DNA from: Candidatus Epulonipiscium sp.
GTDB taxonomy: Bacteria; Bacillota; Clostridia; Lachnospirales; Defluviitaleaceae
Assembly: GCA_012519205.1 (NCBI GenBank)
Contig: JAAYQR010000028.1
Location: 4,411-68,410 of the forward strand
Reading direction: 5' to 3'
DNA length: 64,000 nucleotides
Positions 1 through 64,000 of the stretch are shown here, in pieces. A model generated the notes under the pieces. That model had not been told where the DNA came from, ran no database searches, and saw only the letters and a program-made list of their open reading frames with translations. How positions within the stretch are numbered: position 1 is the stretch's first letter; each line of letters begins with the position of its first letter. A program made the translations under genes and the position numbers.

Positions 1-334
1 CAAACACTTGTCCAAAGGCCCTAACATCTATCCATTCCTTGCATGCTGCCTCATATAATTTATCCTTATCTTTAAGAACATCTTTAGGTAGAGTCTTTTC
101 AGCTCGCTCTTTTAAACTTTTATACCCATCCATTTTATTATCATCTGATTGAACGAATACCCTTTTCCCATTTTGCATTAGCCTATTTCTTATTTTACGC
201 TTAATGCATACATCCGATATTTCACCTATACCGTCATAATTAATGCGTGGCCTGTTTCCATTTAAGGGATCACCATTGGGGTTTGCATTTTTCACACTAA
301 GAACCACTAAGAAATCATACTTATTATTTAACAT
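1..334 (-). CDS. cas7c: Cas7c (Csd2) type I-C backbone subunit, N-terminal part only; the gene runs off the left window edge
   Basis: Hand translation of the minus strand from ATG 334-332 gives MLNNKYDFLVVLSVKNANPNGDPLNGNRPRINYDGIGEISDVCIKRKIRNRLMQNGKRVFVQ... NANPNGDP is the Csd2/Cas7 N-terminal signature. The ATG overlaps the cas8c stop (AAATGTTAA). Absent from the ORF track because it is truncated by the window edge. Confidence 0.85.
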   Translation of the reverse strand, partial: MLNNKYDFLVVLSVKNANPNGDPLNGNRPRINYDGIGEISDVCIKRKIRNRLMQNGKRVFVQSDDNKMDGYKSLKERAEKTLPKDVLKDKDKLYEAACKEWIDVRAFGQVF

Positions 335-693
335 TTTACTTCCTCCTTTTTTCTTAATGCTGCACGTTGGCAGTGATAACCTAATAAAAATTCACCGGAT
401 AATGCTGTATCTTTTATGAAGTCTTCCGGTTCAAATAAATTCATTATTTCATCAATTAAGCTCTCCCTACTTTTACCTTTTCCTTTTAGTCTTGTGAAAG
501 ATGGTTTTAGCGCTAATTCGATTGCTTTCCATGTTGAAAATGGATACTGGGAAAACCTCTGCATTAATCTATCTGCATTTGTTAGTCGATTTTCATCATT
601 TGTATCCAATGCCCATCTTTCAACATTTTGAGCTATGGCTAATAGTCTGCCATATAGATAATCTCTACTTCGTCTTTCCTTATCCAGTGCCAT
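328..693 (-). CDS. cas11c: Candidate Cas11c small subunit, translated from an internal start within cas8c (121 aa, same frame)
   Basis: In-frame ATG at 693-691 is preceded by a perfect AAGGAGG (708-702) at 8-nt spacing inside the cas8c coding sequence. The product starts MALDKERRSRDYLYGRLLAIAQ. Internal translation of Cas11 from the cas8 3' end is reported for type I-C systems. Confidence 0.6.
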   Translation of the reverse strand: MALDKERRSRDYLYGRLLAIAQNVERWALDTNDENRLTNADRLMQRFSQYPFSTWKAIELALKPSFTRLKGKGKSRESLIDEIMNLFEPEDFIKDTALSGEFLLGYHCQRAALRKKEEVKC

Positions 694-2130
694 ACTTATT
701 TCCTCCTTCTTATAATCATAGCAATACTTTTTATATAATGCACAAGTGATACTAAGAGATTTGTCAAAATTCCATTGTTTTTCAAATGCAACCCTATTTA
801 CTGTTCTTCTAACGGAATTCTGAACTAAATCTAAAGGTATCTTTTGTCCATCCGTGATACAAGTTAAAATTCTATCTATCACCTGCATTTTAACTTTTGT
901 ATTAACTTGCTTTCCCTCGCCAAAAATTGTATTTGCGATATCCATAGGGGCCGGAGCTCCAACGAATACATGAGGTTTTTTATAATGATGAATCCAATTG
1001 CAGGTTGTATGCCACTTTTCTAATTTGTCGATAAAATCTTCGGGATTCATTTCCTGATAATATGTAATGGATAATCTTCCATCGGTAACTGATTCGAGAC
1101 TCATTAATACAACGTGATCAAGTTCATCTAGTTTTGAATTGTATCCACGTAATTTCATATTAATTTTATTGGCAACTTCTTCCCCTGTATAAGTAACTGC
1201 ATTTTCACTTCCTTGATCTTCCCCACTTAGTAAATCAAAAGTATCATAAAAAATATTAGCAATTTCTACCTTAGATGTTCTCCAGCAAATAATCGTTTTT
1301 TTACCATTATTATATCCTTGCTTTGATATTAGCCACTTCACGGCATTATGGGCCTTTTGAGAAACTTCGTAACTTACCCCATAACTTTGAGTGGAATTTA
1401 GAAATCTTCCTCTGTAAGTAAATCCGTTAGAATCATTAGAACTTATTATTTTTGCATTAGCACACTTATTATATATGTTTTTAGGATGATTTATAGCAGT
1501 GGGTAAATGCTTGCCTAATACTTGGCAAAAGCCTTTTGATGTCAATGAAGAACTATAATATTTTTCCCAACTCTTAAAAAGACTAATATCCCTCCATACA
1601 CGACTTTCTTTTATATCTATTTGTTCAACACACCATCTTATAAAATCATCATTATTTTCCACATTCCCTTTATCATCCAAGGTATATACCTTTGCATTTA
1701 TCAAGTTTTCTATAAGAGTTCCTTTTTTTACATATTCATAAATGGCTTTTACCTTCCCATGGGTATCATTGGATACTGCCCATTGATATAAGTTTTTGCA
1801 GTAATCTTCATATCCATGCCATTTTTCGCCTCCATATTTCTTATAATCCCCAGCTAGATATTGTACCTTATCACATAATGGATGTGGAACTGGATATTTA
1901 CCTGCTCTACCACCTGATTCTTCTGTGCAAGGTATAATTATGCTAGGGCTATCCTTATCTAAGATATGGGCTCTTAAAAAATTACCCTTTCCATCAATAA
2001 CCACTTCAATCTGCGCCTGTACAATAGTATGATATATGGGCAGTAGAGGAGTTGTATCTTCACTTTCTATAACTCCTACTTGTGAAATATTATTTTCATA
2101 TGTATCATAAAGTCTTTGAATCCAACTCAT
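328..2130 (-). CDS. cas8c: Cas8c (Csd1) type I-C large subunit
   Basis: The 600-aa ORF lies between cas5c and cas7c in the canonical I-C order. The N-terminus MSWIQRLYDTYENN is Csd1-like. I prefer ATG 2130 (GAGGAGG 6 nt upstream) over the track start 2145, which lies inside that SD. Confidence 0.85.
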   Translation of the reverse strand: MSWIQRLYDTYENNISQVGVIESEDTTPLLPIYHTIVQAQIEVVIDGKGNFLRAHILDKDSPSIIIPCTEESGGRAGKYPVPHPLCDKVQYLAGDYKKYGGEKWHGYEDYCKNLYQWAVSNDTHGKVKAIYEYVKKGTLIENLINAKVYTLDDKGNVENNDDFIRWCVEQIDIKESRVWRDISLFKSWEKYYSSSLTSKGFCQVLGKHLPTAINHPKNIYNKCANAKIISSNDSNGFTYRGRFLNSTQSYGVSYEVSQKAHNAVKWLISKQGYNNGKKTIICWRTSKVEIANIFYDTFDLLSGEDQGSENAVTYTGEEVANKINMKLRGYNSKLDELDHVVLMSLESVTDGRLSITYYQEMNPEDFIDKLEKWHTTCNWIHHYKKPHVFVGAPAPMDIANTIFGEGKQVNTKVKMQVIDRILTCITDGQKIPLDLVQNSVRRTVNRVAFEKQWNFDKSLSITCALYKKYCYDYKKEEISMALDKERRSRDYLYGRLLAIAQNVERWALDTNDENRLTNADRLMQRFSQYPFSTWKAIELALKPSFTRLKGKGKSRESLIDEIMNLFEPEDFIKDTALSGEFLLGYHCQRAALRKKEEVKC

Positions 2131-2839
2131 ACCCCGCCTCCTCATACCCTTCTAGTAGCCTTGGCTCACTTATTCCGACTGTACTAATCTGCTCAAAATC
2201 CATTTCTTTAATAATCTTTGGTGTAGTATCTACGAAATCCATTGAAAACATAATAACACCATCTTTCATTATCGGTTTCCAAAAATATGCCTTTAAATTG
2301 TTTTCTCCGGATTCACTTGGGTAATCAAATTTATAAAACATTCTGTCAAACCGTAGTTCTCCATAATTATCATAAAACCCCTTCTTCGCGCCATATACTA
2401 CAGGTTCTACATATGCCTGACATTCTCTTGTTCCAAGAAAAACATCTCGTCTGCCTCCTTTTTCAATCATTCTCTTCGCTACAAAGAAATGTTTATTTTC
2501 ATTCCTATCTACTTCTAAATCCGTTCTATTAAGATTCCATTCAAAATGGGCTCTTACTTCGTATTCAACATCGCTTAAGTATGTATAATATGAAAGGGTA
2601 TTTCCTCCATTGTAATTAATGGGTCTAATACCTTGGCTCTGGGTTCTGATAGGATTCATTACCCGAATCTCATCAATAATCCAGTGAAATGTCGGTTTCC
2701 AATATATGCTTTCACATATTCCCTTTAATGCTTGATAAGTCGGAATTTGATATGTGAACTTTTCTCCCCCAACACGGGTTATGGAATCAGTAAAAAGAGC
2801 GTACCTTCCATAAATTTTAAACTCAACTTGATTTCTCAT
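2105..2839 (-). CDS. cas5c: Cas5c (Cas5d) type I-C pre-crRNA endoribonuclease / Cascade subunit
   Basis: 244 aa. N-terminus MRNQVEFKIYGRYALFTDSITRVGGEKFTYQIPTYQALKGICESIYWKP is typical of Cas5d. Sits between cas3 and cas8c. Confidence 0.88.
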   Translation of the reverse strand: MRNQVEFKIYGRYALFTDSITRVGGEKFTYQIPTYQALKGICESIYWKPTFHWIIDEIRVMNPIRTQSQGIRPINYNGGNTLSYYTYLSDVEYEVRAHFEWNLNRTDLEVDRNENKHFFVAKRMIEKGGRRDVFLGTRECQAYVEPVVYGAKKGFYDNYGELRFDRMFYKFDYPSESGENNLKAYFWKPIMKDGVIMFSMDFVDTTPKIIKEMDFEQISTVGISEPRLLEGYEEAGYELDSKTL

Positions 2840-2848
2840 AATCTCCTC

Positions 2849-5293
2849 CTATAAAATTGTGGCTTCTACAGCTTTTGATTCCATTAGTAAACCATAAGCA
2901 TCATCATAATAGGCCTCTGATAAATAATAGATTCCTGAATTCTTTTGAGTTTCATATATGGCTTCCATTTTACATAGGGCCTCAATTTGATAATGAAATA
3001 AATTAACCGAATGTCTTTGAGCTAACTTAAGATATGCGTACCCCTGTTCTAGGTAATACATGGCACATAAACCTGATATTATTTCTTTACTTTCATTGTT
3101 ATATGGAACAATAATGCCTTGGGTATATGTATCGATGGCTCTATAATTTTTAGCTGCTGTATCAAAAGCCTGTGTAAGGGTAATATGGGTGGCTTGTTTT
3201 CTATACTTAGCTGCCTCTATAGACTTTTCATTTATTGATAATAAGTTAAATATGTTATCTTGAACTCCCTCCTTCAATTTCACCAAATAAGGCATTCCCT
3301 CTTTTCTTTTGAAAAAGTAATACTCATAATATTTTTCTAAAGCTTTAGGACTAAGTAAATCATTATCAAACCTATCCGGTAAAACTCTATATTCTTCTAG
3401 AATCCGCTCCGTTACTTCTTTTCCCTTTAGAATATCCGTTAATCGAGATAACTTTTCATCTTTTGGATTAACTATGTAGACTTTTCCCTTATCTTTCATG
3501 AAACCATTTCTATTGCATCGACCTGCAGCCTGGACTATGGAATCTAACCCTGCCAAGTATCGAATAACTACATCAAAATCTATATTTATCCCCGCTTCCA
3601 TTAATTGTGTACTTACACAAATGATTGGTTCTGCCGTCCCATCCCTTGCCCGTTTAAGTTTATCAATCATTTCATTCAAACGCTCCATACGGTGAATAGG
3701 GCACATGCTTGTACTTAAATGATATACATTTTTAGAGTATTTATTTAATATTTTAGTGACTTTCATAGCAGAATTCTTTGTATTAACAATTATTAAAACA
3801 CTTTTTCCTTCTTTTACTTTATTTAAAACAAATTCTACTATTTCTTCGTTCTCCCATCCTCCAGTTTTTGTAAGATCTTCTGTAATAGTTCTTGAAAATT
3901 CTTTGTATAAGTTATTTGTGTTTTTAATGATTCTGTTCTTACTGTGGATATTTAATGCATAGGATTTAGGCTCAATTCTATCTAGAAGTGGTTGAGTGGC
4001 TGTACATAATACTATGGATGAGTGACATATTTCTTTTAGAAACTGCATGGCCATATTGAATAAATAAATAAATTTTACTCCTAATGTTTGTATTTCATCA
4101 AAAATTATTATGGAATTAGCCAATTGATGCATTCTTCTAACACTTCTTGTCCCTCCTGCAAATAACGTATCTAATAATTGCACCATAGAAGTAAAAATAA
4201 TGGGAGCATCCCAATTCTCTGATAATAATTTTGTTGTAGGCGTTTCTTCATCCTCAGTCAAGTTAGAGTGATGTTCTAAAACAACAGTTCCAAATTCCTC
4301 ATTAGTTTCTAAGATATCTCTAATTTCTTGAGCATTTTGATCAATAATCGTATTAAAGGGCACCACATATATAATTCTATCCATTTTATTTTCTTTGGCA
4401 TGGTGAAGTGCAAATCGCAGACTAGATAAGGTCTTTCCTCCACCTGTTGGAACTGTAAGTTGAAAAATATCATTATTAGCTTTCGCCGCAATTTTACAAC
4501 TATTAGATATCTCTGTTCTTAAACTATCTATCTTATTACGAATCTGAAATTTAGAAATATAATTTTCTAATCTTTCTATTAGAGTTGTCCAATCTATATA
4601 TTCACTATTTAAACGTCTCGTCTTCCCCATTGGCATTTGAAAGTCTGCGGTATCTTGCCTATCTGCATCTATCAAACAACTAAATAAATACTTTATAAGT
4701 AGACCAAACATATAAAAAGTTGTTTTATCGTCTTTAAATTTCTTTATACGGTCAAGATTATTCTTAAGCGGTGTAACTAAATCTTCATTAGTTAATTTAT
4801 CAATTAGAGATTTTAATTCATCATCCAAATTATTTACTGCCTCTATTAATCTCTCAATTGTTTCAGCCTTCTGCATTTTTTCATGTAGTAAGTTATTCCC
4901 ATCAGGAGTTAGACAGTCAATCAATCCCCCATGATGTGATTTAATTATTAATGATATAATGGACCTAATCCTTTCATCTATTTTTTCCAATTGATATATG
5001 TATTGTGCTCCTATTGATGAGTGATCTACTTTTCCCTTCCATTGGATGGGCTCCATATAATTTTTATCACCCTTATCTAATAATGCAGTTTGTGATTTTA
5101 TATATGAATTAAATAATTCTGTTTGTTTCCCTAAATCATGTAGTAGCCCTATTAATTCCCCCCATGATTTCATGCCAACTTTATTAGCATATTTCCCAGC
5201 TAGACGAGATGTTTCAATTAAGTGCTCTTTTACAGTCTGAATCACATCATCTTCTTTCCTATAATGCGCAATAAATATTTCATTTGAACTCAC
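2849..5293 (-). CDS. cas3: Cas3 HD nuclease / SF2 helicase (type I signature protein)
   Basis: N-terminal HD motifs HDLGK, SHHGG and IDADR. Helicase motif I PTGGGKT and motif II FDEIQ. 814 aa. GTG start at 5293 with GGAGGGAGG upstream. Confidence 0.93.
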   Translation of the reverse strand: MSSNEIFIAHYRKEDDVIQTVKEHLIETSRLAGKYANKVGMKSWGELIGLLHDLGKQTELFNSYIKSQTALLDKGDKNYMEPIQWKGKVDHSSIGAQYIYQLEKIDERIRSIISLIIKSHHGGLIDCLTPDGNNLLHEKMQKAETIERLIEAVNNLDDELKSLIDKLTNEDLVTPLKNNLDRIKKFKDDKTTFYMFGLLIKYLFSCLIDADRQDTADFQMPMGKTRRLNSEYIDWTTLIERLENYISKFQIRNKIDSLRTEISNSCKIAAKANNDIFQLTVPTGGGKTLSSLRFALHHAKENKMDRIIYVVPFNTIIDQNAQEIRDILETNEEFGTVVLEHHSNLTEDEETPTTKLLSENWDAPIIFTSMVQLLDTLFAGGTRSVRRMHQLANSIIIFDEIQTLGVKFIYLFNMAMQFLKEICHSSIVLCTATQPLLDRIEPKSYALNIHSKNRIIKNTNNLYKEFSRTITEDLTKTGGWENEEIVEFVLNKVKEGKSVLIIVNTKNSAMKVTKILNKYSKNVYHLSTSMCPIHRMERLNEMIDKLKRARDGTAEPIICVSTQLMEAGINIDFDVVIRYLAGLDSIVQAAGRCNRNGFMKDKGKVYIVNPKDEKLSRLTDILKGKEVTERILEEYRVLPDRFDNDLLSPKALEKYYEYYFFKRKEGMPYLVKLKEGVQDNIFNLLSINEKSIEAAKYRKQATHITLTQAFDTAAKNYRAIDTYTQGIIVPYNNESKEIISGLCAMYYLEQGYAYLKLAQRHSVNLFHYQIEALCKMEAIYETQKNSGIYYLSEAYYDDAYGLLMESKAVEATIL

Positions 5294-5456
5294 TATGAAT
5301 ACGCCTCCCTCCTTAATATTCTACATTTTTTTATACAAAAAAACAATATAATTTCAAAAAAAAGTGAAAAACAGTCAATAATATAAAAACGTGCATAAAC
5401 AACCAATTTGTATCAGTAGCTTATACACGTTTACTATTAAGTCCTAATAAAAATTA

Positions 5457-5888
5457 TTAAACTCTATCCATATACTCCCCATAACCTTCTTCTTCCATCT
5501 TATCCTTAGGAATAAATTTCAAAGCAGCGGAATTGATACAATACCTAAGGCCGCCTTTTTCTATGGGTCCATCATTAAATACATGTCCAAGATGGGAGTC
5601 AGAGCCAGAACTTCTTACCTCTGTTCTTATCATATTGTGACTGTAATCTTGCTTTTGCTTTACCAAATTGCTATCAATGGGTTTTGTAAAAGAAGGCCAG
5701 CCGCACCCTGATTCGAATTTTTCCCTAGATGAAAAGAGGGGTTTGCCACTTATGATATCGACATATATCCCATCTTCAAAGTTATCGTTATATTCGTTTT
5801 GAAAAGGCGGTTCGGTCCCATTTTCTTGAGTTACTTTGTACTGGATATCTGTTAACTTTTTCTTTAATTCCTCTTTGCTTTCTGCCAT
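5457..5888 (-). CDS. msrB: Peptide-methionine (R)-S-oxide reductase MsrB
   Basis: 143 aa with SelR motifs [17 protein letters not shown] and RYCINS. Confidence 0.92.
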
Positions 5889-5957
5889 AGATATATCACC
5901 TCAGTTTTATAATGCCCCATTTTGGGAAATTTAGAATATAATTATGCTATAAATTAT

Positions 5958-5985
5958 AAAAAAAAGACAAGCATAGATGCCTGCC
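5958..5985 (-). terminator. Rho-independent terminator downstream of the oxidoreductase gene
   Basis: Minus-strand RNA GGCAGGCAU-CU-AUGCUUGUC forms a stem (with G-U pairs) followed by U8. Confidence 0.6.
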
Positions 5986-6028
5986 CTACAAACTTTGAAC
6001 CTTTTTAATGGTTGGGATTTGTTGTTTA

Positions 6029-7003
6029 TTAGATTATACCGATTTGTTTTCTGATGGTATCTAGAGTTTGTTGAATTTCCAAGGATTCCTTAAGGGGCAT
6101 AATATCACTTTCTAACTTACCTTCCTTAAGGCATCTGATAACTTCTTCTATTTCATAATTATATCCGTTGCCTTCCATGGGCATATGGATTGTTTCTTGA
6201 TCCTTATTGTGTACTTGGATAAAAGCTTTTTCAGCTCTATACCAACCATGGGGGATATGTATATACCCCTTATCACCTATAATAAATATATTTTTGGGGG
6301 TTTCTGTCATTATTGCGCAGCTTAAAAGTGCCATTTCCCCATTTTCGTATCCAAAAATCATGGATGATTGCTCATCTACCCCCGTATGACATATATCTGA
6401 TATGACTTTTATCTCTTTGGGTTGCCTATTATATATCATGGATACAAAAGAAATAGGGTATACCCCTACATCCATTATTGCCCCCCCTGCTAGATTTTTA
6501 TCAAAACGGATATCATCATATCCCGTGCTGGACTTAAATCCAAAATCTCCTTTTATCATTTTAACTTTACCAATGATATCTTCATTGAGTATTTCCCTTA
6601 TCCTTCTAATCAGTGGAAAAAACCTTGTCCACATGGCTTCCATCAGAAATACATTATTTTCTTTGGCTATGCTAATCATTTCTTCTGCATCTTTTTTGCT
6701 CCCTGCAAAGGGTTTTTCGCAGATTACTGCTTTTTTATTTTTGAGGCACAATATTGCATGGTCTTTATGTAGTCCATTAGGAGTCGAAATATAAACGACA
6801 TCAATTTCTTCGTCTTTAGCCAATGCCTCATAATTATCATATCTTTTTTTAATTCCAAAGATATCTCCAAATTCATTAGACTTGGTTATATTTCTTGATG
6901 CGATGCCGATAAGCTCAGCTTCTTTTGCATATTTTATGCCTTCTGCAAACTTCTTGGCAATTCTTCCTGCTCCTATAATTCCGAATTTGATTTTTTTGTA
7001 CAT
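6029..7003 (-). CDS. Gfo/Idh/MocA family NAD(P)-dependent oxidoreductase
   Basis: N-terminal Rossmann motif KFGIIGAGRIAKKF and EKP motif (CEKPFA). Start moved to ATG 7003 (MYKKIKFG), which has GGGAGG 7 nt upstream. Confidence 0.8.
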   Translation of the reverse strand: MYKKIKFGIIGAGRIAKKFAEGIKYAKEAELIGIASRNITKSNEFGDIFGIKKRYDNYEALAKDEEIDVVYISTPNGLHKDHAILCLKNKKAVICEKPFAGSKKDAEEMISIAKENNVFLMEAMWTRFFPLIRRIREILNEDIIGKVKMIKGDFGFKSSTGYDDIRFDKNLAGGAIMDVGVYPISFVSMIYNRQPKEIKVISDICHTGVDEQSSMIFGYENGEMALLSCAIMTETPKNIFIIGDKGYIHIPHGWYRAEKAFIQVHNKDQETIHMPMEGNGYNYEIEEVIRCLKEGKLESDIMPLKESLEIQQTLDTIRKQIGII

Positions 7004-7034
7004 ATATTTGCCTCCCGTCATATTTATGAGGATA

Positions 7035-7063
7035 TTATACTATTGGCATATTTTATATTCAAA
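7035..7063 (-). promoter_or_regulatory. Sigma-A type promoter for the oxidoreductase gene
   Basis: Minus strand reads TTGAAT (7063-7058), 17-nt spacer, TATAAT (7040-7035). Confidence 0.55.
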
Positions 7064-7141
7064 GTATCCCCCATTCTTAAAATTATATTTGTATTGCAAA
7101 AGGCATCAAAGAATCAGGAGAGTTAGGGTATAGGTTTATTC

Positions 7142-8305
7142 TTACATGGAATCATGTCGATATCTGTGAATCCATCTTTTTACTAATTCTAGCAAAGAGC
7201 CTTGATAATCTTTTTGTTTACCTTGTTCTTTTTGTATACGGGCTTGTTCGAGTTTTGCTCCTTCATATTCATCGTTAATTTTAAGTGCTTCTTGGATTGC
7301 TCTAGATGCATCTTCTAGTTTTTTCTTTTTTCTATATAGTCTTGCTAATCTGACCCAAGCTAAAATATAATTCTTATTTATTTCTATACTTTTTTGGGCA
7401 TAATCTATTGCCAATTCTTCTTTGTTCCAGCTTTCATATAGATTCGAATATTCCAACCAATACTCTTCTTTCCTAAGCTTAGAAGGGATTTGTTCTAGAT
7501 AGTCTTCTGCTAGTTCGTATTGCCTTTTACCTATATATAGCCTTGATAATCTTATATAACTATCATAATCATCACCTTTTTTAATAGACCTTTTATAAGA
7601 CTCCACTGCCTCATTTTCACTGCCTTGATTGTTATACAGTTCTCCGTAGTAAAACCATATTAGTTTAGAATCCTCCATAGCTGCTGCTTCATTAAGATAT
7701 TCTGCTGCTTTTTCATAATCTGTTTTAAGTATATAGAGTTCTGTTAGATTTAAAAGTATAGACAAATTATTAGATTCTTTTTCATTTGCTTTGGTAAGAA
7801 AATAGGCAGCATCATCATACCATCCTAAGTGCATACAAGCAATTCCCATATTATTATAAACCTTGGAGTTTTCATCAAAGACTATGGCTTTTTTATACCA
7901 CTTTATTGCTTCCTCTGGCTTTTTTAAGGACATAAAATAATCGGCTTTTTCCTTACACTTTTCCCACTCTGCTTTATTTTCCCATTTGAAAATTTCTTTT
8001 CTTAGAGTATCTAATTCAGATTCATAAAAATAATCAATAAGATCTAGAAACCCAATATACTGTTCTGTTATGGATTGCTGCCCATCTTTTATCCTTTTTA
8101 TCTGTCCACTTATATGAGATAAACCTAATTCCACTCTTACCCAGTCTTCTAGTTTTCCCATTAAAAAGTCATCAATAGACTGCTTCCAATAATGGTAGCA
8201 GTGATAATACAATTCTTCTATGGAATATACCTTAATTTTAGTCATATAAAAATAGTATGGTCTCTCCACTGTTTCAGGAGAGACGCTAAGTATTAATGAG
8301 GACAT
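7142..8305 (-). CDS. TPR-repeat protein, last gene of the multi-Hsp70 operon
   Basis: About 7 degenerate 34-aa TPR units, e.g. AIKWYKKAIVFDENSKVYNNMGIACMHLGWYDDA, AVESYKRSIKKGDDYDSYIRLSRLY and AIDYAQKSIEINKNYILAWVRLARLY. Preferred start is ATG 8305 (GAGGTG upstream). The track start GTG 8314 lies 3 nt after the upstream stop. Confidence 0.8.
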   Translation of the reverse strand: MSSLILSVSPETVERPYYFYMTKIKVYSIEELYYHCYHYWKQSIDDFLMGKLEDWVRVELGLSHISGQIKRIKDGQQSITEQYIGFLDLIDYFYESELDTLRKEIFKWENKAEWEKCKEKADYFMSLKKPEEAIKWYKKAIVFDENSKVYNNMGIACMHLGWYDDAAYFLTKANEKESNNLSILLNLTELYILKTDYEKAAEYLNEAAAMEDSKLIWFYYGELYNNQGSENEAVESYKRSIKKGDDYDSYIRLSRLYIGKRQYELAEDYLEQIPSKLRKEEYWLEYSNLYESWNKEELAIDYAQKSIEINKNYILAWVRLARLYRKKKKLEDASRAIQEALKINDEYEGAKLEQARIQKEQGKQKDYQGSLLELVKRWIHRYRHDSM

Positions 8306-8317
8306 CTTATTCACCTC

Positions 8318-10396
8318 TTATAATCGTACCAATTCTGCAATGTCCATTGCTATATTGTCTAAGATATCTGTAAACTTATCTTGTAAATCATAATATTTTC
8401 CATTAGGCTTTGTTAAAGGATCATAGCTCTCTATGCTTAATTTATCCTTTCTTGCTACAACATAAGTTGTTATACTACTTTCCCTTAGCATAGCACAAAT
8501 CTCAGGAACATATTTCCCATCTTCCGTAGGTACATGGGGTGGGGCATCAGTTATAAGTATAAATATGTTTTTACCACTTTTGTCCACTTTAGAAGTTTTC
8601 AAAAGTTCTATACCTGTACCTACCGCTTCCAAAGAAGATTCGGGTATATCCCCTCCATAGGTTCTTGGAATATTTTTAACTTGTCTTTGGAATTTTTCTA
8701 CTTCATTTGTGAAGTTATAGACACTGGGGTTTTCTTTTTCTCCTAAATCACCAAAACCTATAAGGCCCAATTGGAAACCTATACCTTTTCGACTTAGTAT
8801 ATTTGAAAATTCTATGGCCCTATCCTTAACTCCATTAATATAGGTGTCCATGCTCCCTGTAGTATCTATTATAAATACAATATTCATATTTTCGGCAGAA
8901 GTAGTCGAAAGCTCTCTTTTAGGTGGCGGCATAACCTTGGTCCTATCAAATTCTGCTCTTTCAGTTTTTCCTGTAGATAAATCTTTTACAAATACTTCGA
9001 AAAGATTATTTTCATCTATGGCATAGGTAATTTCTAGCTGGGTAGTACCCTTAAGCCCCGTAAGCATTACACTACCTATATATTTTCTTTCTTCTTCATT
9101 ATCTTGCTCCCATTGATAAACATCAACCTGTACCGAAGAAGCCCCGGACATACTGGCAAAGTTTCTATCAGATATCTTTGCCGGAATAGAACTGCCCATG
9201 GGGATAATGGGAATTAATTCTTTTTTCATGGTATCTACATTTATAACCGCTTCCGTACCAAAAATTTGGCGGGTGATTTGCCCCACCTTTACATTGCTGT
9301 TAGGAAGGTGGATGAGATAATTATAAATCGATGCCCCCATGGCTACACTCTTTGCAGGGTCCGTAGCACGATAGGGTTCCTTAATGTATCCCCCAACCAT
9401 TCTTTTTACCATAGGAATTAGGGTTGAACCCCCAACTAAGATTACCTTTGATATTTCGTCGGGTTCCCTTCCTGCCCTTTTTAGGGCCTCTTGTATAATT
9501 TCACGGCTTCTGTCTATATATTTTCTAATTAAGGCTTCAAATTCTTCCCTTGTTAACTCCATTACTAGATTTTTGGGGACCCCTTCATGAATTATAAGGG
9601 GATGAATCCTTATGGCTACTTTGTTAGTTCCTGAAAGTTTCTTCTTGGCTTGTTCCGCTTCTTGCTTTAGTTTTTGAACCACTCTTTTTCTTTCTACAGT
9701 TTCTAACTTGTCTAGATTAATCCCTGTCTCCTTTAAAAAATTCTCTTTCATCAGGCGTATAAGTTCACTGTCAAAATCATCTCCCCCAAGATTCATATCT
9801 CCGACATCAGATAATTCTTGAAATATTTCCTCCCCATTTTTATCTTGGGATACCTTTAGGACACAAGCATCAAAGGTTCCCCCACCTAAGTCATATACTA
9901 AAAGGGTTTGGGCATACCCCTGCCTATACCCATATTCTATTGCCGCTGCTAGGGGTTCTGATAAAAGATGAACATTCTTAAATCCTGCCATCTCCCCTGC
10001 TTTTTTTGTTGCAAATATCTGTCTGTCGTTAAAATATGCTGGGTGGGTTATGACTACTTCATCAAAATTTTCTCCACTTTGATTTTCTGCTGCTTTTTTT
10101 AACTTTTTTAGTATTTCGGCACTTATTTCTTCCGGGAGTTTTTCTAAGGCTCCTACTTTGATTTTTTCCGATTGTCCCATGAATCTCTTGACAGAAATCA
10201 CGGTGCTTTCTGGATATATGATTGCCCCAGCCTTGGCCTCACTGCCTACTATAATCCCTTCTTCTCCATAGCACACAACAGAGGGAAGGATTTCATCCAC
10301 TCCATCTATCTTTACAATTTCCATTTCATCTGTTTTATCTTTATATATGATTGCTGCCGAATTGGTGGTTCCTAAATCTATTCCTAAATAACTCAT
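8318..10396 (-). CDS. Hsp70-family ATPase (NBD + SBD-beta, no lid) fused to a C-terminal von Willebrand A domain
   Basis: Hsp70 motifs IDLGTTNSAAI, VYDLGGGTFDACV and LVGGSTLIPMV. SBD-beta-like LTGLKGTTQLEITYAIDENNLFEVFVKDLSTGK. The last 189 aa (8321-8887) begin MNIVFIIDTTGSMD and contain YGGDIPESSLEA and ILITDAPPH, which is a vWA fold with a MIDAS-like DxTxS. Confidence 0.85.
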   Translation of the reverse strand: MSYLGIDLGTTNSAAIIYKDKTDEMEIVKIDGVDEILPSVVCYGEEGIIVGSEAKAGAIIYPESTVISVKRFMGQSEKIKVGALEKLPEEISAEILKKLKKAAENQSGENFDEVVITHPAYFNDRQIFATKKAGEMAGFKNVHLLSEPLAAAIEYGYRQGYAQTLLVYDLGGGTFDACVLKVSQDKNGEEIFQELSDVGDMNLGGDDFDSELIRLMKENFLKETGINLDKLETVERKRVVQKLKQEAEQAKKKLSGTNKVAIRIHPLIIHEGVPKNLVMELTREEFEALIRKYIDRSREIIQEALKRAGREPDEISKVILVGGSTLIPMVKRMVGGYIKEPYRATDPAKSVAMGASIYNYLIHLPNSNVKVGQITRQIFGTEAVINVDTMKKELIPIIPMGSSIPAKISDRNFASMSGASSVQVDVYQWEQDNEEERKYIGSVMLTGLKGTTQLEITYAIDENNLFEVFVKDLSTGKTERAEFDRTKVMPPPKRELSTTSAENMNIVFIIDTTGSMDTYINGVKDRAIEFSNILSRKGIGFQLGLIGFGDLGEKENPSVYNFTNEVEKFQRQVKNIPRTYGGDIPESSLEAVGTGIELLKTSKVDKSGKNIFILITDAPPHVPTEDGKYVPEICAMLRESSITTYVVARKDKLSIESYDPLTKPNGKYYDLQDKFTDILDNIAMDIAELVRL

Positions 10397-12033
10397 TCTT
10401 CTCCCTCCAGTACTGTCTTATTAAATCGGCTTGGATCAAAGGGCTGCTTAAATCCGCTAGGGGGATACTCTTCTCCGAATCCTAAATCTTCAACTGCACC
10501 TTTTACAAGCCCCCCTTCTTCCTCTACTGCAAGGGTTACCTGCAACTTAGTCTTACCTGATGGCCTCTTTGGCAATCCCTTTATGCCTACATCCCCAATT
10601 AACTTACAATTTTCTATGGTATCTTCTTTATCTATTCTTTCTAGAATTCTAAGTTCTAGAGTTGTCATATCTTCAAGAGTTTTCCCTGATAGAGTAAATA
10701 TATGGCTTTTTTTTGCCAATGAATAGGGGGTCCCCCTTCTTATCATGGTAAAAAAAGATTTCCTTGTGCCATGATCTACTTCGAGTCCAATATCATGGGG
10801 AACTGTAACTTCAAATTCCACTTCTACCTTTTCCGCTTCTAAATCAGGGTGGGTTAACACCCCCATTTTCATAGCTGCATAATAAGTAGCACCCAAGGAG
10901 ATATCTAGAGCTGGTCTTTCTGATGTGTATATTTTATTTTCTTCATTAAATATACCTATTAGCATATCTTTTATCCAAGGCATAGTAGATGAACCCCCTT
11001 CAAGAAGTACCCTATCTATGTCGCTTGGAAGCAGTGCCCCAGTATAAGCTTCTCTTAAAGCTTTTAATACAAGTTTTCTCGTTTTTTCTATAAAGTCATG
11101 GATTAAATTTTCAAATTGCTCCCTTGTTATTTGTTCTACAAATGGCGGAATACAAAAGGTAAAAGGAATTCTAAAGCTTTTGACCCCGGATAATCTTTCT
11201 TTTGTTTCCCTTGCTCTCATTATAAGTTCTGCTTGATTTTCTGGTGTCATAGCATCCTTATTTTGTCCTGTTTTATTTTCTATATATAAATAACATTGTT
11301 TTAGGAGGACTTCGTCGATATTATCTCCCCCGTGGCGTGCTTCCCCTCCTTCGCTTATTACCTGCAGCTTGATGCGACAATCATCTTTTTCGACTACATG
11401 GAATAGAGTAATATCTAAAGTCCCTCCCCCAAAATCAAAAACCATGATTTTTTCATCCTTGGATAATTGATGTCTGAAATTATATGCTAGGGCCGCTGCC
11501 TTTGGTTCTTCTATAAGGCAAATCAACTTATCTTTCAATCCCGCTAATTCACAAGCTCTCATCGTAGCCTTTTTTGCCCCATCATCAAAATCATAAGGTA
11601 CAGAAACTACGCACCCTGCAATCTCTGCATTTGGGTTCATGTTTTTACAATGACTTATCAATTCTTTTAAAATCATTGCCGATATCTCTTCCGGAAGATA
11701 TTCTTTATCTTCTATTTGTATTTTTTCGTTGGTTCCCATTTTTCTTTTGATTGATCTTATGGTGGTTTCCGGGTAAATTTTCATAGACCTATAGGCTTCT
11801 TCTCCTATAACCCATTCCTCTTCGTCCCCTTCTTCTCCCCTATATTGAGCTACTGAAGGAAGAGGAATCTTACCAAATCCATTGCTGATGTCTATGGGCT
11901 CGGGTTTTTTGTTATTATTATCCCAGTAACTTATTACTGAGTTGGTTGTCCCTAGGTCTATTCCTAGGATATACCATTCTTCGGGGAGATCTTTTTGTTC
12001 TTCGATTTGTTTCTTGTATTCTTCCCAGTTCAT
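10393..12033 (-). CDS. Hsp70-family ATPase paralog, lidless (546 aa)
   Basis: Motifs IDLGTTNSVIS, VFDFGGGTLDITLF and LLEGGSSTMPWI. SBD-beta-like IKGLPKRPSGKTKLQVTLAVEEEGGLVKGAVEDLGFGEEYP. 4-nt ATGA overlap with the downstream gene. Confidence 0.85.
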   Translation of the reverse strand: MNWEEYKKQIEEQKDLPEEWYILGIDLGTTNSVISYWDNNNKKPEPIDISNGFGKIPLPSVAQYRGEEGDEEEWVIGEEAYRSMKIYPETTIRSIKRKMGTNEKIQIEDKEYLPEEISAMILKELISHCKNMNPNAEIAGCVVSVPYDFDDGAKKATMRACELAGLKDKLICLIEEPKAAALAYNFRHQLSKDEKIMVFDFGGGTLDITLFHVVEKDDCRIKLQVISEGGEARHGGDNIDEVLLKQCYLYIENKTGQNKDAMTPENQAELIMRARETKERLSGVKSFRIPFTFCIPPFVEQITREQFENLIHDFIEKTRKLVLKALREAYTGALLPSDIDRVLLEGGSSTMPWIKDMLIGIFNEENKIYTSERPALDISLGATYYAAMKMGVLTHPDLEAEKVEVEFEVTVPHDIGLEVDHGTRKSFFTMIRRGTPYSLAKKSHIFTLSGKTLEDMTTLELRILERIDKEDTIENCKLIGDVGIKGLPKRPSGKTKLQVTLAVEEEGGLVKGAVEDLGFGEEYPPSGFKQPFDPSRFNKTVLEGEE

Positions 12034-12154
12034 TATTTCACTCCTTTTACATGGATAGATAGTTATGGGATTCCATGCGGATTTTGTGGTTTATAATGTT
12101 AAATTAGTTGAGGTGATTATGCAAGAATGGTGGTGGCTATATTAGGTATTTATG

Positions 12155-13726
12155 TTATAGTTGGATAATTGCAGTTTGGGTATAATCTGTGGCGGGAAAC
12201 ATTTCTCCGAATCCACAGTCCTTTATGATTACCTCTATTTGGTCATATTGTCTAAATCCTAAGGTAAATTTTAGCCTTAGGGTTCTTGAAGGTCTATCGG
12301 GTAAGCCTTCAAGGTTTATGGTATGTAGGGGTGTTATCTCCCCCCTATCATTTCTTTTGTATACAGGTATACATAATGTGTTTTCCGTTTCCCCATCCAA
12401 TATAAATATTTTTGGTTTGGGTTTTTGCCACCAAAACGTATTTTTTTCTATTAGGGGTATGAAACAAGGTGCCTTTCTAAAGGCTCCATTAATCCCTATA
12501 TCCCAGGTTAACCTATGGTAATCTGTTAATTTAATCATTGTCTCAGGAATGATTCCCAAGTAAGAAGCGGCACCTATACATGCCCCTAGTGCTACCGTCC
12601 CTTCTGCTTCTTTTGGGTATATGATGGAACTTCCTAGAAATTCGTTTTCTAAAAGTTCCTTCATCCAGCTCATTTCAAAGCCGCCCCCAACGGCTATTAT
12701 TTTGTGTATTTCATTTTTATCGATTACTCCGTTGATTGTTTTATTTAACAATTTAGAAATAAATTCTTTAATACTTTGTGAAAATGGCTCTATGAGCCTA
12801 TCCATATCCTCAATAGTAACGGACTTTTGGAAGGCAGGATATACAAAGTTAAAATATAGTTTTGTTGTTTTTTTCTTATAATAGTTTTGGAATAATAACC
12901 CTTTATTTTGATATGCAAAGACCTCAATTTGGTGGAGAATTTCATCACTAATCCTATGTTGAGTTAGCCCTGTTTCTTCACAATAAAAATTAACAAATAA
13001 CTTTTTTAATAGTTTATCAAGTTTTCTTCCTCCCAAGGTTGAATCAAATAAATAAGATAATGTCTCCGCATTAACACTCCCTTCATTGGAAGGATTAACC
13101 CTAATAAGTCCTCCCCGTATCTGTTCTCCCCCATAATCGATAAATAAAACCTTTTCTTCACTGTTTAGAGAACGCTCAAAATACAAATATCTTAAAATAC
13201 ATTCTCTATAACCCATTAGATTTATTAAGGCCTTACTAAGCCCTGCAATTGAAAAAGCTCTTTCTAATTCTTCCCTAGCACTTTCCGAAAAATAATCCGG
13301 TACTGCGGCTATAACCCCTACTATATCTGCATTGGGGTTTAGGTTCTTACACATATCTATTATTTCTTTAATGTATCTACTAAGGAGGTTTGGTATATTC
13401 ATGGGTTTACCACTAATATTTATAAGTTCCTTAGTTCCTAATTTTGATAAGATATTATGAATTGTGATATCATCAAAATATCCCCTATTAAGTAGGGCAT
13501 ATTCACCATAGACCCATTCCCTATTTTCTGGAATGTATTGCATAACCGTTGGTATGGAGGGATTCCCATAACCACCACTCATATCGATTAATTCTGCCTG
13601 CTTCCTATTAACATTCCAAATGGCTATTTTGGTTGCTTTGCTTCCTATATCTATTCCTAGTATGAATTTTGTTTCGTCATTAAAGTCCATTGATGAAATT
13701 TGTTTTTTGAATATTTTCCAGCTCAT
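12155..13726 (-). CDS. Divergent Hsp70-like paralog with degenerate nucleotide-binding motifs (523 aa)
   Basis: Collinear with its neighbours, but phosphate-1 is IDIGSKATKIA, phosphate-2 is FIDYGGEQIRGG and the adenosine motif is AVGGGFEMSWM. The C-terminus LEGLPDRPSRTLRLKFTLGFRQYDQIEVIIKDCGFGEMFP parallels the 546-aa paralog. Confidence 0.7.
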   Translation of the reverse strand: MSWKIFKKQISSMDFNDETKFILGIDIGSKATKIAIWNVNRKQAELIDMSGGYGNPSIPTVMQYIPENREWVYGEYALLNRGYFDDITIHNILSKLGTKELINISGKPMNIPNLLSRYIKEIIDMCKNLNPNADIVGVIAAVPDYFSESAREELERAFSIAGLSKALINLMGYRECILRYLYFERSLNSEEKVLFIDYGGEQIRGGLIRVNPSNEGSVNAETLSYLFDSTLGGRKLDKLLKKLFVNFYCEETGLTQHRISDEILHQIEVFAYQNKGLLFQNYYKKKTTKLYFNFVYPAFQKSVTIEDMDRLIEPFSQSIKEFISKLLNKTINGVIDKNEIHKIIAVGGGFEMSWMKELLENEFLGSSIIYPKEAEGTVALGACIGAASYLGIIPETMIKLTDYHRLTWDIGINGAFRKAPCFIPLIEKNTFWWQKPKPKIFILDGETENTLCIPVYKRNDRGEITPLHTINLEGLPDRPSRTLRLKFTLGFRQYDQIEVIIKDCGFGEMFPATDYTQTAIIQL

Positions 13727-13742
13727 AGCTTCTCATCCTCAC

Positions 13743-15665
13743 CTATTTGCCTGCAACTACATTGGCTTTTAATACGATTTGATTGTTATATTTATATCCC
13801 CTGTTCATGGTCTTGATGATTTCACCCTTTTCAAATCCTTCTTTTACTTCAGCCATCAGAACTTCATGTTCTTTCCCATTAAATTTTTCATGGGTCTTAG
13901 GGTTTATAAATTCAACTTTAAATTCCTCTAGCAGGTTTTCTAGTTTTAGGGTAAGGGCATCAATATTTTCTACATAAGAAGCTACTACCTCTTCATTTTC
14001 ATTTCTAAGTCTAGATACCGAATAGTTTATTATTTCTTCATAGGTGCTCATTTCAAAAAACAGATGCTCCCTAAGATACTTTATCATTTTTTTATTAGCT
14101 TCATTTTTAATTTTTTCTACTTTTCTTCCTAGCCTTTCCATAAGGGCATCATAGCCCTCTTTGATTTCATTATCTAAAAATGCTCCTTTTTGTGTTAGAA
14201 CATCCTCTATAGGGGTATCATACTTGCTAATAAATTTATTGTATATTTCTAAGTCGATTTTTTCGTATTCTTTTTCTATCACAATAGGATCCAACTCTTT
14301 TTTTACATATTCCTCAAATTGATTGATTGTACTCTGGTATAACTCTAGGCTTTCCCTTAGGCTTTCAATTTTTATAGAAATTGTTTCAGAGATTCCTTCT
14401 ATTATAGGGGTATACTCAGCTTCTTCCGGTATATCCTTGTATAATTCCTGATTTTTATTAAACTCTAGAAAAAAATCTACTATTCTTTCTCCGGCTTCTT
14501 TGTTTATATATAAATTTTCGACTATTTCCTTTAGTAGAGCCCCTGGGTTGAACTTTTCTATATATATCTTTAAAAGTTCCTCCTTCAAGGAGCCCCATTT
14601 TTCGGTAAAGTCATTAAAATTATCAATAAACTCTAAGGGCTCTTCGGTTTTGAGCCTAAGCTTCTTTCTTACGGTGATGTCATTAATATACAATCTCATT
14701 CCTTGAAACTTCAGGTAGTTTTCAAATCCCTCTTTATCAAGTAATATTATTTTGTTAGGCTCTTTTTCTGCCTCTTTAAAGAAATCCTCTAACTCTTCGA
14801 TTTCTTTTCCTAAATGCTGATAGGCCTCCCTTATGGTATGTAGAATTTCTTGGATTATTTGCTGTTCACTACTTTCGTACTGCTCTATTTTCATTTCTTC
14901 TTCCAAGGCATTCACTTGAATCTTAATAATTGCCTCCACATTATCTTTTTCTTGTTTTATGGATTCATAGTAAAAATTGGCAGCCTTTCTTAAATGAAAA
15001 TCGTTAAGCCTTTTTATACCCTTCTCTGACCTTTTTGTATAACATTTATAAAGAGGTTCACTCATTTCTTCAATCAATAAGAGATATAATTCTCTTATGA
15101 ATTCTAGTTGTGAATCTTCACCTTTATAGATGTCCATTAATCTATTTCTTGAATTTATTAAAGTTGGGCCTATTTTATAATTAAGCCATAGCTTTTCCAG
15201 TTCATCTAACTGATTTAAGATATTTATCTTTTGTTCTGTAACAAATTTATCCTTTTCTATTTTAATTGGATTGATATTAGCCTTAGGGTCGGCTATTCCC
15301 TGATTTGCCAGCTGGCTTTCTTTAAATTGCTTAAGCTGCGACAAAAGTACGGTGCATATTCCAATCAATATTTCTTTTGCTTTTCCCGTTTTTATGTTTT
15401 CCTCATTATCATAAAATAAGTAGATTGTCCTTTGATAATGATGCATTAAGTGATCAAAGTATTCAAATATCCGCTCATCATATTTGGATAATTTATTTTC
15501 CTCAGTAAGATGATTAAGTATTCTAAGCATTACCTTCATTTTGATATGAAAAAAACATCCCTTTATACTTTGTTCAGTAAATTCATCGAAAGCCTGAAGG
15601 GTTTTTCTCCAGGCTTCGATTAATTCCTTTGACTTTAGCAAAATAGGGGGATACTCCTTAAACAT
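13743..15665 (-). CDS. 640-aa helical / coiled-coil protein ending in a GrpE-like nucleotide-exchange domain
   Basis: The C-terminal 60 aa, KVEFINPKTHEKFNGKEHEVLMAEVKEGFEKGEIIKTMNRGYKYNNQIVLKANVVAGK, align by eye with the GrpE beta domain (F-D/N-P-x-x-H-x-A ... QKGY-x-L-x-x-R-x-x-R-x-A-x-V-x-V). The preceding ~570 aa are E/K-rich helical sequence. Confidence 0.7.
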   Translation of the reverse strand: MFKEYPPILLKSKELIEAWRKTLQAFDEFTEQSIKGCFFHIKMKVMLRILNHLTEENKLSKYDERIFEYFDHLMHHYQRTIYLFYDNEENIKTGKAKEILIGICTVLLSQLKQFKESQLANQGIADPKANINPIKIEKDKFVTEQKINILNQLDELEKLWLNYKIGPTLINSRNRLMDIYKGEDSQLEFIRELYLLLIEEMSEPLYKCYTKRSEKGIKRLNDFHLRKAANFYYESIKQEKDNVEAIIKIQVNALEEEMKIEQYESSEQQIIQEILHTIREAYQHLGKEIEELEDFFKEAEKEPNKIILLDKEGFENYLKFQGMRLYINDITVRKKLRLKTEEPLEFIDNFNDFTEKWGSLKEELLKIYIEKFNPGALLKEIVENLYINKEAGERIVDFFLEFNKNQELYKDIPEEAEYTPIIEGISETISIKIESLRESLELYQSTINQFEEYVKKELDPIVIEKEYEKIDLEIYNKFISKYDTPIEDVLTQKGAFLDNEIKEGYDALMERLGRKVEKIKNEANKKMIKYLREHLFFEMSTYEEIINYSVSRLRNENEEVVASYVENIDALTLKLENLLEEFKVEFINPKTHEKFNGKEHEVLMAEVKEGFEKGEIIKTMNRGYKYNNQIVLKANVVAGK

Positions 15666-15692
15666 ATAAATCCTCCTCTTACTATCATGACT

Positions 15693-17378
15693 TTAGTATA
15701 AGTCGTCTACAGATAGCTCCGTCTCTACTCCACTAGTACTCATGCTTTTAGCCATTACCTTAAGCATATTGTCCTGTCCTATATGAAAGATTACTTTTAC
15801 CTTTTCTTCTCCCTTTGCCTTAGACGGGATACCCCTTAGGCTCGTTCCTGCAAGGCGTTTCATACCATCTTCCATTACATAGGAAGCTTTCTTTTCTTCA
15901 CTAGAGGGTCTCATGTTTTCATAAACAACTATTGCCATACTGGTTACATTGTCAAAATTAGTAACCAAAAGTTCCGCCGCCTCTATAGTAAGACCCTCCT
16001 CAGGAATATCTACACCACTTTTTACAATCTCCATAAATCTTCTACCTGATATTTCGAGCCCTAAAGGGTGAATGGTCTTTTCTTGAACAATAGGTCCCTT
16101 TACCGTAGGCATCATAATCATATTGCAGTAATGGGCTGCCCCTTGAGAAATACTTAGGGCGGGACTAATTTTTGATTTAAAGGGTTCTTTTCCAAACTTT
16201 TCTTTTATTTTCTCCCTTATTCTAGGAATCGCAGAGGAACCTCCCACTAAGAATGTTTCATCAATATCTCTAGCTTCTAAGGAGGCAGCTCTTAGACATT
16301 CATCAATACACTCAATACTTCTTTCTATTAAGTCTTCTACCGATTTCCCTTCTAGTTTACTAAATACTTCATCGGAATCCCCTAACTGGTTGATTCTTTT
16401 ATGGTTTAAAAAGGCATCCTTTGTAATTTCCATATTGATATTAATAATTTTAGGTTCCTGGATAAATGGAGCTAAAACAACTTTGGTGGATTTAGCCGAT
16501 GAAAGTCTTTCCTTAGCTTGGTTAGCTACTTGGGCAAGGCGAACTAAAGCTGTTGTTTTTTGCCGTTTTGATGCACCATCATCAGCGTTTAAATCAAATA
16601 GATTAATTTCCTCATTAGTCATTTTTTTAAATTCTTCATAAACCATATCTATTATTATTTTATCTACGTCATTTCCACCTAGATAATTGTCACCAAAGGT
16701 ACTTAGTATAGATATAGAGGGTTCATCGGTATCTGTCATCCTTATATCCAGAACACAAGCATCAAAGGTTCCGCCCCCAAAATCATAAACCAATACCTTT
16801 TTATTTTTTCTTTCGTTGACTGCATATGAAATTGCTGCAGCTGCCGGTTCTAATCTAAGGTATATGTTATCTTCATCAAAACCTGCTAGTTTTGCGGCTT
16901 CTTTTGTCATTTTCTTTTGTTTATCCGTTGAATTGGCAGGAACGGTTATTACGCAGCCTGAGAATTCTCCTGCTATATTTAGTTCCTCTTGAGCATATTC
17001 ATCAGCTTTTTGCTTAAGATACCCTAATATCTCCCCAGTCACCTGCTCGGGAGTAAATTCATACTCTTTATCATCTACCACTATTTTTACTTTTTCTTCA
17101 CTTCCTAGAAGGCGCTTTATCGATAAAACTGTACTTTGCGGATAAATTATAGCTGCTTCTTTTGCCTGTATCCCAAAAATCCTAGATAGTTTATCAGGAT
17201 CATCGGGATCCGTTTCGAATTGTACCGCCGTTGGGAAAACATTGCTTCCATCAATGGGTATGGTTTGTACTTGTCCTTCTTTAAAGTCATACACACTTAC
17301 TACTGAGTTTGTTGTTCCAAAGTCGATTCCTAAAAACAATCCTCTTTCTACATCTAATCCTAGTGTTCCCACAAGCAA
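15693..17378 (-). CDS. Hsp70-family ATPase paralog, lidless (about 560 aa)
   Basis: Motifs IDFGTTNSVVS, VYDFGGGTFDACVL and LVGGSSAIPRI. SBD-beta-like LRGIPSKAKGEEKVKVIFHIGQDNMLKVMAKS. The track start is TTG 17378. GTG 17372 has better spacing to the AGGAGG at 17387-17381. Confidence 0.85.
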   Translation of the reverse strand: MLVGTLGLDVERGLFLGIDFGTTNSVVSVYDFKEGQVQTIPIDGSNVFPTAVQFETDPDDPDKLSRIFGIQAKEAAIIYPQSTVLSIKRLLGSEEKVKIVVDDKEYEFTPEQVTGEILGYLKQKADEYAQEELNIAGEFSGCVITVPANSTDKQKKMTKEAAKLAGFDEDNIYLRLEPAAAAISYAVNERKNKKVLVYDFGGGTFDACVLDIRMTDTDEPSISILSTFGDNYLGGNDVDKIIIDMVYEEFKKMTNEEINLFDLNADDGASKRQKTTALVRLAQVANQAKERLSSAKSTKVVLAPFIQEPKIININMEITKDAFLNHKRINQLGDSDEVFSKLEGKSVEDLIERSIECIDECLRAASLEARDIDETFLVGGSSAIPRIREKIKEKFGKEPFKSKISPALSISQGAAHYCNMIMMPTVKGPIVQEKTIHPLGLEISGRRFMEIVKSGVDIPEEGLTIEAAELLVTNFDNVTSMAIVVYENMRPSSEEKKASYVMEDGMKRLAGTSLRGIPSKAKGEEKVKVIFHIGQDNMLKVMAKSMSTSGVETELSVDDLY

Positions 17379-17387
17379 TTCCTCCTT

Positions 17388-20090
17388 TTATAATAACCAC
17401 CCTACATTATTCTTTTGGTTCTCGCAAATCATTTCATCAAGTATTGACTCAACCTTATCAAATTCTAAATCATGGCTATAAATACTCGCATTGTTTAATT
17501 TTTCGTAAACCTCTTTTGGATTGCCCCTTAGTTTTTTGCAGTTATGGTTATACATTTTGACTTCCGTAAGGATAATATTGTCTTCCTTATCGATTTCTTC
17601 AATATAGTATTCCATACTTTCATTAAAAAACAAAGAAACACAAATTCCATATAAGCCAAAAGCTATAGGATACATTTTCTTTTTATTCAAGGGAAAACCT
17701 TGAATTTTATAACAAAAATAGACTTCCTTCCCCTTCTTAGTATAATGGGTAAAGGGGGTATTCTGTTCTACATACGAAAAATACGGAAATTTGTCTTGTT
17801 TTTCTTTAATAATTGGAAAAATAAATTGATTTCTTTTCATCCATTTAAAAATGGGTAGTATTGTTTCATTTTTTATTTCTATATTCATTGGGATATTTGC
17901 GTAAATATGAATAAGAGATGATCCTAATAGCATATCTTGAGTAAGTTCAAAGTTTTTTTCTAGTTTTTCTAGGGTTTTTGGTGTAACCATCTTCCCATTT
18001 ATCAAAATTTCATAGCTGCAATATAGGATAAAGTCATTTGCCATGGTGGGTTCTTTTTCATATATGTTTTGAAAAGCTTCTTCTAGTTCTTCATTCAAAT
18101 CTCTAATCCAAATCCCCTTTTGCAATATTTTTTTATCTATATCGTAGGTTGGCTTTTCTAGGAGTTTTATCATATGCCTTAAGGCATACCATTCTCCCAT
18201 ACTTCCTTTATAATTCTTAAGAACATAATCTAAAATAACTTCATCGTATTTTCTTTCTAAAATAAGATTATATGCAATCCCTGCAATATATGAATTCTCT
18301 ATGTTTAACTCTATTCCCTTTTTTACTAGTTTAAACTTTGTATCATCCCCTAATGAATCCGAGCCTTGCGCCCAAAATATTGCCTTAGTTACATCTCCCC
18401 CTTCTATTAACGCATTTATTCCGTATTCTATCTGATACGGGTATAAATCCTGTAAATCTAGAGGTTTAAAGTATGGGAATGCCTTTTCTTGTTCTTTATT
18501 AAAACTATAAAGTGTTCCTAAGGAAGCTGATATTTTTTTCCTGAAGGTATCGGACAATGCGCTATTTTCTAAGCATTCCCCCATTATCCTTACAGCCTTT
18601 ATCAAAGATAGATTTCCCATGTTTTTTGGCATTTCATTTATAAAGTATTTAGTAAGTCTAATTAGAAGGCTTGCACTCCTATAGCCTTCATCATAATACT
18701 TTAATAATAAATCTACGGGCACATCTTTAACTAATTTATTCACCCGTATTAAGTCTTTAGGATAAATGCCCTTCTGCCTCTGACCTATACAAAGAATAGT
18801 CAGCTCATCTTTTTCATGGGCAACTGCTTCTATATAAAGTATCTTTTTATCGACTATATATGTAGCCGTTGTTTCTTTTTCGCTTTCGATAACCCATATA
18901 TATTTAATTAAGGGAGATTCTACATAGACTTCATATGTAAAAAGCTGCTCAAATATTGCTTTTTTAAATAAGTTATCGTTTTCGTTTTTCTCTAGTAATC
19001 GCATATATATATCAATATAGTATTTTCCTTGTTTGTTTGCTCTTAAGGCATTTTCCCCAAAGGCAAGAATCTTATTGTAATGAATTTGAAAAAGCATCCT
19101 ATGCTGCTCATCCTTGCATAAGATTGAGTATATATAGGCAGTTAGAGATTCATTAAATTGCTCCTTAAGCATTGCTGATTGTAAAATTGATGTAGGAATT
19201 TTTACCATATCTAGCTTATGAGCTGTTTCTATATATGCCAAATGAACTCCCTTAACATAAAATTTTAAATCTATTATTGCCTCAAATACCTTAAAGGCTT
19301 CCTTATCCCTCTTATTTTCTTTTATATAGGTTGCACATAATAGTACCAAGGCCTCGCTAATACCCCATCTATTATACATTTTTTCTATATAGTCCTTGGG
19401 AATATTGAGGCTTTCTTGATTTTGATTTGCCCAGCTTATAAATAACTTTGCATTTTCCTTATCCAAAACCTCATATTTTATTGCCCATATAAAAACAGCC
19501 CTGACCATATCCTTCATATTATAAAAATAAGTGAAATCAAGACAAAGCAACCGGTATACCTCTGAATATAAAAACGGGCTCCTTAAACCATTTAGAAAAG
19601 CCTTGTCATAATAATAGGCTTGGGTTTTTTCTTCATTAAAAAATTCTCTTTCTATCATGGCTTTTATAAAAAATAATATTCCGCTATTTTCTTCTTCTAA
19701 GCAATCATCAAATATCTTAAGAGACCTTTGTACAAACATATGTCTACCTTTATAATAATCTATCAATGCCTTAAAATAATATAGGATTGCCAAAATGGTT
19801 TTGTCGGTATCATGGTAATATTTTTTGTATTTGAGTAAAGCCTTAAGGGACTTATATGCCTCATCATATCTTTCTAGTTTTATTTTTAACCAAATAAGAC
19901 TTAAAGCAATCCTTATCTCTATTGGATTTTGTCTATTAAGTTCAGATACCAATAGTATCGAATCGTTATATTTCCCCATAAGTCCATAGCTTACTGCATT
20001 AAATAGTCTTACACGATAGGCGATACGATTTTGATTGGATTTGTCTTCCCACTTATCCATTAATGTCTGCATATATCCATTCATTTTCAT
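17388..20090 (-). CDS. 900-aa protein of unknown function, with an alpha-solenoid / TPR-like N-terminal region and a mixed C-terminal region
   Basis: Long uninterrupted ORF whose ATG overlaps the upstream stop (ATGA at 20087-20090). No signal peptide, TM segment or catalytic motif that I recognise. Helical repeat character, e.g. YDEAYKSLKALLKYKKYYHDTDKTILAILYYFKALIDYYKG. Confidence 0.55.
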   Translation of the reverse strand: MKMNGYMQTLMDKWEDKSNQNRIAYRVRLFNAVSYGLMGKYNDSILLVSELNRQNPIEIRIALSLIWLKIKLERYDEAYKSLKALLKYKKYYHDTDKTILAILYYFKALIDYYKGRHMFVQRSLKIFDDCLEEENSGILFFIKAMIEREFFNEEKTQAYYYDKAFLNGLRSPFLYSEVYRLLCLDFTYFYNMKDMVRAVFIWAIKYEVLDKENAKLFISWANQNQESLNIPKDYIEKMYNRWGISEALVLLCATYIKENKRDKEAFKVFEAIIDLKFYVKGVHLAYIETAHKLDMVKIPTSILQSAMLKEQFNESLTAYIYSILCKDEQHRMLFQIHYNKILAFGENALRANKQGKYYIDIYMRLLEKNENDNLFKKAIFEQLFTYEVYVESPLIKYIWVIESEKETTATYIVDKKILYIEAVAHEKDELTILCIGQRQKGIYPKDLIRVNKLVKDVPVDLLLKYYDEGYRSASLLIRLTKYFINEMPKNMGNLSLIKAVRIMGECLENSALSDTFRKKISASLGTLYSFNKEQEKAFPYFKPLDLQDLYPYQIEYGINALIEGGDVTKAIFWAQGSDSLGDDTKFKLVKKGIELNIENSYIAGIAYNLILERKYDEVILDYVLKNYKGSMGEWYALRHMIKLLEKPTYDIDKKILQKGIWIRDLNEELEEAFQNIYEKEPTMANDFILYCSYEILINGKMVTPKTLEKLEKNFELTQDMLLGSSLIHIYANIPMNIEIKNETILPIFKWMKRNQFIFPIIKEKQDKFPYFSYVEQNTPFTHYTKKGKEVYFCYKIQGFPLNKKKMYPIAFGLYGICVSLFFNESMEYYIEEIDKEDNIILTEVKMYNHNCKKLRGNPKEVYEKLNNASIYSHDLEFDKVESILDEMICENQKNNVGWLL

Positions 20091-21310
20091 CCCCCTAAAC
20101 CAATCCTATCAACTTTCAATACCAAACTATCTTTTATTCTATATTTTTTATTGCTAACCATAAGCTCGATTATCGTTTCGCAATAAGGTTCCTTGTTCAT
20201 CCCCCATTTATCCCAACCCGTTAAGCGAACTCTAAATGGAATTTCTGCCTTTTTTGATATAAGATATTTTTTAGCCTCAAAACCAATCCAGGAATCCTTA
20301 GGAAAGATATGAACCATGGCATCTTTCCCGGTTTCGTTTTCAATTATTAGCACTCCCACATCATCTTGTTTATAGGATTTTTTAGAAAGACTTATATTAA
20401 AAACTTGCTTTTGTGTTACTATAACCTTATATGTGCTTTCCATATCCTCATGATGAATCTTGATATATCCAAAGTTAATTTTGTTTTTAATTTTATTGGG
20501 TATAATTTCATACTCAATAATAAGTTTATTTTCTTTAAAATCCTGGGCTGTAAATATGGACTTAGATAGTTTTATCCAAGACTCATTGGTTTCTAGTTCT
20601 ATATCAATCAAACCCCATCCTTTTTTGTGCAGTATTATCCCTTTTTTGTTTGGCCTCTTATCCTTAGGAGATAGTTCTACTTTCCTTATATCGTCCTCTA
20701 TCCATATGGTTGGGGGTTGCTTATTGTTTGTTAATCTTAAAAAATATTCCAATGCCCAGTCCTTTTGTGAAATTATAATAATTTGGTTATATATTTTTAC
20801 ATATTCTAAGTTCTGACTTTGATAAAGCCAAGACAAAAATCCCGGTGAACAGAATATTTCATTTGCCCGTTCCCAATTATTTTTTGCAAACTCTGTGAAT
20901 TCCTCTAGGCTGGATACGCTATTGGTTTCATCAATAATTAACATTGGTTTTTTTATTCCGATATGGTTAGAAATCTCCTGTTCTCCTCCATTTGATTCTA
21001 TTATCCAAGTATCTTCATATGTATTACCCCAAAACATATTTTTACTATCAATACGATATATGATAACCTGCACATTATCCTTCCATTCTGCAGAATTAAA
21101 ATTTTCAGGTGTAAACTCTGCATATCCTTTTTTAGAAAAAACTTTACCCTTTAAGGGAGTTCCCCCTTTGTTTTCTACTCTAAATGCCCCTGTATATATG
21201 GATTGTGATGCAATTGTTATTCTTAGATTATTAATAGGTACAAAAAGTATCGGAGGGGTTTTACTATAATCTTCCCTATTAACTTGATAAGAAGTATTTT
21301 CCAATGTCAT
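20087..21310 (-). CDS. 407-aa protein of unknown function, first gene of the multi-Hsp70 operon, beta-rich (Ig-like/beta-sandwich-looking repeats)
   Basis: Uninterrupted ORF with no signal peptide or TM segment. Alternating beta-strand-like patterns, e.g. LRITIASQSIYTGAFRVENKGGTPLKGKVFSK and VGVLIIENETGKDAMVHIFPK. GGAGG abuts ATG 21310, so TTG 21304 may be the real start. Confidence 0.5.
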   Translation of the reverse strand: MTLENTSYQVNREDYSKTPPILFVPINNLRITIASQSIYTGAFRVENKGGTPLKGKVFSKKGYAEFTPENFNSAEWKDNVQVIIYRIDSKNMFWGNTYEDTWIIESNGGEQEISNHIGIKKPMLIIDETNSVSSLEEFTEFAKNNWERANEIFCSPGFLSWLYQSQNLEYVKIYNQIIIISQKDWALEYFLRLTNNKQPPTIWIEDDIRKVELSPKDKRPNKKGIILHKKGWGLIDIELETNESWIKLSKSIFTAQDFKENKLIIEYEIIPNKIKNKINFGYIKIHHEDMESTYKVIVTQKQVFNISLSKKSYKQDDVGVLIIENETGKDAMVHIFPKDSWIGFEAKKYLISKKAEIPFRVRLTGWDKWGMNKEPYCETIIELMVSNKKYRIKDSLVLKVDRIGLGG

Positions 21311-21338
21311 CCTCCTTTACTTTAAGGTATTATTAATT

Positions 21339-21368
21339 ATTATATATCAATCTACTTTAATTTTCCAA
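21339..21368 (-). promoter_or_regulatory. Candidate sigma-A promoter of the multi-Hsp70 operon
   Basis: Minus strand reads TTGGAA (21368-21363), 18-nt spacer, TATAAT (21344-21339), about 30 nt upstream of the first gene. The context is AT-rich, so specificity is low. Confidence 0.3.
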
Positions 21369-21527
21369 TATATTATGAATACATTAATCTTTACTGATAT
21401 CTTTTACTTATTCATAAGGATTAATTGACTTCTAGTTGCTTATGTCCTCTTTTGGTGTATAATATATAAAAATCCACTCATAAATGTAATTTTTTAATTT
21501 ATGCCTAAGGGCAGAACGGAGGACAAC

Positions 21528-22628
21528 ATGGAAAAATCTAAACATTACCTACACGGGGGAGATCTTGAAGCTATAGAAAAGCTATATAAAATTCCAAGAG
21601 ATAAACTTATTGATTTTAGCTCCAATGTTAACCCTTTAGGAATTTCTCCAAAAGCTAAAGAAGAATTAGCACATAATCTTGATTTGATTTCTACTTATCC
21701 AGATAGAGAATATATTAATCTTCGTCAAAAAATCTCTAAATACACGGGAGCTAGTTTTGAGTCTATCATAGTGGGCAATGGCTCAACGGAACTTATTTCC
21801 CTATTTATTAAACTAATAAATCCAAAAAAGTCTTTGGTTATAGGTCCCACTTATTCAGAATACGAAAGAGAAATTCTTTTAGGTGGCGGTAAGATAGAGT
21901 ATTACCCCTTAAAGGAAAAATTGGATTTTGAGATTGATATAGAAAATCTTAAAAACTCTTTATCAGAAGATTTATCTTTACTCGTTATATGTAATCCAAA
22001 CAATCCCACAAGTTCTGCTATTTCAAATTCTGATTTGGATGTGATAATTAATCATTGTAAGTCAAAAGGCATATATGTTCTAATTGATGAAACTTATATA
22101 GAATTTACAGAAAACATGGAAAAACTAGAGTCAATTTCCTTATCAAAATCATATGATAACCTAATTATTCTAAGGGGAATATCCAAATTCTTTTCTTCCC
22201 CGGGACTTCGTTTTGGATACGGTATATGCGGAAACAAAGACTTAATTAATAAAATGAATGACTATAAAAATCCATGGACCATAAATATATTAGCTTCCTT
22301 TGGTGCAGGAATTATGTTAGAAGATAGGGAGTATATTAAAGCCACAAAAAAAATGATTTGCTCAGAAAGAACTAAAATGTATAATGCCTTAAAATCTTGG
22401 AAAAACATTAAGGTATACGAACCCAAAGCTAATTTTATCCTTTTTAAGCTTCTTAGGGGTGATATTAACTCCACAGAGATTTTCGAGAAACTTATTAAGC
22501 AAAATATGATTATAAGAGATGCCGCTAGCTTTCCGTTTTTAAATTCTAGGTATATGAGATTTTGTTTTTTACTTCCAGAACAAAACCAACAACTTATAGA
22601 TTATCTTTACGAACTGATTGAACAGTAA
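21528..22628 (+). CDS. cobD: PLP-dependent class I/II aminotransferase-fold enzyme, most like L-threonine-O-3-phosphate decarboxylase CobD (HisC-like)
   Basis: N-terminal HGGDLEA...IDFSSNVNPLGISP is CobD-like. Also GNGSTELI, NPNNPT and the PLP-lysine context RGISKFFSSPGLRFGY. Start moved to ATG 21528 (GGAGG upstream). Confidence 0.6.
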   Translation: MEKSKHYLHGGDLEAIEKLYKIPRDKLIDFSSNVNPLGISPKAKEELAHNLDLISTYPDREYINLRQKISKYTGASFESIIVGNGSTELISLFIKLINPKKSLVIGPTYSEYEREILLGGGKIEYYPLKEKLDFEIDIENLKNSLSEDLSLLVICNPNNPTSSAISNSDLDVIINHCKSKGIYVLIDETYIEFTENMEKLESISLSKSYDNLIILRGISKFFSSPGLRFGYGICGNKDLINKMNDYKNPWTINILASFGAGIMLEDREYIKATKKMICSERTKMYNALKSWKNIKVYEPKANFILFKLLRGDINSTEIFEKLIKQNMIIRDAASFPFLNSRYMRFCFLLPEQNQQLIDYLYELIEQ

Positions 22629-22655
22629 AAGGCTGCCTAATAGGTAGCCTTTTTT
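22627..22655. terminator. Hairpin terminator between the convergent cobD-like and DUF815 genes
   Basis: AAAAGGCTGCC-TAATA-GGTAGCCTTTTTT. Confidence 0.65.
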
Positions 22656-22661
22656 GCTTTC

Positions 22662-23858
22662 TTATTTTCCTGAAATATAATCAATAAACTGGCGAGCCGT
22701 CCTTCCAGAGCGGCCATTATGCCACATTTCCCATTGTAGCGCTTTTTTTCGCAATTCTTCCCTTGGGATATCTATTTGATGTTTGGCCGCTAAACCCTCT
22801 ACTATTTTAAGGTATTCTTCCTGACTTGGGGATATATAAGTAATGCTTATGCCAAACCTATCTGCCAAGGATATCTTTTCTTGAACAGAATCAGAAATAT
22901 GTATTTCTTCAGTGTTTTGCCTATCATTCCACGTTTCTTTTATCAAATGTCTTCTATTAGATGTAGCATAGATTAAAACATTATCCGGTTTTTTCTCTAT
23001 ACCCCCTTCGATGACAGCTTTCATATGCTTATATTCTATTTCAAATTCTTCGAAGGATAAATCATCCATAAATATTATAAAATATCTATTCCTATTTCTA
23101 ATAAGGGATATTATTTTATTAAAATCAATAAGTTGATTTTTGTTTAATTCAATTAATCTAAGACCCCTGTGGGCATATTCATTTAAAAGAGCTTTAACAG
23201 AAGAAGATTTCCCTGTCCCCCTATCTCCAAATAACAAAACATTATTTGCACTTTTCCCTTCTAGAAAACCTTCTGTGTTTTCCTTTAAAATCTTTTTTTG
23301 TTCCTCATAGCCTATTAAATCCTTAAGTCTTATGTTGTCGGGATTTTCTATACCTTTTAATCCGTCTTCCCACCTAAATGCCCTATATTTCCCCATCATA
23401 CCGCAGCCATTTTCATAATAATACCGTGCCAATTTATTAATGATATCGTCTATGGCGATATTATCTTTTTGGGATGCATTTAAAAATGATAAGGGCTCTA
23501 TTTTAAGTTTGCTTGCTATTATATCCCAATCTATATGGGCAAATTCACTCAAAATTAACAAATCCCTTTTCACAACCATTTCTATTGCTGTATCCCTTTT
23601 ATTATTTTCTTTTTCACAGGAAAGACTAAAAATATTTTCATCCTCAATTACTAAATGAATTATATAATTTTTCCACAAAGAATCTCTTAAGTTATATTTA
23701 AAACCAAATTCAAGAAGCTGTGAGATAATTTCTGAAAAATCATTTTGTAATTTGGTACCATCCTTGTTTTGCTGTTTCAAATCCGTAATAAGTCTTTGGG
23801 TTGCACTTATTAGCTTATCCTCCAAAAGACTTCTATAAATCAATAAATTATTTATCAT
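22662..23858 (-). CDS. P-loop ATPase of the DUF815 (AAA-like) family
   Basis: 398 aa. Walker A LLFGDRGTGKSSSVKALL and Walker B-like YFIIFMDDLSF. Size and layout are typical of Firmicute DUF815 proteins. Confidence 0.65.
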   Translation of the reverse strand: MINNLLIYRSLLEDKLISATQRLITDLKQQNKDGTKLQNDFSEIISQLLEFGFKYNLRDSLWKNYIIHLVIEDENIFSLSCEKENNKRDTAIEMVVKRDLLILSEFAHIDWDIIASKLKIEPLSFLNASQKDNIAIDDIINKLARYYYENGCGMMGKYRAFRWEDGLKGIENPDNIRLKDLIGYEEQKKILKENTEGFLEGKSANNVLLFGDRGTGKSSSVKALLNEYAHRGLRLIELNKNQLIDFNKIISLIRNRNRYFIIFMDDLSFEEFEIEYKHMKAVIEGGIEKKPDNVLIYATSNRRHLIKETWNDRQNTEEIHISDSVQEKISLADRFGISITYISPSQEEYLKIVEGLAAKHQIDIPREELRKKALQWEMWHNGRSGRTARQFIDYISGK

Positions 23859-23943
23859 ATTAATTCTCCTTTGATTATAAAATCAGCCTACGACTTAACT
23901 GTACAAGGCAGTAAGCCATAGGCATTAGTATCGTTTGTTAAAA

Positions 23944-24660
23944 TTAAATATGTTTAAACCATCGTGATAAGACAAATATTATAAAAGAATGTAGCGGGAT
24001 AATAACCAACCCTGCAATTATCCTTCCAGGTAAGAATGCCAGAAATCCCTTTTCATAAGTAATTGCAAGCACAAAGGTATTTATTATTAGTGAAATTATA
24101 AAATACCCTACGGTTACTACAAATAATATCTTATCAAATGAATATAGGCTATCTTTTGATTTTACGATTATCCCTAATATAATAGGAAGCACTATAAATG
24201 CTAGAGCAACTAACCCATATAGTATCAAAATAAAATTCGATATCTCAATATTTTGGGTCATAGGAACATATATTGCCCCTACCGCCATAATAAGGCTAAA
24301 TATAACATTTATAATATGAAAATTAATCTTGACTTTATGGTTTCTAATTACCCAATAAATTAAACCCGGTAATAATCCTCTCAAAATTGCCCCTACTGTC
24401 ATCCCAGGGATATAAGGCCCACCCATGGGATTAATGATAAATCCCAAGATATCGCTTACCCCCCCGGTTAATGCTCCAGCAATAGGTCCAAAGAGTATAC
24501 CACTTATTATAACGGGTATATCCCCAAATCCTATGCGTAGAACCGGGAACCCTGCCAAGGGAATCATATATGAGAAAAATCTAGTCAATATAATGCTAAT
24601 TCCTGAAAGCAGTCCACAAGAGACCAAAATCTTTGTATCAAAAACTTTTGATTTATTCAA
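23944..24660 (-). CDS. folT: ECF transporter S component, folate family (FolT)
   Basis: Polytopic membrane protein directly downstream of a THF riboswitch. I prefer TTG 24660 (AAGGAGGGAG 6 nt upstream) over the track start 24702. Confidence 0.75.
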   Translation of the reverse strand: MNKSKVFDTKILVSCGLLSGISIILTRFFSYMIPLAGFPVLRIGFGDIPVIISGILFGPIAGALTGGVSDILGFIINPMGGPYIPGMTVGAILRGLLPGLIYWVIRNHKVKINFHIINVIFSLIMAVGAIYVPMTQNIEISNFILILYGLVALAFIVLPIILGIIVKSKDSLYSFDKILFVVTVGYFIISLIINTFVLAITYEKGFLAFLPGRIIAGLVIIPLHSFIIFVLSRWFKHI

Positions 24661-24730
24661 ACTCTCCCTCCTTTCTCTAGTATGATATGACATGAGTAAC
24701 ACACCACACTAAAGAAAGGGGTTCTTTAAT

Positions 24731-24840
24731 GCACAGCGGAAGCGATAAAGCACCGCAGCAATGGATTTATAAAATCCATCTCTTTCGTTTAAGAGCAACT
24801 TCCCATCTCTTAACACTTAACGCGCCTTATCTACTCTGTC
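24731..24840 (-). promoter_or_regulatory. THF (tetrahydrofolate, folT-motif) riboswitch
   Basis: Minus strand reads GACAGAGTAGATAAGGCGCGTTAAGTGTTAAGAGATGGGAAGTTGCTCTTAAACGAAAG...GCGGTGCTTTATCGCTTCCGCTGTGC. This matches the conserved THF-riboswitch blocks AGAGUAGAU, CGCGUUAAGUG, AUGGGA, AACGAA, GCGGUG and UCCGCU. Confidence 0.85.
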
Positions 24841-24851
24841 ATTCCATAATC

Positions 24852-24880
24852 ATTATATATAATTATACAAAATTCTGCAA
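24852..24880 (-). promoter_or_regulatory. Sigma-A promoter driving the THF riboswitch and folT
   Basis: Minus strand reads TTGCAG (24880-24875), 17-nt spacer, TATAAT (24857-24852), 11 nt before the riboswitch P1. Confidence 0.55.
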
Positions 24881-25043
24881 GAAATAATAGATAAACAACA
24901 GCCATTATTCCATATTTCTCTTTTTTCCAGCTCTATTTAATTTATTCCGTGAGTTGTCATTCTGAGCAGAGCAAAAAATATAGGCCTCAAAATCCTTTAC
25001 TTCGTTTAGGACGGTAGGGACGGATTTACTGGTTAAATAGGTA

Positions 25044-25073
25044 TTGACATTTCGTCAATAATATGCATATAAT
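25044..25073 (+). promoter_or_regulatory. Sigma-A promoter of the XRE/cupin regulator and pot operon
   Basis: TTGACA (25044-25049), 18-nt spacer, TATAAT (25068-25073). Confidence 0.6.
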
Positions 25074-25084
25074 AAACCGTTTCA

Positions 25085-25107
25085 TTTGTTTAGCAAATCT
25101 AAACAAA
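25085..25107 (+). promoter_or_regulatory. Perfect 9-bp inverted repeat, candidate operator (or 5' UTR hairpin) just downstream of the -10
   Basis: TTTGTTTAG-caaat-CTAAACAAA. A third half-site-like GTTTAG lies at 25110-25115. Confidence 0.4.
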
Positions 25108-25147
25108 AAGTTTAGTTAATCAAAACATACAGGAATAGGGTGTATTT

Positions 25148-25687
25148 ATGAATATCGGTGAAAAAATAAAATTACTAAGGATTACTAATGGCTTAACTCA
25201 AGAAGAACTAGCTAACCGTTGCGAACTTACAAAGGGATTTATTTCTCAAGTTGAAAGGGATTTAACATCTCCTTCTATTGCAACCTTAGTTGATATTTTA
25301 GAATGCTTGGGAACCAATTTAAAAAACTTTTTCAATGAAGCCGAAGAAGAAAAAATCGTATTTCACAAGGATGATATTTTTATTCAAGAGGACCTTGATA
25401 ATAAAAACGAAATACATTGGATAATCCCAAATGCACAGAAAAATCATATGGAACCTATTATGCTTGTTATGGAAAAAGGCGGAAGTTCCATACCACATCC
25501 ACCCCACGAAGGGGAAGAATTCGGGTATGTTTTATCGGGAAATATTTTAATCAATATTGGTAATAACAAGTATAAGGCGAAAAAAGGCGAAACCTTTTGC
25601 TTTAAACCTTCTAAATCTCATTTTATTTCCAATACAGGAAATTCAAAGGCAAAAATATTATGGGTATGCACCCCACCTAGTTTCTAA
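25148..25687 (+). CDS. XRE-family HTH transcriptional regulator with C-terminal cupin domain (PuuR-like)
   Basis: N-terminal HTH_3 sequence [37 protein letters not shown]-terminal cupin sequence [33 protein letters not shown]. Confidence 0.85.
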
Positions 25688-25715
25688 CGATATCATTTAT
25701 AAGGAGGAAATCAAT

Positions 25716-26762
25716 ATGGCAAAGAATATAATCGAATTAGTAGATATCTCAAAAACTTATGACTCTACGGAAGTGCTTAAGGGCATTAATCTCTATATCA
25801 AAAAAAATGAGTTTTTAACTCTACTAGGTCCTAGTGGGTGTGGCAAAACCACTACCTTAAGAATTATTGGAGGGTTTGAATTTCCTACAAGGGGCAAAAT
25901 TATTTTTGAAGGAAAAAATATTAATTCCCTTCCTCCTTACAAAAGAAAGGTAAATACTGTCTTTCAAAAATATGCCTTGTTTTCTCATATGAATGTTGAA
26001 GAAAACATTGCCTTTGGCCTTAAAATCAAGAAAGTAAATGAAAAAACTATACAAGAAAAAATTCATAAGATATTAAAATTAGTTAACCTTGAAGGATATG
26101 AAAAACGCTCCATTGATTCCCTTAGTGGCGGACAACAACAAAGAATTGCCATTGCCAGAGCTTTAGTAAATGAACCAGATGTATTGTTATTGGATGAACC
26201 CCTTGGTGCCCTTGACTTAAAACTAAGGCAGGATATGCAAGTGGAACTTAAGAGAATGCAAAAACAGCTGGGCATTACATTTATATATGTAACCCATGAC
26301 CAAGAAGAAGCCTTAACGATGTCTGATACTATTGTCGTTATGAAAGATGGGATTATTCAACAAATTGGAACCCCGGAAGATATCTATAACGAACCAAAAA
26401 ATGCCTTTGTTGCAGATTTTATTGGGGAAAGCAATATTATCTCAGGAATAATGAAACAAGATTGCTTGGTCGAATTTAGCAAAACCGCATTCCAGTGTGT
26501 GGATAAGGGTTTTGCCCTTAATCAGCCAGTAGATGTGGTTATAAGGCCTGAAGATATAGAGGTAAGCTCTAATGAACAAGGAATGCTTTCTGGTATAGTC
26601 CAGTCGACCACCTTCAAGGGAGTCCATTATGAGATGATTATTAAAACGGATTCCTTCGAATGGATGGTTCATAGCACTGCCATGTATCCTCCGAAATCAG
26701 CAGTGGGGATTAATATCGCCCCCCACAATATTCATATTATGAAAAAGGTGGTGAACCAATGA
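25716..26762 (+). CDS. potA: Spermidine/putrescine ABC transporter ATP-binding protein PotA
   Basis: Walker [10 protein letters not shown], signature [15 protein letters not shown], Walker [12 protein letters not shown], and a C-terminal TOBE-like region. Start set at ATG 25716 (AAGGAGG upstream). The track start 25557 overlaps the regulator gene. Confidence 0.9.
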
Positions 26763-26796
26763 AAAAAAATGGCTATCCTATCCTTATATACTCTGG

Positions 26797-27582
26797 ATGG
26801 GGATTTTCGTTGTTGTTCCTTTAATTTTAGTCTTTTTTTTCAGTATCACCACTTCTAGTGATGGAACACTCGTATTTTCCTTGGAGCATTACCGACGCTT
26901 TATGGAACCTCTTTACCTTAAGGTATTGTTAAAATCTATTTCCCTTGCAGGAGTAAGCACAATAATATGTCTTATTTTAGGTTACCCCGTAGCTCTTATT
27001 TTAGCCGGCAGACAAATGAATAAAAAAAGTTTTCTTCTTTTTTTATTCGTTCTGCCTATGTGGATGAATTTCTTACTTAGGACCTACGCCTGGATGACTC
27101 TACTCGAAAAGAATGGATTTATTAATACCATATTATCCCTCTTTGGATTGGGTCCATTCCAACTCCTATACAATGATGCCGCCGTTATATTGGGTATGGT
27201 TTATAACTTTCTACCCTTTATGGTCCTTCCTATTTATTCGGTATTGAGAAAAATTGATCATAGTATCATCGAGGCAGCTGAGGATTTGGGAGCCAACCAA
27301 ATTATAATATTTAAAAAAATAATATTTCCCTTAAGTCTACCTGGGGTTTTTTCTGGTATATCTATGGTATTTATGCCTGCCGTCACCACCTTTGTTATTT
27401 CAAGACTTCTCGGGGGAGGTCAATATATGCTTATTGGAAATTTAATCGAAAGACAATTCCTTTTAGCCGGGGATTGGAATTTTGGTTCCGCCATATCTAT
27501 TGTTATGATGATTATTATTTTAATAAGTATGGGTGTTACATCAAAATATGATAAAGAACATGAGGGGGGAGGACTATGGTAA
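26797..27582 (+). CDS. potB: Spermidine/putrescine ABC transporter permease PotB; the 5' end is disrupted relative to the likely ancestral start at 26759
   Basis: Polytopic permease with an EAA-loop region (IIEAAEDLGANQIIIFKKIIFPLSLPG). An ATG at 26759 overlaps the potA stop (ATGA) but is out of frame because of an A8 run. See findings. Confidence 0.8.
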   Translation: MGIFVVVPLILVFFFSITTSSDGTLVFSLEHYRRFMEPLYLKVLLKSISLAGVSTIICLILGYPVALILAGRQMNKKSFLLFLFVLPMWMNFLLRTYAWMTLLEKNGFINTILSLFGLGPFQLLYNDAAVILGMVYNFLPFMVLPIYSVLRKIDHSIIEAAEDLGANQIIIFKKIIFPLSLPGVFSGISMVFMPAVTTFVISRLLGGGQYMLIGNLIERQFLLAGDWNFGSAISIVMMIIILISMGVTSKYDKEHEGGGLW

Positions 27583-28349
27583 AAAACATAATAAATCGCA
27601 TCTATTTGTTTATAATATTTGTATTCCTATATGCCCCTATTGCAGTGCTCATTGTTTTTTCTTTTAATGATTCTAAATCAAGGGCCCGCTGGAGTGGTTT
27701 TACCCTTAAGTGGTATGAGGGATTATTAAGAAGCCCGGATATAAAAAAGGCCCTTTATTATACTATAATCATTGCTATACTATCTTCTGTTATCTCTACA
27801 GTTATTGGTACTATCGCAGCCATAGGGATACACAATATGAAAAAATGGAAAAAAGGATTGGTAATGAATCTTACTTATTTGCCAATACTTAACCCAGATA
27901 TTGTAACCGGTATATCCCTTATGATTTTATTTATCTTTATTCGCCTAAAATTAGGGTTTTTTTCAATGCTCTTGGCACATATTACATTTAATATACCCTA
28001 TGTTATTTTGTCTGTAATGCCTAAGCTAAAACAGTTAAATAAACATCTGTATGAGGCGGCTTTAGACCTTGGAGCAACCCCTACCTATGCGTTTTTTAAA
28101 GTTATATTGCCTGAAATTATGCCTGGTATTATAACCGGTGCCCTATTGGCCTTTACCCTGTCTTTGGATGATTTTGTAATCAGCTTTTTTAATACCAGTT
28201 CAGGGGTAACTAATTTATCTATTACTATTTATTCTATGGCAAGAAAAGGAGTAAATCCAACTATCAATGCATTGTCTACATTAATGTTTCTTACTGTATT
28301 GATTTTACTCTTTATTGTTAATAAAAGAACTTCAAAAGATACCCATTGA
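27576..28349 (+). CDS. potC: Spermidine/putrescine ABC transporter permease PotC
   Basis: Polytopic permease with EAA loop YEAALDLGATPTYAFFKVILPEIMPG. Its start overlaps the potB stop. Confidence 0.88.
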   Translation: MVKNIINRIYLFIIFVFLYAPIAVLIVFSFNDSKSRARWSGFTLKWYEGLLRSPDIKKALYYTIIIAILSSVISTVIGTIAAIGIHNMKKWKKGLVMNLTYLPILNPDIVTGISLMILFIFIRLKLGFFSMLLAHITFNIPYVILSVMPKLKQLNKHLYEAALDLGATPTYAFFKVILPEIMPGIITGALLAFTLSLDDFVISFFNTSSGVTNLSITIYSMARKGVNPTINALSTLMFLTVLILLFIVNKRTSKDTH

Positions 28350-28362
28350 GGAGGAGATTTTA

Positions 28363-29412
28363 ATGAAAAAACTAGGATTTATTACTTTTTTACTGTTTTC
28401 CATAGCCACTGTCCTATCTTCCTGCACAACCAGTGATAGTACAGGTAATAAAACGGTTCTCAATATTTATAACTGGGGAGATTATATCGATGAAGATGTT
28501 ATAAAAGGATTTGAAAACAAATATGGGATTAAGGTAAACTATGATACCTTTGCTACTAATGAAGATATGTACGTTAAAATTAAATCAGGGGGAAGCAATT
28601 ATGATGTTATTTTCCCTTCGGACTATATGATAGAAAAAATGATTAACGAAAACCTACTCCAAAAAATAGACTTAAATAATATCTCTAACTATGACTTAAT
28701 AGACAGCCAATTTAAAAACCTAGATTATGATCCTAACAATGAATATTCCGTTCCCTATATGTGGGGGACTGTAGGAATTCTTTATAATAAGACCATGGTT
28801 GATGAGCCGATTGATAGCTGGGATATTCTTTGGGATAAAAAATATGCAAAGCAGATATTTATGCTAGATAGCCAAAGAGATTCCATAGGGGTTGCCCTAA
28901 AAAAATTAGGTTTTTCCTTTAACACCAGGGAGGTTAGTGAATTAGAACAAGCAAAACAGGCGCTAATTGAGCAGCGCCCTTTAGTCCTAGCTTATGTAGG
29001 GGATGAGGTTAAGGACAAAATGATTGGGGAAGAGGCTGCCTTCGCCGTAGTCTGGTCTGGGGATGCCGTATATTGTAAAAGAGAAAATCCAAATCTTGAA
29101 TATGTAATCCCCAAGGAAGGTTCAAACTTTTGGTTCGATGCAATGGCTATCCCGTCATCAGCCAAAAATAAAGAAGAAGCCGAAATGTTTATAAATTATT
29201 TATGTGAAACCGATATTGCCTTTGCCAATACGAATTATATAGGATATTCTACCCCTCATATAGCAGCAAAGGAAATGCTTGAGGAGGATATCCTATATGA
29301 TAGGGCTGCTTACCCCCTCGAAGAAGACATAGCACATTGTGAAATTTTCAAAGACTTAGGGGGCTTTGTTAAAGAGTACGATAGAATATGGACTGAAATT
29401 ATGGCACAATAA
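28363..29412 (+). CDS. potD: Spermidine/putrescine-binding lipoprotein PotD
   Basis: Start at ATG 28363 (GGAGGAG upstream). Signal peptide with lipobox MKKLGFITFLLFSIATVLSSC. PotD-like LNIYNWGDYID and VPYMWGT. Confidence 0.88.
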   Translation: MKKLGFITFLLFSIATVLSSCTTSDSTGNKTVLNIYNWGDYIDEDVIKGFENKYGIKVNYDTFATNEDMYVKIKSGGSNYDVIFPSDYMIEKMINENLLQKIDLNNISNYDLIDSQFKNLDYDPNNEYSVPYMWGTVGILYNKTMVDEPIDSWDILWDKKYAKQIFMLDSQRDSIGVALKKLGFSFNTREVSELEQAKQALIEQRPLVLAYVGDEVKDKMIGEEAAFAVVWSGDAVYCKRENPNLEYVIPKEGSNFWFDAMAIPSSAKNKEEAEMFINYLCETDIAFANTNYIGYSTPHIAAKEMLEEDILYDRAAYPLEEDIAHCEIFKDLGGFVKEYDRIWTEIMAQ

Positions 29413-29498
29413 AATATATGGCGCAGCAAGACAAGCACCATTAGCTTCCCCCTAGTCATATACTACTAATGGAATTTTTAGTAAAGTGAGGAATTGGA

Positions 29499-30779
29499 AT
29501 GTTTATGCGCTATCCAGCAGCGATGGATCGACAATCCACTGGAAAATTAGTAGTAGATGTTTTTACTGCCAGACAGGGACGGCTTGCCCCAGTTAATAAT
29601 GCAACTGTGGCAATCCGTCAAAGGACTAGGTATACTAGACAAAACCAACCGCTTGAGGTAGTTATCACCAATGAATCAGGAAAAACAGAAACTGTTTCAC
29701 TTAGTACACCTTCTATTGAACTTACCCAAGAGCCTCCGCAGCAACAGCCTTACTCCACCTATGATGTTGAGATACAAGCCCCAGGGTATGAAACCTTACT
29801 AATTGAAGGGGTACAGCTTTTTGCAGATTCAACTGCTATCCAAAACGTAATCCTAGGACCTGAAGGTTCGATGGAAAGACAAGTTAATGAAATCATTATT
29901 GAGCCTCATACTCTATGGGGAACCTATCCACCAAAAATCCCCGAAGACCCTATAAAACAAGAACCCCCTCCAACGGGATTTGTTGTGCTAGATCAACCGG
30001 TTGTTCCCCAATTTGTAATCGTTCATGATGGGGTTCCCGATAATTCTGTTGCCCCTAACTATACAGTCAGTTTTAAAGATTATATAAAAAATGTTGCATC
30101 CAGTGAAATCTTCCCCACATGGCCTGAATCTACTATCCGTGCTAATGTCCTTGCTATTTTATCTTTCACCCTAAACAGGGTATTCACAGAATGGTATAGG
30201 GGTAAGGGGTATAATTTTACCATAACTTCTTCCACTGCCTACGATCATGCTTTCTTCTACGGACGAAATATTTATGAATCCGTCTCTCAGATTGTAGATG
30301 AAATATTTGTAAATTATATAAAAAGACCAGGATTTCGCCAGCCCCTCCTTACCCAATACTGTGATGGTGTTAAGGTAGAATGCCCCACGTGGATGACACA
30401 ATGGGGATCTAAGAACTTAGGCGATCAAGGTTTAGATGCTGTAAGTATCCTTAGAAGCTTCTATGGGCAAGATATATCCCTTGACACTGCCCCAAGAGTA
30501 GCTGGTATTCCTTCTTCTTATCCCGGCACTAGTCTAACTATAGGTTCTAGCGGACCCTCAGTTAGAACGATACAAGAACAACTTAATGCCATCTCAAATA
30601 ACTTTCCAGCTATTCCTAAGGTAAGAGCCGATGGGAATTTCGGAGAACAAACAGCAGATTCTGTTAAAAAATTTCAAGAAGTGTTTAATCTAACTCCCGA
30701 TGGGATTGTGGGGTCGGCTACCTGGTATAAAATCTCTGATATATATGTGGCTGTAACAAGAATTGCAGAACTGGTATAA
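29499..30779 (+). CDS. sleC: Spore cortex-lytic enzyme SleC (pre-pro form) with C-terminal peptidoglycan-binding domain
   Basis: Long collinear resemblance, from memory, to clostridial SleC. Matching segments include HTLWGTYPPKIPE, PPPTGFVVLD.PVVP.F..VHDG, NRVFTEWYRGKGYNFTITSSTAYDH, QYCDG and MTQWGSK.LGDQG. C-terminal PG_binding_1 sequence VRTIQEQLNAISNNFPAIPKVRADGNFGEQT...TWYKI. Confidence 0.85.
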   Translation: MFMRYPAAMDRQSTGKLVVDVFTARQGRLAPVNNATVAIRQRTRYTRQNQPLEVVITNESGKTETVSLSTPSIELTQEPPQQQPYSTYDVEIQAPGYETLLIEGVQLFADSTAIQNVILGPEGSMERQVNEIIIEPHTLWGTYPPKIPEDPIKQEPPPTGFVVLDQPVVPQFVIVHDGVPDNSVAPNYTVSFKDYIKNVASSEIFPTWPESTIRANVLAILSFTLNRVFTEWYRGKGYNFTITSSTAYDHAFFYGRNIYESVSQIVDEIFVNYIKRPGFRQPLLTQYCDGVKVECPTWMTQWGSKNLGDQGLDAVSILRSFYGQDISLDTAPRVAGIPSSYPGTSLTIGSSGPSVRTIQEQLNAISNNFPAIPKVRADGNFGEQTADSVKKFQEVFNLTPDGIVGSATWYKISDIYVAVTRIAELV

Positions 30780-30780
30780 A

Positions 30781-30819
30781 AACACTTTCTGTCACCTAAG
30801 GTGACAGAAAGTGTTTTTT
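30781..30819 (+). terminator. Rho-independent terminator of sleC
   Basis: AACACTTTCTGTCACC-TAA-GGTGACAGAAAGTGTT followed by a T run. Confidence 0.85.
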
Positions 30820-30894
30820 GTGACTTAAATCATATAAATATGCCATACTATACTCTATAATCTAATAAAATATTATTACTTAGGAGGAATATAT

Positions 30895-31455
30895 ATGGAT
30901 GCAATTACTTTACTTATGGTGGAACATAATAATATAAAAAGGGCATTGGCCGCTATAAGAAAGCTATGCATATCTATCTTAAACGGCAAGGAAGTGGATA
31001 GAGAGCTTTTTTATGGTATTATTGATTTTGTGAGAAATTATTCTGATAAACACCATCATAAAAAAGAAGAAGATATACTCTTTAAAAAGATGTCCCAAGA
31101 ATTAGGAGAAAGAATTGCCAATGGTCCTATTTATGGAATGATAGCTGAACATGATTTAGGGAGATTATTTATGATGAACTTAGAAAATGCCTTAAAAGAG
31201 CTAGAAAAGGGTAATTCTGATGCTAAGGTTGATGTCATCGCTAATGCCATTGCTTATACAGACTTGCTTAATAGGCATATCTTCAAAGAAGATACTGCCA
31301 TATACACCTTTGCCAAGAAACAGCTTTCAAAAGAAGGAATGGAGGAAGTAGAAGAAAAATGCGCTGAAGTAGAAGAAATTGCTAAGGAAGATAACATCCA
31401 AAATAAATATCTCAGTTTTCTAGAATACTTAGAGAAATCTTCAGAAAACTTATAA
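30895..31455 (+). CDS. Hemerythrin-like HHE cation-binding domain protein
   Basis: 186 aa with MVEHNNIKR, HHHKKEEDILF, EHDLGR and HIFKED, which are spaced like hemerythrin metal ligands. Confidence 0.7.
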   Translation: MDAITLLMVEHNNIKRALAAIRKLCISILNGKEVDRELFYGIIDFVRNYSDKHHHKKEEDILFKKMSQELGERIANGPIYGMIAEHDLGRLFMMNLENALKELEKGNSDAKVDVIANAIAYTDLLNRHIFKEDTAIYTFAKKQLSKEGMEEVEEKCAEVEEIAKEDNIQNKYLSFLEYLEKSSENL

Positions 31456-31546
31456 CTTTTCTGTTCTGGATAATCATTATTATTTACTTTTTATTATTTT
31501 ATGATATAATATAAATGTAAATAATTGATTGAGGGAGGATATGTAA

Positions 31547-32137
31547 ATGAAATCATTAAAAGGAACAAAAACAGCAGAAAATTTACTTAAGTCTTTTGCA
31601 GGAGAATCCCAAGCTAGAAATCGTTATACATACTACGCATCCATAGCAAGAAAGGAAGGTTATGTCCAAACTTCTAACGTTTTTACAGAAACAGCAGATA
31701 ATGAAAAAGAACATGCTAAAAGGTTTTTTAAATTCTTAAGTGCAGACAAAGAGCTAAATCAAACAGCGCTTGAAATCACTGCAGGTTTTCCTATAGCCCT
31801 TGGTAATACAAAAGAAAATCTCCTTGCGGCTGCTGAGGGAGAAAACGAAGAATGGGCCGATTTGTATCCTGCCTTCGCAGATACAGCTGATGAAGAAGGT
31901 TTTAAAGAAATAGCTGCGGTTTTTAGAAAAATAGCTGATGCAGAACAAAGCCATGAAATAAGATTTAAAAAATTAGCGGCTAATATCGAAAATGGTTCGG
32001 TTTTTAAAAAGAATGAATCCGTATTCTGGAAATGCAATAACTGCGGATATATCCATGAAGGTACAGAAGCTCCAAATCTTTGCCCAGCATGTGCTCATCC
32101 CCAAGCTCATTTCGAAGTATTTGTTGAAACATATTAA
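31547..32137 (+). CDS. rbr: Rubrerythrin
   Basis: Ferritin-like diiron N-terminal domain (AGESQARNRYTYYA, EKEHAKRF, EGENEEW, EQSHEIRF) plus a C-terminal rubredoxin CxxC...CxxC (WKCNNCGY...CPACAHP). Confidence 0.92.
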   Translation: MKSLKGTKTAENLLKSFAGESQARNRYTYYASIARKEGYVQTSNVFTETADNEKEHAKRFFKFLSADKELNQTALEITAGFPIALGNTKENLLAAAEGENEEWADLYPAFADTADEEGFKEIAAVFRKIADAEQSHEIRFKKLAANIENGSVFKKNESVFWKCNNCGYIHEGTEAPNLCPACAHPQAHFEVFVETY

Positions 32138-32141
32138 ATAA

Positions 32142-32175
32142 AATAATACCCGGCACTGCAGTGCTGGGTATTATT
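32142..32175. terminator. Bidirectional hairpin terminator between convergent rbr and cspBA
   Basis: A 15-bp stem AATAATACCCGGCAC-TGCA-GTGCTGGGTATTATT, flanked by A/T runs on both sides. Confidence 0.8.
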
Positions 32176-35100
32176 TTATAAGTTCCTAATAAACTGAAAT
32201 GTATTTAATAAATTTAGTTCTCCATACCCCCAGGATGTATCAGGGTATCTTCTTGATTCCCTCCTTGTTGCTCCTCTTATTAGATATGTTCTTACCTTTC
32301 TTGTTGTTAAGGTAGTATCATTTCCTTTTATAATTCCCCACTCTAAAAGAAGGGCTGCTGCCCCAGCAGCAATCGCCGCTGCAATGCTAGTTCCAGTCAT
32401 TTGCCCATATCCACCCCCAGAAAGAGGCCCCCTTACATTAACTCCCGGGGCAACTAAATCTGGTTTCATTTCGTCATCTCTTGTTCGGCCTCTACCTGAT
32501 GCACTGTATAAACTGTTATCTATAGGATTGTATGCTCCAACTGTTATTGTTCCCTTCCCACTTCCTGGAACAGTAACAGTAGTTTGCGGTACTGGTTTTA
32601 AAAAAACTGTATCTTTATCAATCCAGCCTTCTCTTGGAAGCCATACATTGTATCTTCCATCAACTATAAAATCTCCATGCAGGGTCACAATCCAGTTCCC
32701 CGGAGTAGGATCTTCGAATCGTATTCTAGTAAGTTGATCTCCTGTCCTTGGCTCTGGATATATATAATCTACTTTTACTCTGGTTTTTTCTAATATAAAT
32801 CGTATTTCTTCTTCTTCCCCAAATCTCGCAGGAATCCTTTCAATAAATTCTCCTGTAGGAGATATCATAGAGATAGACATTTTGTCAGGGGCATTATTCC
32901 ATATATATAAGATAAATCCCCTTTCTCCTTCTCCCACCTTTATTTCTATATCCTCTGTTTGGATGCCATCTAGGCTGCCACTCGTATGATGTAGTGTATT
33001 TGCTTCATTGCCTGCACTAGCAATCATTACAACGCCCCTTCTTCCACCTAATTCAGCCATATAAGTTTCTGTAAAAGAAGTACCATCATGCCCTCCTTCG
33101 TTACTCCCTATTCCCAAACTAATAACTACAGGCATATTCAAACTTCGTGCCGTCTCCACCACATATTTTAGTGCCATAATTACATCGGTACTTTGATATA
33201 CTGTGGTTTTAGGAGCTCCTATTAAGTTGTAATCCCTAAGATATTCCTTGGCTGCCTTTAGTTTTACAACTAAAAGATTAGAATCAGGGGCAGCCCCTAT
33301 AAACCCTTTATCGATTCTATCATATCCTGCTGATACCCCTGCTAAAAATGTTCCATGTCCCACTTCATCCCTATGGGGAACTATTTCCCCTGGATTTTTA
33401 CTTTGTAATGCATTATTTATTTCCTCTTCAGTGAATTCCGTTCCATAGTCAAAACCTTGTGGTGGATTGCCTTCTAAGGATTGATCCCATATTCTTAAAA
33501 TCCTAGTCGTATTGTCTTCATATAAAAATGCAGGATGAGCATAATCTATCCCTGAATCGATAACCCCGACTAATATCCCTTGGCCCCTTAACTCACCGTA
33601 GGGATAGTTATGAAACATAAGTATATCCGAAGCTTCCAAACTTCCATTGGCATAGTTCCCAAAAAGGAGAGGGATTGTGTACTGAACTATCTCCCTAGTT
33701 TCTTCAAAAAATTTTTCTTTTATGTCCCTAGGAATCTGTAAAATAGCATAATTTTCATTGATGATTTCCACATTGGCGGCACCATTTTGTAATGCTGCTT
33801 CAACTATATTTTCATTATACTCAACTATGAAATCTAGATATTCATCAGATATAATTGATTGTGGGTCCATGGCAGGAATATTCCCCTGCCTTAAATCTTC
33901 CATATTATTATCCAAGATTTGGCCTTTCATTCCTCTTATATCCCCCTGTCTTAACCCCTCAAATGAATTAGCCAAACATAAACTTCCATATCCCCAAGAA
34001 GGATTAGGATAATTTAAAAATGGCCATGTTCTCCTAGCACCCTTATATAAGTATGCCTTTAACCTCTCTCCATATAAAAATGGGTCATTTCCCTTAACTA
34101 TGCCCCATTCCATAAGCAGAGCTGCGGCCCCACTCCCATGGGGGGCTGCCATACTAGTTCCACTTAGCAAATCATATCCGCCTCCAGGGATGGGTGCCAT
34201 AATATTAATCCCCGGAGCCACCAGTTCTGGTTTAACAAATCTACTTCTTCTCGTATAACCCCTTCCAGAAAAGGGAGCAATTTGATTAGTTGTTCCATTA
34301 TATGCTCCAACACTTATCATCCGTTCTGCTGTTGAGGGTATTGTTAGGGTATGTTCTAGTTTAGGCTCCACAAATGCAGTTTGTCTACCTATTTCCTCCG
34401 TAATAGGAAGCCAAATGCTATATATTCCCTCAACAATACTAACCCCATACAAATTAAGCTGCCAAATACCATTGTCTATAAACTGATTTACAGAAATAAG
34501 GGCAATAAATATTTCCTCATCTCCATTTAAAGGAGAAGGTCCCCCAAAATAAGCCATAACTTCTGTACTTCCTATAATAATTCTTTGAACTCCTGCTTTA
34601 GGTGAAATTTTATTGGTACTTTCTCCATTGGGTGCTGTTACAGAAAATTCCATAGTATCTGCAAAAGACTTCCATAGGGTCAAAGTAAGACTTGTAAGCC
34701 CTTCATCGGCAATAAATTGTATGTTTTTTTCTTCACCTTCTTCTAATAATCCTCCCGTATGGTGACCCGTATCTCCTTCATTTCCTGTTGCCACAACAAT
34801 GGCACTCTTCCACCTATTTGCCATTTCATCCATATAAGTTTCTACTATTGAGTTACCGTCATGGGGCCCCTCATTGGTTCCAAAACTTATATTAATTGCT
34901 ATGGGCCTTGCCAGTTCCTCTGCTTTTTCTACTATATATTTAATAGCTCTCATAAGTTCGGTAGTTCTAGGAAAAGACTGAGTCCCTCTTCTTCCTAGCT
35001 TTACTATAATGAATTCTGACTCCGGAGCTACCCCCATATATTTTCCATTACTACCTCTCCCATTTCCTCCTGCTATACCTGCTACATGGGTTCCGTGGCC

Positions 35101-35691
35101 AATCTCATCCTTATGGGGCACCCTAGCTATCCTTTCCATTAAGGTGGAAAGGCTTAGAGCCTCATCGATATCCTTCCTCGTAAACTCAATTCCCCCGCTA
35201 AATCCCTGTGGCGGTTCCCCATTTAAGGTTTGATCCCATATATATAAAATACGGCTTTTTCCATCCCCGTTTATAAAATCAGGATGGGCATAATCTATGC
35301 CGGAATCAATAATTCCTAGAAGTACCCCTTGTCCTCTTAGATCATTCGGTGGCCTTTGTACGGCTGTAATGCAACTTTCCCTAAGGCTATTATTAAGGTT
35401 AATCCCTAATCTTTTAGGTCTTTCAATGTATTCAACCTGGCTATAATCCGATAACTTTGGGATTTTACTTTCCTCTAAGGTTAAAATTCCATATCCTTGG
35501 GTTAATATTTCTACTCCTGCCTCTAATTGTCTCCCTACTTCACTTAAATCTCCATGGTATTTTACTATTACCTCCCAAGTATTAGATTCTGCATTAAACC
35601 CAGTATTAAAATCCTGTGCCTTTACTCTTTCTTCTTCATCCATATTTAGTAACAACTCTAATCCATTATCTATTTTATTATCAGAAGGCAT
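32176..35691 (-). CDS. cspBA: Tandem two-domain subtilisin-like (S8) germination protease, CspBA-like fusion
   Basis: 1171 aa. Domain 1: IIDSGIDYAHPDF, GHGTHVAGIAGG, SGTSMAAPHGSGAAALL. Domain 2: VIDSGIDYAHPAF, GHGTFLAGVSAG, TGTSIAAAIAAGAAALL. Each domain is preceded by a Csp-type prodomain (YGILTLEE... / YAILQIPR...). sleC lies 1.4 kb away. Confidence 0.8.
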   Translation of the reverse strand: MPSDNKIDNGLELLLNMDEEERVKAQDFNTGFNAESNTWEVIVKYHGDLSEVGRQLEAGVEILTQGYGILTLEESKIPKLSDYSQVEYIERPKRLGINLNNSLRESCITAVQRPPNDLRGQGVLLGIIDSGIDYAHPDFINGDGKSRILYIWDQTLNGEPPQGFSGGIEFTRKDIDEALSLSTLMERIARVPHKDEIGHGTHVAGIAGGNGRGSNGKYMGVAPESEFIIVKLGRRGTQSFPRTTELMRAIKYIVEKAEELARPIAINISFGTNEGPHDGNSIVETYMDEMANRWKSAIVVATGNEGDTGHHTGGLLEEGEEKNIQFIADEGLTSLTLTLWKSFADTMEFSVTAPNGESTNKISPKAGVQRIIIGSTEVMAYFGGPSPLNGDEEIFIALISVNQFIDNGIWQLNLYGVSIVEGIYSIWLPITEEIGRQTAFVEPKLEHTLTIPSTAERMISVGAYNGTTNQIAPFSGRGYTRRSRFVKPELVAPGINIMAPIPGGGYDLLSGTSMAAPHGSGAAALLMEWGIVKGNDPFLYGERLKAYLYKGARRTWPFLNYPNPSWGYGSLCLANSFEGLRQGDIRGMKGQILDNNMEDLRQGNIPAMDPQSIISDEYLDFIVEYNENIVEAALQNGAANVEIINENYAILQIPRDIKEKFFEETREIVQYTIPLLFGNYANGSLEASDILMFHNYPYGELRGQGILVGVIDSGIDYAHPAFLYEDNTTRILRIWDQSLEGNPPQGFDYGTEFTEEEINNALQSKNPGEIVPHRDEVGHGTFLAGVSAGYDRIDKGFIGAAPDSNLLVVKLKAAKEYLRDYNLIGAPKTTVYQSTDVIMALKYVVETARSLNMPVVISLGIGSNEGGHDGTSFTETYMAELGGRRGVVMIASAGNEANTLHHTSGSLDGIQTEDIEIKVGEGERGFILYIWNNAPDKMSISMISPTGEFIERIPARFGEEEEIRFILEKTRVKVDYIYPEPRTGDQLTRIRFEDPTPGNWIVTLHGDFIVDGRYNVWLPREGWIDKDTVFLKPVPQTTVTVPGSGKGTITVGAYNPIDNSLYSASGRGRTRDDEMKPDLVAPGVNVRGPLSGGGYGQMTGTSIAAAIAAGAAALLLEWGIIKGNDTTLTTRKVRTYLIRGATRRESRRYPDTSWGYGELNLLNTFQFIRNL

Positions 35692-35760
35692 AACTCACCC
35701 CCAAAAAAATATAGAGAACTATGCAAAAGCATACCTCTCTATATATCTATGCGCTCCTAT

Positions 35761-36595
35761 TTAATTAATTCTTTTTTCTAACCAACATAATATATCGGAC
35801 ATTATTTCTTCTTTTTCTGGTTCATGAACCAGCTCATGGTAACAATTTTCATAGAATTTTAATGTCTTATCCTCCGATTGAATCCTGTGGTATACTTCTG
35901 TGGTTCTCTCATAAGGGATTACCTTATCACACTTTCCATGAAGGAAAAGACAAGGTAAATCGTAATGTTCTGCATTTTCCTGAGCCCAACTAATTCCTTT
36001 GTATAAAAATTCTCTTATTAGACCAATTGTAGAATATCTAAGGTCATAAAAGTCTTTTTTAAACTCCTTTGAGTATTGTATATTTCTAGTGGCTCTCCTT
36101 CTGCCTATCCTGTATATTCTTCCCTTTGGTATAGTCTTTCCTAATACATTGCATAACTTTAACGATGCCCCGTACAACCCCCAGGGAGCCCCCAAGGCAG
36201 GGCCCGAAAAATTTGTCCCCTAAGTTCTACCTCAGGATATATCAGTCCATATATGAAGGTAATAAGTCCCCCATACTGTGGCCAAAAGTAAAGATTTTAC
36301 TATTAGGATGATTTCTTTTTACTATTAAAAACAATCGGTTAAAATCAACAGTAAACTTGAAAAAAGATTCTATATGACCTCTTGTCCCCTCGGACCTTCC
36401 ATGACTTCTATTATCTATTAAGTATACTCCGTAGCCATTTTTAATCAGTAACTCGGAAAGTTCCAAGTAATGGCCTGAGTGTTCACCATAGCCATGACTA
36501 ATAATTATAATAGCCTTAGGATTATAAGGTACATCTTTCCTGTAAAAGATACGAAGTCCATCTGAACTTCTAAAATATTTATGAATCAAATTCAT
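35761..36595 (-). pseudogene. Alpha/beta hydrolase (lysophospholipase / monoacylglycerol lipase-like) interrupted by two -1 frameshifts
   Basis: The N-terminal ORF (36242-36595) ends just after the nucleophile elbow GHSMG. The C-terminal ORF (35761-36195) carries LFLHGKCDKVIP and CYHELVHE. Adding one base in the C5 run (36268-36272) and one in the A5 run (36207-36211) restores GHSMGGLITFIYGLIYPEVELRGQIFSGPALGAPWGLYG. Confidence 0.8.
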
Positions 36596-36696
36596 AAAAT
36601 TATCTCCTTTATTTGTAAGATGAATCCTGCTTTTGGATTATATTACTATTAAAATAGTGTGTAAATATTAATACAGTGAAATTTCTACCCTAGAAT

Positions 36697-37422
36697 TTAT
36701 ATGAATCTACATCTATATTGCGTTAGGATATTATCTATCATTCTGCTGGCTTCTGACTTTGTCAGACCTTCAATATCTTTGTCTATTTCTATCTTATGGG
36801 TTTTAATCAAGCTTATGAGGTATCTTTTCTGTCTTTCTGTAATCATATCCTGTTTTGGTGGATTCCATACCATATCCCTTGCTTTAAATAATGACTCATC
36901 TATGTGGAAAAAGTCTCTTTTTAGGCATTTAAACAATTGGAAAGTAGCTTCTGCATCGTGTATCGCCCGATGGGCATTGGTTAAATCTATCCCATAATAT
37001 TGACAAAGAGGCGCTAAACTCCTACTAGGAAGATGTTTTAGAAATCTTCTGGCTATTGCTAAGGTATCTATAGCTTTTTTTGAAAAGCCATAACCTTCCT
37101 TTATACTTTTTGCTTTTATGAATCTGTAATCAAAAGAAACATTATGGCCTAAGACATAATCCCCATCACAAAAGTCTAGGAAGCTTGGCAATGCTTCTTC
37201 TATGGTCAATCCATCCTTTACCATATCGTTGGTAATCCCCGTAATCTCTGTAATAAAAGAAGGGATAGATTCCTTAGGATTAAGCATTTGGTGATATTTA
37301 TCCACTGCTTTTCCGTTTTCAATTTTAATTGCACCTATCTCAATAATGGAATCCAAGACAGGGTTGCATCCTGTAGTTTCTAAGTCAAATACTACCACAT
37401 TTTTCATATAATCATTAATCAT
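36697..37422 (-). CDS. DnaQ-like (DEDDh) 3'-5' exonuclease domain protein
   Basis: Exo I VVFDLETTG, Exo II VLGHNVSFDYRFI, Exo III HRAIHDAEAT. Confidence 0.8.
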   Translation of the reverse strand: MINDYMKNVVVFDLETTGCNPVLDSIIEIGAIKIENGKAVDKYHQMLNPKESIPSFITEITGITNDMVKDGLTIEEALPSFLDFCDGDYVLGHNVSFDYRFIKAKSIKEGYGFSKKAIDTLAIARRFLKHLPSRSLAPLCQYYGIDLTNAHRAIHDAEATFQLFKCLKRDFFHIDESLFKARDMVWNPPKQDMITERQKRYLISLIKTHKIEIDKDIEGLTKSEASRMIDNILTQYRCRFI

Positions 37423-37538
37423 TATAACATCCTTCTAAACTTTTATTTTCAATGCAAACAAGCTTATATAATCATACCATTTTATTTAATGAATATAAAT
37501 AATATCTATTAAAAATGCCACCCCATGGGGCAGCACTT

Positions 37539-38453
37539 TTAAAGATTCTCAAGATTATACGGGGTTTCTTGGTATACATAATAATTCAACCAATTAGAAA
37601 AAAGTAAATTGGCATGGCTCCTCCATAAAACTATGGGTTCCTTTGAAATATCATTCTTTGGGAAATAATTCTTAGGAATTTGTATGTCTAGGCCTTTTGA
37701 TAAATCTCTTTCGTATTCCAACTTTAAAGTATTGGCATCATATTCTGAATGTCCTGTAACAAAGATTTGTTTCCCATCTTTAGAAGCAACGATATAAACC
37801 CCAGATTCCTCGGATAAGGCTAGAATTTCCAAATCCTCTACCTTTTCAATATCTTCCTTTTTTACTCCCGTATGCCTTGATTGGGGTACATGGAAAATAT
37901 CATCAAAACCTTGGATAAGTTTTATATTTTTTTTCAAGGTTTGATGAGGAAATATCCCAAACATTTTTTGTGGTAAGGGATACTTAGGAATCCCATAGTG
38001 ATAATATAATCCCGCTTGGGCTCCCCAGCAAATATGAAAGGTAGAAGTTACATGTTTTTTGGTCCACTCCATAATCTGTTTTAATTCTTCCCAATAGGTA
38101 ACGTCTTCGAAGGAAAGGTTTTCTATAGGAGCCCCTGTAATAATCATCCCATCAAATTTTTTATTCTTTATCTCATCAAATGTATTATAAAAAGAAACCA
38201 AGTATTCCTCAGGAGTATTTTTGGGTATATGACTCTTGGGATGTAATAGGGAAACTTCTACCTGCAATGGGGTGTTTCCCAAAAGTCTTAATAATTGTGT
38301 TTCTGTTACTTGCTTTAGTGGCATTAAGTTTAAAATGACAATCTTAAGTTCCCTTATATCTTGTTTAAGAGCTCTATTTTCATCCATAATAAAGATATTT
38401 TCATTGGTCAGAATCTGCTTGGCAGGAAGATTATTAGGTATTTTAATCGGCAT
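37539..38453 (-). CDS. metA: Homoserine O-acyltransferase MetA (acetyl- or succinyl-transferring)
   Basis: The sequence from [45 protein letters not shown], plus [10 protein letters not shown] and [14 protein letters not shown], is typical MetA. Start set at ATG 38453. The track ORF reads on through the tRNA gene. Confidence 0.9.
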
Positions 38454-38521
38454 CTTTTTCCTCTTTTCTACCGTCATTTCGTAATATATATTATATATAA
38501 ACCTTTGGTCAAATGCAATGT

Positions 38522-38554
38522 AAAAAACCTCTAAATCCCTTGGATTTAAAGGTT
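38522..38554 (-). terminator. Hairpin terminator downstream of tRNA-fMet
   Basis: Minus strand AACCUUUAAAUCC-AAG-GGAUUUAGAGGUU followed by a U run. Confidence 0.6.
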
Positions 38555-38560
38555 TTAAAA

Positions 38561-38634
<74 letters not shown>

Positions 38635-38748
38635 TCATTTAAAATTCTGCTGACAAAATTCATTTTAGCATACTAGTAATATTATGTCAAGTGTTCTTTT
38701 CAAAAAAATGTAAGCCTTAAAGAAAAGGGCAGGTGTGAAAACCTGCCC

Positions 38749-41700
38749 CTATAGATATTCAATTTTTACTTTACTTCCGCTTAACCCCTGCCGTGCCGGT
38801 TCTACAATTAACTTAATGGGTATTCTTGACTTTAGTTCTTCCACATGACTTATGATACCAACACAAAGCTGTTGAGAGTGTAGTTTTTCTAAGGCACCCA
38901 TTACTATATCCAAAAGATTATTATCCAGCGTACCAAAACCCTCATCTAAGAAAAAGAATTCTAAAGGGGAGGTATTATTTAGCTGTATTTGGGATGAAAG
39001 GGCTAGAGCCAGGGATAAAGAAGTAAGGAAGGTTTCCCCCCCAGATAGAGTAGTGGCAGAACGCCTTATGCCTCCATTAAAATCATCCCTCATTATAAAA
39101 TTACCATCCCCATCTAACTCTAGGGCATACCTACCTCTAGTAATCTCTTTTAAAGTTTTGGATGCCTCTTTGGCAATATATCTTAGTCTATTATAGGCTG
39201 CAAATTCTACAAACTTATTCCCCTGTACCAATCTGTATAAATCCTCTAAAAGGCTAAATGTTCTATCCAGTACTGCCTTTTTATCATTTAACTCCACTAT
39301 TGATTCTAGATTCTGTTTCATAATGTTTAATTTCTCATGGATTACAGCAATATACTTGCTCCTTCTTTCTAAATCAGAAACCTTTTCTCTTTTTTCCACC
39401 TTTAAATCTTCCCAAGCCTCTTTTGATATTACGTCTTCTTTTAGCTTTGATTGAATCCTAAAGAGATTATTTTTTATTTCGTCCAGGGCCTTTTCATATT
39501 CACTTATCTCTTCCTTTAGAGCTTCCCTTTCCATTTGGGGTAGCCAATGACTATATACCTCATCACAGTCTAAAAGTTTATATTCCTTAAGTAATAAAGT
39601 TATTTTATTTTCTTGTTCTTGTTTAAGTTGATTTAAGGTTTGATTATAGGCTTTTAGCTTAATGACCTCCTCCTCTACGCCTTGTATTTCCTTTTTTATT
39701 TTTTCAAAGGAGTGGCGCAAGGTTTCTTCTTCTTTTAATATACCTTTAATTTTATTTCTTATCTCTTCCCTATGGCTGTACGGCTCCTTCTTCCCTGATA
39801 AATTTATTATCTGTTCATCCCATTTTTCTATCATAGTTGTTTTTTCTATTCCACTTTGTTTTGTTTTTTCGTTTTCCTTAGTGAGTTCCGATATTAATTT
39901 GGTAAGTTCATCTTTTTTAATTATTTTGATCTTTATATTTTCCCTTAGCTCCTTTTCTTCTTTTTCTAAGGCAGCTTTTAGTTTATCCCATTCTTTTATT
40001 TCATTTATTCTATCTTCTATCTTATTAAGGTTGTATTTGTTTTTTATCTTATTATAATGGGATAATACTTCCTCTAGCTTTACCGCGGTTTTTTGCCACT
40101 TCTCTTTAAGTTCCTTGTAATTATCTTTATCATTATTTAGTCTTTCCTTTAGACGGGCTTCTTCTTTTTCTATATTATTAACTTTTTCTTTAGAAATCGA
40201 TAGGTTTGATTCATTTTCCAAAATACTACTTTCCCATTTTTTAATAGTTTCTTGAAGCAATTTTAGAGATTCTTCCTCTTTTATTAAAATACTTTTTAGG
40301 GTATCGATGTTTTTATCCTCTATAATCACATTGATTCTATCTATTTCCGCTTGAGTTTGCAGAACTTCTTTTTTCATCTGCGTATGCTCTAAGGATATTT
40401 TATGATATGACGTTTCTATTTCCCTAAGACTATTTTCTAATTTTTTTTCTTCAATCACCATATTATTATATTTTTCTTCATCTAACTCAAATTCCATGGG
40501 AATATGGTTCGTCGAACCACATACAGGGCAGCTTTGCCCCTCTTTAAGTTCCCTTGCTAAGATTGCAGCCATGTTTTTTCTTTTTATACCTTCTAACATA
40601 TCTTTTAATTTTTCTTGTTTTTTCTTTATCTCTCCTAATTCAGCAAACAACTTCTCCTTAAGTCCTTCCCCCTCCTTTACTATAATAAAAGTATCCTTAA
40701 GCCTATCTTCTTTTATTGTTTTTTGTCTTATATTTTCATCTAGGTCTCTTATATTAGTTTTTAATTCTTCCAAATACTTATGCTTGCTCAAAATATCATC
40801 GTTGCTTCCGGGGCAGTTTTTTCTTAAATTTATTAATCCCTCATTAAGTTTTTGTAAAATGACACTTTCTTCTTCCTTTTCTTTAGATAAGGCATTATAT
40901 TTCTTTGTTGATTCTAAAATTTGCGAATGGATTTTTTCTAACTTTTCTTCTGTTTCATTATTTTCTTTTTCTAAATTAAAATATTCCCTCTCTAATTCAT
41001 ATCCTTTTTGTATTTCTTCTCTTATATGGGGTTCAATATGTATTTTTTGTTTTGCCCTTTCTATCTCATTGGCTCTTTTTTCTAAGTTCTCGATTTTATT
41101 TTTAAGCTCATTTTCTTTGGCTTCATCTTCTTCTATTTCCTTTTTGTTTTCTTTATATACTTCTCTTAGGTTGTCCCTTTCTTTTTTCATAGAAATCTTA
41201 TCTTCTAACATTTTTAACGCTTGATTAAGATTGGTTTCTTTTTGAAGAAGAATTGGGTGGTTTATATTTTTATTGTTTAAAGCTTCTAAATACTCAGCCT
41301 CAATCCTTTCTTTTTCTTTTATAATGTTTTGTAGTGTATCATTTAATGTTTTAAGTGTATTTTCGTTTTCTGATTTTTTCTTCTCAATTTCCCTTAATTC
41401 TTCGATTTGGGGCTTGATTATTTCTGCATCTTTTGCCCTGCTTAAGATTTGTTTTTTCTTATTGTATTCATCTTTTTTCCCATTGAGATCTTTTTGTTTG
41501 TTTTGGTATATTTCTAGTTCTTGTTGAAGCTCCCATATTCCCTGATATTTTTCATATTTCTTATTAATGATTTCTAATTCACTTTTTAATCTTTCCTCTT
41601 CTAGCACAAGTATCTCATAATTTTTCTTTTGTTCTTCATATTCCTCTTTCGTCAAATTACCATATACCTTCAATTGTGATTCTATGTCTAATATCTCCAT

Positions 41701-42279
41701 GCTCTTTTTATTTTTTATAATTTTGATTTTTTCCGTTAAACCTTTTCCATATCTTTTTAACCCAAAAATTCTTTCTAGCATATTACGCCTATCGGCCCCT
41801 GTTAATTTTAAAAATTCATTAAATTTTCCCTGAGGCAGTACAACAGAACGGGTAAAATCCTCTGCGCCTAACCCTAGAATTTCATTAATTTTTTGGGTTA
41901 CATTGTTTATTCCTTCTGCAATAATATCTATGTTTTCTCTATCTATTAATAAAAGTCTTGCACTCCTTGATTTTCTTATGCCCTCTTCCGTCTTTTTAAA
42001 ATTTCTTTCTACTATATAGATATTAATATTTTCTCCATCTTTAATAGAAAATTCATAAGAAACATTAAGGGTATCTACTTCTGTATTTACAAATTCCTTT
42101 GTATTTCTTGGGATTTCACCATATAAAGCTAAGGTTATAGCATCTAATATTGTAGATTTACCACTACCTGTAGGTCCAAAAATCCCGAATAAACCTCTTC
42201 CGGTAAGTTTGCAAAAGTCTATTTCCTGTTCTTCTATAAAACTATTTAAACCTTTTATCTTAAGCATCCTGGGCTTCAT
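38749..42279 (-). CDS. sbcC: SbcC/Rad50-family DNA repair ATPase
   Basis: Walker A GPTGSGKST, a long K/E-rich coiled coil, a central zinc hook CPVCGS, signature LSGGETFLTSLSLALAL and Walker B FFFLDEGFGTLD. Start chosen at ATG 42279 (GAGGAGG 6 nt upstream). Confidence 0.92.
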   Translation of the reverse strand: MKPRMLKIKGLNSFIEEQEIDFCKLTGRGLFGIFGPTGSGKSTILDAITLALYGEIPRNTKEFVNTEVDTLNVSYEFSIKDGENINIYIVERNFKKTEEGIRKSRSARLLLIDRENIDIIAEGINNVTQKINEILGLGAEDFTRSVVLPQGKFNEFLKLTGADRRNMLERIFGLKRYGKGLTEKIKIIKNKKSMEILDIESQLKVYGNLTKEEYEEQKKNYEILVLEEERLKSELEIINKKYEKYQGIWELQQELEIYQNKQKDLNGKKDEYNKKKQILSRAKDAEIIKPQIEELREIEKKKSENENTLKTLNDTLQNIIKEKERIEAEYLEALNNKNINHPILLQKETNLNQALKMLEDKISMKKERDNLREVYKENKKEIEEDEAKENELKNKIENLEKRANEIERAKQKIHIEPHIREEIQKGYELEREYFNLEKENNETEEKLEKIHSQILESTKKYNALSKEKEEESVILQKLNEGLINLRKNCPGSNDDILSKHKYLEELKTNIRDLDENIRQKTIKEDRLKDTFIIVKEGEGLKEKLFAELGEIKKKQEKLKDMLEGIKRKNMAAILARELKEGQSCPVCGSTNHIPMEFELDEEKYNNMVIEEKKLENSLREIETSYHKISLEHTQMKKEVLQTQAEIDRINVIIEDKNIDTLKSILIKEEESLKLLQETIKKWESSILENESNLSISKEKVNNIEKEEARLKERLNNDKDNYKELKEKWQKTAVKLEEVLSHYNKIKNKYNLNKIEDRINEIKEWDKLKAALEKEEKELRENIKIKIIKKDELTKLISELTKENEKTKQSGIEKTTMIEKWDEQIINLSGKKEPYSHREEIRNKIKGILKEEETLRHSFEKIKKEIQGVEEEVIKLKAYNQTLNQLKQEQENKITLLLKEYKLLDCDEVYSHWLPQMEREALKEEISEYEKALDEIKNNLFRIQSKLKEDVISKEAWEDLKVEKREKVSDLERRSKYIAVIHEKLNIMKQNLESIVELNDKKAVLDRTFSLLEDLYRLVQGNKFVEFAAYNRLRYIAKEASKTLKEITRGRYALELDGDGNFIMRDDFNGGIRRSATTLSGGETFLTSLSLALALSSQIQLNNTSPLEFFFLDEGFGTLDNNLLDIVMGALEKLHSQQLCVGIISHVEELKSRIPIKLIVEPARQGLSGSKVKIEYL

Positions 42280-43486
42280 CTTTTTCCTCCTCCTCATTTA
42301 TTATGGAAAGAAAGAGCTCCATCATTTCTGCAGAGGGCTGAACTTGTTTTTGGTGGATATAAAATTCCTTAAATAATTCATCTACCTTCTTTTCTTTTAT
42401 GCTTTTTAATTCTTTTTCCTCTTTTTCCGACTCATAAAATAGTGGAAGAATCTCAACTATATCTTCCTTTGTTTTTTTCATTTCCTTTATTTCAGATTGG
42501 AGAAGTATTCTATCCGTTTTGATTTCTAAATACACCCATACGTTTCTTTTGCTATTTTCTTCACATTTTTTAATTGCTTCCTCAATGCTTTCACATCGCC
42601 AAACTTCTATGGGCTTATAGTTTTTAAGATATACTTCTTGAATATTTGCTTTTTCACCGACACAGACATCAACTATGTAAAGACTCTTTGAATAAGAAAT
42701 TTCGCTTTTACTATACTGTAAAGGAGAACCCGAATAACGGGCCTCTACCTCTGTTCCTTTTACTTTTTGGGGTCTATGAAGATGTCCTAGGGCTACATAT
42801 TGGGCCTTTCGCGGAAGTACACTAGGATCTATTGCTAAACTTCCCCCTAATTGGATGGGACGTTCTGAATCTGTACTCTCGCCGCCTGATATAAAAAAAT
42901 GCCCTGCCGCAATATTTATTGTATCTTTTCTATATTTAGATGAAAGGTTGTCAAATAATACAGCCATTCTTTCTGAATAACTTCTTTGCATTTCTTCTTC
43001 ATCCATACTAATACTTATAAGTTCATTTAGTCTCTTTTCACTAGGGTAAGGTATCGTAATAATAACTACTTTTTCCTTGTCTTTTTCAATCTCTACATAT
43101 CCTTCTCCTGCATCGGTAATTTTATAATAAGGATACTCTCCAACCCTAGCTATACTCTTAGGGGTGCCAAGAAGTATTATCCCCTGCTCATAGGCAAGGG
43201 GTCCGGCAGCAGATAATCTTTCTGGATGATCATGATTACCTGCAATAACCAAAACCGGCCTTTTTCCTCCCTTAGATATTTTTTTGAGGGCAAAATAAAA
43301 AAGTTTCTCTGCTCTAGCAGGAGGATTGCCGGTATCATATATATCTCCTGATATAATTATCATATCTACATTTTCCCTATCTACTATTTCAATGAGTTCC
43401 TCTATAAATAATTCCTGCTCCTCCAGCCTGCTGCACCCTTCTAAGTTTTTTCCTAGATGCCAATCGGAAGTATGAAGTATTCTCAT
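42260..43486 (-). CDS. sbcD: SbcD/Mre11-family nuclease
   Basis: MRILHTSDWHLGK, GDIYD, AGNHD and GHLH phosphoesterase motifs. Its 3' end overlaps the sbcC start. Confidence 0.92.
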   Translation of the reverse strand: MRILHTSDWHLGKNLEGCSRLEEQELFIEELIEIVDRENVDMIIISGDIYDTGNPPARAEKLFYFALKKISKGGKRPVLVIAGNHDHPERLSAAGPLAYEQGIILLGTPKSIARVGEYPYYKITDAGEGYVEIEKDKEKVVIITIPYPSEKRLNELISISMDEEEMQRSYSERMAVLFDNLSSKYRKDTINIAAGHFFISGGESTDSERPIQLGGSLAIDPSVLPRKAQYVALGHLHRPQKVKGTEVEARYSGSPLQYSKSEISYSKSLYIVDVCVGEKANIQEVYLKNYKPIEVWRCESIEEAIKKCEENSKRNVWVYLEIKTDRILLQSEIKEMKKTKEDIVEILPLFYESEKEEKELKSIKEKKVDELFKEFYIHQKQVQPSAEMMELFLSIINEEEEKDEAQDA

Positions 43487-43673
43487 ATAATCATCTCCTA
43501 GTTACTATTATAGGCTTTCAAGCCATAAAATCTAATCGAACTTACCATAAATTTTATCATATTTTAGTCATTAATTCCAAGCAGTATCCATATGATTTCA
43601 CACAAGCCCTATTACAATTAATTAGATTAAAAAAACAAGAGAGCTGCTTCATTAAGCGCCCTCCTACTTTTAG

Positions 43674-43967
43674 TTATATTAAGTTAATAATTTGGTTACT
43701 TCCACCCTCATATTTTATTATAATAATATGTTCTTGTTTATTATACTCTACACTCCCCGAGCCTATTTTAATTTTATTTTCTGCAAAAAGGCCGTAAAAA
43801 ATATCATCGGCGAGGGTTTTAGCACATTCTACCTTTTCTTCCTTAGTTAAAGCTTCAAACTCTATAAAGCCCATATCAAAAAAATTATAAAAGCCCTCTA
43901 TTTTATAAATGGCCTCCCCTAGCTCATTGCTTATATCTTCATATTCTCTGTTGAACTTAATTCCCAT
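43674..43967 (-). CDS. Hypothetical 97-aa acidic protein
   Basis: ORF only. I recognise no motif. Confidence 0.35.
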   Translation of the reverse strand: MGIKFNREYEDISNELGEAIYKIEGFYNFFDMGFIEFEALTKEEKVECAKTLADDIFYGLFAENKIKIGSGSVEYNKQEHIIIIKYEGGSNQIINLI

Positions 43968-44142
43968 TATATCAATCCTTTTTGTTTTATTTGTTATTTT
44001 ACTATAATTTTTAATACATCACAACTAAACCTTATTTCTAATCTACAGATATTGCTAGTTTCTAATTATATAGATTTTAAAATGATAAATATTGAGGGTC
44101 TTATTATGTCTATAGCACTTTATATAGTATATTTTTGAAAAT

Positions 44143-44165
44143 AAAAAAACGAGATTTCATCTCGT
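44143..44165 (-). terminator. Rho-independent terminator after the 103-aa ORF
   Basis: Minus strand ACGAGAU-GAA-AUCUCGU followed by U7. Confidence 0.7.
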
Positions 44166-44168
44166 CTT

Positions 44169-44480
44169 TTATCGTGTGTTTAGATAGCTAGAAAGTATCT
44201 CCTTCATTTTATGGGGACGTTCGTTGGTTTCGATTACTATACTATCCCCTAGTACATTTACCTTAAAATTATTAAATCCATTATTCTCAAGATAACCATT
44301 TATATCTTCTGGGTCATCTGTCTGGGTCAATAATACTTTTTCTCCTATTTTATCATCATTTACAAAAACTTCATAGGTATCATTTGATACCTTGGTGCCA
44401 TTGTCTTCGTAGGGAACCGGTATTGCAACCGTAGCCCTTACATTATCCGTAGTTGATATTACAGGGAATATTTCTGCCAT
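44169..44480 (-). CDS. Hypothetical 103-aa acidic protein
   Basis: ORF with GGAGG-type SD (AAAGGAGGAAGAGC upstream of the ATG) and its own terminator. I recognise no motif. Confidence 0.45.
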   Translation of the reverse strand: MAEIFPVISTTDNVRATVAIPVPYEDNGTKVSNDTYEVFVNDDKIGEKVLLTQTDDPEDINGYLENNGFNNFKVNVLGDSIVIETNERPHKMKEILSSYLNTR

Positions 44481-44623
44481 GCTCTTCCTCCTTTAAGTAC
44501 ATAAGGATAGTTAGTTATAAATTTGCCAGTTAAATCAAGTTCCTTAGCAAATTCTTTTAATATAGATTCGTAATGGAAATCTATAAATATAGTATGGCAT
44601 AATAGATATAAAATAATTCGTTG

Positions 44624-45271
44624 CTATTTTTTAGGTACACCTTCCCAATCTTTTAAGAAACGCTCAACACCCAAATCGGTTAATGGATGTTTTGTCATTT
44701 GTTCAATAACGTTATAAGGGATAGTTGCAATATGTGCGCCTATTCTTGCTGCTTGAATTACATGAATTGGGTTTCTGATGCTTGCTGCAATGATTTCTGT
44801 GTGAATATCATGAATGCTAAATATTTCTACTATCTCTTCTATTAAATTCATACCTTCATTACCGATATCATCTAATCTCCCTAAAAATGGGCTTACATAA
44901 GTTGCCCCTGCTCTTGCTGCAAGCAAAGCCTGGGTTGCCGAAAAAATAAGAGTAACATTGGTTTTAATGTTTTCTTCAGTAAGAATCTTAACAGCTTTTA
45001 ATCCTTCTATAGTCATAGGAATTTTGATAATAATGTTTTTATGAATCTTTACTAATTCTCTTGCTTCCTTTATCATTTCATCTGCTTTTAAACTTATAAC
45101 CTCTGCACTAATAGGACCATCAACAATCGTTGTTATTTCTTTTACAACTTCAACAAAATCCCTACCTTCTTTTGCAATTAAAGAAGGGTTTGTTGTCACC
45201 CCACAGATAACTCCCATATCATTGGCTTTTTTGATATCTTCTACATTTGCGGTATCAATAAATATTTTCAT
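44624..45271 (-). CDS. tal: Transaldolase type 3B / fructose-6-phosphate aldolase family protein
   Basis: 215 aa. [15 protein letters not shown]...GVTTNPSL and the Schiff-base lysine context IIKIPMT are typical of short TalC/Fsa-type enzymes. Confidence 0.85.
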
Positions 45272-45294
45272 CTCAATTCTCCTTATCTTATAAA

Positions 45295-45984
45295 TTAATT
45301 TTGCCCATAGTAGGCATTTTTACCATGCTTACGTAAAAAATGCTTATCCAATAAAACTTGATCCATATTTCCTTTATCAGGGGAAATCACCATGCTATGA
45401 TATGTCATTTTTGCAACTTCTTCCATAACCACAGAATTATGAACAGCATTCATAGAATCTGTTCCCCATGTAAAAGGCCCATGGCTATGAACCAACACTC
45501 CTGGTATCTCCATAGGATTCATGTTTTTAAATGTTTCTACTATTACGTTGCCTGTTTCTTTTTCGTATGCACCTTCTATTTCTTTTGATGTCATTTTTCT
45601 TGTACAGGGAATCTCACCATAAAAATAGTCTCCATGGGTAGTGCCCATAGGCGGAATGCCTCTTCCTGCCTGTGCCCATGCCGTTGCCCAAGAAGAATGA
45701 GTATGAACTACCCCGCCAATTTCTTTAAATTTATTGTATAATACTAAATGGGTAGCTGTATCAGAGGATGGATTAAGGTTTCCTTCTATAATCTTTCCTT
45801 CCAAGTCCAGTACAATCAACTTGGCTTCTGTCAGTTCATCATATTGTATCCCGCTGGGCTTAATAACTACTAAACCTTTTTCCCTATCAATTCCGCTTAC
45901 ATTCCCCCAAGTAAAAATAACAAGCCCATACCTTACCAAGGCTAAATTAGCTTCTAATACGGATTTTTTTAAAGCCTCTAACAT
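45295..45984 (-). CDS. araD: L-ribulose-5-phosphate 4-epimerase
   Basis: 229 aa class II aldolase/adducin fold. [25 protein letters not shown] and a C-terminus [10 protein letters not shown] typical of AraD. Confidence 0.88.
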
Positions 45985-46037
45985 ATTATCACCTTCTTAG
46001 TAGGTTTTATTATCTTTGTGTATTACAGCCCCATTAT

Positions 46038-46053
46038 ACTTGTACGCACAAGT
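46038..46053. promoter_or_regulatory. AraR-type operator upstream of araD-tal
   Basis: ACTTGTA-CG-CACAAGT. One mismatch from a perfect palindrome, and matches the ATTTGTACGTACAAAT-type AraR box. Confidence 0.65.
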
Positions 46054-46061
46054 ATTGTCAA

Positions 46062-47150
46062 TTATATTTGTTTAACCGAATTCCTTATCATTAACTTAGG
46101 TTCAATCCTATCTTGCATGATATTCTGATTACCTTTTAACTGGGATATGAGGTTGGACGCTGCCTTTCTCCCTAATACTTCTTTTGGATGCGCTACAGTT
46201 GTCAATTTTATTTCGCCTTGCTGTGCCAGTTCAGAATTATCAAAACCTACTATGGAGTAATCCTTAGGAACATCTAGTCCCTGGCTTTTAAATAGCTTAA
46301 TTATTTCCATAGCAATCAAATCATTATAGCAAATAATCCCCGTATATTTTTTTTCTTTATTTATAGATTGATTAAAGTACCTATAATCTGAGAATAATAT
46401 ATCCCTATCTTGGGATGAATACCATATCACAGCATCTTCATTTATATCTATATCTCTTTCTCTATGTGCCCTAACAAATCCTTGGAAACGGGCATGTCCC
46501 TGCATATCATCGCTTTTAAAGATACCTACAATATTTCTATGTCCCTTATCCATCAAATGTTTTGTTGCTAGATATCCGCCTAGGATATCGTCCTCTATTA
46601 CATAAGATGAATTAATCTGATTATAATAAGCATGTATAAATACAATAGGAATATTTTTGGCTTTAAACTTTTTATAAATATCTAAATTAGGATTTGGCAA
46701 AATGCTTTTTGTAGGTTCTATAATAAGTCCCTCTAAGTCATTGCTCAACATATTAAGGAGGCAGTCTCTTTCCTTTTGAAACTCATTGTTAGTATGCCCA
46801 AGTAAAATAGTATAACCTTCTTTACTAAGTATTTCATCAATTCCATAAATGATACTAGGGAAAATATAGTCTTTTAGATATGTGGTCACGACTCCTATTA
46901 ATTTTGTCTTCTTCTTTTTCATTCCATCGGTACTGGCAACAAAGGTGCCTTTGCCTTGTATCTGATAAAGCCATCCTTCATTAATAAGTTCTCCTATGGC
47001 TTTCCTGACAGTATGCCGGCTTATTTGAAATTTATTAGCCAGTTCATGTTCTGAAAATAGTTTATCACCGTTTTTAAGTTCTCCATCTGCTATATATTTT
47101 TTAATAAATTCTTTGACTTTTATATATTTAGGTTCACCATTTAGATTCAT
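46062..47150 (-). CDS. araR: Arabinose-responsive repressor AraR (GntR-type HTH plus LacI/PBP-type sugar-binding domain)
   Basis: N-terminal GntR wHTH sequence GDKLFSEHELANKFQISRHTVRKAIGELINEGWLYQIQGKGTFV, followed by a periplasmic-binding-protein-like domain. Start set at ATG 47150 (GAGGTGG upstream). Confidence 0.85.
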   Translation of the reverse strand: MNLNGEPKYIKVKEFIKKYIADGELKNGDKLFSEHELANKFQISRHTVRKAIGELINEGWLYQIQGKGTFVASTDGMKKKKTKLIGVVTTYLKDYIFPSIIYGIDEILSKEGYTILLGHTNNEFQKERDCLLNMLSNDLEGLIIEPTKSILPNPNLDIYKKFKAKNIPIVFIHAYYNQINSSYVIEDDILGGYLATKHLMDKGHRNIVGIFKSDDMQGHARFQGFVRAHRERDIDINEDAVIWYSSQDRDILFSDYRYFNQSINKEKKYTGIICYNDLIAMEIIKLFKSQGLDVPKDYSIVGFDNSELAQQGEIKLTTVAHPKEVLGRKAASNLISQLKGNQNIMQDRIEPKLMIRNSVKQI

Positions 47151-47163
47151 AATCCACCTCTTC

Positions 47164-47179
47164 ACATTGTATGCACAAG
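47164..47179. promoter_or_regulatory. Weaker AraR-type box in the araR leader (possible autoregulation)
   Basis: CATTGTA-TG-CACAAGA lies immediately upstream of the araR SD. Confidence 0.4.
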
Positions 47180-47287
47180 ATGATTGTATCACATATTTAT
47201 ATCCTTGTGAATATCTTATACATTCTTCATGAATTACCTAAAACTATATTGAAAAATAGACAAAAACAGTGTAAAATCTAAGTATCT

Positions 47288-47303
47288 ACTTGTATGTACA
47301 AGT
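47288..47303. promoter_or_regulatory. AraR-type operator in the araR/araA divergent region
   Basis: Perfect palindrome ACTTGTA-TG-TACAAGT. Confidence 0.7.
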
Positions 47304-47365
47304 ATAGTGCTTTAGCATAATACTATAGGATAATAAAAATAAACCCAAATCAAAGGAGAAGGACT

Positions 47366-48844
47366 ATGTTAAACTTAAAATCTTTGGAAATCTGGTTTGT
47401 AACAGGAAGTCAACATTTATACGGACTCGAAACCCTCAGGCAAGTAGAAGAGCATTCCCACAAAATAGTAGAAGGTCTGGATAAGGATTCATCCATCCCC
47501 TGTAAGGTTGTATTTAAGCCTATCCTAACTACCTCCAATGCTATCCGTAAACTTTGCCAAGAAGCCAACCTAGATGGAAAATGCGTCGGTATTATTACAT
47601 GGATGCATACATTTTCTCCAGCTAAAATGTGGATTGCCGGCCTTTCTGAACTTAAAAAACCCCTGTTCCATCTTCATACTCAATTTAACAGGGATATTCC
47701 ATGGAATAGTATTGATATGGATTTTATGAATCTTAATCAATCTGCCCATGGGGATAGAGAATATGGCTTTATCGGTGCCAGATTAAAAATTGCCCGTAAA
47801 ATTATCGTAGGTTATTGGGAAGACCCTAAGACTAAAAATCGTATAGGAGCATGGATGCGCTCTGCTGTTGCCTTTACCGAAGGCCACAAACTTAAGGTAG
47901 CCCGTTTTGGTGATAATATGCGTAATGTTGCTGTTACCGAAGGAGATAAGGTAGAAGCTCAAATAAAATTTGGCTGGGCAGTTGATGCTTATGGCATAGG
48001 CGACCTCGTAGAATATATTGATGCCGTAACTAATGTACAAATCAATGAACTAATGGACGAATACAAAAAACTCTACGATATAGATACTAAAGCTAATATA
48101 GACTCCATAAAAGAACAAGCTCGTATCGAAATAGGTATAAAAAACTTTTTAGTTAAAGGAAATTACGGTGCCTTTACTACTAATTTCGAAAATCTATATG
48201 GTATGAAACAACTTCCGGGACTTGCAGTACAACACCTAATGGCACAAGGTTATGGTTTCGGTGGTGAAGGTGACTGGAAGACAGCCGCTATGGTCCATAT
48301 TATGAAAATGATGGCATCGGGGCTTAAGGGTGGAACTTCCTTCATGGAAGACTATACCTATCATCTCGAACCAGATAATGAAATGATATTAGGAGCCCAT
48401 ATGTTAGAAGTATGTCCTAGTATATCGGCAACAAAGCCAAGGATTGAAGTTCACCCCTTAGGTATCGGTGGAAAAGCTGACCCTGCCCGTTTAGTATTTG
48501 ACGGTAAATGTGGCCCTGCCATCGCCGCTTCTTTAGTGGAAATGGGTGGCCGTTATCGTCTTATTATCAATGCTGTAAATGCCATCCAACCTACACAGCC
48601 AATGCCTAATCTTCCTGTAGCAGGAGTGCTTTGGAAGCCCCAACCATCCCTTAGTGAAGCTGCAGAAGCTTGGATACTTGCCGGGGGCGCTCACCATACT
48701 TCCTTCTCCTATGATATTACGGCAGAACAAATGATGGATTGGGCGGAAATGGCACAAATTGAATGTGTACTCATTGACAATAGTACAGATCTTCTTAGAT
48801 TTAGAAATGAACTAAGATGGAATGATATGGCTTGGAGAAGATAA
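47366..48844 (+). CDS. araA: L-arabinose isomerase
   Basis: 492 aa. N-terminus EIWFVTGSQHLYG and FGGEGDWKTAA are typical AraA blocks. Confidence 0.92.
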   Translation: MLNLKSLEIWFVTGSQHLYGLETLRQVEEHSHKIVEGLDKDSSIPCKVVFKPILTTSNAIRKLCQEANLDGKCVGIITWMHTFSPAKMWIAGLSELKKPLFHLHTQFNRDIPWNSIDMDFMNLNQSAHGDREYGFIGARLKIARKIIVGYWEDPKTKNRIGAWMRSAVAFTEGHKLKVARFGDNMRNVAVTEGDKVEAQIKFGWAVDAYGIGDLVEYIDAVTNVQINELMDEYKKLYDIDTKANIDSIKEQARIEIGIKNFLVKGNYGAFTTNFENLYGMKQLPGLAVQHLMAQGYGFGGEGDWKTAAMVHIMKMMASGLKGGTSFMEDYTYHLEPDNEMILGAHMLEVCPSISATKPRIEVHPLGIGGKADPARLVFDGKCGPAIAASLVEMGGRYRLIINAVNAIQPTQPMPNLPVAGVLWKPQPSLSEAAEAWILAGGAHHTSFSYDITAEQMMDWAEMAQIECVLIDNSTDLLRFRNELRWNDMAWRR

Positions 48845-48875
48845 GATTATAAAAAACATTATGGAGGATTAGTGT

Positions 48876-50483
48876 ATGAATCTGAAAATGCATGATGTTA
48901 AAAACTCTATTATTAACGGAAAAACTGCATTGGGAATTGAACTGGGTTCAACTAGAATCAAAGCTGTCCTTGTTGGTGAGGATAATTCACCAATTGCTTC
49001 TGGCAGCCACGACTGGGAAAATAGCTATATTAACAACATGTGGACTTACAGCGTAGAAGAAATTTGGAAGGGGGTGCAAGATAGCTTCCGAAAGATGGCT
49101 TATGATGTTAAACAACAGTATGGTATTACTCTCCAAAAAATAGGGGCTATTGGTTTTAGTGCAATGATGCATGGCTATCTGGCCTTTGATAAGGATGAGA
49201 ACCTCTTGGTGCCATTTCGCACATGGCGTAACAACATTACTGAAGAAGCATCCAAATCCTTAACAAAGCTATTTAACTATAATATCCCCCAACGATGGAG
49301 TATCGCCCACCTTTATCAAGCTATCTTAAATGCAGAAGAACATATAACTGATATAAACTTCCTAACAACCCTAGCAGGATATGTTCACTGGAAATTGACA
49401 GGTCAAAAAGTGCTTGGAATTGGAGAGGCTTCAGGGGTTTTTCCAATCGATTTAAATTCTAAGCGTTATGATAAAAACATGACTAATCAGTTTAACAAAT
49501 TGATTGATTCTTATAATCTTCCATGGAAGCTTGAAGATATCCTTCCTAAGGTATTGCTAGCCGGTGAAAATGCCGGTATCCTTACAGAAGAAGGAGCAAG
49601 GCTTTTAGACATTTCTGGAAACCTTCAGGCAGGCATTCCCCTTTGTCCTCCTGAGGGAGATGCAGGAACAGGTATGGTTGCAACCAATAGCATTGCAAAA
49701 CGTACTGGGAATGTTTCCGCGGGAACATCAGTATTTGCGATGATTGTCCTAGAAAAGGAGTTGTCCAAGGTGCATCCTGAAATAGACCTAGTTACAACCC
49801 CTGTGGGTAACTTGGTGGCTATGGCTCATTCCAACAATTGTTCCTCAGATCTTAATGCATGGGTAGGATTATTTGCGGAATTTGCAAAGTCAATGGGCAT
49901 AGAACCAAATATGGATAAGATATTTGGTTCTCTATACAATATGGCACTAAAAGGCGACCCAGATTGTGGCGGCTTATTAGCTTATGGTTATCTCTCCGGA
50001 GAACATATGACAGGCTTTGAAGAAGGCCGTCCATTATTTGTCCGTTCCTCTGATAGCAAATTCAATCTGGCTAACTTTATGAGAGTTAATTTATTTACGG
50101 CTTTGGGAGCTCTTAAGATTGGTCTTGATATTCTTCTTAAAGAAGAAGGGATTAAATTAGATAAAATCTTAGGCCATGGGGGTTTATTCAAAACAAAAAG
50201 AGTAGGACAAAAAATCATGGCCGGTGCCATTAATGTACCTGTAACCGTTATGGAAACCGCTGGTGAAGGCGGTGCATGGGGGATAGCTCTACTGGCGTCC
50301 TATATGATTAATAAAAATGGTGGCGAAACCTTAGAAGTTTATCTTAGCACTAAAGTATTCGCAGGAAAAGGAGTCCATACCATGACCCCTGATTCTAAGG
50401 ATGTGGAAGGCTTTGAAAAATTTATGGACCGTTATGTTAAAGGACTTGCTATTGAGCGGGCTGCTATAAAATATCTTAAATAA
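48876..50483 (+). CDS. araK: FGGY-family sugar kinase, probable ribulokinase of the clostridial AraK type
   Basis: FGGY N-terminal [14 protein letters not shown] and C-terminal GGGLFKT-like [20 protein letters not shown]. Sits directly after araA in an AraR-box-controlled operon. It does not look like classical AraB (MAYTIGVDFGT...). Confidence 0.6.
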
Positions 50484-50540
50484 TTAAGACATAAGGACAT
50501 GGGATGGTTTAGTTATTAGGTGGCACTGGGAGGTATAAGG

Positions 50541-51674
50541 ATGAAAGTTGTAATAGCAATTGATTCACTAAAAGGAAGCCTTACTTCCATGGAGGCGGGA
50601 AATGCAATCAAAGAGGGAATATTAAGAGTGTCTAATGCTAATATTATTGTAAAACCTTTAGCTGATGGAGGAGAAGGAACTGTCGATACTCTTATAGAGG
50701 GCTTAGGATGCAAGAAAATTTATGTAGATGTAACCGGACCCTTAAATCAAAGAGTAACCGCTTATTATGGATATCAGGAAAAAAGTAACACAGCTATTAT
50801 TGAAATGGCTTCTGCCTCTGGAATAACCCTAATAAAGCCAGATGAAAGAAACCCCATGATTGCTACTACTTATGGGGTAGGTGAAATGATTAAACATGCG
50901 GCAAAAAATGGCTGTCGGCATTTCATTGTGGCTATAGGGGGCAGTGCTACTAATGATGGTGGCATTGGAATGCTACAGGCTCTTGGCTATGAATTTTTTG
51001 GCATTGATAATAAAGCTGTAGGGCAAGGCGGACAAGCCCTAGAAAAAATTAAATCAATTTCGGATAATAATAAGTTGGATTTACTTAAGGAATGTAGTTT
51101 TAAAGTGGCATGTGATGTGACTAACCCCCTTTGTGGCATCAATGGGGCTACTTATATATACGGCCCCCAAAAAGGGGTTACCGATGATATTAAGGATTCG
51201 CTAGATGCCGGTATGAAAAACTATGCAAAGATTACCAAATCTTTTAATGGTACTGATTATAAAAACTTTCCCGGTGCTGGTGCTGCAGGTGGCCTAGGAT
51301 TTGCATTTTTAAGCTTTTTGAATGCTGAGTTAGAACTCGGAATTGAACTGATATTAAATGCGGTTCAGCTAGAAAAAGATATCCTTGATGCTGACTATGT
51401 AATAACAGGTGAAGGAAAACTCGATTATCAAACTTCAATGGGTAAAGCCCCTATCGGAGTGGCTAAACTAGCTAAAAAACATGGAGTAAAGGTTATTGCC
51501 CTAACAGGAAGTATAGGTAAAGACGCATCTAAATGCAATGAGGCAGGAATAGATGCTTATTTTTCTATCATCAATTCAATTATAAGCTTAGAGTATGCTA
51601 TGGATAAAAAAATTGCTATAAAAAATATGACTGAAACCGCTGAGCAGGTCTTTCGTCTTATCTCATCCGTCTAA
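50541..51674 (+). CDS. glxK: Glycerate kinase
   Basis: MKVVIAIDSLKGSLTS, ADGGEGT, GGSATNDGG and GEGKLDYQT are glycerate kinase family blocks. Start at ATG 50541 with GGAGG upstream. Confidence 0.85.
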   Translation: MKVVIAIDSLKGSLTSMEAGNAIKEGILRVSNANIIVKPLADGGEGTVDTLIEGLGCKKIYVDVTGPLNQRVTAYYGYQEKSNTAIIEMASASGITLIKPDERNPMIATTYGVGEMIKHAAKNGCRHFIVAIGGSATNDGGIGMLQALGYEFFGIDNKAVGQGGQALEKIKSISDNNKLDLLKECSFKVACDVTNPLCGINGATYIYGPQKGVTDDIKDSLDAGMKNYAKITKSFNGTDYKNFPGAGAAGGLGFAFLSFLNAELELGIELILNAVQLEKDILDADYVITGEGKLDYQTSMGKAPIGVAKLAKKHGVKVIALTGSIGKDASKCNEAGIDAYFSIINSIISLEYAMDKKIAIKNMTETAEQVFRLISSV

Positions 51675-51697
51675 ATCCCCTCTTTGTTATAGATATT

Positions 51698-51729
51698 AAA
51701 AAAGATACTAGCACGCTAGTATCTTTTTT
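51698..51729. terminator. Bidirectional hairpin terminator
   Basis: AAAAAAGATACTAGC-AC-GCTAGTATCTTTTTT lies between convergent glxK and the 60-aa ORF. Confidence 0.75.
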
Positions 51730-51910
51730 AATTATGATTTAGATTTTCCCCTCTTAAATCCATTGTATCATTTTTTTCCCCTTTTGGAATTCTTCCTTCT
51801 GATTCTAGTCTGATTTTTTCTACTTTTTGCAAGTGACTAAAGTAAATATTAGTGACAGAAATAATTGTAATACATATGGCAATAACTATCCCCAAAATAA
51901 CCTCTGGCAT
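51728..51910 (-). CDS. Hypothetical 60-aa single-TM protein
   Basis: AAGGAGG lies 9 nt upstream of the ATG. N-terminal hydrophobic helix VILGIVIAICITIISVTNIYF. Confidence 0.45.
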   Translation of the reverse strand: MPEVILGIVIAICITIISVTNIYFSHLQKVEKIRLESEGRIPKGEKNDTMDLRGENLNHN

Positions 51911-52000
51911 TACTGATTTTCCTCCTTAGATTAATATTTATAAATACTATAATCTATTATACGAGGAAAACAACCCAAAGTCTGCTATCTTTTATAATAA

Positions 52001-53359
52001 TTAATTTACTAATATCAATTTATGATTCTCATCTAATTTTCTCATTTCCTTCCAAATAAATAATCCCGTAATTACTGTAGATAAACCATCTGCTATAGGT
52101 CCTGCCATCCAAACACCTGATAACTCAAATGCCATGGGGAGAAGCAATAACAAAGGAATTAATAAAATTACCTGTCGCAGCAAACTTAATACTATAGATA
52201 TTTTTGCTTTTCCTACTGCTTGGAAATAGTTTGAGCTTACAATTTGAAAACCTATTAAAGGCATCATGCTTAAGAATATACGAATGCCACTACTACCTAT
52301 TCGAATTAGTTCTGGTGAATCGTTAAAAATCCGAATAACAGCTTCTGGATATACTTCCACTACAATAAAACCTAAGGTAGAGATAACTGTAGCCGCTACA
52401 ACTGCCAGTTTTAATGCCTGTTTTACCCTATCGTATTGTTTTGCCCCATAATTGTATCCGATTATAGGTTGTACTCCTTGATTAATACCAAAAATAGGCA
52501 TAAAGAATATCATAGCTACGCTAGATATAATACTCATAGCGCCGATGGCCAAATCTCCCCCATAATCCCTTAGGGCATTATTAGATATGGTGGTAACTAC
52601 ACTGGCAGCCAATTGCATGGCAAAAGGAGACATTCCAATGGAAAATATTTCTATAATCACATTTCTTGATAACTTCATATTTCTAATATGAAAATTTAAG
52701 TGACTGTGTTTACTTTGTAGAAATGCAAGTACATATACAGCACTAATAGCCTGTGAGATTATGGTCGCATAAGCTGCACCCTTAATCCCCATGGCAAAAA
52801 CAAAAATAAATATCGGGTCCAAAATAGTATTGGTTAATGCACCTATTAGCATAGATGCCATAGCCGCCCTTGGATGGCCTTGGGCACGAATCATATGATT
52901 CATGGCAAATCCTATGGTATTACCTAAGGAACCATATAAGATGATAGTAATATAATCCCTAGCATATGCATAGGTGTTTTCACTGGCTCCAAATATCCTA
53001 AGTAAAGGGTCCCTGTATATAAGGCCTAATATAGTAACAAGAACTGTGACGATAATCATTAATATAAAAGAATTTCCTAGTATGCGTTCGGCATCCTCTT
53101 TTCTATCCTGCCCTAACCTGATAGAAATAAGGGAAGCCCCACCAATACCTACTAGCATAGAAAAAGCTAAAAGGATTGTCATAAAAGGAAAGGCCACTCC
53201 TATCCCCGTAAGGGCCAGTTCATTTACTCCCTTTCCTACAAATATCCTATCCACTATATTATATAATGCATTTACAAGCATTCCCACTATTGCCGGTATA
53301 GAAAACTTAAGAAGTAACCGACCTATTCCTTCATTTTTCAATTGTTCTTGCGTAGTCAT
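52001..53359 (-). CDS. MATE-family multidrug/compound efflux transporter
   Basis: 452 aa, about 12 TM segments. N-terminus LLKFSIPAIVGMLVNALYNIVDRIFVG is typical of MATE/NorM-like proteins. Confidence 0.88.
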   Translation of the reverse strand: MTTQEQLKNEGIGRLLLKFSIPAIVGMLVNALYNIVDRIFVGKGVNELALTGIGVAFPFMTILLAFSMLVGIGGASLISIRLGQDRKEDAERILGNSFILMIIVTVLVTILGLIYRDPLLRIFGASENTYAYARDYITIILYGSLGNTIGFAMNHMIRAQGHPRAAMASMLIGALTNTILDPIFIFVFAMGIKGAAYATIISQAISAVYVLAFLQSKHSHLNFHIRNMKLSRNVIIEIFSIGMSPFAMQLAASVVTTISNNALRDYGGDLAIGAMSIISSVAMIFFMPIFGINQGVQPIIGYNYGAKQYDRVKQALKLAVVAATVISTLGFIVVEVYPEAVIRIFNDSPELIRIGSSGIRIFLSMMPLIGFQIVSSNYFQAVGKAKISIVLSLLRQVILLIPLLLLLPMAFELSGVWMAGPIADGLSTVITGLFIWKEMRKLDENHKLILVN

Positions 53360-53802
53360 TACTTTTCCTCCCTATTGTAGTATTGATGTATATTTTTTGT
53401 CATGGCCTCTAGGAGGTTTATTGACTTTTGTTTATCCTCTTCTGAAAAACCATCCACTAATATATCAGTCCAATTTCTTAGTATTTTAAAAATATCTCCT
53501 TTTATACTTAAAGCTCTATCAGTTAAAAAAACTAATTGGGCTCTCCTGTCATTAGAATCTATTTTTCTATAAACATATCCCTCTTCTTCAAGCTTTTTGA
53601 TTGCCCTTGCCGTTGTTCCTTTATCAATATCTAGCAAATATGATATTTCTTCTTGGCGTATTCCATCTTGTTGATAGAGGATATTTAAAAATATAAATTG
53701 CCCACTTCCAATACCAAAAGCTTCAAGCTTTCTGTTTATATAACATTGGGCTTGTCTATATATTATTGATATATATCTCCCAATGGACCTTGAATGCTGC
53801 AT
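53359..53802 (-). CDS. MarR-family transcriptional regulator
   Basis: wHTH sequence QEEISYLLDIDKGTTARAIKKLEEEGYVYRKIDSNDRRAQLVFLT. Start set at ATG 53802 (GAGAGGAG upstream). Its stop overlaps the MATE start. Confidence 0.85.
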   Translation of the reverse strand: MQHSRSIGRYISIIYRQAQCYINRKLEAFGIGSGQFIFLNILYQQDGIRQEEISYLLDIDKGTTARAIKKLEEEGYVYRKIDSNDRRAQLVFLTDRALSIKGDIFKILRNWTDILVDGFSEEDKQKSINLLEAMTKNIHQYYNREEK

Positions 53803-53906
53803 TATAAAACTCCTCTCATTGGTTGCATCAACAACTATATCATAATAGGGTTTAGTTGTCAATGCAACCAATATACAAAAAAATCATAATTTCTTAGAAT
53901 GATTTG

Positions 53907-53935
53907 TTGACAAATGACAATTCCCATAGTATCAT
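53907..53935 (+). promoter_or_regulatory. Sigma-A promoter of bioY
   Basis: TTGACA (53907-53912), 17-nt spacer, TATCAT (53930-53935). Confidence 0.6.
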
Positions 53936-53939
53936 TTGA

Positions 53940-53970
53940 TTGTCAACCAATATTTATCAGTGGTTAACAA
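53940..53970. promoter_or_regulatory. BirA-type operator (bioO) overlapping the bioY transcription start region
   Basis: TTGTCAACC-N13-GGTTAACAA, i.e. TGTCAAC-N15-GTTAACA, has the geometry of Firmicute BirA sites (TGTnAAC-N15-GTTnACA). Confidence 0.6.
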
Positions 53971-53993
53971 TCAAATAGTAGGAGGTTTTAGTA

Positions 53994-54551
53994 ATGAATA
54001 TGAAAGTTAAGGATATGATTTTAGTTTCACTATTTGCAGCATTAACAGCGATTGGAGCATTTATCAAATTTCCTGTGGGTCCCGCTCCTATGTCACTTCA
54101 GTTTTTATTTACCGCCTTTTCTGCTATACTTCTTGGTTCAAAGCTGGGGGCTCTTTCTCAGCTCATATATTTGATAATAGGCCTTAGCGGAATTCCAATT
54201 TTTACCGGCGGTGGCGGTATAGGTTATATTCTAAATCCCACCTTTGGGTATCTTATCGGATTTGTCATAGGCGCTTTTGTGATAGGAAAAAGTATTGAAA
54301 ATGCAAAGTCAAATTCTTTTATGAGGCTTTTTACTTCATGTTTGATTGGGTTGGGGGTTGTATATCTAATAGGAGTTCCTTATTTGTATTTGATTTTAAA
54401 AAATGTGGTTCAAAAAGACATTACCTTCATAGAGACCCTAAAGTCGGGATTAATAGTCTTTCTCCCTGGGGACTTTATAAAATGTTTCATTACCTCATTT
54501 ATAGGGTTTAAAATAATTCCCATACTAAACAAACTCAAGGCTAATAAATAA
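53994..54551 (+). CDS. bioY: Biotin transporter BioY (ECF S component)
   Basis: 185 aa with 5-6 TM segments. Contains FIKFPVGPAPMSLQ and GYLIGF blocks typical of BioY. Confidence 0.85.
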   Translation: MNMKVKDMILVSLFAALTAIGAFIKFPVGPAPMSLQFLFTAFSAILLGSKLGALSQLIYLIIGLSGIPIFTGGGGIGYILNPTFGYLIGFVIGAFVIGKSIENAKSNSFMRLFTSCLIGLGVVYLIGVPYLYLILKNVVQKDITFIETLKSGLIVFLPGDFIKCFITSFIGFKIIPILNKLKANK

Positions 54552-54626
54552 ATATATTGATTTACTAATGACATATTTTATTCTTCCTTGTATAATTCTA
54601 ATAGAAACTTACAAAGGAGAAATGTT

Positions 54627-55304
54627 GTGAATAATAAACGTATTTGGGAAATTGACTTTCTTAGGGGAATTGCACTTATTCTTATGATGATATTTCATCT
54701 TCTATATGACCTTAATGACTTTTTTAACATCCCTATCCCCTCTTGGAATGGATTTTGGTACTATGAAGGAAAGGTTTCTGCTATTTTATTTATGCTTTTG
54801 GCTGGGATTAGCAGTACTTTTAGTAAAAATAATTTCAAAAGAGGTTTAAGAGTTTTTATTATTGGAATGGGGTTAACTATTGTCACATATCTAATAATGC
54901 CATCGGAATATATCCGCTTTGGAATTCTTCATTTGATGGGTGTTGGTATGATTATATATCATTTTATTAGGGTTATACCCATTATACATACTTCTATTTT
55001 ATCTATCTTCATCATTATTTTAGGATATATATTTAGTAACATTAATATGTCTACATGGCTTCTTATACCCTTGGGAATTACAGATAGAAACTTTGTATCT
55101 ATGGATTATTATCCCCTTTTCCCTTGGCTTGCTGTATTTTTAACCGGAAGCATAACCGGTAGAATTTTATACAAAGAAAAAAGGAGCATCCTCCAGAAGA
55201 CTTATGGCAATGACCCTGTCACATTTCTTGGAAGACACTCCCTTATGGTTTATCTTATTCATCAACCGGTAATTTTATTAATCCTCTATTTGATTTTTAT
55301 ATAG
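54627..55304 (+). CDS. Membrane acyltransferase-like protein, DUF1624 / heparan-alpha-glucosaminide N-acetyltransferase-like
   Basis: RIWEIDFLRGIALILMMIFH at the N-terminus plus multiple TM segments. GTG 54627 has AAAGGAGA 6 nt upstream. Confidence 0.6.
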   Translation: MNNKRIWEIDFLRGIALILMMIFHLLYDLNDFFNIPIPSWNGFWYYEGKVSAILFMLLAGISSTFSKNNFKRGLRVFIIGMGLTIVTYLIMPSEYIRFGILHLMGVGMIIYHFIRVIPIIHTSILSIFIIILGYIFSNINMSTWLLIPLGITDRNFVSMDYYPLFPWLAVFLTGSITGRILYKEKRSILQKTYGNDPVTFLGRHSLMVYLIHQPVILLILYLIFI

Positions 55305-56070
55305 GTATCATATGAGGTTTGCCTGTTACCGGATTTTTCATCATATATACTTCCATGTCATATACGTTTTTTATATTTTCTTTCGTCAATACTTCTTCCA
55401 CTGAACCCAGGGCCGAAATTTTTCCTTGGCTTAACAAAATAAGTTCATCACTGAATCTAGCTGCTAGATTTAAATCATGAAGTACGGCTATAACCGTAAG
55501 ACCCTTTTGCGTGTTCAAGCCTTTTATACTATCTAATAATTTAATCTGGTGATGAATATCTAAATGGGCTATGGGTTCATCCAAAAGTAGAACATCCGAT
55601 TCTTGGGTTAGAGCCCTAGCTACGATAACCCTTTGTCTTTCCCCACCACTTAAATTGTTAATATTTTCATGTCTCATTTGCCAAGTATTGGTTGTCATCA
55701 TAGATTCCCTTGCTATGGCGGCATCTTTATCCTTTTCCATTTCAAATCTTTTAAGGTGGGGGGTTCTTCCCATCATTACTATGGCCTCTGCTGAAAAATC
55801 AAAATTTATTTCTGTATTTTGGGGTACCGATGCTAACTTTCTTGCCAACTCTTTGCCTTTAAAGTCTAGAATATCTTTATCTTCAATCCATATAGTATCC
55901 TTTTGGGGCTCTAGTATTTTTGTTATACTCTTAAGAAGTGTTGTCTTTCCCGAACCATTAGGCCCTATTATACTATAGAATTTTCCCCTTTCCATTTCTA
56001 AATCTATGTTATCTAAGATTAGTCTTTCCCCATATTTCCAGTGAAGAGCCTTAATTTTTATGATTTTCAT
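55297..56070 (-). CDS. Iron-siderophore/cobalamin-type ABC transporter ATP-binding protein (BtuD/FecE-like)
   Basis: Walker A GPNGSGKTT, signature LSGGERQRVIVARAL, Walker B LLLDEPIAHLD. Confidence 0.88.
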   Translation of the reverse strand: MKIIKIKALHWKYGERLILDNIDLEMERGKFYSIIGPNGSGKTTLLKSITKILEPQKDTIWIEDKDILDFKGKELARKLASVPQNTEINFDFSAEAIVMMGRTPHLKRFEMEKDKDAAIARESMMTTNTWQMRHENINNLSGGERQRVIVARALTQESDVLLLDEPIAHLDIHHQIKLLDSIKGLNTQKGLTVIAVLHDLNLAARFSDELILLSQGKISALGSVEEVLTKENIKNVYDMEVYMMKNPVTGKPHMIPI

Positions 56071-57119
56071 AGTGCCACCTTCTTATGTTTGTATAGAAGA
56101 TAAATAAAATAGGGCGCCCCGAAAAGGGCAGTCACCGCCCCCACAGGGATTTCTGAAGGAGCAATAAGGGTCCTTGATAGGGTATCACAAATAATTAGAA
56201 ATATACTCCCCCCCAAAGCGGAAAAAGGGATAAGTACCCTATTATCGGCTCCAATCAACATACGCATAATATGAGGAATGACAAGTCCAACAAAACCTAT
56301 CAGCCCACTTACTGATACAACTGCTCCAATAAGGATGGAACAAATAATAATTAAAATCTTTTTGACTTTTTCTATTTCTATCCCAAGGGTCTTTGCGGTT
56401 TCATCTCCCATTAATAAAACATTTAAATCTCTCGAAAATACCCACAACAAAATATTCCCTAAAACAACAAAGGGGGTCAAGAATACAACCTGTCTCCAGC
56501 TAGCTGTTGAAACACTTCCCATTACCCAAAAAATTATCTTTTCTATTTGATTTCTATTAAAAATCATAAGAATTGACATAATCGATGACCATAATTGACT
56601 TATTGCTATTCCAGAAAGTAAAAGAGTTATGGTTGGAAGTCTTGCTCCTGTTTTTGCAATCTTGTATACCATTATCACTGTAAGAAAAGCCCCAAAAAAT
56701 GCCCCAAGACTTATAAATCCAAATCCCAGTACTGTGCTATTAAGCCCTAAAACAATAGCTATTGTAGCTCCAAGCCCCGCTCCAGATGAAATCCCGATAA
56801 CATATGGATCTGCCATGGGATTTTTAAATATACCTTGAAAAGCTGCCCCAACCACCGAGAGTCCCATTCCCACTAGACCTGCTAGTATAATCCTAGGAAG
56901 TCTAATGTTTAATATAATAGTTTCATGGGATTCTATAATTTCACCATGGGGTAGTATGTCTTTTATAAATGGCAGTCTTCGAAACAAAACCATACTAAAC
57001 TGTCTAAGAGATATATCCGCACTCCCAAAGGTAGATGAAATAAAAATAACAGAAAATAAAATCCCTAGACCTATTATAAACAATATATAAAAATATCTTT
57101 TTTTCCTTAAGTAACCCAT
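56067..57119 (-). CDS. FecCD/BtuC-family ABC transporter permease
   Basis: 350 aa polytopic protein. NIRLPRIILAGLVGMGLSVVGAAFQGIFKNPMADPYVIGISSGA is typical of FecCD. Confidence 0.88.
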   Translation of the reverse strand: MGYLRKKRYFYILFIIGLGILFSVIFISSTFGSADISLRQFSMVLFRRLPFIKDILPHGEIIESHETIILNIRLPRIILAGLVGMGLSVVGAAFQGIFKNPMADPYVIGISSGAGLGATIAIVLGLNSTVLGFGFISLGAFFGAFLTVIMVYKIAKTGARLPTITLLLSGIAISQLWSSIMSILMIFNRNQIEKIIFWVMGSVSTASWRQVVFLTPFVVLGNILLWVFSRDLNVLLMGDETAKTLGIEIEKVKKILIIICSILIGAVVSVSGLIGFVGLVIPHIMRMLIGADNRVLIPFSALGGSIFLIICDTLSRTLIAPSEIPVGAVTALFGAPYFIYLLYKHKKVAL

Positions 57120-57145
57120 AAACTTCCTCTTTTCGCTAATAACCC

Positions 57146-58090
57146 TTAATTAAATAACTCCGGATGGATAAGTTTTGCCAGTTCTTCTAACCCCTGTGCC
57201 ACCCTAGGCCCTTGTCTATCCAGTAGATTATTATCGATTTCTAATAATCTGTCCCCTTTAACTGCTGATAAATCTTTATAACCTTGGGCATTTTCTATAC
57301 CCGATTTGGCATCATAGTATTTAGAACAAATTAGTATATCAGGATTTTGTTCAACTATCTTCTCTAAACTATACTGCCAACCTTCCAAATCTCTTGCAGC
57401 ATTTTCGCCCCCCGCCATCTCTATCATTTTTCCTATGAAAGTATCCCCCCCAGCGGTATAATCCCCCGCTTCTCCAAAACCTACTACATAGTATATAGAG
57501 GGCTTAGGTTCATCCTTTACTTTATCTATTACATTTTGAACTTTATCTTTCATATCTGTAACCATAGCTTCCGCTTTAGGGGAAACATTTAAGATTTGCC
57601 CCATTGTAGTTATGGTATCGTAAATCCCCTCAAAACTTTGATTGCTATCTAAAATAAGCACCTGGATATTTAATTCCTGAAGTTTTGCATCGGCTTCCCT
57701 AGTAAAAATTCTTGAAGCAAGAACGATGTCTGGTTTGAGTTCTGCAATTTTTTCTATACTGGGATTATCTATACCACCAACAGATTCGATATTTTGCACT
57801 TCCTCGGGATAATCACAATAATCTGATTTACCTGTTAGCCTTTGCTGTTCCCCTAGGGCAAATATAATTTCAGTTATATCAGGATTTACCGATATAATTT
57901 TTTGAGGTTCTTTTTCGATAGTTATTTCTCTTCCATGGGCATCCGTAAGAACTATTGGATATAAATTATCCCCTTCTTTATTAACTTCCCCACTGCCCCC
58001 TATCGCTGTATTTTCTTTAGCACATCCTGTAAAAATGGTAGCCGTTCCTAAAATCATAAATATTAATAATATACTTAAATATTTCTTCAT
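57146..58090 (-). CDS. BtuF-like (class III) substrate-binding lipoprotein
   Basis: Lipobox MKKYLSILLIFMILGTATIFTGC. PBP type 2 (Peripla_BP_2) layout. Sits downstream of a cobalamin riboswitch. Confidence 0.8.
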   Translation of the reverse strand: MKKYLSILLIFMILGTATIFTGCAKENTAIGGSGEVNKEGDNLYPIVLTDAHGREITIEKEPQKIISVNPDITEIIFALGEQQRLTGKSDYCDYPEEVQNIESVGGIDNPSIEKIAELKPDIVLASRIFTREADAKLQELNIQVLILDSNQSFEGIYDTITTMGQILNVSPKAEAMVTDMKDKVQNVIDKVKDEPKPSIYYVVGFGEAGDYTAGGDTFIGKMIEMAGGENAARDLEGWQYSLEKIVEQNPDILICSKYYDAKSGIENAQGYKDLSAVKGDRLLEIDNNLLDRQGPRVAQGLEELAKLIHPELFN

Positions 58091-58142
58091 CTTTTTACTC
58101 CTTTAAAGTAGTTTAGTAAATTTGTTCTTGAATTTTTACAAT

Positions 58143-58357
58143 AAAAAAACACACCGACGGTGTGGAATTTTCCACCCCTCCCTCCGAGAGTTGAATTAAT
58201 ATCAGTTTTGGCAGGTTTCCTGGCTTATGGTTCATCTTACTCTCCAACCTTCTCGGTTTCCCAATGGCATTTTGGATTTCATCACCATTTACAGTAGCGG
58301 GGGCTGCAACGGATTTACACCGTCTTCCCTTTTAACCCATTTTAAAGGGCACCATAA
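58143..58357 (-). promoter_or_regulatory. Cobalamin (B12) riboswitch with an intrinsic terminator as expression platform
   Basis: Minus strand reads GGTGCCC...GGTTAAAAGGGAAGACGGTGTAAATCCGTTGCAGCCCCCGCTACTGTAA...GCCATTGGGAAACCGAGAAGG...AAGCCAGGAAACCTGCC. This carries the conserved core and B12 box. It ends in CACACCGTCGGTGTG followed by U7 (58143-58165). Confidence 0.88.
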
Positions 58358-58452
58358 ACTTTTATTATCTTTTAAAATATATTTATTGTAGCACTTCTTA
58401 AATTTTAACGCAAGGTACCTAATGGTAAAAAAAATAGGAATGCAAAGCATTC

Positions 58453-60126
58453 CTATTGTAGTTCCTCTGTGATTACATCTTCTATAGCCTTACCCGGCGG
58501 TACCATCGGTAGCACTTTTTCATCTATATCTACATGGCAATCTAATATAACCGGTGCTTTTAAGGAGAGAGCTTCCCCTAATGCAATATCTAGCTCTTCC
58601 TCAGTAGTGATTTTGTATCCCTTGGCCCCGTAGGCCTCAGCTAATTTTACAAAATCAGGACCTCTATCTAAGGTTGTAGCAGAATGTCTGCCTCCATAAA
58701 ACATGGTCTGCCATTGTCTAACCATACCTAAGGTTCCATTATTAATAACTACTATAATAATCGGGATATTATAAGCGTTGATAGTTGCTAATTCATTGCA
58801 GTTCATTCTAAAACTTCCATCTCCTGCAATATGAACAACTTGTTTTTCAGGCATTCCGATTTGAGCTCCTATAGCCGCCCCTGTACCATATCCCATAGTT
58901 CCAAGTCCTCCCGATGTTATATAAGTACGGGGTGTAGTAAATTTATAATATTGAGCTGCCCACATTTGGTGCTGTCCAACTTCTGTTGTGATTATGGCTC
59001 CACCCTGTGTCTTTTCATAAATCTTCTCTATAACTTGTTGAGGCATTAGACTACCGTTTTTATTATAACCTACAGGATATTCTTTCATTAAATCGTCTAT
59101 CCTTTCGTTCCATTTGCCCCTTGTCTTGCCTTCTAACTGTGTATTTAGCAGTTTTAAAACTTCTTTTAGGTCACCTATTATATGGCGATGGGTATGAATA
59201 TTCTTATTTATTTCTGCAGGGTCAATATCTATATGAAGTACCTTGGCATCCGGTGCAAATCTCTCTAGTTTACTAACAACCCTATCGCTAAAACGAGCGC
59301 CGATGGCAATAAGCAAGTCACATTCTGTAGCTGCTATATTTGATGCCTTTGTTCCATGCATTCCAATCATACCTGTATAAAGCCCGTGGGTTGCTGGGAA
59401 TGCTCCTTGTCCCATTAGGCTGCAAGCCACAGGAGCGTTGATTTTTTCTGCAAAGTCTACCAATTCGCTAGAAGCATTGGCGTATCCTACTCCCCCACCT
59501 GCATATACAAAGGGTCTTTTTGAGTTATTGATTAATTCAAGCGCTCTATTTATATCTTTTTCCCTAATATATTCCGTATTTGTGGGAATAGGTTTCGGCT
59601 CTTGGTATTTATAGTTTGTATAAGCCGCAGTTATATCCTTTGGAATATCTATAAGAACTGGACCCGGACGTCCTTCCTTTGCTATATAAAATGCCTTTCT
59701 TATGGTATCTGCTAATTCGTTTACATCTTTTACAATAAAATTATGTTTTGTAATAGGCATGGTTATTCCGCAAATATCCACCTCTTGAAAACTATCTTTT
59801 CCCAAGAGAGAAATGGGTACATTCCCAGTTATGGCTACCATAGGAACCGAATCCATATAAGCAGTTGCTATGCCTGTTACTAGATTGGTTGCTCCGGGGC
59901 CAGAAGTCGCTATACACACTCCTACTTTTCCTGTAACCCTTGCATAGCCATCGGCTGCATGGGATGCCCCCTGCTCATGGGCGGTTAATATATGTCTTAT
60001 TTCATTTTGATGTTTATATAACTCGTCGTATATGTTTAAAACAGCCCCTCCAGGGTATCCAAAAACCGTGTCGACTCCTTGTTCTTTTAAACATTCTATT
60101 AAAATCTGTGAACCCGTCAGCTGCAT
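58453..60126 (-). CDS. ilvB: Acetolactate synthase (acetohydroxyacid synthase) large subunit
   Basis: 557 aa ThDP enzyme. GYPGGAVLNIYDEL, and a ThDP motif GDGSFRMNCNELATI...NNGTLGMVRQWQ. Confidence 0.9.
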   Translation of the reverse strand: MQLTGSQILIECLKEQGVDTVFGYPGGAVLNIYDELYKHQNEIRHILTAHEQGASHAADGYARVTGKVGVCIATSGPGATNLVTGIATAYMDSVPMVAITGNVPISLLGKDSFQEVDICGITMPITKHNFIVKDVNELADTIRKAFYIAKEGRPGPVLIDIPKDITAAYTNYKYQEPKPIPTNTEYIREKDINRALELINNSKRPFVYAGGGVGYANASSELVDFAEKINAPVACSLMGQGAFPATHGLYTGMIGMHGTKASNIAATECDLLIAIGARFSDRVVSKLERFAPDAKVLHIDIDPAEINKNIHTHRHIIGDLKEVLKLLNTQLEGKTRGKWNERIDDLMKEYPVGYNKNGSLMPQQVIEKIYEKTQGGAIITTEVGQHQMWAAQYYKFTTPRTYITSGGLGTMGYGTGAAIGAQIGMPEKQVVHIAGDGSFRMNCNELATINAYNIPIIIVVINNGTLGMVRQWQTMFYGGRHSATTLDRGPDFVKLAEAYGAKGYKITTEEELDIALGEALSLKAPVILDCHVDIDEKVLPMVPPGKAIEDVITEELQ

Positions 60127-60238
60127 AAGTTTCCTCCTTCTTTTATAAGAAAAGCGGCTATCGCCGCATTATCTTATATATAAATTTACTATGTTTATAC
60201 TTTGTGGGCAGGTTTTTACACCTACCCTAGCAAAGTAA

Positions 60239-61900
60239 TTAGTTCTTAAGTACTCCGCCTGTGCTGGCAGATGTAACTAATTTTGCATATCTCGCAAGGT
60301 ATCCTGTTTTTATTTTAGGCTCCGGTACAACCCATTTTTCTTTTCTTGCTTCTAATTCTTCATCAGAAACTTCTAGCTGGAGTATACCTTTTACCATATC
60401 TATTGAGATGATATCCCCCTCTTCTACGAAAGCTATAGGACCTCCTTCAGCAGCCTCTGGGGATACATGGCCAATAGAGGCTCCTCTTGTTGCTCCGCTA
60501 AATCTTCCATCGGTGATAAGAGCTACATCCTTATCAAGCCCCATACCTGCTAGTGCCGATGTAGGGGTAAGCATTTCTCTCATCCCTGGACCACCCTTAG
60601 GTCCTTCATACCTGATAACAACTACCTCACCTTTATTTATCTTCCCCCCATAAATCGCCTCATTAACTTCTTCCTCAGAATCAAATACCCTAGCAGGACC
60701 CTTGTGAACAAGCATCTCTTCTGCCACTGCCGAACGTTTCACAACACATCCGTCCGGTGCTAAGTTTCCTTTTAATACGGCGATACCACCGGTTTGGCTA
60801 TATGGATTTTCGATTGGACGAATGATATCATGATTACGATTAAATGCAGGAGCAATATTTTCTCCTACAGTCTTTCCCGTAACCGTTGGAAGAGATAGAT
60901 TTAATAAGTCTTTTTTAGAAAGCTCTTTCATTACTGCTTGCACTCCCCCTGCTTCAAATAAATCTACAATGAAGCTAGGTCCTGCTGGAGCTAGTTTGCA
61001 TAAGTTAGGGGTCTTTGCACTGATTTCATTGGCAAGTTCTAAGTTTAGTAAAACCCCTGCTTCATGGGCAATAGCAGGAAGATGAAGCATGCTATTGGTG
61101 CTGCAGCCCAGAGCCATATCGACAGTTAAGGCATTTAAAAATGCTTCCTTGGTCATAATATCCTTCGGCTTTACATCTCGTTTTAAAAGTTCCATGACTG
61201 TCATTCCTGCTTTTTTAGCCAAACGTATCCTATCAGCATATACCGCAGGAATAGTGCCATTTCCAGGGAGCCCCATACCCAATGCTTCTGTTAAACAATT
61301 CATGCTATTTGCGGTAAACATACCAGAACAGGAGCCACAGCTTTGACAGGCAGAATCTTCGCATTTACGGAGTTCTTCTTCAGTCATTGTCCCAGCCTTA
61401 ACTGCTCCAACCGCTTCGAATACATCTGTTAAACTCAGTCTTTTTCCTTCCATACTTCCCGGCAGCATAGCTCCCCCACTTACAACAATGGTAGGAATAT
61501 TAACCCTTGCTGCTGCCATAAGCATAGCTGGAACGATTTTATCACAGTTTGGTATCATAACCAAAGCATCAAAACTATGGGCCATTGCCATGGTTTCTAT
61601 GGAATCCGCTATAAGTTCCCTTGAAGCTAGGGAATAATGCATTCCTATATGCCCCATAGCTATTCCATCACATACTCCTATGGCAGGAAACTCTATAGGA
61701 GTCCCTCCACCCATTCTAACCCCGGCCTTTACTGCTTCTGTGATGGTGTCCAGATGAATATGTCCGGGGATAATTTCATTCTTTGCATTCACTATACCTA
61801 TTAGAGGTTGTCTTATTTCTTCATCTGTATAACCCATCGCCTTAAATAAGGAACGATGAGGTGCTCTTTCTAGCCCACTTTTTGCACGATCGCTTCTCAT
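60239..61900 (-). CDS. ilvD: Dihydroxy-acid dehydratase
   Basis: 553 aa. [30 protein letters not shown] and [12 protein letters not shown] are IlvD blocks. Confidence 0.93.
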
Positions 61901-61911
61901 ACTATCACTCC

Positions 61912-62796
61912 TTATTTGTAAATTGCTTCTCCATTACTATTTGCATATGATTGAAATGCTTCAAGAAGTTTTTTTGTTATCGGACCTGCGACACCATTTC
62001 CGATAACTCTTCCATCAACTTCGGTAACAGCAATGGCCTCTGCCGCTGTCCCTGTTAGGAAACATTCATCAGCATTATATACGTTAAATAAAGTAAATTC
62101 TTTTTCTACTACTTCCATGCCCATATCTTTTGCTAAATCCATTACGGTTCTTCTTGTAATCCCATCGAGAATTCCTATATGGATTGGTGGGGTATAGACT
62201 ACATTATCCTTTACGATAAAAATATTATCCCCTGTGCATTCTGCTACAATCCCATCATGGTTGAGCATCAATGCTTCCGGAACCCCTGCACGGTTTGCTT
62301 CTATTTTTGCAAGAATATTGTTAAGATAATTTAACGACTTAATTTGAGGGTCAACAATGGTTGCCTTGTTTCTTCTTTGAGCTGCTGTGATGATTGGCAT
62401 TCCCTTTTCATACATTTCCGGTGGGTAAAGTGTAATCGTTGAGGAGATACAAAATACTGTAGGTTTAGGACATTTAGTGGGACTAAGTCCTAGATCTCCC
62501 GCTCCTCTTGTTACAACCAAACGAATATATCCATCTTTTATATTGTTTTTTCTACAAGTTTCAAGTAAAATTTCCTTCATTTCTTCCTTGGTCATAGGGA
62601 TTTCTAGCATAATAGCCTTGGCTGCTGCATAAATCCTATCAATATGCTCTTTGCATTTGAATATACACCCATTATAAGCGCGAATACCTTCAAATACACC
62701 GTCCCCATATAGTAAACCATGATCAAATACAGATACCTTTGCCTCTGACTTTTTTACATATTCTCCGTCTAAATAAATGATTAATTCATCGGACAT
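61912..62796 (-). CDS. ilvE: Branched-chain amino acid aminotransferase (PLP fold type IV)
   Basis: 294 aa. [16 protein letters not shown] and GITRRTV motifs. Lies in an ilv/leu gene context. Confidence 0.82.
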
Positions 62797-62825
62797 ACTA
62801 CTACCTCCCGCTTTATCAGTTCGTT

Positions 62826-63896
62826 TTACAGTGCCTCTATAACAAGGCGGCCCATTTCTTTTGTTCCGATTAATTTCATACCCTCACTCATGATGTCCCC
62901 TGTGCGGAAGTTTTGTTCTAGTACCTTTGTTACTGCTTCTTCTATAGCAATTGCTTCTTTTTCTAAGTTAAAGGAATATCTAAGCATCATAGCCGCTGAA
63001 AGAATAGTAGCTAAAGGATTTGCTTTGTCTTGACCCGCTATATCAGGAGCAGAACCATGAATAGGCTCATACATTCCAAGGGTACCTTCCCCTAAACTAG
63101 CTGAAGGAAGCATTCCTATGGAACCAGTAATCATGCTGGCTTCATCGGATAATATATCCCCAAACATATTACTTGTAATAATAACGTCGAATTGCCTTGG
63201 ATTTCTAACTAACTGCATAGCTGCGTTATCTACATACATATGGTTTACTTCCACTTCTTCGTAATCCTTTGCCACTTCTTCTACTACTTTTCTCCAAAGT
63301 CGTGAGGATTCCAATATATTAGCTTTATCTATACTGGTTACTTTTTTGTTTCTTTTCATAGCAGCCTCAAAACCAACCCTTGCTATGCGTTCTACTTCCT
63401 TAATGGAATAACTTTCAGTATCGTAAGCTTCTTCACCCATCTTACCGGTTCTTCTTCCTCTTTCCCCAAAATAAATTCCACCGGTAAGTTCACGAACCAC
63501 TAATATATCCAATCCATCTCCTATAATTTCAGGCTTTAGAGGACAAGCATCTTTTAGCGCATTATGAAGTAGCGCAGGCCTAAGATTCGCAAAAAGTCCT
63601 AATTCTCCTCTAAGTCCTAAAAGAGCTTTCTCAGGTCTTTCATCCCCTGGTAAGTCATCCCACTTAGGTCCCCCAACAGCTCCCAACAATACAGAATCAC
63701 TTTTTTTGCAGATATCTATAGTCTCTTGTGGAAGGGGTTCTCCTTTTTTATCAATTGCCACTCCCCCAGCTAGCACTTCTGTGTAGTTAAAGGTATGACC
63801 AAACTTTTCACCGATTTTATCTAAAACAAGTATTGTTTGTTCTATAATGTCTGGACCTATTCCATCACCTGGGATGGTTGCTATATTAAATTTCAT
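62826..63896 (-). CDS. leuB: 3-isopropylmalate dehydrogenase
   Basis: 356 aa. [24 protein letters not shown] and [26 protein letters not shown] are typical of LeuB. Confidence 0.92.
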
Positions 63897-64000
63897 TTAA
63901 TTCCCTCCGTCTCTTAGTTTCAAAATAAAACACATTGTTCGTAATCTGAAAATCTATCATTTTGGGGCAGCGTAGAATACTGGTTGGAAATCCTTCGCTA

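Follow-up and report, generated by a model that had tools for sequence, protein, structure and literature searches.

The window, a 64,000-nucleotide stretch of a Candidatus Epulonipiscium sp. contig, carries an eight-gene operon on its minus strand, in the order split DUF5717, Hsp70a, the GrpE-like gene studied here (GrpE-long), DUF5716 pseudo-Hsp70, Hsp70c, Hsp70d-vWA and a TPR protein (Table 1). GrpE-long is a single minus-strand open reading frame of the length originally predicted, and the opposite, plus-strand translation of the same interval is full of stops. Its ATG, at 15665, lies downstream of the Shine-Dalgarno sequence AGAGGAGG at 15679-15672, a strong ribosome-binding site, and FNGKEHEVLMAEVKEGFEKGEIIKTMNRGYKYNNQIVLKANVVAGK is the exact C-terminal end of its translation. 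The gaps flanking the gene are tight (27 and 16 nt), and the 407-aa DUF5717 gene overlaps the following gene by ATGA. A consensus scan of the region for promoters and terminators returned counts not above chance, with one plausible site, upstream of the first gene; this TTGGAA-18-TATAAT is a candidate only. Type I-C cas genes are located 2-7 kb downstream of the operon.

Table 1. Features of the operon and of the GrpE-long protein; coordinates are those of the window.
Feature	Coordinates	Strand	Description	Evidence
GrpE-long gene	13743..15665	minus	640 aa + stop, ATG start	ORF list and translation
N-terminal extension	14184..15665	minus	residues 1-494, family-specific, predicted all-helical, 13 helices	AF2, conservation
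GrpE-homologous module	13746..14183	minus	residues 495-640	Pfam, profile alignment, Foldseek, conservation
Stalk helix end and short alpha-helical domain		minus	residues 495-530 and 531-581 (motif LLFE.ST.EEI..YSVSRLR)	
Beta-wing	13746..13916	minus	residues 584-640, six predicted strands	AF2, conservation, alignment to Geobacillus GrpE
DUF5717 N-terminal part	20087..21310	minus	407 aa, first operon gene	Pfam DUF5717_N positions 8-292
DUF5717 middle and C part	17388..20090	minus	900 aa	Pfam DUF5717_N and DUF5717
H70a	15693..17378	minus	561-aa lid-less Hsp70, intact catalytic residues	Pfam HSP70 E=1e-71
H70b (DUF5716)	12155..13726	minus	523-aa Hsp70-like pseudo-ATPase	Pfam DUF5716_C 100 bits, HSP70 65 bits
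H70c	10393..12033	minus	546-aa lid-less Hsp70, catalytic residues intact	Pfam, residue check
H70d-vWA	8318..10396	minus	692 aa; NBD and SBD-beta, von Willebrand A domain replacing the lid	
TPR protein	7142..8314	minus	390 aa, last operon gene	Pfam TPR families
Promoter-like TTGGAA-18-TATAAT	21339..21368	minus	candidate operon promoter, ~30 nt upstream of the first gene	

GrpE is textbook-uniform: its roughly 200 residues form a stalk, bundle and beta-wing behind a disordered N-terminus. By its sequence, GrpE-long is a GrpE-type nucleotide-exchange factor of about three times that size. The label pre-exists in NCBI and Pfam, and the protein is identical to P0001, which NCBI names 'nucleotide exchange factor GrpE'. 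The proposal of a GrpE-like C-terminus is upheld by three lines of evidence. Residues 507-637 match positions 39-162 of the 165 in Pfam PF01025 (E=4.4e-12, 46.4 bits; gathering cut-off 25.8 bits), a family also matched by 36 of 37 diverse GrpE-long relatives. A profile built from the last 165 residues retrieves Geobacillus GrpE (4ani_A, E=8.4e-5) and residues 61-193 of E. coli GrpE (1dkg_A, E=2.9e-3) from the PDB. In a Foldseek comparison of the AF2 model (pLDDT 83.6) with the PDB, the top nine matches are all GrpE or GrpEL1 structures, each with probability 1.00. The GrpE chains in the PDB are reached only with the family profile; a single-sequence phmmer search with the whole protein returned de novo designed helical proteins and no GrpE chains.

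Helices 495-554 and 559-581 of the AF2 model are aligned with residues 61-137 of E. coli GrpE, and the strands at 584-639 are predicted with a pLDDT of about 90. The stalk preceding the bundle measures ~35 residues, whereas the canonical stalk is longer. The beta-wing carries the motifs P.PH..FN.KEHEVL.AEK, F.KGEIIK, GY and RANVIAAK; the corresponding region of Geobacillus GrpE, FDPYLHQA...GYKLKDRVLRP, aligns with it, and the canonical motifs F(D/N)xxxHE and GY...R(P/A)xV remain recognisable. No other part of the protein is as well conserved as this module: across 148 family representatives, columns of the beta-wing and short helical domain score 0.6-0.8 for conservation, whereas most columns in the N-terminal region score 0.1-0.4. 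Profile matches and predicted fold together show the last ~145 residues to be a genuine GrpE module, comprising stalk end, short helical domain and beta-wing. The homology had been placed in the beta domain, which is correct as far as it goes, but it also takes in the stalk end and the short helical domain (~495-583).

In 1DKG, residues K82, F86, P151 and R183 of E. coli GrpE contact the DnaK NBD. The HMM alignment, in which the helical part is aligned uncertainly, places a consensus K and F/Y at the K82 and F86 positions of the GrpE-long family. The P151 position is occupied by Gly, Ala or Pro, and the R183 position is variable, being N/Q in the window protein; the equivalent of R186 is kept as R/K, within RANV. 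As the R183 equivalent of canonical GrpE is not conserved and the P151 position varies among Gly, Ala and Pro, the interface between GrpE and NBD may differ from the known one.

The remainder of the protein was originally described as coiled coil making up about 90 percent of its length. It is indeed predicted to be mostly helical (~85 %), but the extension proper covers residues 1-494 (77 %) and consists of 13 helices with two strong heptad segments of ~40 residues. In the AF2 model the extension is ~85 % alpha-helical, and 12 of its helices span 22-49 residues each. Every 10-residue block has a pLDDT of at least 50 and nearly all exceed 70, with residues 1-4 alone below 50. On a crude, home-made heptad score, with GCN4, tropomyosin and E. 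coli GrpE as controls, 149 of the first 583 residues lie above the 95 % shuffle level. The only strong heptad-like segments within the extension are 264-308 and 421-461, and the stretches at 499-532 and 555-583 correspond to the helices of the GrpE module. The E/K/L-rich character attributed to residues 1-570 was confirmed (E 15 %, K 11 %, L 11 %), with I equally frequent at 11 %.

Conserved islands punctuate the extension: DE.I (63-66), GI..VL.S (102-109), NP...EK (132-138), ND...R...E.L..II..Q..ALE (221-255), L..L.E.YQ (275-283) and I..GI.ET..IK.ESL.E (421-438). A single architecture runs through the family, in 245 clusters (50 % identity) at E<=1e-30, and the relatives listed are mostly about 470-757 aa long. 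The extension is thus predicted to be a large, ordered and conserved region with motifs of its own family-wide. No recurrent Pfam domain was found in the N-terminal region among 37 family members. Internal repeats, either spectrin-like or as duplicated GrpE stalks, were considered and rejected, as hhalign comparisons among six segments gave probabilities <12 %. For a natural N-terminal homologue in the PDB, the full-length family profile matched a designed three-helix bundle only (4tql, E=1.2e-4), a match that is compositional similarity and not a natural homologue.

GrpE-long was originally placed between Hsp70 paralogues, and this position, with the H70a and DUF5716 genes on either side, holds in the 67 species-level genomes found, as far as their contigs reach. 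Four NBDs had been counted in the operon; there are four Hsp70-like genes, but the DUF5716 one encodes a pseudo-ATPase. In DnaK numbering, checked against PDB chains, Hsp70a, c and d retain D8, T11-N13, K70, E171, D194, G198, T199 and D201. H70b is without T12, N13, K70, R71, E171, G198, T199 and D201, so normal nucleotide cycling is impossible for it. The alpha-lid, the VLLLD linker and linker residue D393 are absent from all four relatives, and neither a J domain nor a credible HPD motif was found across the eight operon proteins. Hsp70a ends in an invariant tail, LSVD(E/D)LY. Hsp70d-vWA keeps its catalytic residues, matches Pfam HSP70 (E=3e-93), VWA_4 and VWA, and has a MIDAS beginning with DTTGS that recurs across orthologues.

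These features bear on whether GrpE-long could be a housekeeping GrpE that has acquired a lineage-specific N-terminal extension and also serves the general DnaK. The NCBI name would suit such a role, but we consider it very improbable. GrpE-long scores 13-27.4 bits where the NCBIfam GrpE equivalog models require 137-266, and its lid-less Hsp70 neighbours score 209-346 bits against the 648-bit DnaK cut-off; with scores so far below, the operon's Hsp70s and GrpE are not the housekeeping set. The hrcA-grpE-dnaK-dnaJ context is absent around the gene, and the family is seemingly limited to Defluviitaleaceae-like Clostridia.

The remaining operon proteins resemble scaffolds. The 407-aa and 900-aa DUF5717 parts are fused in some Defluviitalea (~1300 aa; P0182-P0185). 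The AF2 model of the 900-aa part (pLDDT 82.6) is a giant alpha-solenoid that resembles TPR proteins and includes two small beta-sandwiches; for it, Foldseek returned Ski3, Ctr9, Naa15, IFT-A and APC/C TPR subunits (E 1e-8 to 1e-5). The 390-aa TPR protein has a conserved N-terminal domain of ~100 aa followed by TPR repeats.

As far as the contigs extend, gene order is identical in 67 species-level genomes, most of them Defluviitaleaceae, and locus L069 shows it too. The complete eight-gene operon was recovered in 19 of the 67, and no rearrangement around GrpE-long was seen where the contig extends. The divergent aminotransferase neighbour is kept even where GrpE identity is 26-32 %, and the GC content of the operon is uniform with its flanks. 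Together with the constant order within one lineage, this indicates vertical inheritance as opposed to a mobile island. Members of the family seem confined to anaerobic, Defluviitaleaceae-like Clostridia. When homologues were sought a second time by word index, starting from a diverse alignment, nothing beyond known proteins came back, and looking up the clusters of ten distant members gave hardly any taxonomy outside Defluviitaleaceae.

The slowest-evolving parts of the operon are the three intact Hsp70s, 70-88 % identical across these genomes (across loci, 69-88 % for Hsp70a and 64-88 % for Hsp70c), and the GrpE beta-wing. Mean pairwise distances are 0.22-0.24 for Hsp70a, c and d, 0.53 for the C-terminal part of GrpE-long and 0.75 for its N-terminal part. 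The slow evolution of intact Hsp70s and beta-wing fits a conserved NBD-GrpE interface. Mirror-tree partial correlations between the operon proteins and each half of GrpE-long were 0.0-0.5, with no clear partner.

GrpE-long could alternatively act as a structural tether, a helical scaffold whose GrpE-derived module serves as a docking handle holding one NBD open and nucleotide-free, with no role in cycling. Such a function would agree with the non-GrpE helical structure that makes up 77 % of the protein and has its own conserved motifs, with the poor conservation at the R183 position and with the many scaffold proteins in the operon. The partners also have no J-protein, lid or canonical linker, which makes a normal Hsp70 cycle doubtful. 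We nevertheless consider a pure tether unlikely. Binding of GrpE to an NBD is thermodynamically coupled to nucleotide release in all known cases (PMC12987570), so that docking implies exchange, and the complete catalytic set in three partner NBDs, under strong purifying selection, argues that ATP turnover matters.

Canonical GrpE, at ~180-220 residues, consists of a disordered N-terminus, a stalk helix and a short alpha-helical domain, plus a beta-wing, and it also contacts the Hsp70 lid and interdomain linker (PMC12987570). It acts as a homodimer that engages a single Hsp70 in asymmetric fashion and speeds up ADP release, and its short helical domain contributes to a four-helix bundle. The E. 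coli (1DKG) and Geobacillus (4ANI) proteins and mitochondrial GrpEL1 (9BLS/9BLT) share with GrpE-long the beta-wing, the short helical domain and the end of the stalk, all at the C-terminus. In contrast to the disordered N-terminus of these small proteins, GrpE-long has ~490 residues of predicted ordered helices, and its partner Hsp70s are without the lid and linker that canonical partners possess. In Myxococcus xanthus, a second GrpE (MXAN_6672), reported to be an ordinary GrpE homologue, is encoded in a bicistron with DnaK2 (MXAN_6671) (PMC11019930). Both systems place a GrpE paralogue beside a non-housekeeping Hsp70 to which it is apparently dedicated, so that the Myxococcus pair is a precedent for an exchange factor specific to a paralogue. 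However, Myxococcus has one DnaK2, whereas the present operon has four lid-less Hsp70-like proteins, TPR scaffolds, a vWA fusion and a 490-residue GrpE extension, and no J-protein.

Another parallel in gene content is provided by the GAP1-N2 GTPase systems of actinobacteria and firmicutes, which likewise combine GrpE with both HSP70 and a degenerate, SBD-less second HSP70, and also include proteins fused to TPR or DnaJ (Kaur, Burroughs, Iyer and Aravind 2020, PMC7159879). This parallel, the vWA fusion, the fast-evolving accessory proteins beside conserved ATPases and the nearby cas genes would suit an NTP-dependent conflict (anti-phage or anti-invader) system of the type described by these authors, in which an effector is regulated through thresholding by Hsp70, GrpE, vWA and TPR proteins. 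We regard this as improbable, more so than a tether. Unlike the GAP1-N2 systems, the eight proteins contain, by Pfam, no GAP1-N2 GTPase, FNIII or DnaJ domain, nor any other GTPase, nuclease, protease, pore-forming or other effector domain. PADLOC, used to look for a known defence system, gave weak matches, none significant. The GAP1-N2 systems are patchy in distribution, whereas this operon is vertically inherited and lineage-wide, with its constant order in 67 single-lineage genomes, retained aminotransferase and uniform GC; a minimal module related to it, at locus L068, is surrounded by housekeeping genes. CoCoNuT, a type IV restriction system with Hsp70-like domains and coiled coils, was also compared and set aside, as it has no GrpE and the present operon has no McrBC.

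Taken together, it looks from the operon's gene content as though one family of anaerobic Clostridia possesses a dedicated chaperone machine that has not been described. Apart from synteny and the identity of the domains, all that we say of it we infer. GrpE-long is a divergent GrpE-family member whose most likely role is that of dedicated nucleotide-exchange subunit of this lineage-specific, chaperone-like machine. In one or more of Hsp70a, c and d, its beta-wing and short helical domain would bind between lobes IB and IIB of the NBD, and the resulting opening of the NBD would release ADP, as in 1DKG, 4ANI and 9BLS. With no alpha-lid, VLLLD linker or J-protein in the system, the linker and lid contacts made by a normal stalk and second beta-wing cannot exist, so the mode of action would not be fully canonical. 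The ~490-residue helical extension may substitute for these contacts. In place of the normally disordered N-terminus, it would form an elongated bundle, and its two heptad-like segments could mediate dimerisation, which we assume by analogy with canonical GrpE. The extension may further anchor GrpE-long to those operon proteins that evolve fast and are not ATPases, namely the pseudo-Hsp70, DUF5717 and the TPR protein, and thereby confine exchange to the inside of the assembly. A thermosensor function, the role of the long helix in canonical GrpE, found nothing in its support.

Eukaryotic chaperone networks offer a further comparison. In the ribosome-associated complex (RAC), the pseudo-Hsp70 Ssz1 works with Zuotin and Ssb, and the TPR clamps of Hop and CHIP hold the EEVD tail of Hsp70. 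Here, too, degenerate and active Hsp70s occur together, and TPR proteins are encoded beside an Hsp70 with the acidic tail LSVD(E/D)LY. The likeness is an analogy only, with homology seen in the Hsp70 and TPR folds alone and no J-domain protein present; docking of the tail to the TPR proteins is hypothetical. Along these lines we tentatively suggest, as a possibility that is rather less likely than the exchange role itself, that the products of the eight genes make up a stable multi-Hsp70 machine that works independently of J-proteins. Its three active, lid-less Hsp70s and its pseudo-Hsp70 would be arranged on Ski3/Ctr9-like TPR scaffolds, with GrpE-long as an integral part of the architecture. 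The 490-residue arm would position the exchange module and couple the ATPase cycles of several Hsp70s, and the Hsp70a tail VD(E/D)LY would dock in a TPR clamp as the eukaryotic EEVD does.

Neither the GrpE-long architecture nor the operon turned up in literature searches covering DUF5716/DUF5717, Hsp70 in Defluviitalea, atypical Hsp70 paralogues of bacteria and GrpE domain fusions. The J-protein, interdomain linker and lid are thought necessary for bacterial Hsp70 cycles. GrpE-long is a GrpE with a large extension, predicted to be ordered, and is always linked to three intact Hsp70s that lack all of these. If the proteins cooperate, the operon is a natural experiment on wiring nucleotide exchange into a multi-Hsp70 assembly and on the abilities of an Hsp70 that has neither lid nor J-protein. 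A multi-Hsp70 machine, if true, would be a bacterial chaperone architecture without a described counterpart. Cooperation would also bear on the function of the widespread, uncharacterised DUF5716/DUF5717 pair. This pair recurs in the more widespread minimal module, where DUF5717 and DUF5716 are joined by a shortened relative of the TPR protein that ends the operon. That module does without GrpE and active Hsp70s, which counts against the exchange role proposed here. At L068, the 270-aa protein of this module has an N-terminal motif in common with the 390-aa TPR protein.

GrpE-long, a 640-residue protein, is encoded by a single 640-codon ORF that fills its interval on the minus strand (13743-15665, ORF listing); on translation, the plus strand there shows stops throughout. 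The start is the ATG at 15665, preceded by AGAGGAGG at 15679-15672 and lying 27 nt beyond the stop of the upstream gene. Translation also confirms that the C-terminal peptide of the original prediction is the real protein end. The Pfam GrpE model matches residues 507-637 over model positions 39-162 of 165 (E=4.4e-12; 46.4 bits, gathering score 25.8 bits). A profile built from the C-terminal 165 residues of 24 relatives matches, in the PDB, Geobacillus GrpE (4ani_A, E=8.4e-5) and E. coli GrpE (1dkg_A, E=2.9e-3). An AlphaFold2 model derived from 18 relatives (mean pLDDT 83.6, pTM 0.60) places helices of 60 and 23 residues (495-554 and 559-581) and six strands (584-639) in the C-terminal part, and a Foldseek search of the PDB with this model gives a GrpE or GrpEL1 chain for each of the nine best matches (probability 1.00). 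Given the Pfam score, these profile matches and the Foldseek result, the predicted GrpE identity is sound. The beta domain is present as proposed, but the match is not confined to it: alignment to E. coli GrpE spans residues 61 to 193 of the latter, covering the stalk end, the short helical domain and the beta-wing.

By profile, fold and sub-domains, GrpE-long belongs to the GrpE family. It does not share the family trait of a disordered N-terminus and about 200 residues, nor does it qualify as an orthologue of housekeeping GrpE. That it is simply the ordinary GrpE of this organism is hardly credible, since family-model scores and gene context both speak against it. The domain call in itself is ordinary; the architecture and gene company are not. 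An identical protein is already in databases as 'MAG: nucleotide exchange factor GrpE [Epulopiscium sp.]', and cultured relatives include Defluviitalea raffinosedens (61 % identity) and D. phaphyphila (57 %). Among 1.84 billion representatives, searched exhaustively with a profile, 245 clusters (50 % identity) reach E<=1e-30, with lengths mostly of 470-757 residues among the clusters listed. The protein occurs in 67 genomes of a collection with one genome per species, probably an under-count from a pattern-based scan. Almost all of these genomes belong to Defluviitaleaceae or are unclassified Clostridia/Eubacteriales MAGs, with termite guts and digesters as frequent sources; taxonomically, the family is narrow. 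Full-text literature searches returned no account of a GrpE of ~600 residues, of the eight-gene operon, or of DUF5716/DUF5717. A paralogue-specific GrpE adjoining a second DnaK is described in Myxococcus (PMC11019930).

In the AlphaFold2 model, residues 1-494 are ~85 % helical, with 13 helices joined by short loops, 12 of them 22-49 residues long. On a crude, home-made heptad score (GCN4 and tropomyosin controls 22-24, E. coli GrpE stalk ~15, 95th percentile of the shuffled sequence 13.5), only 264-308 and 421-461 have strong heptad character, and GrpE's own helices (499-532 and 555-583) are weakly heptad-like. As 149 residues out of the first 583 score above the shuffle threshold, the proposal that about 90 % of the protein is coiled coil was an overstatement; these results support an all-alpha region, probably of elongated antiparallel bundles. 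No internal repeats were found in this region, and no Pfam domain recurs among 37 relatives. Searches of the PDB returned no natural homologue, either by sequence (designed helical bundles only) or by fold (BAR- and ClyA-like Foldseek matches at E>0.8). The architecture is constant over 148 representatives, with a series of conserved islands, and the extension is not low-complexity filler.

Genes of the operon and conserved islands in the N-terminal part of GrpE-long
Feature	Length	Position	Strand	Basis
Gene 1, DUF5717 N-part	407 aa	20087-21310	minus	ORF + Pfam
Gene 2, DUF5717 middle + C part	900 aa	17388-20090	minus	ORF + Pfam
Gene 3, Hsp70a	561 aa	15693-17378	minus	ORF + Pfam
Gene 4, GrpE-long	640 aa	13743-15665	minus	ORF + Pfam
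Gene 5, Hsp70-like DUF5716 protein (H70b)	523 aa	12155-13726	minus	ORF + Pfam
Gene 6, Hsp70c	546 aa	10393-12033	minus	ORF + Pfam
Gene 7, Hsp70d fused to vWA domain	692 aa	8318-10396	minus	ORF + Pfam
Gene 8, TPR protein	390 aa	7142-8314	minus	ORF + Pfam
Island DE.I		residues 63-66		148 representatives
Island GI..VL.S		residues 102-109		148 representatives
Island NP...EK		residues 132-138		148 representatives
Island ND...R...E.L..II..Q..ALE		residues 221-255		148 representatives
Island L..L.E.YQ		residues 275-283		148 representatives
Island I..GI.ET..IK.ESL.E		residues 421-438		148 representatives

GrpE-long is the fourth of eight closely packed minus-strand genes (21310 to 7142) and, as predicted, lies between Hsp70 paralogues, with Hsp70a on one side and the DUF5716 protein on the other. 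The four Hsp70-like proteins were aligned to an E. coli DnaK sequence verified against PDB chains (collinear alignment over 1-614). Hsp70a, Hsp70c and Hsp70d retain D8, T11, T12, N13, K70, R71, E171, D194, G198, T199 and D201. The DUF5716 protein is without T12, N13, K70, R71, E171, G198, T199 and D201; on the loss of these eight catalytic positions, it is assigned by sequence as an Hsp70-fold pseudo-ATPase. It retains an SBD-beta-like C-terminal domain. All four chains stop right after the beta-sandwich substrate-binding domain and so lack the alpha-helical lid, the vWA domain of Hsp70d occupying the lid position. The VLLLD linker is likewise absent from all four; D393 is replaced by E, V, Q or L, and R151 reads K, K, I or R. 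All score far under the NCBIfam DnaK and HscA equivalog cut-offs. Pfam finds no J domain in any operon protein, and an HPD tripeptide occurs just once, by chance, inside Hsp70c.

Several Hsp70 termini are conserved. The Hsp70a tail, ...TELSVD(E/D)LY (15693-15720, minus), is nearly invariant among orthologues from related loci (L002-L069), with TKLSVDELY in three loci and single loci with TELAVDELY and TELSIDELY. No more than two residues come after it in any of the 20 complete operons. In eukaryotic Hsp70/Hsp90, TPR clamps bind a similar tail, EEVD-COOH, and two TPR proteins are encoded in this operon. Conserved tails are also found in Hsp70c (FDPSRFNKTV.EG) and Hsp70d (DILDNIA.SI.EL.RL). The vWA domain of Hsp70d (residues ~505-660) begins with a MIDAS-like DTTGS motif, present in 14 of 20 orthologues, that is, in every one whose sampled stretch covered the position; for the other six the stretch was too short and returned another D.[ST].[ST] match or none.

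In known complexes the GrpE stalk touches the interdomain linker and the second beta-wing touches the lid (PMC12987570, a 2025 review of GrpE-like factors). Judging from the operon sequences, neither contact can form with these Hsp70s. We infer, with moderate confidence, that GrpE-long is an exchange factor for the operon's Hsp70 NBDs whose extension serves in dimerisation and docking. What the analysis shows is a highly conserved C-terminal GrpE fold and sequence, a gene invariably linked to those of three conserved Hsp70s with catalytically intact NBDs, the lack of a J-protein, lid or canonical linker, and an ordered, conserved N-terminal extension. The GrpE module would open at least one of the NBDs of Hsp70a, c and d to free ADP, in the way seen in 1DKG, 4ANI and 9BLS. 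The extension would dimerise GrpE-long and dock it onto fast-evolving scaffold components, standing in for the missing stalk-linker and wing-lid contacts. A mainly structural tether with a GrpE-derived handle is unlikely, because every known case couples binding to exchange and the partner NBDs retain the full catalytic set.

By tblastn with the eight proteins, gene order and orientation are constant in 67 loci as far as contigs reach, and an independent metagenomic contig also keeps the order. Identity to the window proteins is 64-88 % for Hsp70a, c and d, 24-62 % for GrpE-long, 30-76 % for DUF5716, 21-52 % for DUF5717 and 25-66 % for the TPR protein. Mean pairwise distances over 20 complete operons are 0.22-0.24 for Hsp70a/c/d, 0.53 and 0.75 for the C- and N-terminal parts of GrpE-long, and 0.61-0.71 for the remaining proteins. 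A divergently transcribed upstream aminotransferase is kept even beside distant operons, and GC content is in line with that of the flanks; the operon therefore looks like a vertically inherited chromosomal locus. This inheritance, the lack of significant PADLOC matches and the absence by Pfam of any GTPase or effector among the operon proteins make it distinctly improbable that the operon is a conflict system akin to the HSP70-GrpE theme of GAP1-N2 GTPase systems (PMC7159879). The only sizeable gap in the operon, 121 nt between the DUF5716 and Hsp70c genes (12034-12154; others <=27 nt or overlaps), could hold an internal promoter or regulatory element.

The 900-aa DUF5717 protein is predicted to fold as an extended TPR-like solenoid carrying two small beta-sandwiches (pLDDT 82.6), resembling Ski3, Ctr9, Naa15, IFT-A and APC/C TPR subunits (Foldseek E 1e-8 to 1e-5). 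Its ORF overlaps the 407-aa ORF by ATGA at 20087-20090; in D. saccharophila and several metagenomic relatives (P0182-P0185) the two parts form one chain of ~1300 aa. A distant locus (L068, 5205-10839) carries a three-gene module of DUF5717 (1188 aa), a DUF5716_C protein (400 aa) and a 270-aa protein whose N-terminus is clearly homologous to that of the window TPR protein. This module has no active Hsp70 and no GrpE, and adjoins the housekeeping genes RNase J, ylbF, yceG and peptidase U32. The DUF5716 protein is common to both arrangements. The minimal module indicates that the Defluviitaleaceae operon elaborates a more widespread core, with Hsp70a and GrpE-long apparently gained to one side of DUF5716 and Hsp70c and Hsp70d-vWA to the other, and suggests that the core function predates these additions.

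Genes flanking the operon are unremarkable: msrB, an oxidoreductase, type I-C cas genes, ABC transporters, a Csp germination protease and sbcCD. A DUF815 AAA-type ATPase (22662-23858, minus; 348 bits, weak nSTAND3 match), just past the upstream aminotransferase and also in a related locus (L002), has to our knowledge no relation to the operon. The cas genes (328-5293, minus; cas3 with HD and helicase, cas5d, csd1/cas8c) follow directly downstream of msrB and the oxidoreductase, ~2 kb from the operon end. A 1171-aa protein (32176-35691, minus) with a CspB prodomain and several subtilase stretches resembles CspBA germination protease fusions in Clostridia, which indicates a spore-forming host.

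Follow-up and report, generated by a model that had tools for sequence, protein, structure and literature searches.

The DNA analysed here (the window) is a 64,000-nt stretch of one strand from Candidatus Epulonipiscium sp. (GCA_012519205.1, JAAYQR010000028.1:4411-68410). Its minus strand carries a 14-kb operon that is led by genes A and B, which form its defining non-Hsp70 component, as the initial annotation proposed (Table 1). Both ORFs are long and free of stops, as first reported; in a region of ~31% G+C the chance of 900 codons without a stop is roughly 1e-32 (an arithmetic estimate), and the two genes are read in different frames. The ATGA overlap described as coupling them is present (nt 20090-20087), but the probable start of gene B is the second ATG (nt 20084), which is favoured because of its Shine-Dalgarno (SD) spacing and because of the NCBI protein P0001 (898 aa), 100% identical to gene B. 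This ATG lies 2 nt past the TGA of gene A, and coupling is still tight. Gene B ends with TAA at nt 17390-17388, followed by AGGAGG (nt 17386-17381) and an Hsp70 ORF from TTG 17378, so the SD does sit right at the stop codon. By the same SD-spacing logic, GTG 17372 is the likely start of gene C and TTG 21304 that of gene A, whose SD (AGGAGG) adjoins the ATG and lies 6 nt ahead of the TTG. The promoter-like site upstream of gene A has the top sigma-70-like score within nt 5000-22000 (10/12 positions), a match to consensus only, in a region with as many such sites as shuffled sequence.

Table 1. Features of the DUF5717 operon, in window coordinates
Feature	Position (nt)	Strand	Basis
Promoter-like site, TTGGAA-18 nt-TATAAT	21339..21368	-	upstream of gene A; sigma-70-like consensus match
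Gene A, N-terminal DUF5717 fragment, 407 aa	20087..21310	-	PF18984 (DUF5717_N) positions 8-292 of 875, E 2e-43
Ig-like beta-sandwich 1, A residues 28-120	20951..21229	-	AF2, pLDDT about 85-90
Five-helix bundle, A residues 135-193	20732..20908	-	AF2
Ig-like beta-sandwich 2, A residues 201-300	20411..20710	-	AF2, pLDDT about 90
Third beta-sandwich, A residues 318-400	20111..20359	-	AF2, low confidence, pLDDT 50-70
Fission junction	20082..20090	-	ATGA overlap, GGGGG SD, second ATG
Gene B, C-terminal DUF5717 fragment, 900 aa (898 from ATG 20084)	17388..20090	-	PF18984 + PF18983
TPR-like alpha-solenoid part 1, B residues ~3-383	18942..20084	-	AF2, 22 helices, pLDDT 80-93
Small beta domain inserted in solenoid, B residues ~385-452	18735..18938	-	AF2, six strands, pLDDT 78-90
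Alpha-solenoid part 2, B residues ~459-753	17832..18716	-	AF2, pLDDT 84-93
C-terminal beta-sandwich and helical tail, B residues ~776-899	17394..17765	-	AF2, 8 strands then 3 helices; within PF18983
Gene C, lidless Hsp70, ATPase motifs intact	15693..17378	-	Pfam HSP70 1e-71, profile positions 2-493 of 599
Gene D, 640 aa, C-terminal GrpE-like domain	13743..15665	-	Pfam GrpE 4e-12, residues 507-637
Gene E, DUF5716-type degenerate Hsp70	12155..13726	-	PF18980 (DUF5716_C) 1e-28
Gene F, lidless Hsp70, intact motifs, C-terminal GFGEEYP	10393..12033	-	Pfam and motif comparison
Gene G, lidless Hsp70 fused to VWA domain	8318..10396	-	Pfam HSP70 3e-93, VWA_4 6e-10
Gene H, N-terminal 'HN' domain (residues 1-196) and TPR repeats	7142..8314	-	Pfam TPR

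Both leading ORFs had been thought to belong to no recognisable family. This was mistaken, as they match Pfam DUF5717 at 148.7, 118.2 and 86.5 bits (gathering cut-off 25 bits), although the accompanying suggestion, that databases list them just as domains of unknown function, was correct. Nor, by Pfam and BLASTP, are A and B two separate proteins: gene A corresponds in sequence to the N-terminal third of a DUF5717 protein and gene B to the other two thirds. Their Pfam matches fall on complementary parts of the same profile, gene B covering PF18984 positions 329-869 (3e-34) and PF18983 positions 4-290 of 306 (2e-24). The fused protein P0004 of Defluviitalea saccharophila (1299 aa) is collinear with A plus B at 51-53% identity (BLASTP; gene A 51% to its residues 1-398, gene B 53% to residues 417-1299). 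That genes A and B are a split DUF5717 is close to certain. Proteins of this family are normally single chains of about 1180-1300 aa. Clustering at 50% identity gives 3119 family clusters with E<=1e-3, of which the best 150 are nearly all single chains of 1137-1302 aa, the exception being the window's 898-aa protein; the best 120 of 991 further matches all have the PF18984+PF18983 architecture with no further domain. No mention of DUF5717 was found in the literature searched, and the family is catalogued but unstudied.

A split DUF5717 also occurs in four other loci (L002, L003, L004 and L007), the first of them from an isolate of D. phaphyphila, and every junction has its own stop, SD and ATG, while the gene is fused in L001 and L009. 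A fused 1300-aa clade is nested within the split forms in a neighbour-joining tree, and a scenario of fission and re-fusion depends on this tree, which is without support values. The split itself is, by these junctions, genuine and maintained. The third beta-sandwich of gene A lies outside the Pfam profile match, and its columns have an occupancy below 0.5 in a 156-sequence alignment; it is therefore absent from the ~1180-aa Lachnospiraceae proteins and is read as a clade-specific insertion. By this comparison, fission fell within the insertion (third Ig-like module plus linker) and left two tightly coupled cistrons.

AF2 models of the two DUF5717 proteins have mean pLDDT values of 83 and 77, with low confidence in the third Ig module and at the extreme termini. 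The earlier description of the 407-aa protein as three beta-sandwiches agrees with the model, the third at low confidence, but overlooked the five-helix bundle. Sandwich 1 matches ASH/PapD-like and titin Ig arrays in Foldseek, and sandwiches 1 and 2 are homologous (hhalign probability 92%). Conserved positions include an NGGE motif (E110) in sandwich 1 (92% of the family) and W232-G233 in sandwich 2 (96-100%). The best-conserved 25-residue block of gene A is residues 126-150 (mean 0.53); among 156 family members, F138, A149, F153, F158, Y174, E188 (95%), F190 and L191 are conserved in or beside the bundle, and K197, just past it, is 100% conserved. In gene B, the TPR-like hairpins reported at its start are present, but extend well beyond the start to span ~80% of its length. 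Its Foldseek matches are the TPR scaffolds Ski3, Naa15, Ctr9, IFT-A and APC/C (E 2e-9 to 1e-5), and the Pfam TPR_19 match is weak and below threshold (E 0.097). The inserted beta domain is well conserved across the family. Conserved positions of the C-terminal sandwich and tail are mainly hydrophobic or Gly, N866 reaching 96%, and at several conserved C-terminal positions the window residue departs from the family consensus. This C-terminal part shows no similarity to the Hsp70 SBD profile (hhalign probability 0.2%).

Genes A and B lack transmembrane helices (highest Kyte-Doolittle 19-residue mean 1.2) and the enzyme motifs Walker A, HExxH, HPD, GxSxG and CxxC, in agreement with the initial annotation. 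Pfam and hydropathy gave no signal peptide or cell-wall-binding domain, and there was no enzyme match in Pfam or NCBIfam, no PDB sequence match and no PADLOC or PHROG family. Foldseek searches with the predicted structures, a check proposed at the outset, returned only TPR scaffolds and Ig arrays and no enzyme fold; the TM-scores are low (0.2-0.3), as expected for flexible repeat arrays, and the matches hold at fold level only. Nearly all of the 65 positions conserved at >=85% family-wide are G, F, Y, W, P, A or L, the conserved polar residues also found in the window being only E110, E188, K197, N279, E177 and N866, and the residues conserved across the family are almost all structural. Since no catalytic fold, motif or conserved catalytic-type residue was seen, an enzymatic effector is disfavoured among the roles first suggested (client, sensor or effector); a scaffold or adaptor is preferred, and a client is weighed below as a rival.

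Among the remaining genes, gene C carries the motifs GIDFGTTNS and DFGGGTFD and an acidic tail, ELSVD(D/E)LY, kept in L007 and L009. Gene E has DYGGEQIR as its phosphate-2 loop in place of DxGGGTFD, a change conserved in 4/5 orthologues checked; DYGG(E/Q)(Q/E)IRG occurs in 5/6 gene E sequences checked, the divergent L007 copy having no pattern match. Gene E is homologous to the gene directly 3' of DUF5717 in Lachnospiraceae, and about 90 residues, along with the DxGGGT loop, are missing from 24 Lachnospiraceae DUF5716 sequences. DUF5716 is a lidless Hsp70 derivative, its ATPase loops degenerate or deleted and its ATPase activity probably lost, and this degenerate protein (gene E), rather than the motif-intact Hsp70s, is the ancestral, primary partner of DUF5717. 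The first 196 residues of gene H are homologous to a ~275-aa protein found 3' of DUF5716 (hhalign probability 99.6%), and this HN domain is the third ancestral partner. No J domain or HPD motif was found in A, B, D or H.

The proposed tie to Hsp70-like genes holds in every locus examined (70/70 metagenomic loci and all expanded operons). DUF5716 lies directly 3' of DUF5717 in all 70 metagenomic loci, and the HN protein is next in line in 63/63 Lachnospiraceae-type loci; these counts correspond to about 27 distinct loci after dereplication. The 80 metagenomic loci are mostly from human-gut Lachnospiraceae and include near-duplicates. The whole eight-gene synteny is kept in L002-L004, L007 and L009 and a minimal module (DUF5717, DUF5716, HN) in L005, L006 and L008, the module being present in every Lachnospiraceae-type and Defluviitalea-type locus sampled. 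An obligate partnership of DUF5717 with DUF5716 and HN is very probable. The window clade has enlarged the module: besides a GrpE-like factor it gained three lidless Hsp70s with intact motifs, a VWA domain and TPR repeats. Relative to their L007 counterparts, the Hsp70s C, F and G keep 72-75% identity, against 23-33% for genes A, B, D, E and H, a divergence pattern that suggests a co-evolving module. Its hosts are Lachnospiraceae-type gut and digester bacteria. The same CobD/HisC-like aminotransferase gene lies upstream, in divergent orientation, in the window and in L001, L003, L004, L005, L008 and L009, as well as in 33/73 metagenomic loci. No plasmid match was found for the locus, and the sole matching 'phage' record proved to be bacterial DNA. 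The module, led by DUF5717, is chromosomal and apparently passed on vertically, in a housekeeping-like setting.

The reading proposed here, that of a split DUF5717 in a module with DUF5716 and HN and with a scaffold role, is given a probability of roughly 0.55 as a whole. For the role itself, a non-catalytic scaffold or adaptor of an Hsp70-like complex, the odds are judged about even, from the fold class, the absent catalytic features and the gene linkage. A non-enzymatic part is suggested because catalytic features are lacking and the protein is built of Ig-like modules, a helical bundle, a ~700-residue solenoid and a C-terminal sandwich. The Hsp70-derived subunit(s) and HN would dock on the solenoid together with the conserved bundle of helices to form a stable complex, while the Ig-like end and the C-terminal sandwich may contact a target or site; after fission, the two halves would rejoin non-covalently.

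The best-surviving alternative, though an unlikely one, is that DUF5717 is a dedicated, large multidomain client that the adjacent Hsp70-like proteins fold, assemble or disassemble, as single-client chaperones do (cf. HscA and IscU). DUF5717 always has, encoded just 3' of it, an Hsp70-derived protein in which an SBD-beta-like domain is retained; it is transcribed first, it evolves fast, as structural cargo might, and in the window clade it shares its operon with a GrpE-like factor and three Hsp70s whose motifs are intact. However, for most of the family the sole Hsp70-like partner has lost ~90 residues and the phosphate-2 loop; these losses make an ATP-driven folding cycle unlikely, and a stoichiometric complex is the better fit. 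TPR solenoids usually serve as binding platforms, not as substrates, and no J-domain protein is encoded for client delivery.

Somewhat less probable still, DUF5717 would be a structural element that assembles itself, for instance into a lattice that is cytoskeletal, spore-associated or close to the cell envelope, and the Hsp70-like proteins would nucleate or remodel its polymerisation. Ig-like arrays and solenoids are frequent in large assemblies, and the Foldseek matches include axonemal ASH-domain proteins, titin, IFT-A and APC/C; the host forms spores (a CspBA-like germination protease is encoded at nt 35691..32176), and the module occurs across the sampled Lachnospiraceae-type loci in housekeeping-like contexts. 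Against this, A and B are without a transmembrane segment, signal peptide or cell-wall-binding domain, nothing observed for them indicates oligomerisation, and the neighbourhoods compared hold no conserved sporulation or division genes.

It is improbable that the operon serves in conflict or phage defence, like the NTPase systems with Hsp70, GrpE and beta-sandwich-repeat/TPR proteins reported by Kaur et al. 2020, with DUF5717 as a fast-evolving sensor or effector. In the GTPase-centred GAP1-N2 systems, an FNIII-repeat protein that is fused to TPR accompanies Hsp70, GrpE and a second, NBD-only Hsp70 (PMC7159879), and the window shares this theme in its Hsp70, GrpE, second reduced Hsp70, VWA and beta-sandwich-repeat protein joined to TPR. 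In addition, A and B diverge much faster than the Hsp70s, the Hsp70s F and G weakly match PADLOC PDC-M61B, and a type I-C cas locus lies ~0.7 kb past the terminator-like site closing the operon region (cas3 start at nt 5293). Unlike those systems, however, the window operon has no GTPase or GAP1 component (Pfam, NCBIfam) and no toxic effector domain, A and B match no PADLOC or PHROG family, and the cas neighbourhood is not kept in L007, the sole relative with its downstream flank read, where the next gene carries GGDEF_2 and HTH_30 domains. The aminotransferase neighbour is retained among relatives just 17-20% identical, the architecture is uniform among the matches listed (from a family of >1000 clusters) and there are no plasmid copies, which together argue for vertical housekeeping inheritance and not a defence island. 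Finally, although most family members are single chains, the window comes from a metagenome-assembled genome and A and B are in different frames, a frameshifted pseudogene or assembly error is hardly credible, as the identical split point in the linker recurs in the D. phaphyphila isolate and three further MAGs or contigs, the junctions differ in sequence and each have a stop, SD and ATG (one with a 107-nt spacer), and both halves are intact despite divergence to 23-27% identity.

A scaffold or adaptor can be compared with several known systems. Within its own family (PF18984 + PF18983; NCBI 'DUF5717 family protein'), A plus B spans the profiles end to end and is collinear with the single-chain members, which likewise have a DUF5716 gene nearby. 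It differs from typical members in being two cistrons, in the extra third beta-sandwich ahead of the break, and in having its DUF5716 gene set apart by an Hsp70 and a GrpE-like gene. The top Foldseek matches of the 407-aa protein are ASH/PapD-like (MSP-fold) Ig domains (hydin-type ciliary central-pair proteins, PDB 2qsv; E 3e-14 to 1e-10), a generic Ig-like likeness at 6-12% identity that implies protein-protein binding at most. Those of gene B, namely Ski3, Naa15, Ctr9, the IFT-A TPR subunits and APC/C Cdc16/23/27, are non-catalytic, partner-holding platforms; with TM-scores of just 0.1-0.26 and 8-14% identity they indicate a fold class and not homology, and only DUF5717 has the inserted beta domain and C-terminal sandwich. 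A TPR-like solenoid beside Hsp70 genes, one with an acidic tail (gene C), also recalls the Hsp70/Hsp90 co-chaperones Hop, CHIP and Tom70, whose TPR clamps hold the acidic EEVD tail. In DUF5717, however, no carboxylate-clamp residues were recognised, the solenoid runs to ~700 residues compared with 3 repeats, and the minimal Lachnospiraceae module has no Hsp70 bearing an acidic tail.

The closest working analogy would be the ribosome-associated complex (RAC), in which the atypical lidless Hsp70 Ssz1/HspA14 sits permanently on zuotin, a helical scaffold that brings in the active Hsp70 Ssb; the status of bacterial Hsp70 paralogues is described as open in the same work (PMC13580251). There are differences from RAC: A, B, D and H lack a J domain and the HPD motif, zuotin shares neither sequence nor a specific fold with the window proteins, no link to the ribosome is known, and RAC is without the Ig-like modules of DUF5717. 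The likeness is one of working only: in both, a degenerate lidless Hsp70 derivative is paired with a large, mainly helical, non-enzymatic partner, and in the window clade active Hsp70s are encoded alongside.

The two leading genes of the operon, A and B, were described in the initial annotation as having no recognisable family. This was incorrect, as both match the Pfam profiles of DUF5717 above the gathering score of 25 bits that applies to PF18984 and PF18983. Gene A aligns with positions 8-292 of the 875-position PF18984 profile (DUF5717_N; 148.7 bits, E 2e-43) and gene B with positions 329-869 of the same profile (118.2 bits, E 3e-34), while residues 602-882 of B match positions 4-290 of 306 in PF18983, the DUF5717 C-terminal profile (86.5 bits, E 2e-24). 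A 1299-aa protein of Defluviitalea saccharophila, named 'DUF5717 family protein' (P0004), is collinear with both ORFs; its residues 1-398 correspond to the 407-aa ORF (51% identity) and its residues 417-1299 to the 900-aa ORF (53%). A and B are therefore a single DUF5717 member cut in two, and the two 'hypothetical' genes should be annotated as N- and C-terminal fragments of a DUF5717 family protein rather than as orphans. The rest of the earlier observation (coordinates, ATGA overlap) was accurate, and, as it had stated, no transmembrane segment or catalytic sequence motif was found in A or B.

DUF5717 is a catalogued family for which NCBIfam has no model. In the literature searched, no study of the family and no mention of its name or its Pfam accessions was found, and 'DUF5716', the family of a partner protein, is mentioned only in an unrelated cancer context. 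When the family was searched exhaustively by HMM, 3119 clusters (50% identity) were recovered at E<=1e-3, and 1264 remained at E<=1e-30; a word-index protein search with a divergent family alignment returned only 5 proteins. Named members come from Blautia, [Clostridium] aminophilum, Anaerobium and Lachnospiraceae MAGs. Nearly all of the best 150 clusters are single chains of 1137-1302 aa, the exception being the 898-aa protein of the window. The best 120 of 991 further matches carry PF18984 and PF18983 only, and a Rosetta-stone search found no fusion of DUF5717 to an informative domain among these 120. The usual single chain (approximately 1140-1330 aa, with both regions) is replaced in the window by two cistrons in different frames. 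Since single chains account for nearly all of these 150 clusters and for all of these 120 matches, the window represents a fission variant, shared with the related loci L002, L003, L004 and L007. A 1182-aa ORF, considered from its length as a second DUF5717 gene, proved to be sbcC.

With a narrower family alignment as query, the GTDB species set yielded four related genomes. Judged by stop-to-stop frames, one (L001) has a fused gene of 1333 codons, and the genes are split in D. phaphyphila (L002) and two MAGs (L003, L004). The split also occurs in a more distant contig (L007), where B is 23% identical and a 107-nt spacer separates the two genes. Every split junction has a stop, SD and ATG of its own, and an MN(G/A)Y start is common to the window, L003 and L004. 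In a neighbour-joining tree (no support values), with fused Lachnospiraceae-type proteins of approximately 1180 aa as outgroup, the fused 1300-aa proteins group together as a single clade within the split forms, for which one fission and one later re-fusion would tentatively be the most economical scenario. The break falls within a clade-specific insertion: in an alignment of 156 family sequences, column occupancy is below 0.5 for residues 305-407 of A (third beta-sandwich) and 1-40 of B. Like the expanded multi-Hsp70 operon, the split form is a variant limited to a small clade, and the natural fission reveals a domain boundary useful for expression and interaction work.

Coordinates of the features are collected in the table. 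The second in-frame ATG of the 900-aa gene is preceded by a GGGGG SD, and the identical (100%) NCBI entry P0001, 'MAG: hypothetical protein GX308_09975 [Epulopiscium sp.]', has 898 aa; B therefore probably starts at this ATG, 2 nt past the upstream TGA, and the two genes are tightly coupled with either start. At the first gene, AGGAGG abuts the ATG and a TTG is better spaced. Intergenic spacing from A to H ranges from -4 to 121 nt, which fits a single operon of approximately 14 kb. No deviation of GC content was found here.

Features of the window (nucleotides) and of the predicted structures of A and B (residues; numbering of the 900-aa model is ORF numbering minus 1)
Feature	Position	Strand	Remarks
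Type I-C CRISPR-Cas	328-5293	-	cas3 (HD plus helicase), cas5d, csd1/cas8c; continues past left window end
Terminator-like hairpin	5987-5964		
Gene H	7142-8314	-	HN domain and TPR
Gene E	12155-13726	-	DUF5716, Hsp70 derivative
Hsp70 C tail	15693-15720	-	ELSVD(D/E)LY
Hsp70 C start	TTG 17378 or GTG 17372		GTG more likely
AGGAGG after gene B	17386-17381		
Gene B	20090..17388	-	900 aa; stop TAA 17390-17388; second in-frame ATG 20084
ATGA common to A and B	20090-20087	-	
Gene A	21310..20087	-	407 aa; alternative start TTG 21304
Sigma-70-like site	21368-21339		upstream of operon
Aminotransferase gene	21501-22628	+	CobD/HisC-like, class I/II; divergent from operon
DUF815 AAA-type ATPase gene	23858..22662		
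ECF S-component gene	24702..23944		
THF riboswitch	24732-24840	-	68.9 bits
CspBA-like protease gene	32176-35691	-	1171 aa; CspB prodomain, several S8 subtilase stretches
tRNA	38561-38634		
sbcD and sbcC	38749-43486	-	SbcC 42297..38749, 1182-aa coiled-coil
Cobalamin riboswitch	58193-58371	-	119 bits; upstream of gene cluster starting 58090
B model, helical hairpins	2-382 and 458-752		
B model, beta insert	384-451		six strands
B model, sandwich	775-847		eight strands, then three terminal helices
A model, first sandwich	28-120		
A model, helix bundle	135-193		five helices
A model, second sandwich	201-300		
A model, third sandwich	318-400		low confidence

Several features outside the operon may be mentioned. 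The THF riboswitch lies upstream of the ECF S-component gene, which is followed by the gene for a DUF815 ATPase. The CspBA-like germination protease fusion suggests that the host is spore-forming. The local dip in GC content (0.289) and the strong AT skew at 40-42 kb are probably due to SbcC. The CRISPR-Cas neighbourhood was not seen in L007, the sole relative in which the flank beyond H was read.

The AF2 model of the 900-aa protein (13-sequence alignment, mean pLDDT 83) matched only large TPR scaffolds in the PDB (Ski3, Naa15, Ctr9, IFT-A and APC/C subunits; Foldseek E 2e-9 to 1e-5, TM 0.1-0.26), and by sequence profile TPR_19 alone was recovered in B, at 13.4 bits (E 0.097) against a cut-off of 25. 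The 407-aa model (mean pLDDT 77) resembles the ASH/PapD-like Ig arrays of ciliary central-pair proteins, titin and integrin legs (Foldseek) and, among viral models (BFVD fold search), only generic Ig/BACON proteins. Whole-chain fold searches are dominated by repeats. Sandwiches 1 and 2 of A are homologous (hhalign probability 92%). A PDB sequence search with a profile of seven DUF5717 members returned nothing at E<=1. Conservation of 85% or more is reached at 65 family positions, the great majority of them G, F, Y, W, P, A or L; conserved polar residues that are also present in the window are E110, E188, K197 (100%), N279, E177 and N866, and no cluster of His, Cys, Asp or Ser was found among the conserved positions. 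Gene A has no match among the PADLOC-DB 2.0 defence models, the single match of B (MTase_II, E 0.001, 15.7 bits) is spurious, and neither matches PHROGs. This negative evidence, together with the predicted fold class, suggests that DUF5717 is non-enzymatic. The C-terminal sandwich and helices were also considered as an Hsp70 SBD acting in trans, and this was rejected at the level of profile comparison (hhalign probability 0.2% against the operon Hsp70 alignment).

The complete eight-gene order, A and B (DUF5717), C (Hsp70), D (GrpE-like), E (Hsp70/DUF5716), F (Hsp70), G (Hsp70-VWA) and H (TPR), is found in L002-L004, L007 and L009. The Lachnospiraceae-type module is smaller, with a fused DUF5717, a DUF5716 protein of 400-420 aa and a protein of approximately 275 aa without Pfam domain, and often has a fourth gene of approximately 390 aa. 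The ~275-aa protein corresponds to residues 1-196 of H (hhalign probability 99.6%), here termed the HN domain, which has no Pfam family and is an uncatalogued third core component. A metagenome scan recovered 80 loci (approximately 27 distinct after dereplication). Counted over loci with room for the neighbour, DUF5716 is directly downstream of DUF5717 in 70 of 70, HN is next in 63 of 63, the fourth gene is present in 39 of 57, and a CobD/HisC-like aminotransferase is divergent upstream in 33 of 73. DUF5717 is obligately linked to DUF5716 and HN, and in the window gene E (100.5 bits to PF18980, DUF5716) lies in the same operon as A and B; the DUF5717-DUF5716 linkage is an empirical feature of this analysis, outside the Pfam definition. 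The fourth gene is not the counterpart of the GrpE-like D (hhalign probability 0.1%).

The aminotransferase flanks the operon or module in the window, L001, L003, L004, L005, L008 and L009, and is kept beside DUF5717 in relatives that are only 17-20% identical. No plasmid match was found. A phage origin was considered and rejected, as the sole phage-collection match (L090; MT835719.1, 'UNVERIFIED: Bacteriophage sp.') is a faecal scaffold in which a truncated DUF5717, DUF5716, HN and the fourth gene lie beside MCP, Mn-catalase and FeoB genes, and at least that end is thus bacterial chromosomal DNA. Conserved linkage, the aminotransferase neighbour, the lack of a plasmid match and the bacterial nature of the 'phage' record together point to a chromosomal, vertically inherited module, not a mobile island.

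The Hsp70-like partners differ in the state of their nucleotide-binding motifs. C, F and G retain GIDxGTTNS and DxGGGTxD, and end after SBD-beta, i.e. they are lidless. In E, the phosphate-2 loop is replaced by DYGG(E/Q)(Q/E)IRG, a change kept in 4 of 5 orthologues checked (L007 gave no match in the pattern search), and the 24 dereplicated Lachnospiraceae DUF5716 proteins lack both this loop and approximately 90 NBD residues, while retaining an SBD-beta-like end (LPxRPxxxTRL...) and a family-specific C-terminal DLGFGExFP motif. The DUF5716 proteins of the window, of L005, L006 and L008 (minimal modules) and of the 24 metagenomic loci are Hsp70 derivatives. By these sequence features they are probably pseudo-ATPases, and since the loop and the NBD residues are missing, the ancestral partner of DUF5717 was probably not an ATPase. 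No J domain was found, with no DnaJ Pfam match and no HPD tripeptide in A, B, D or H. Identity to L007 falls into two tiers, 72-75% for C, F and G versus 23-33% for A, B, D, E and H, and closer relatives show the same tiers (87-93% versus 45-69%); the pattern is consistent with the five more divergent genes co-evolving as the machine's specific part. The acidic tail of Hsp70 C is conserved in the window, L007 and L009. EEVD tails dock eukaryotic Hsp70s to TPR proteins, and the resemblance suggests a putative TPR- or VWA-type docking site.

A and B had been proposed as the client, sensor or effector of the Hsp70 machine. They do represent the characteristic non-Hsp70 core of the system, but as one split DUF5717 protein that most likely serves as a scaffold and not as an effector. 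We infer a scaffold or adaptor role, in which DUF5717 would keep HN and the Hsp70-derived subunit(s) together as a stable complex. In the clade of the window it would recruit the motif-intact lidless Hsp70s, cycled by the GrpE-like protein, and a target might be bound by the Ig-like end, the C-terminal sandwich, or both. In the joint reading, to which we assign a probability of roughly 0.3, DUF5717, DUF5716 and HN would make up a cytoplasmic machine of Hsp70 origin, undescribed so far and present throughout the sampled Lachnospiraceae-type bacteria, with an ATPase-dead Hsp70 relic permanently on a giant Ig/TPR scaffold. The Defluviitalea/'Epulonipiscium' clade, which has a VWA domain and a GrpE-like factor of its own beside three motif-intact lidless Hsp70s, would then possess a self-contained multi-Hsp70 chaperone without J protein, DUF5717 acting as a J-protein substitute that recruits substrate or site.

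That DUF5717 is instead a dedicated client of the Hsp70-like proteins is rather unlikely, as in most of the family the sole Hsp70 partner is degenerate, and a self-assembling structural element is a slightly poorer prospect still. It is improbable that the operon is a GAP1-N2-type conflict system. Such systems (Kaur et al. 2020, PMC7159879) likewise combine Hsp70, GrpE, a reduced Hsp70 and VWA with a beta-sandwich/TPR protein, and the operon has components analogous to the combination of Hsp70, GrpE, reduced Hsp70 and a beta-sandwich-repeat protein fused to TPR or DnaJ, a likeness by component type. However, they are defined there by a TRAFAC GTPase with N-terminal zinc ribbons and a GAP1 component (PMC7159879), both missing here (no GTPase or P-loop domain was found in the eight operon proteins with Pfam or NCBIfam), and the inheritance pattern is wrong. 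A pseudogene or assembly error of a single gene is rejected as scarcely credible, since the split junction is conserved in other genomes, each with its own RBS.

With a scaffold role, DUF5717 would be a scaffold family of more than 3000 clusters (50% identity) strictly linked to a probable Hsp70-derived pseudo-ATPase. Many of its members come from human-gut metagenomes, and the sampled Lachnospiraceae-type bacteria include many abundant human-gut species. Bacteria have many Hsp70 paralogues that are truncated or degenerate, and their function is an open question (PMC13580251), for which the locus offers a compact, testable case, with one clade providing a natural 'expanded' version (a nucleotide-exchange factor of its own and three lidless Hsp70s with intact motifs, yet no J protein encoded). 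The closest working analogy for a DUF5717 scaffold is the ribosome-associated complex (RAC), in which the atypical lidless Hsp70 Ssz1 sits on the helical scaffold zuotin and Ssb is recruited (PMC13580251); Hsp110, another repurposed Hsp70 paralogue (PMC13580251), would be a second. The operon proteins themselves lie outside RAC- and Hsp110-type families because a J domain is absent. If the joint reading holds, the locus would represent a bacterial counterpart of the RAC-type or Hsp110-type repurposing of Hsp70 paralogues.
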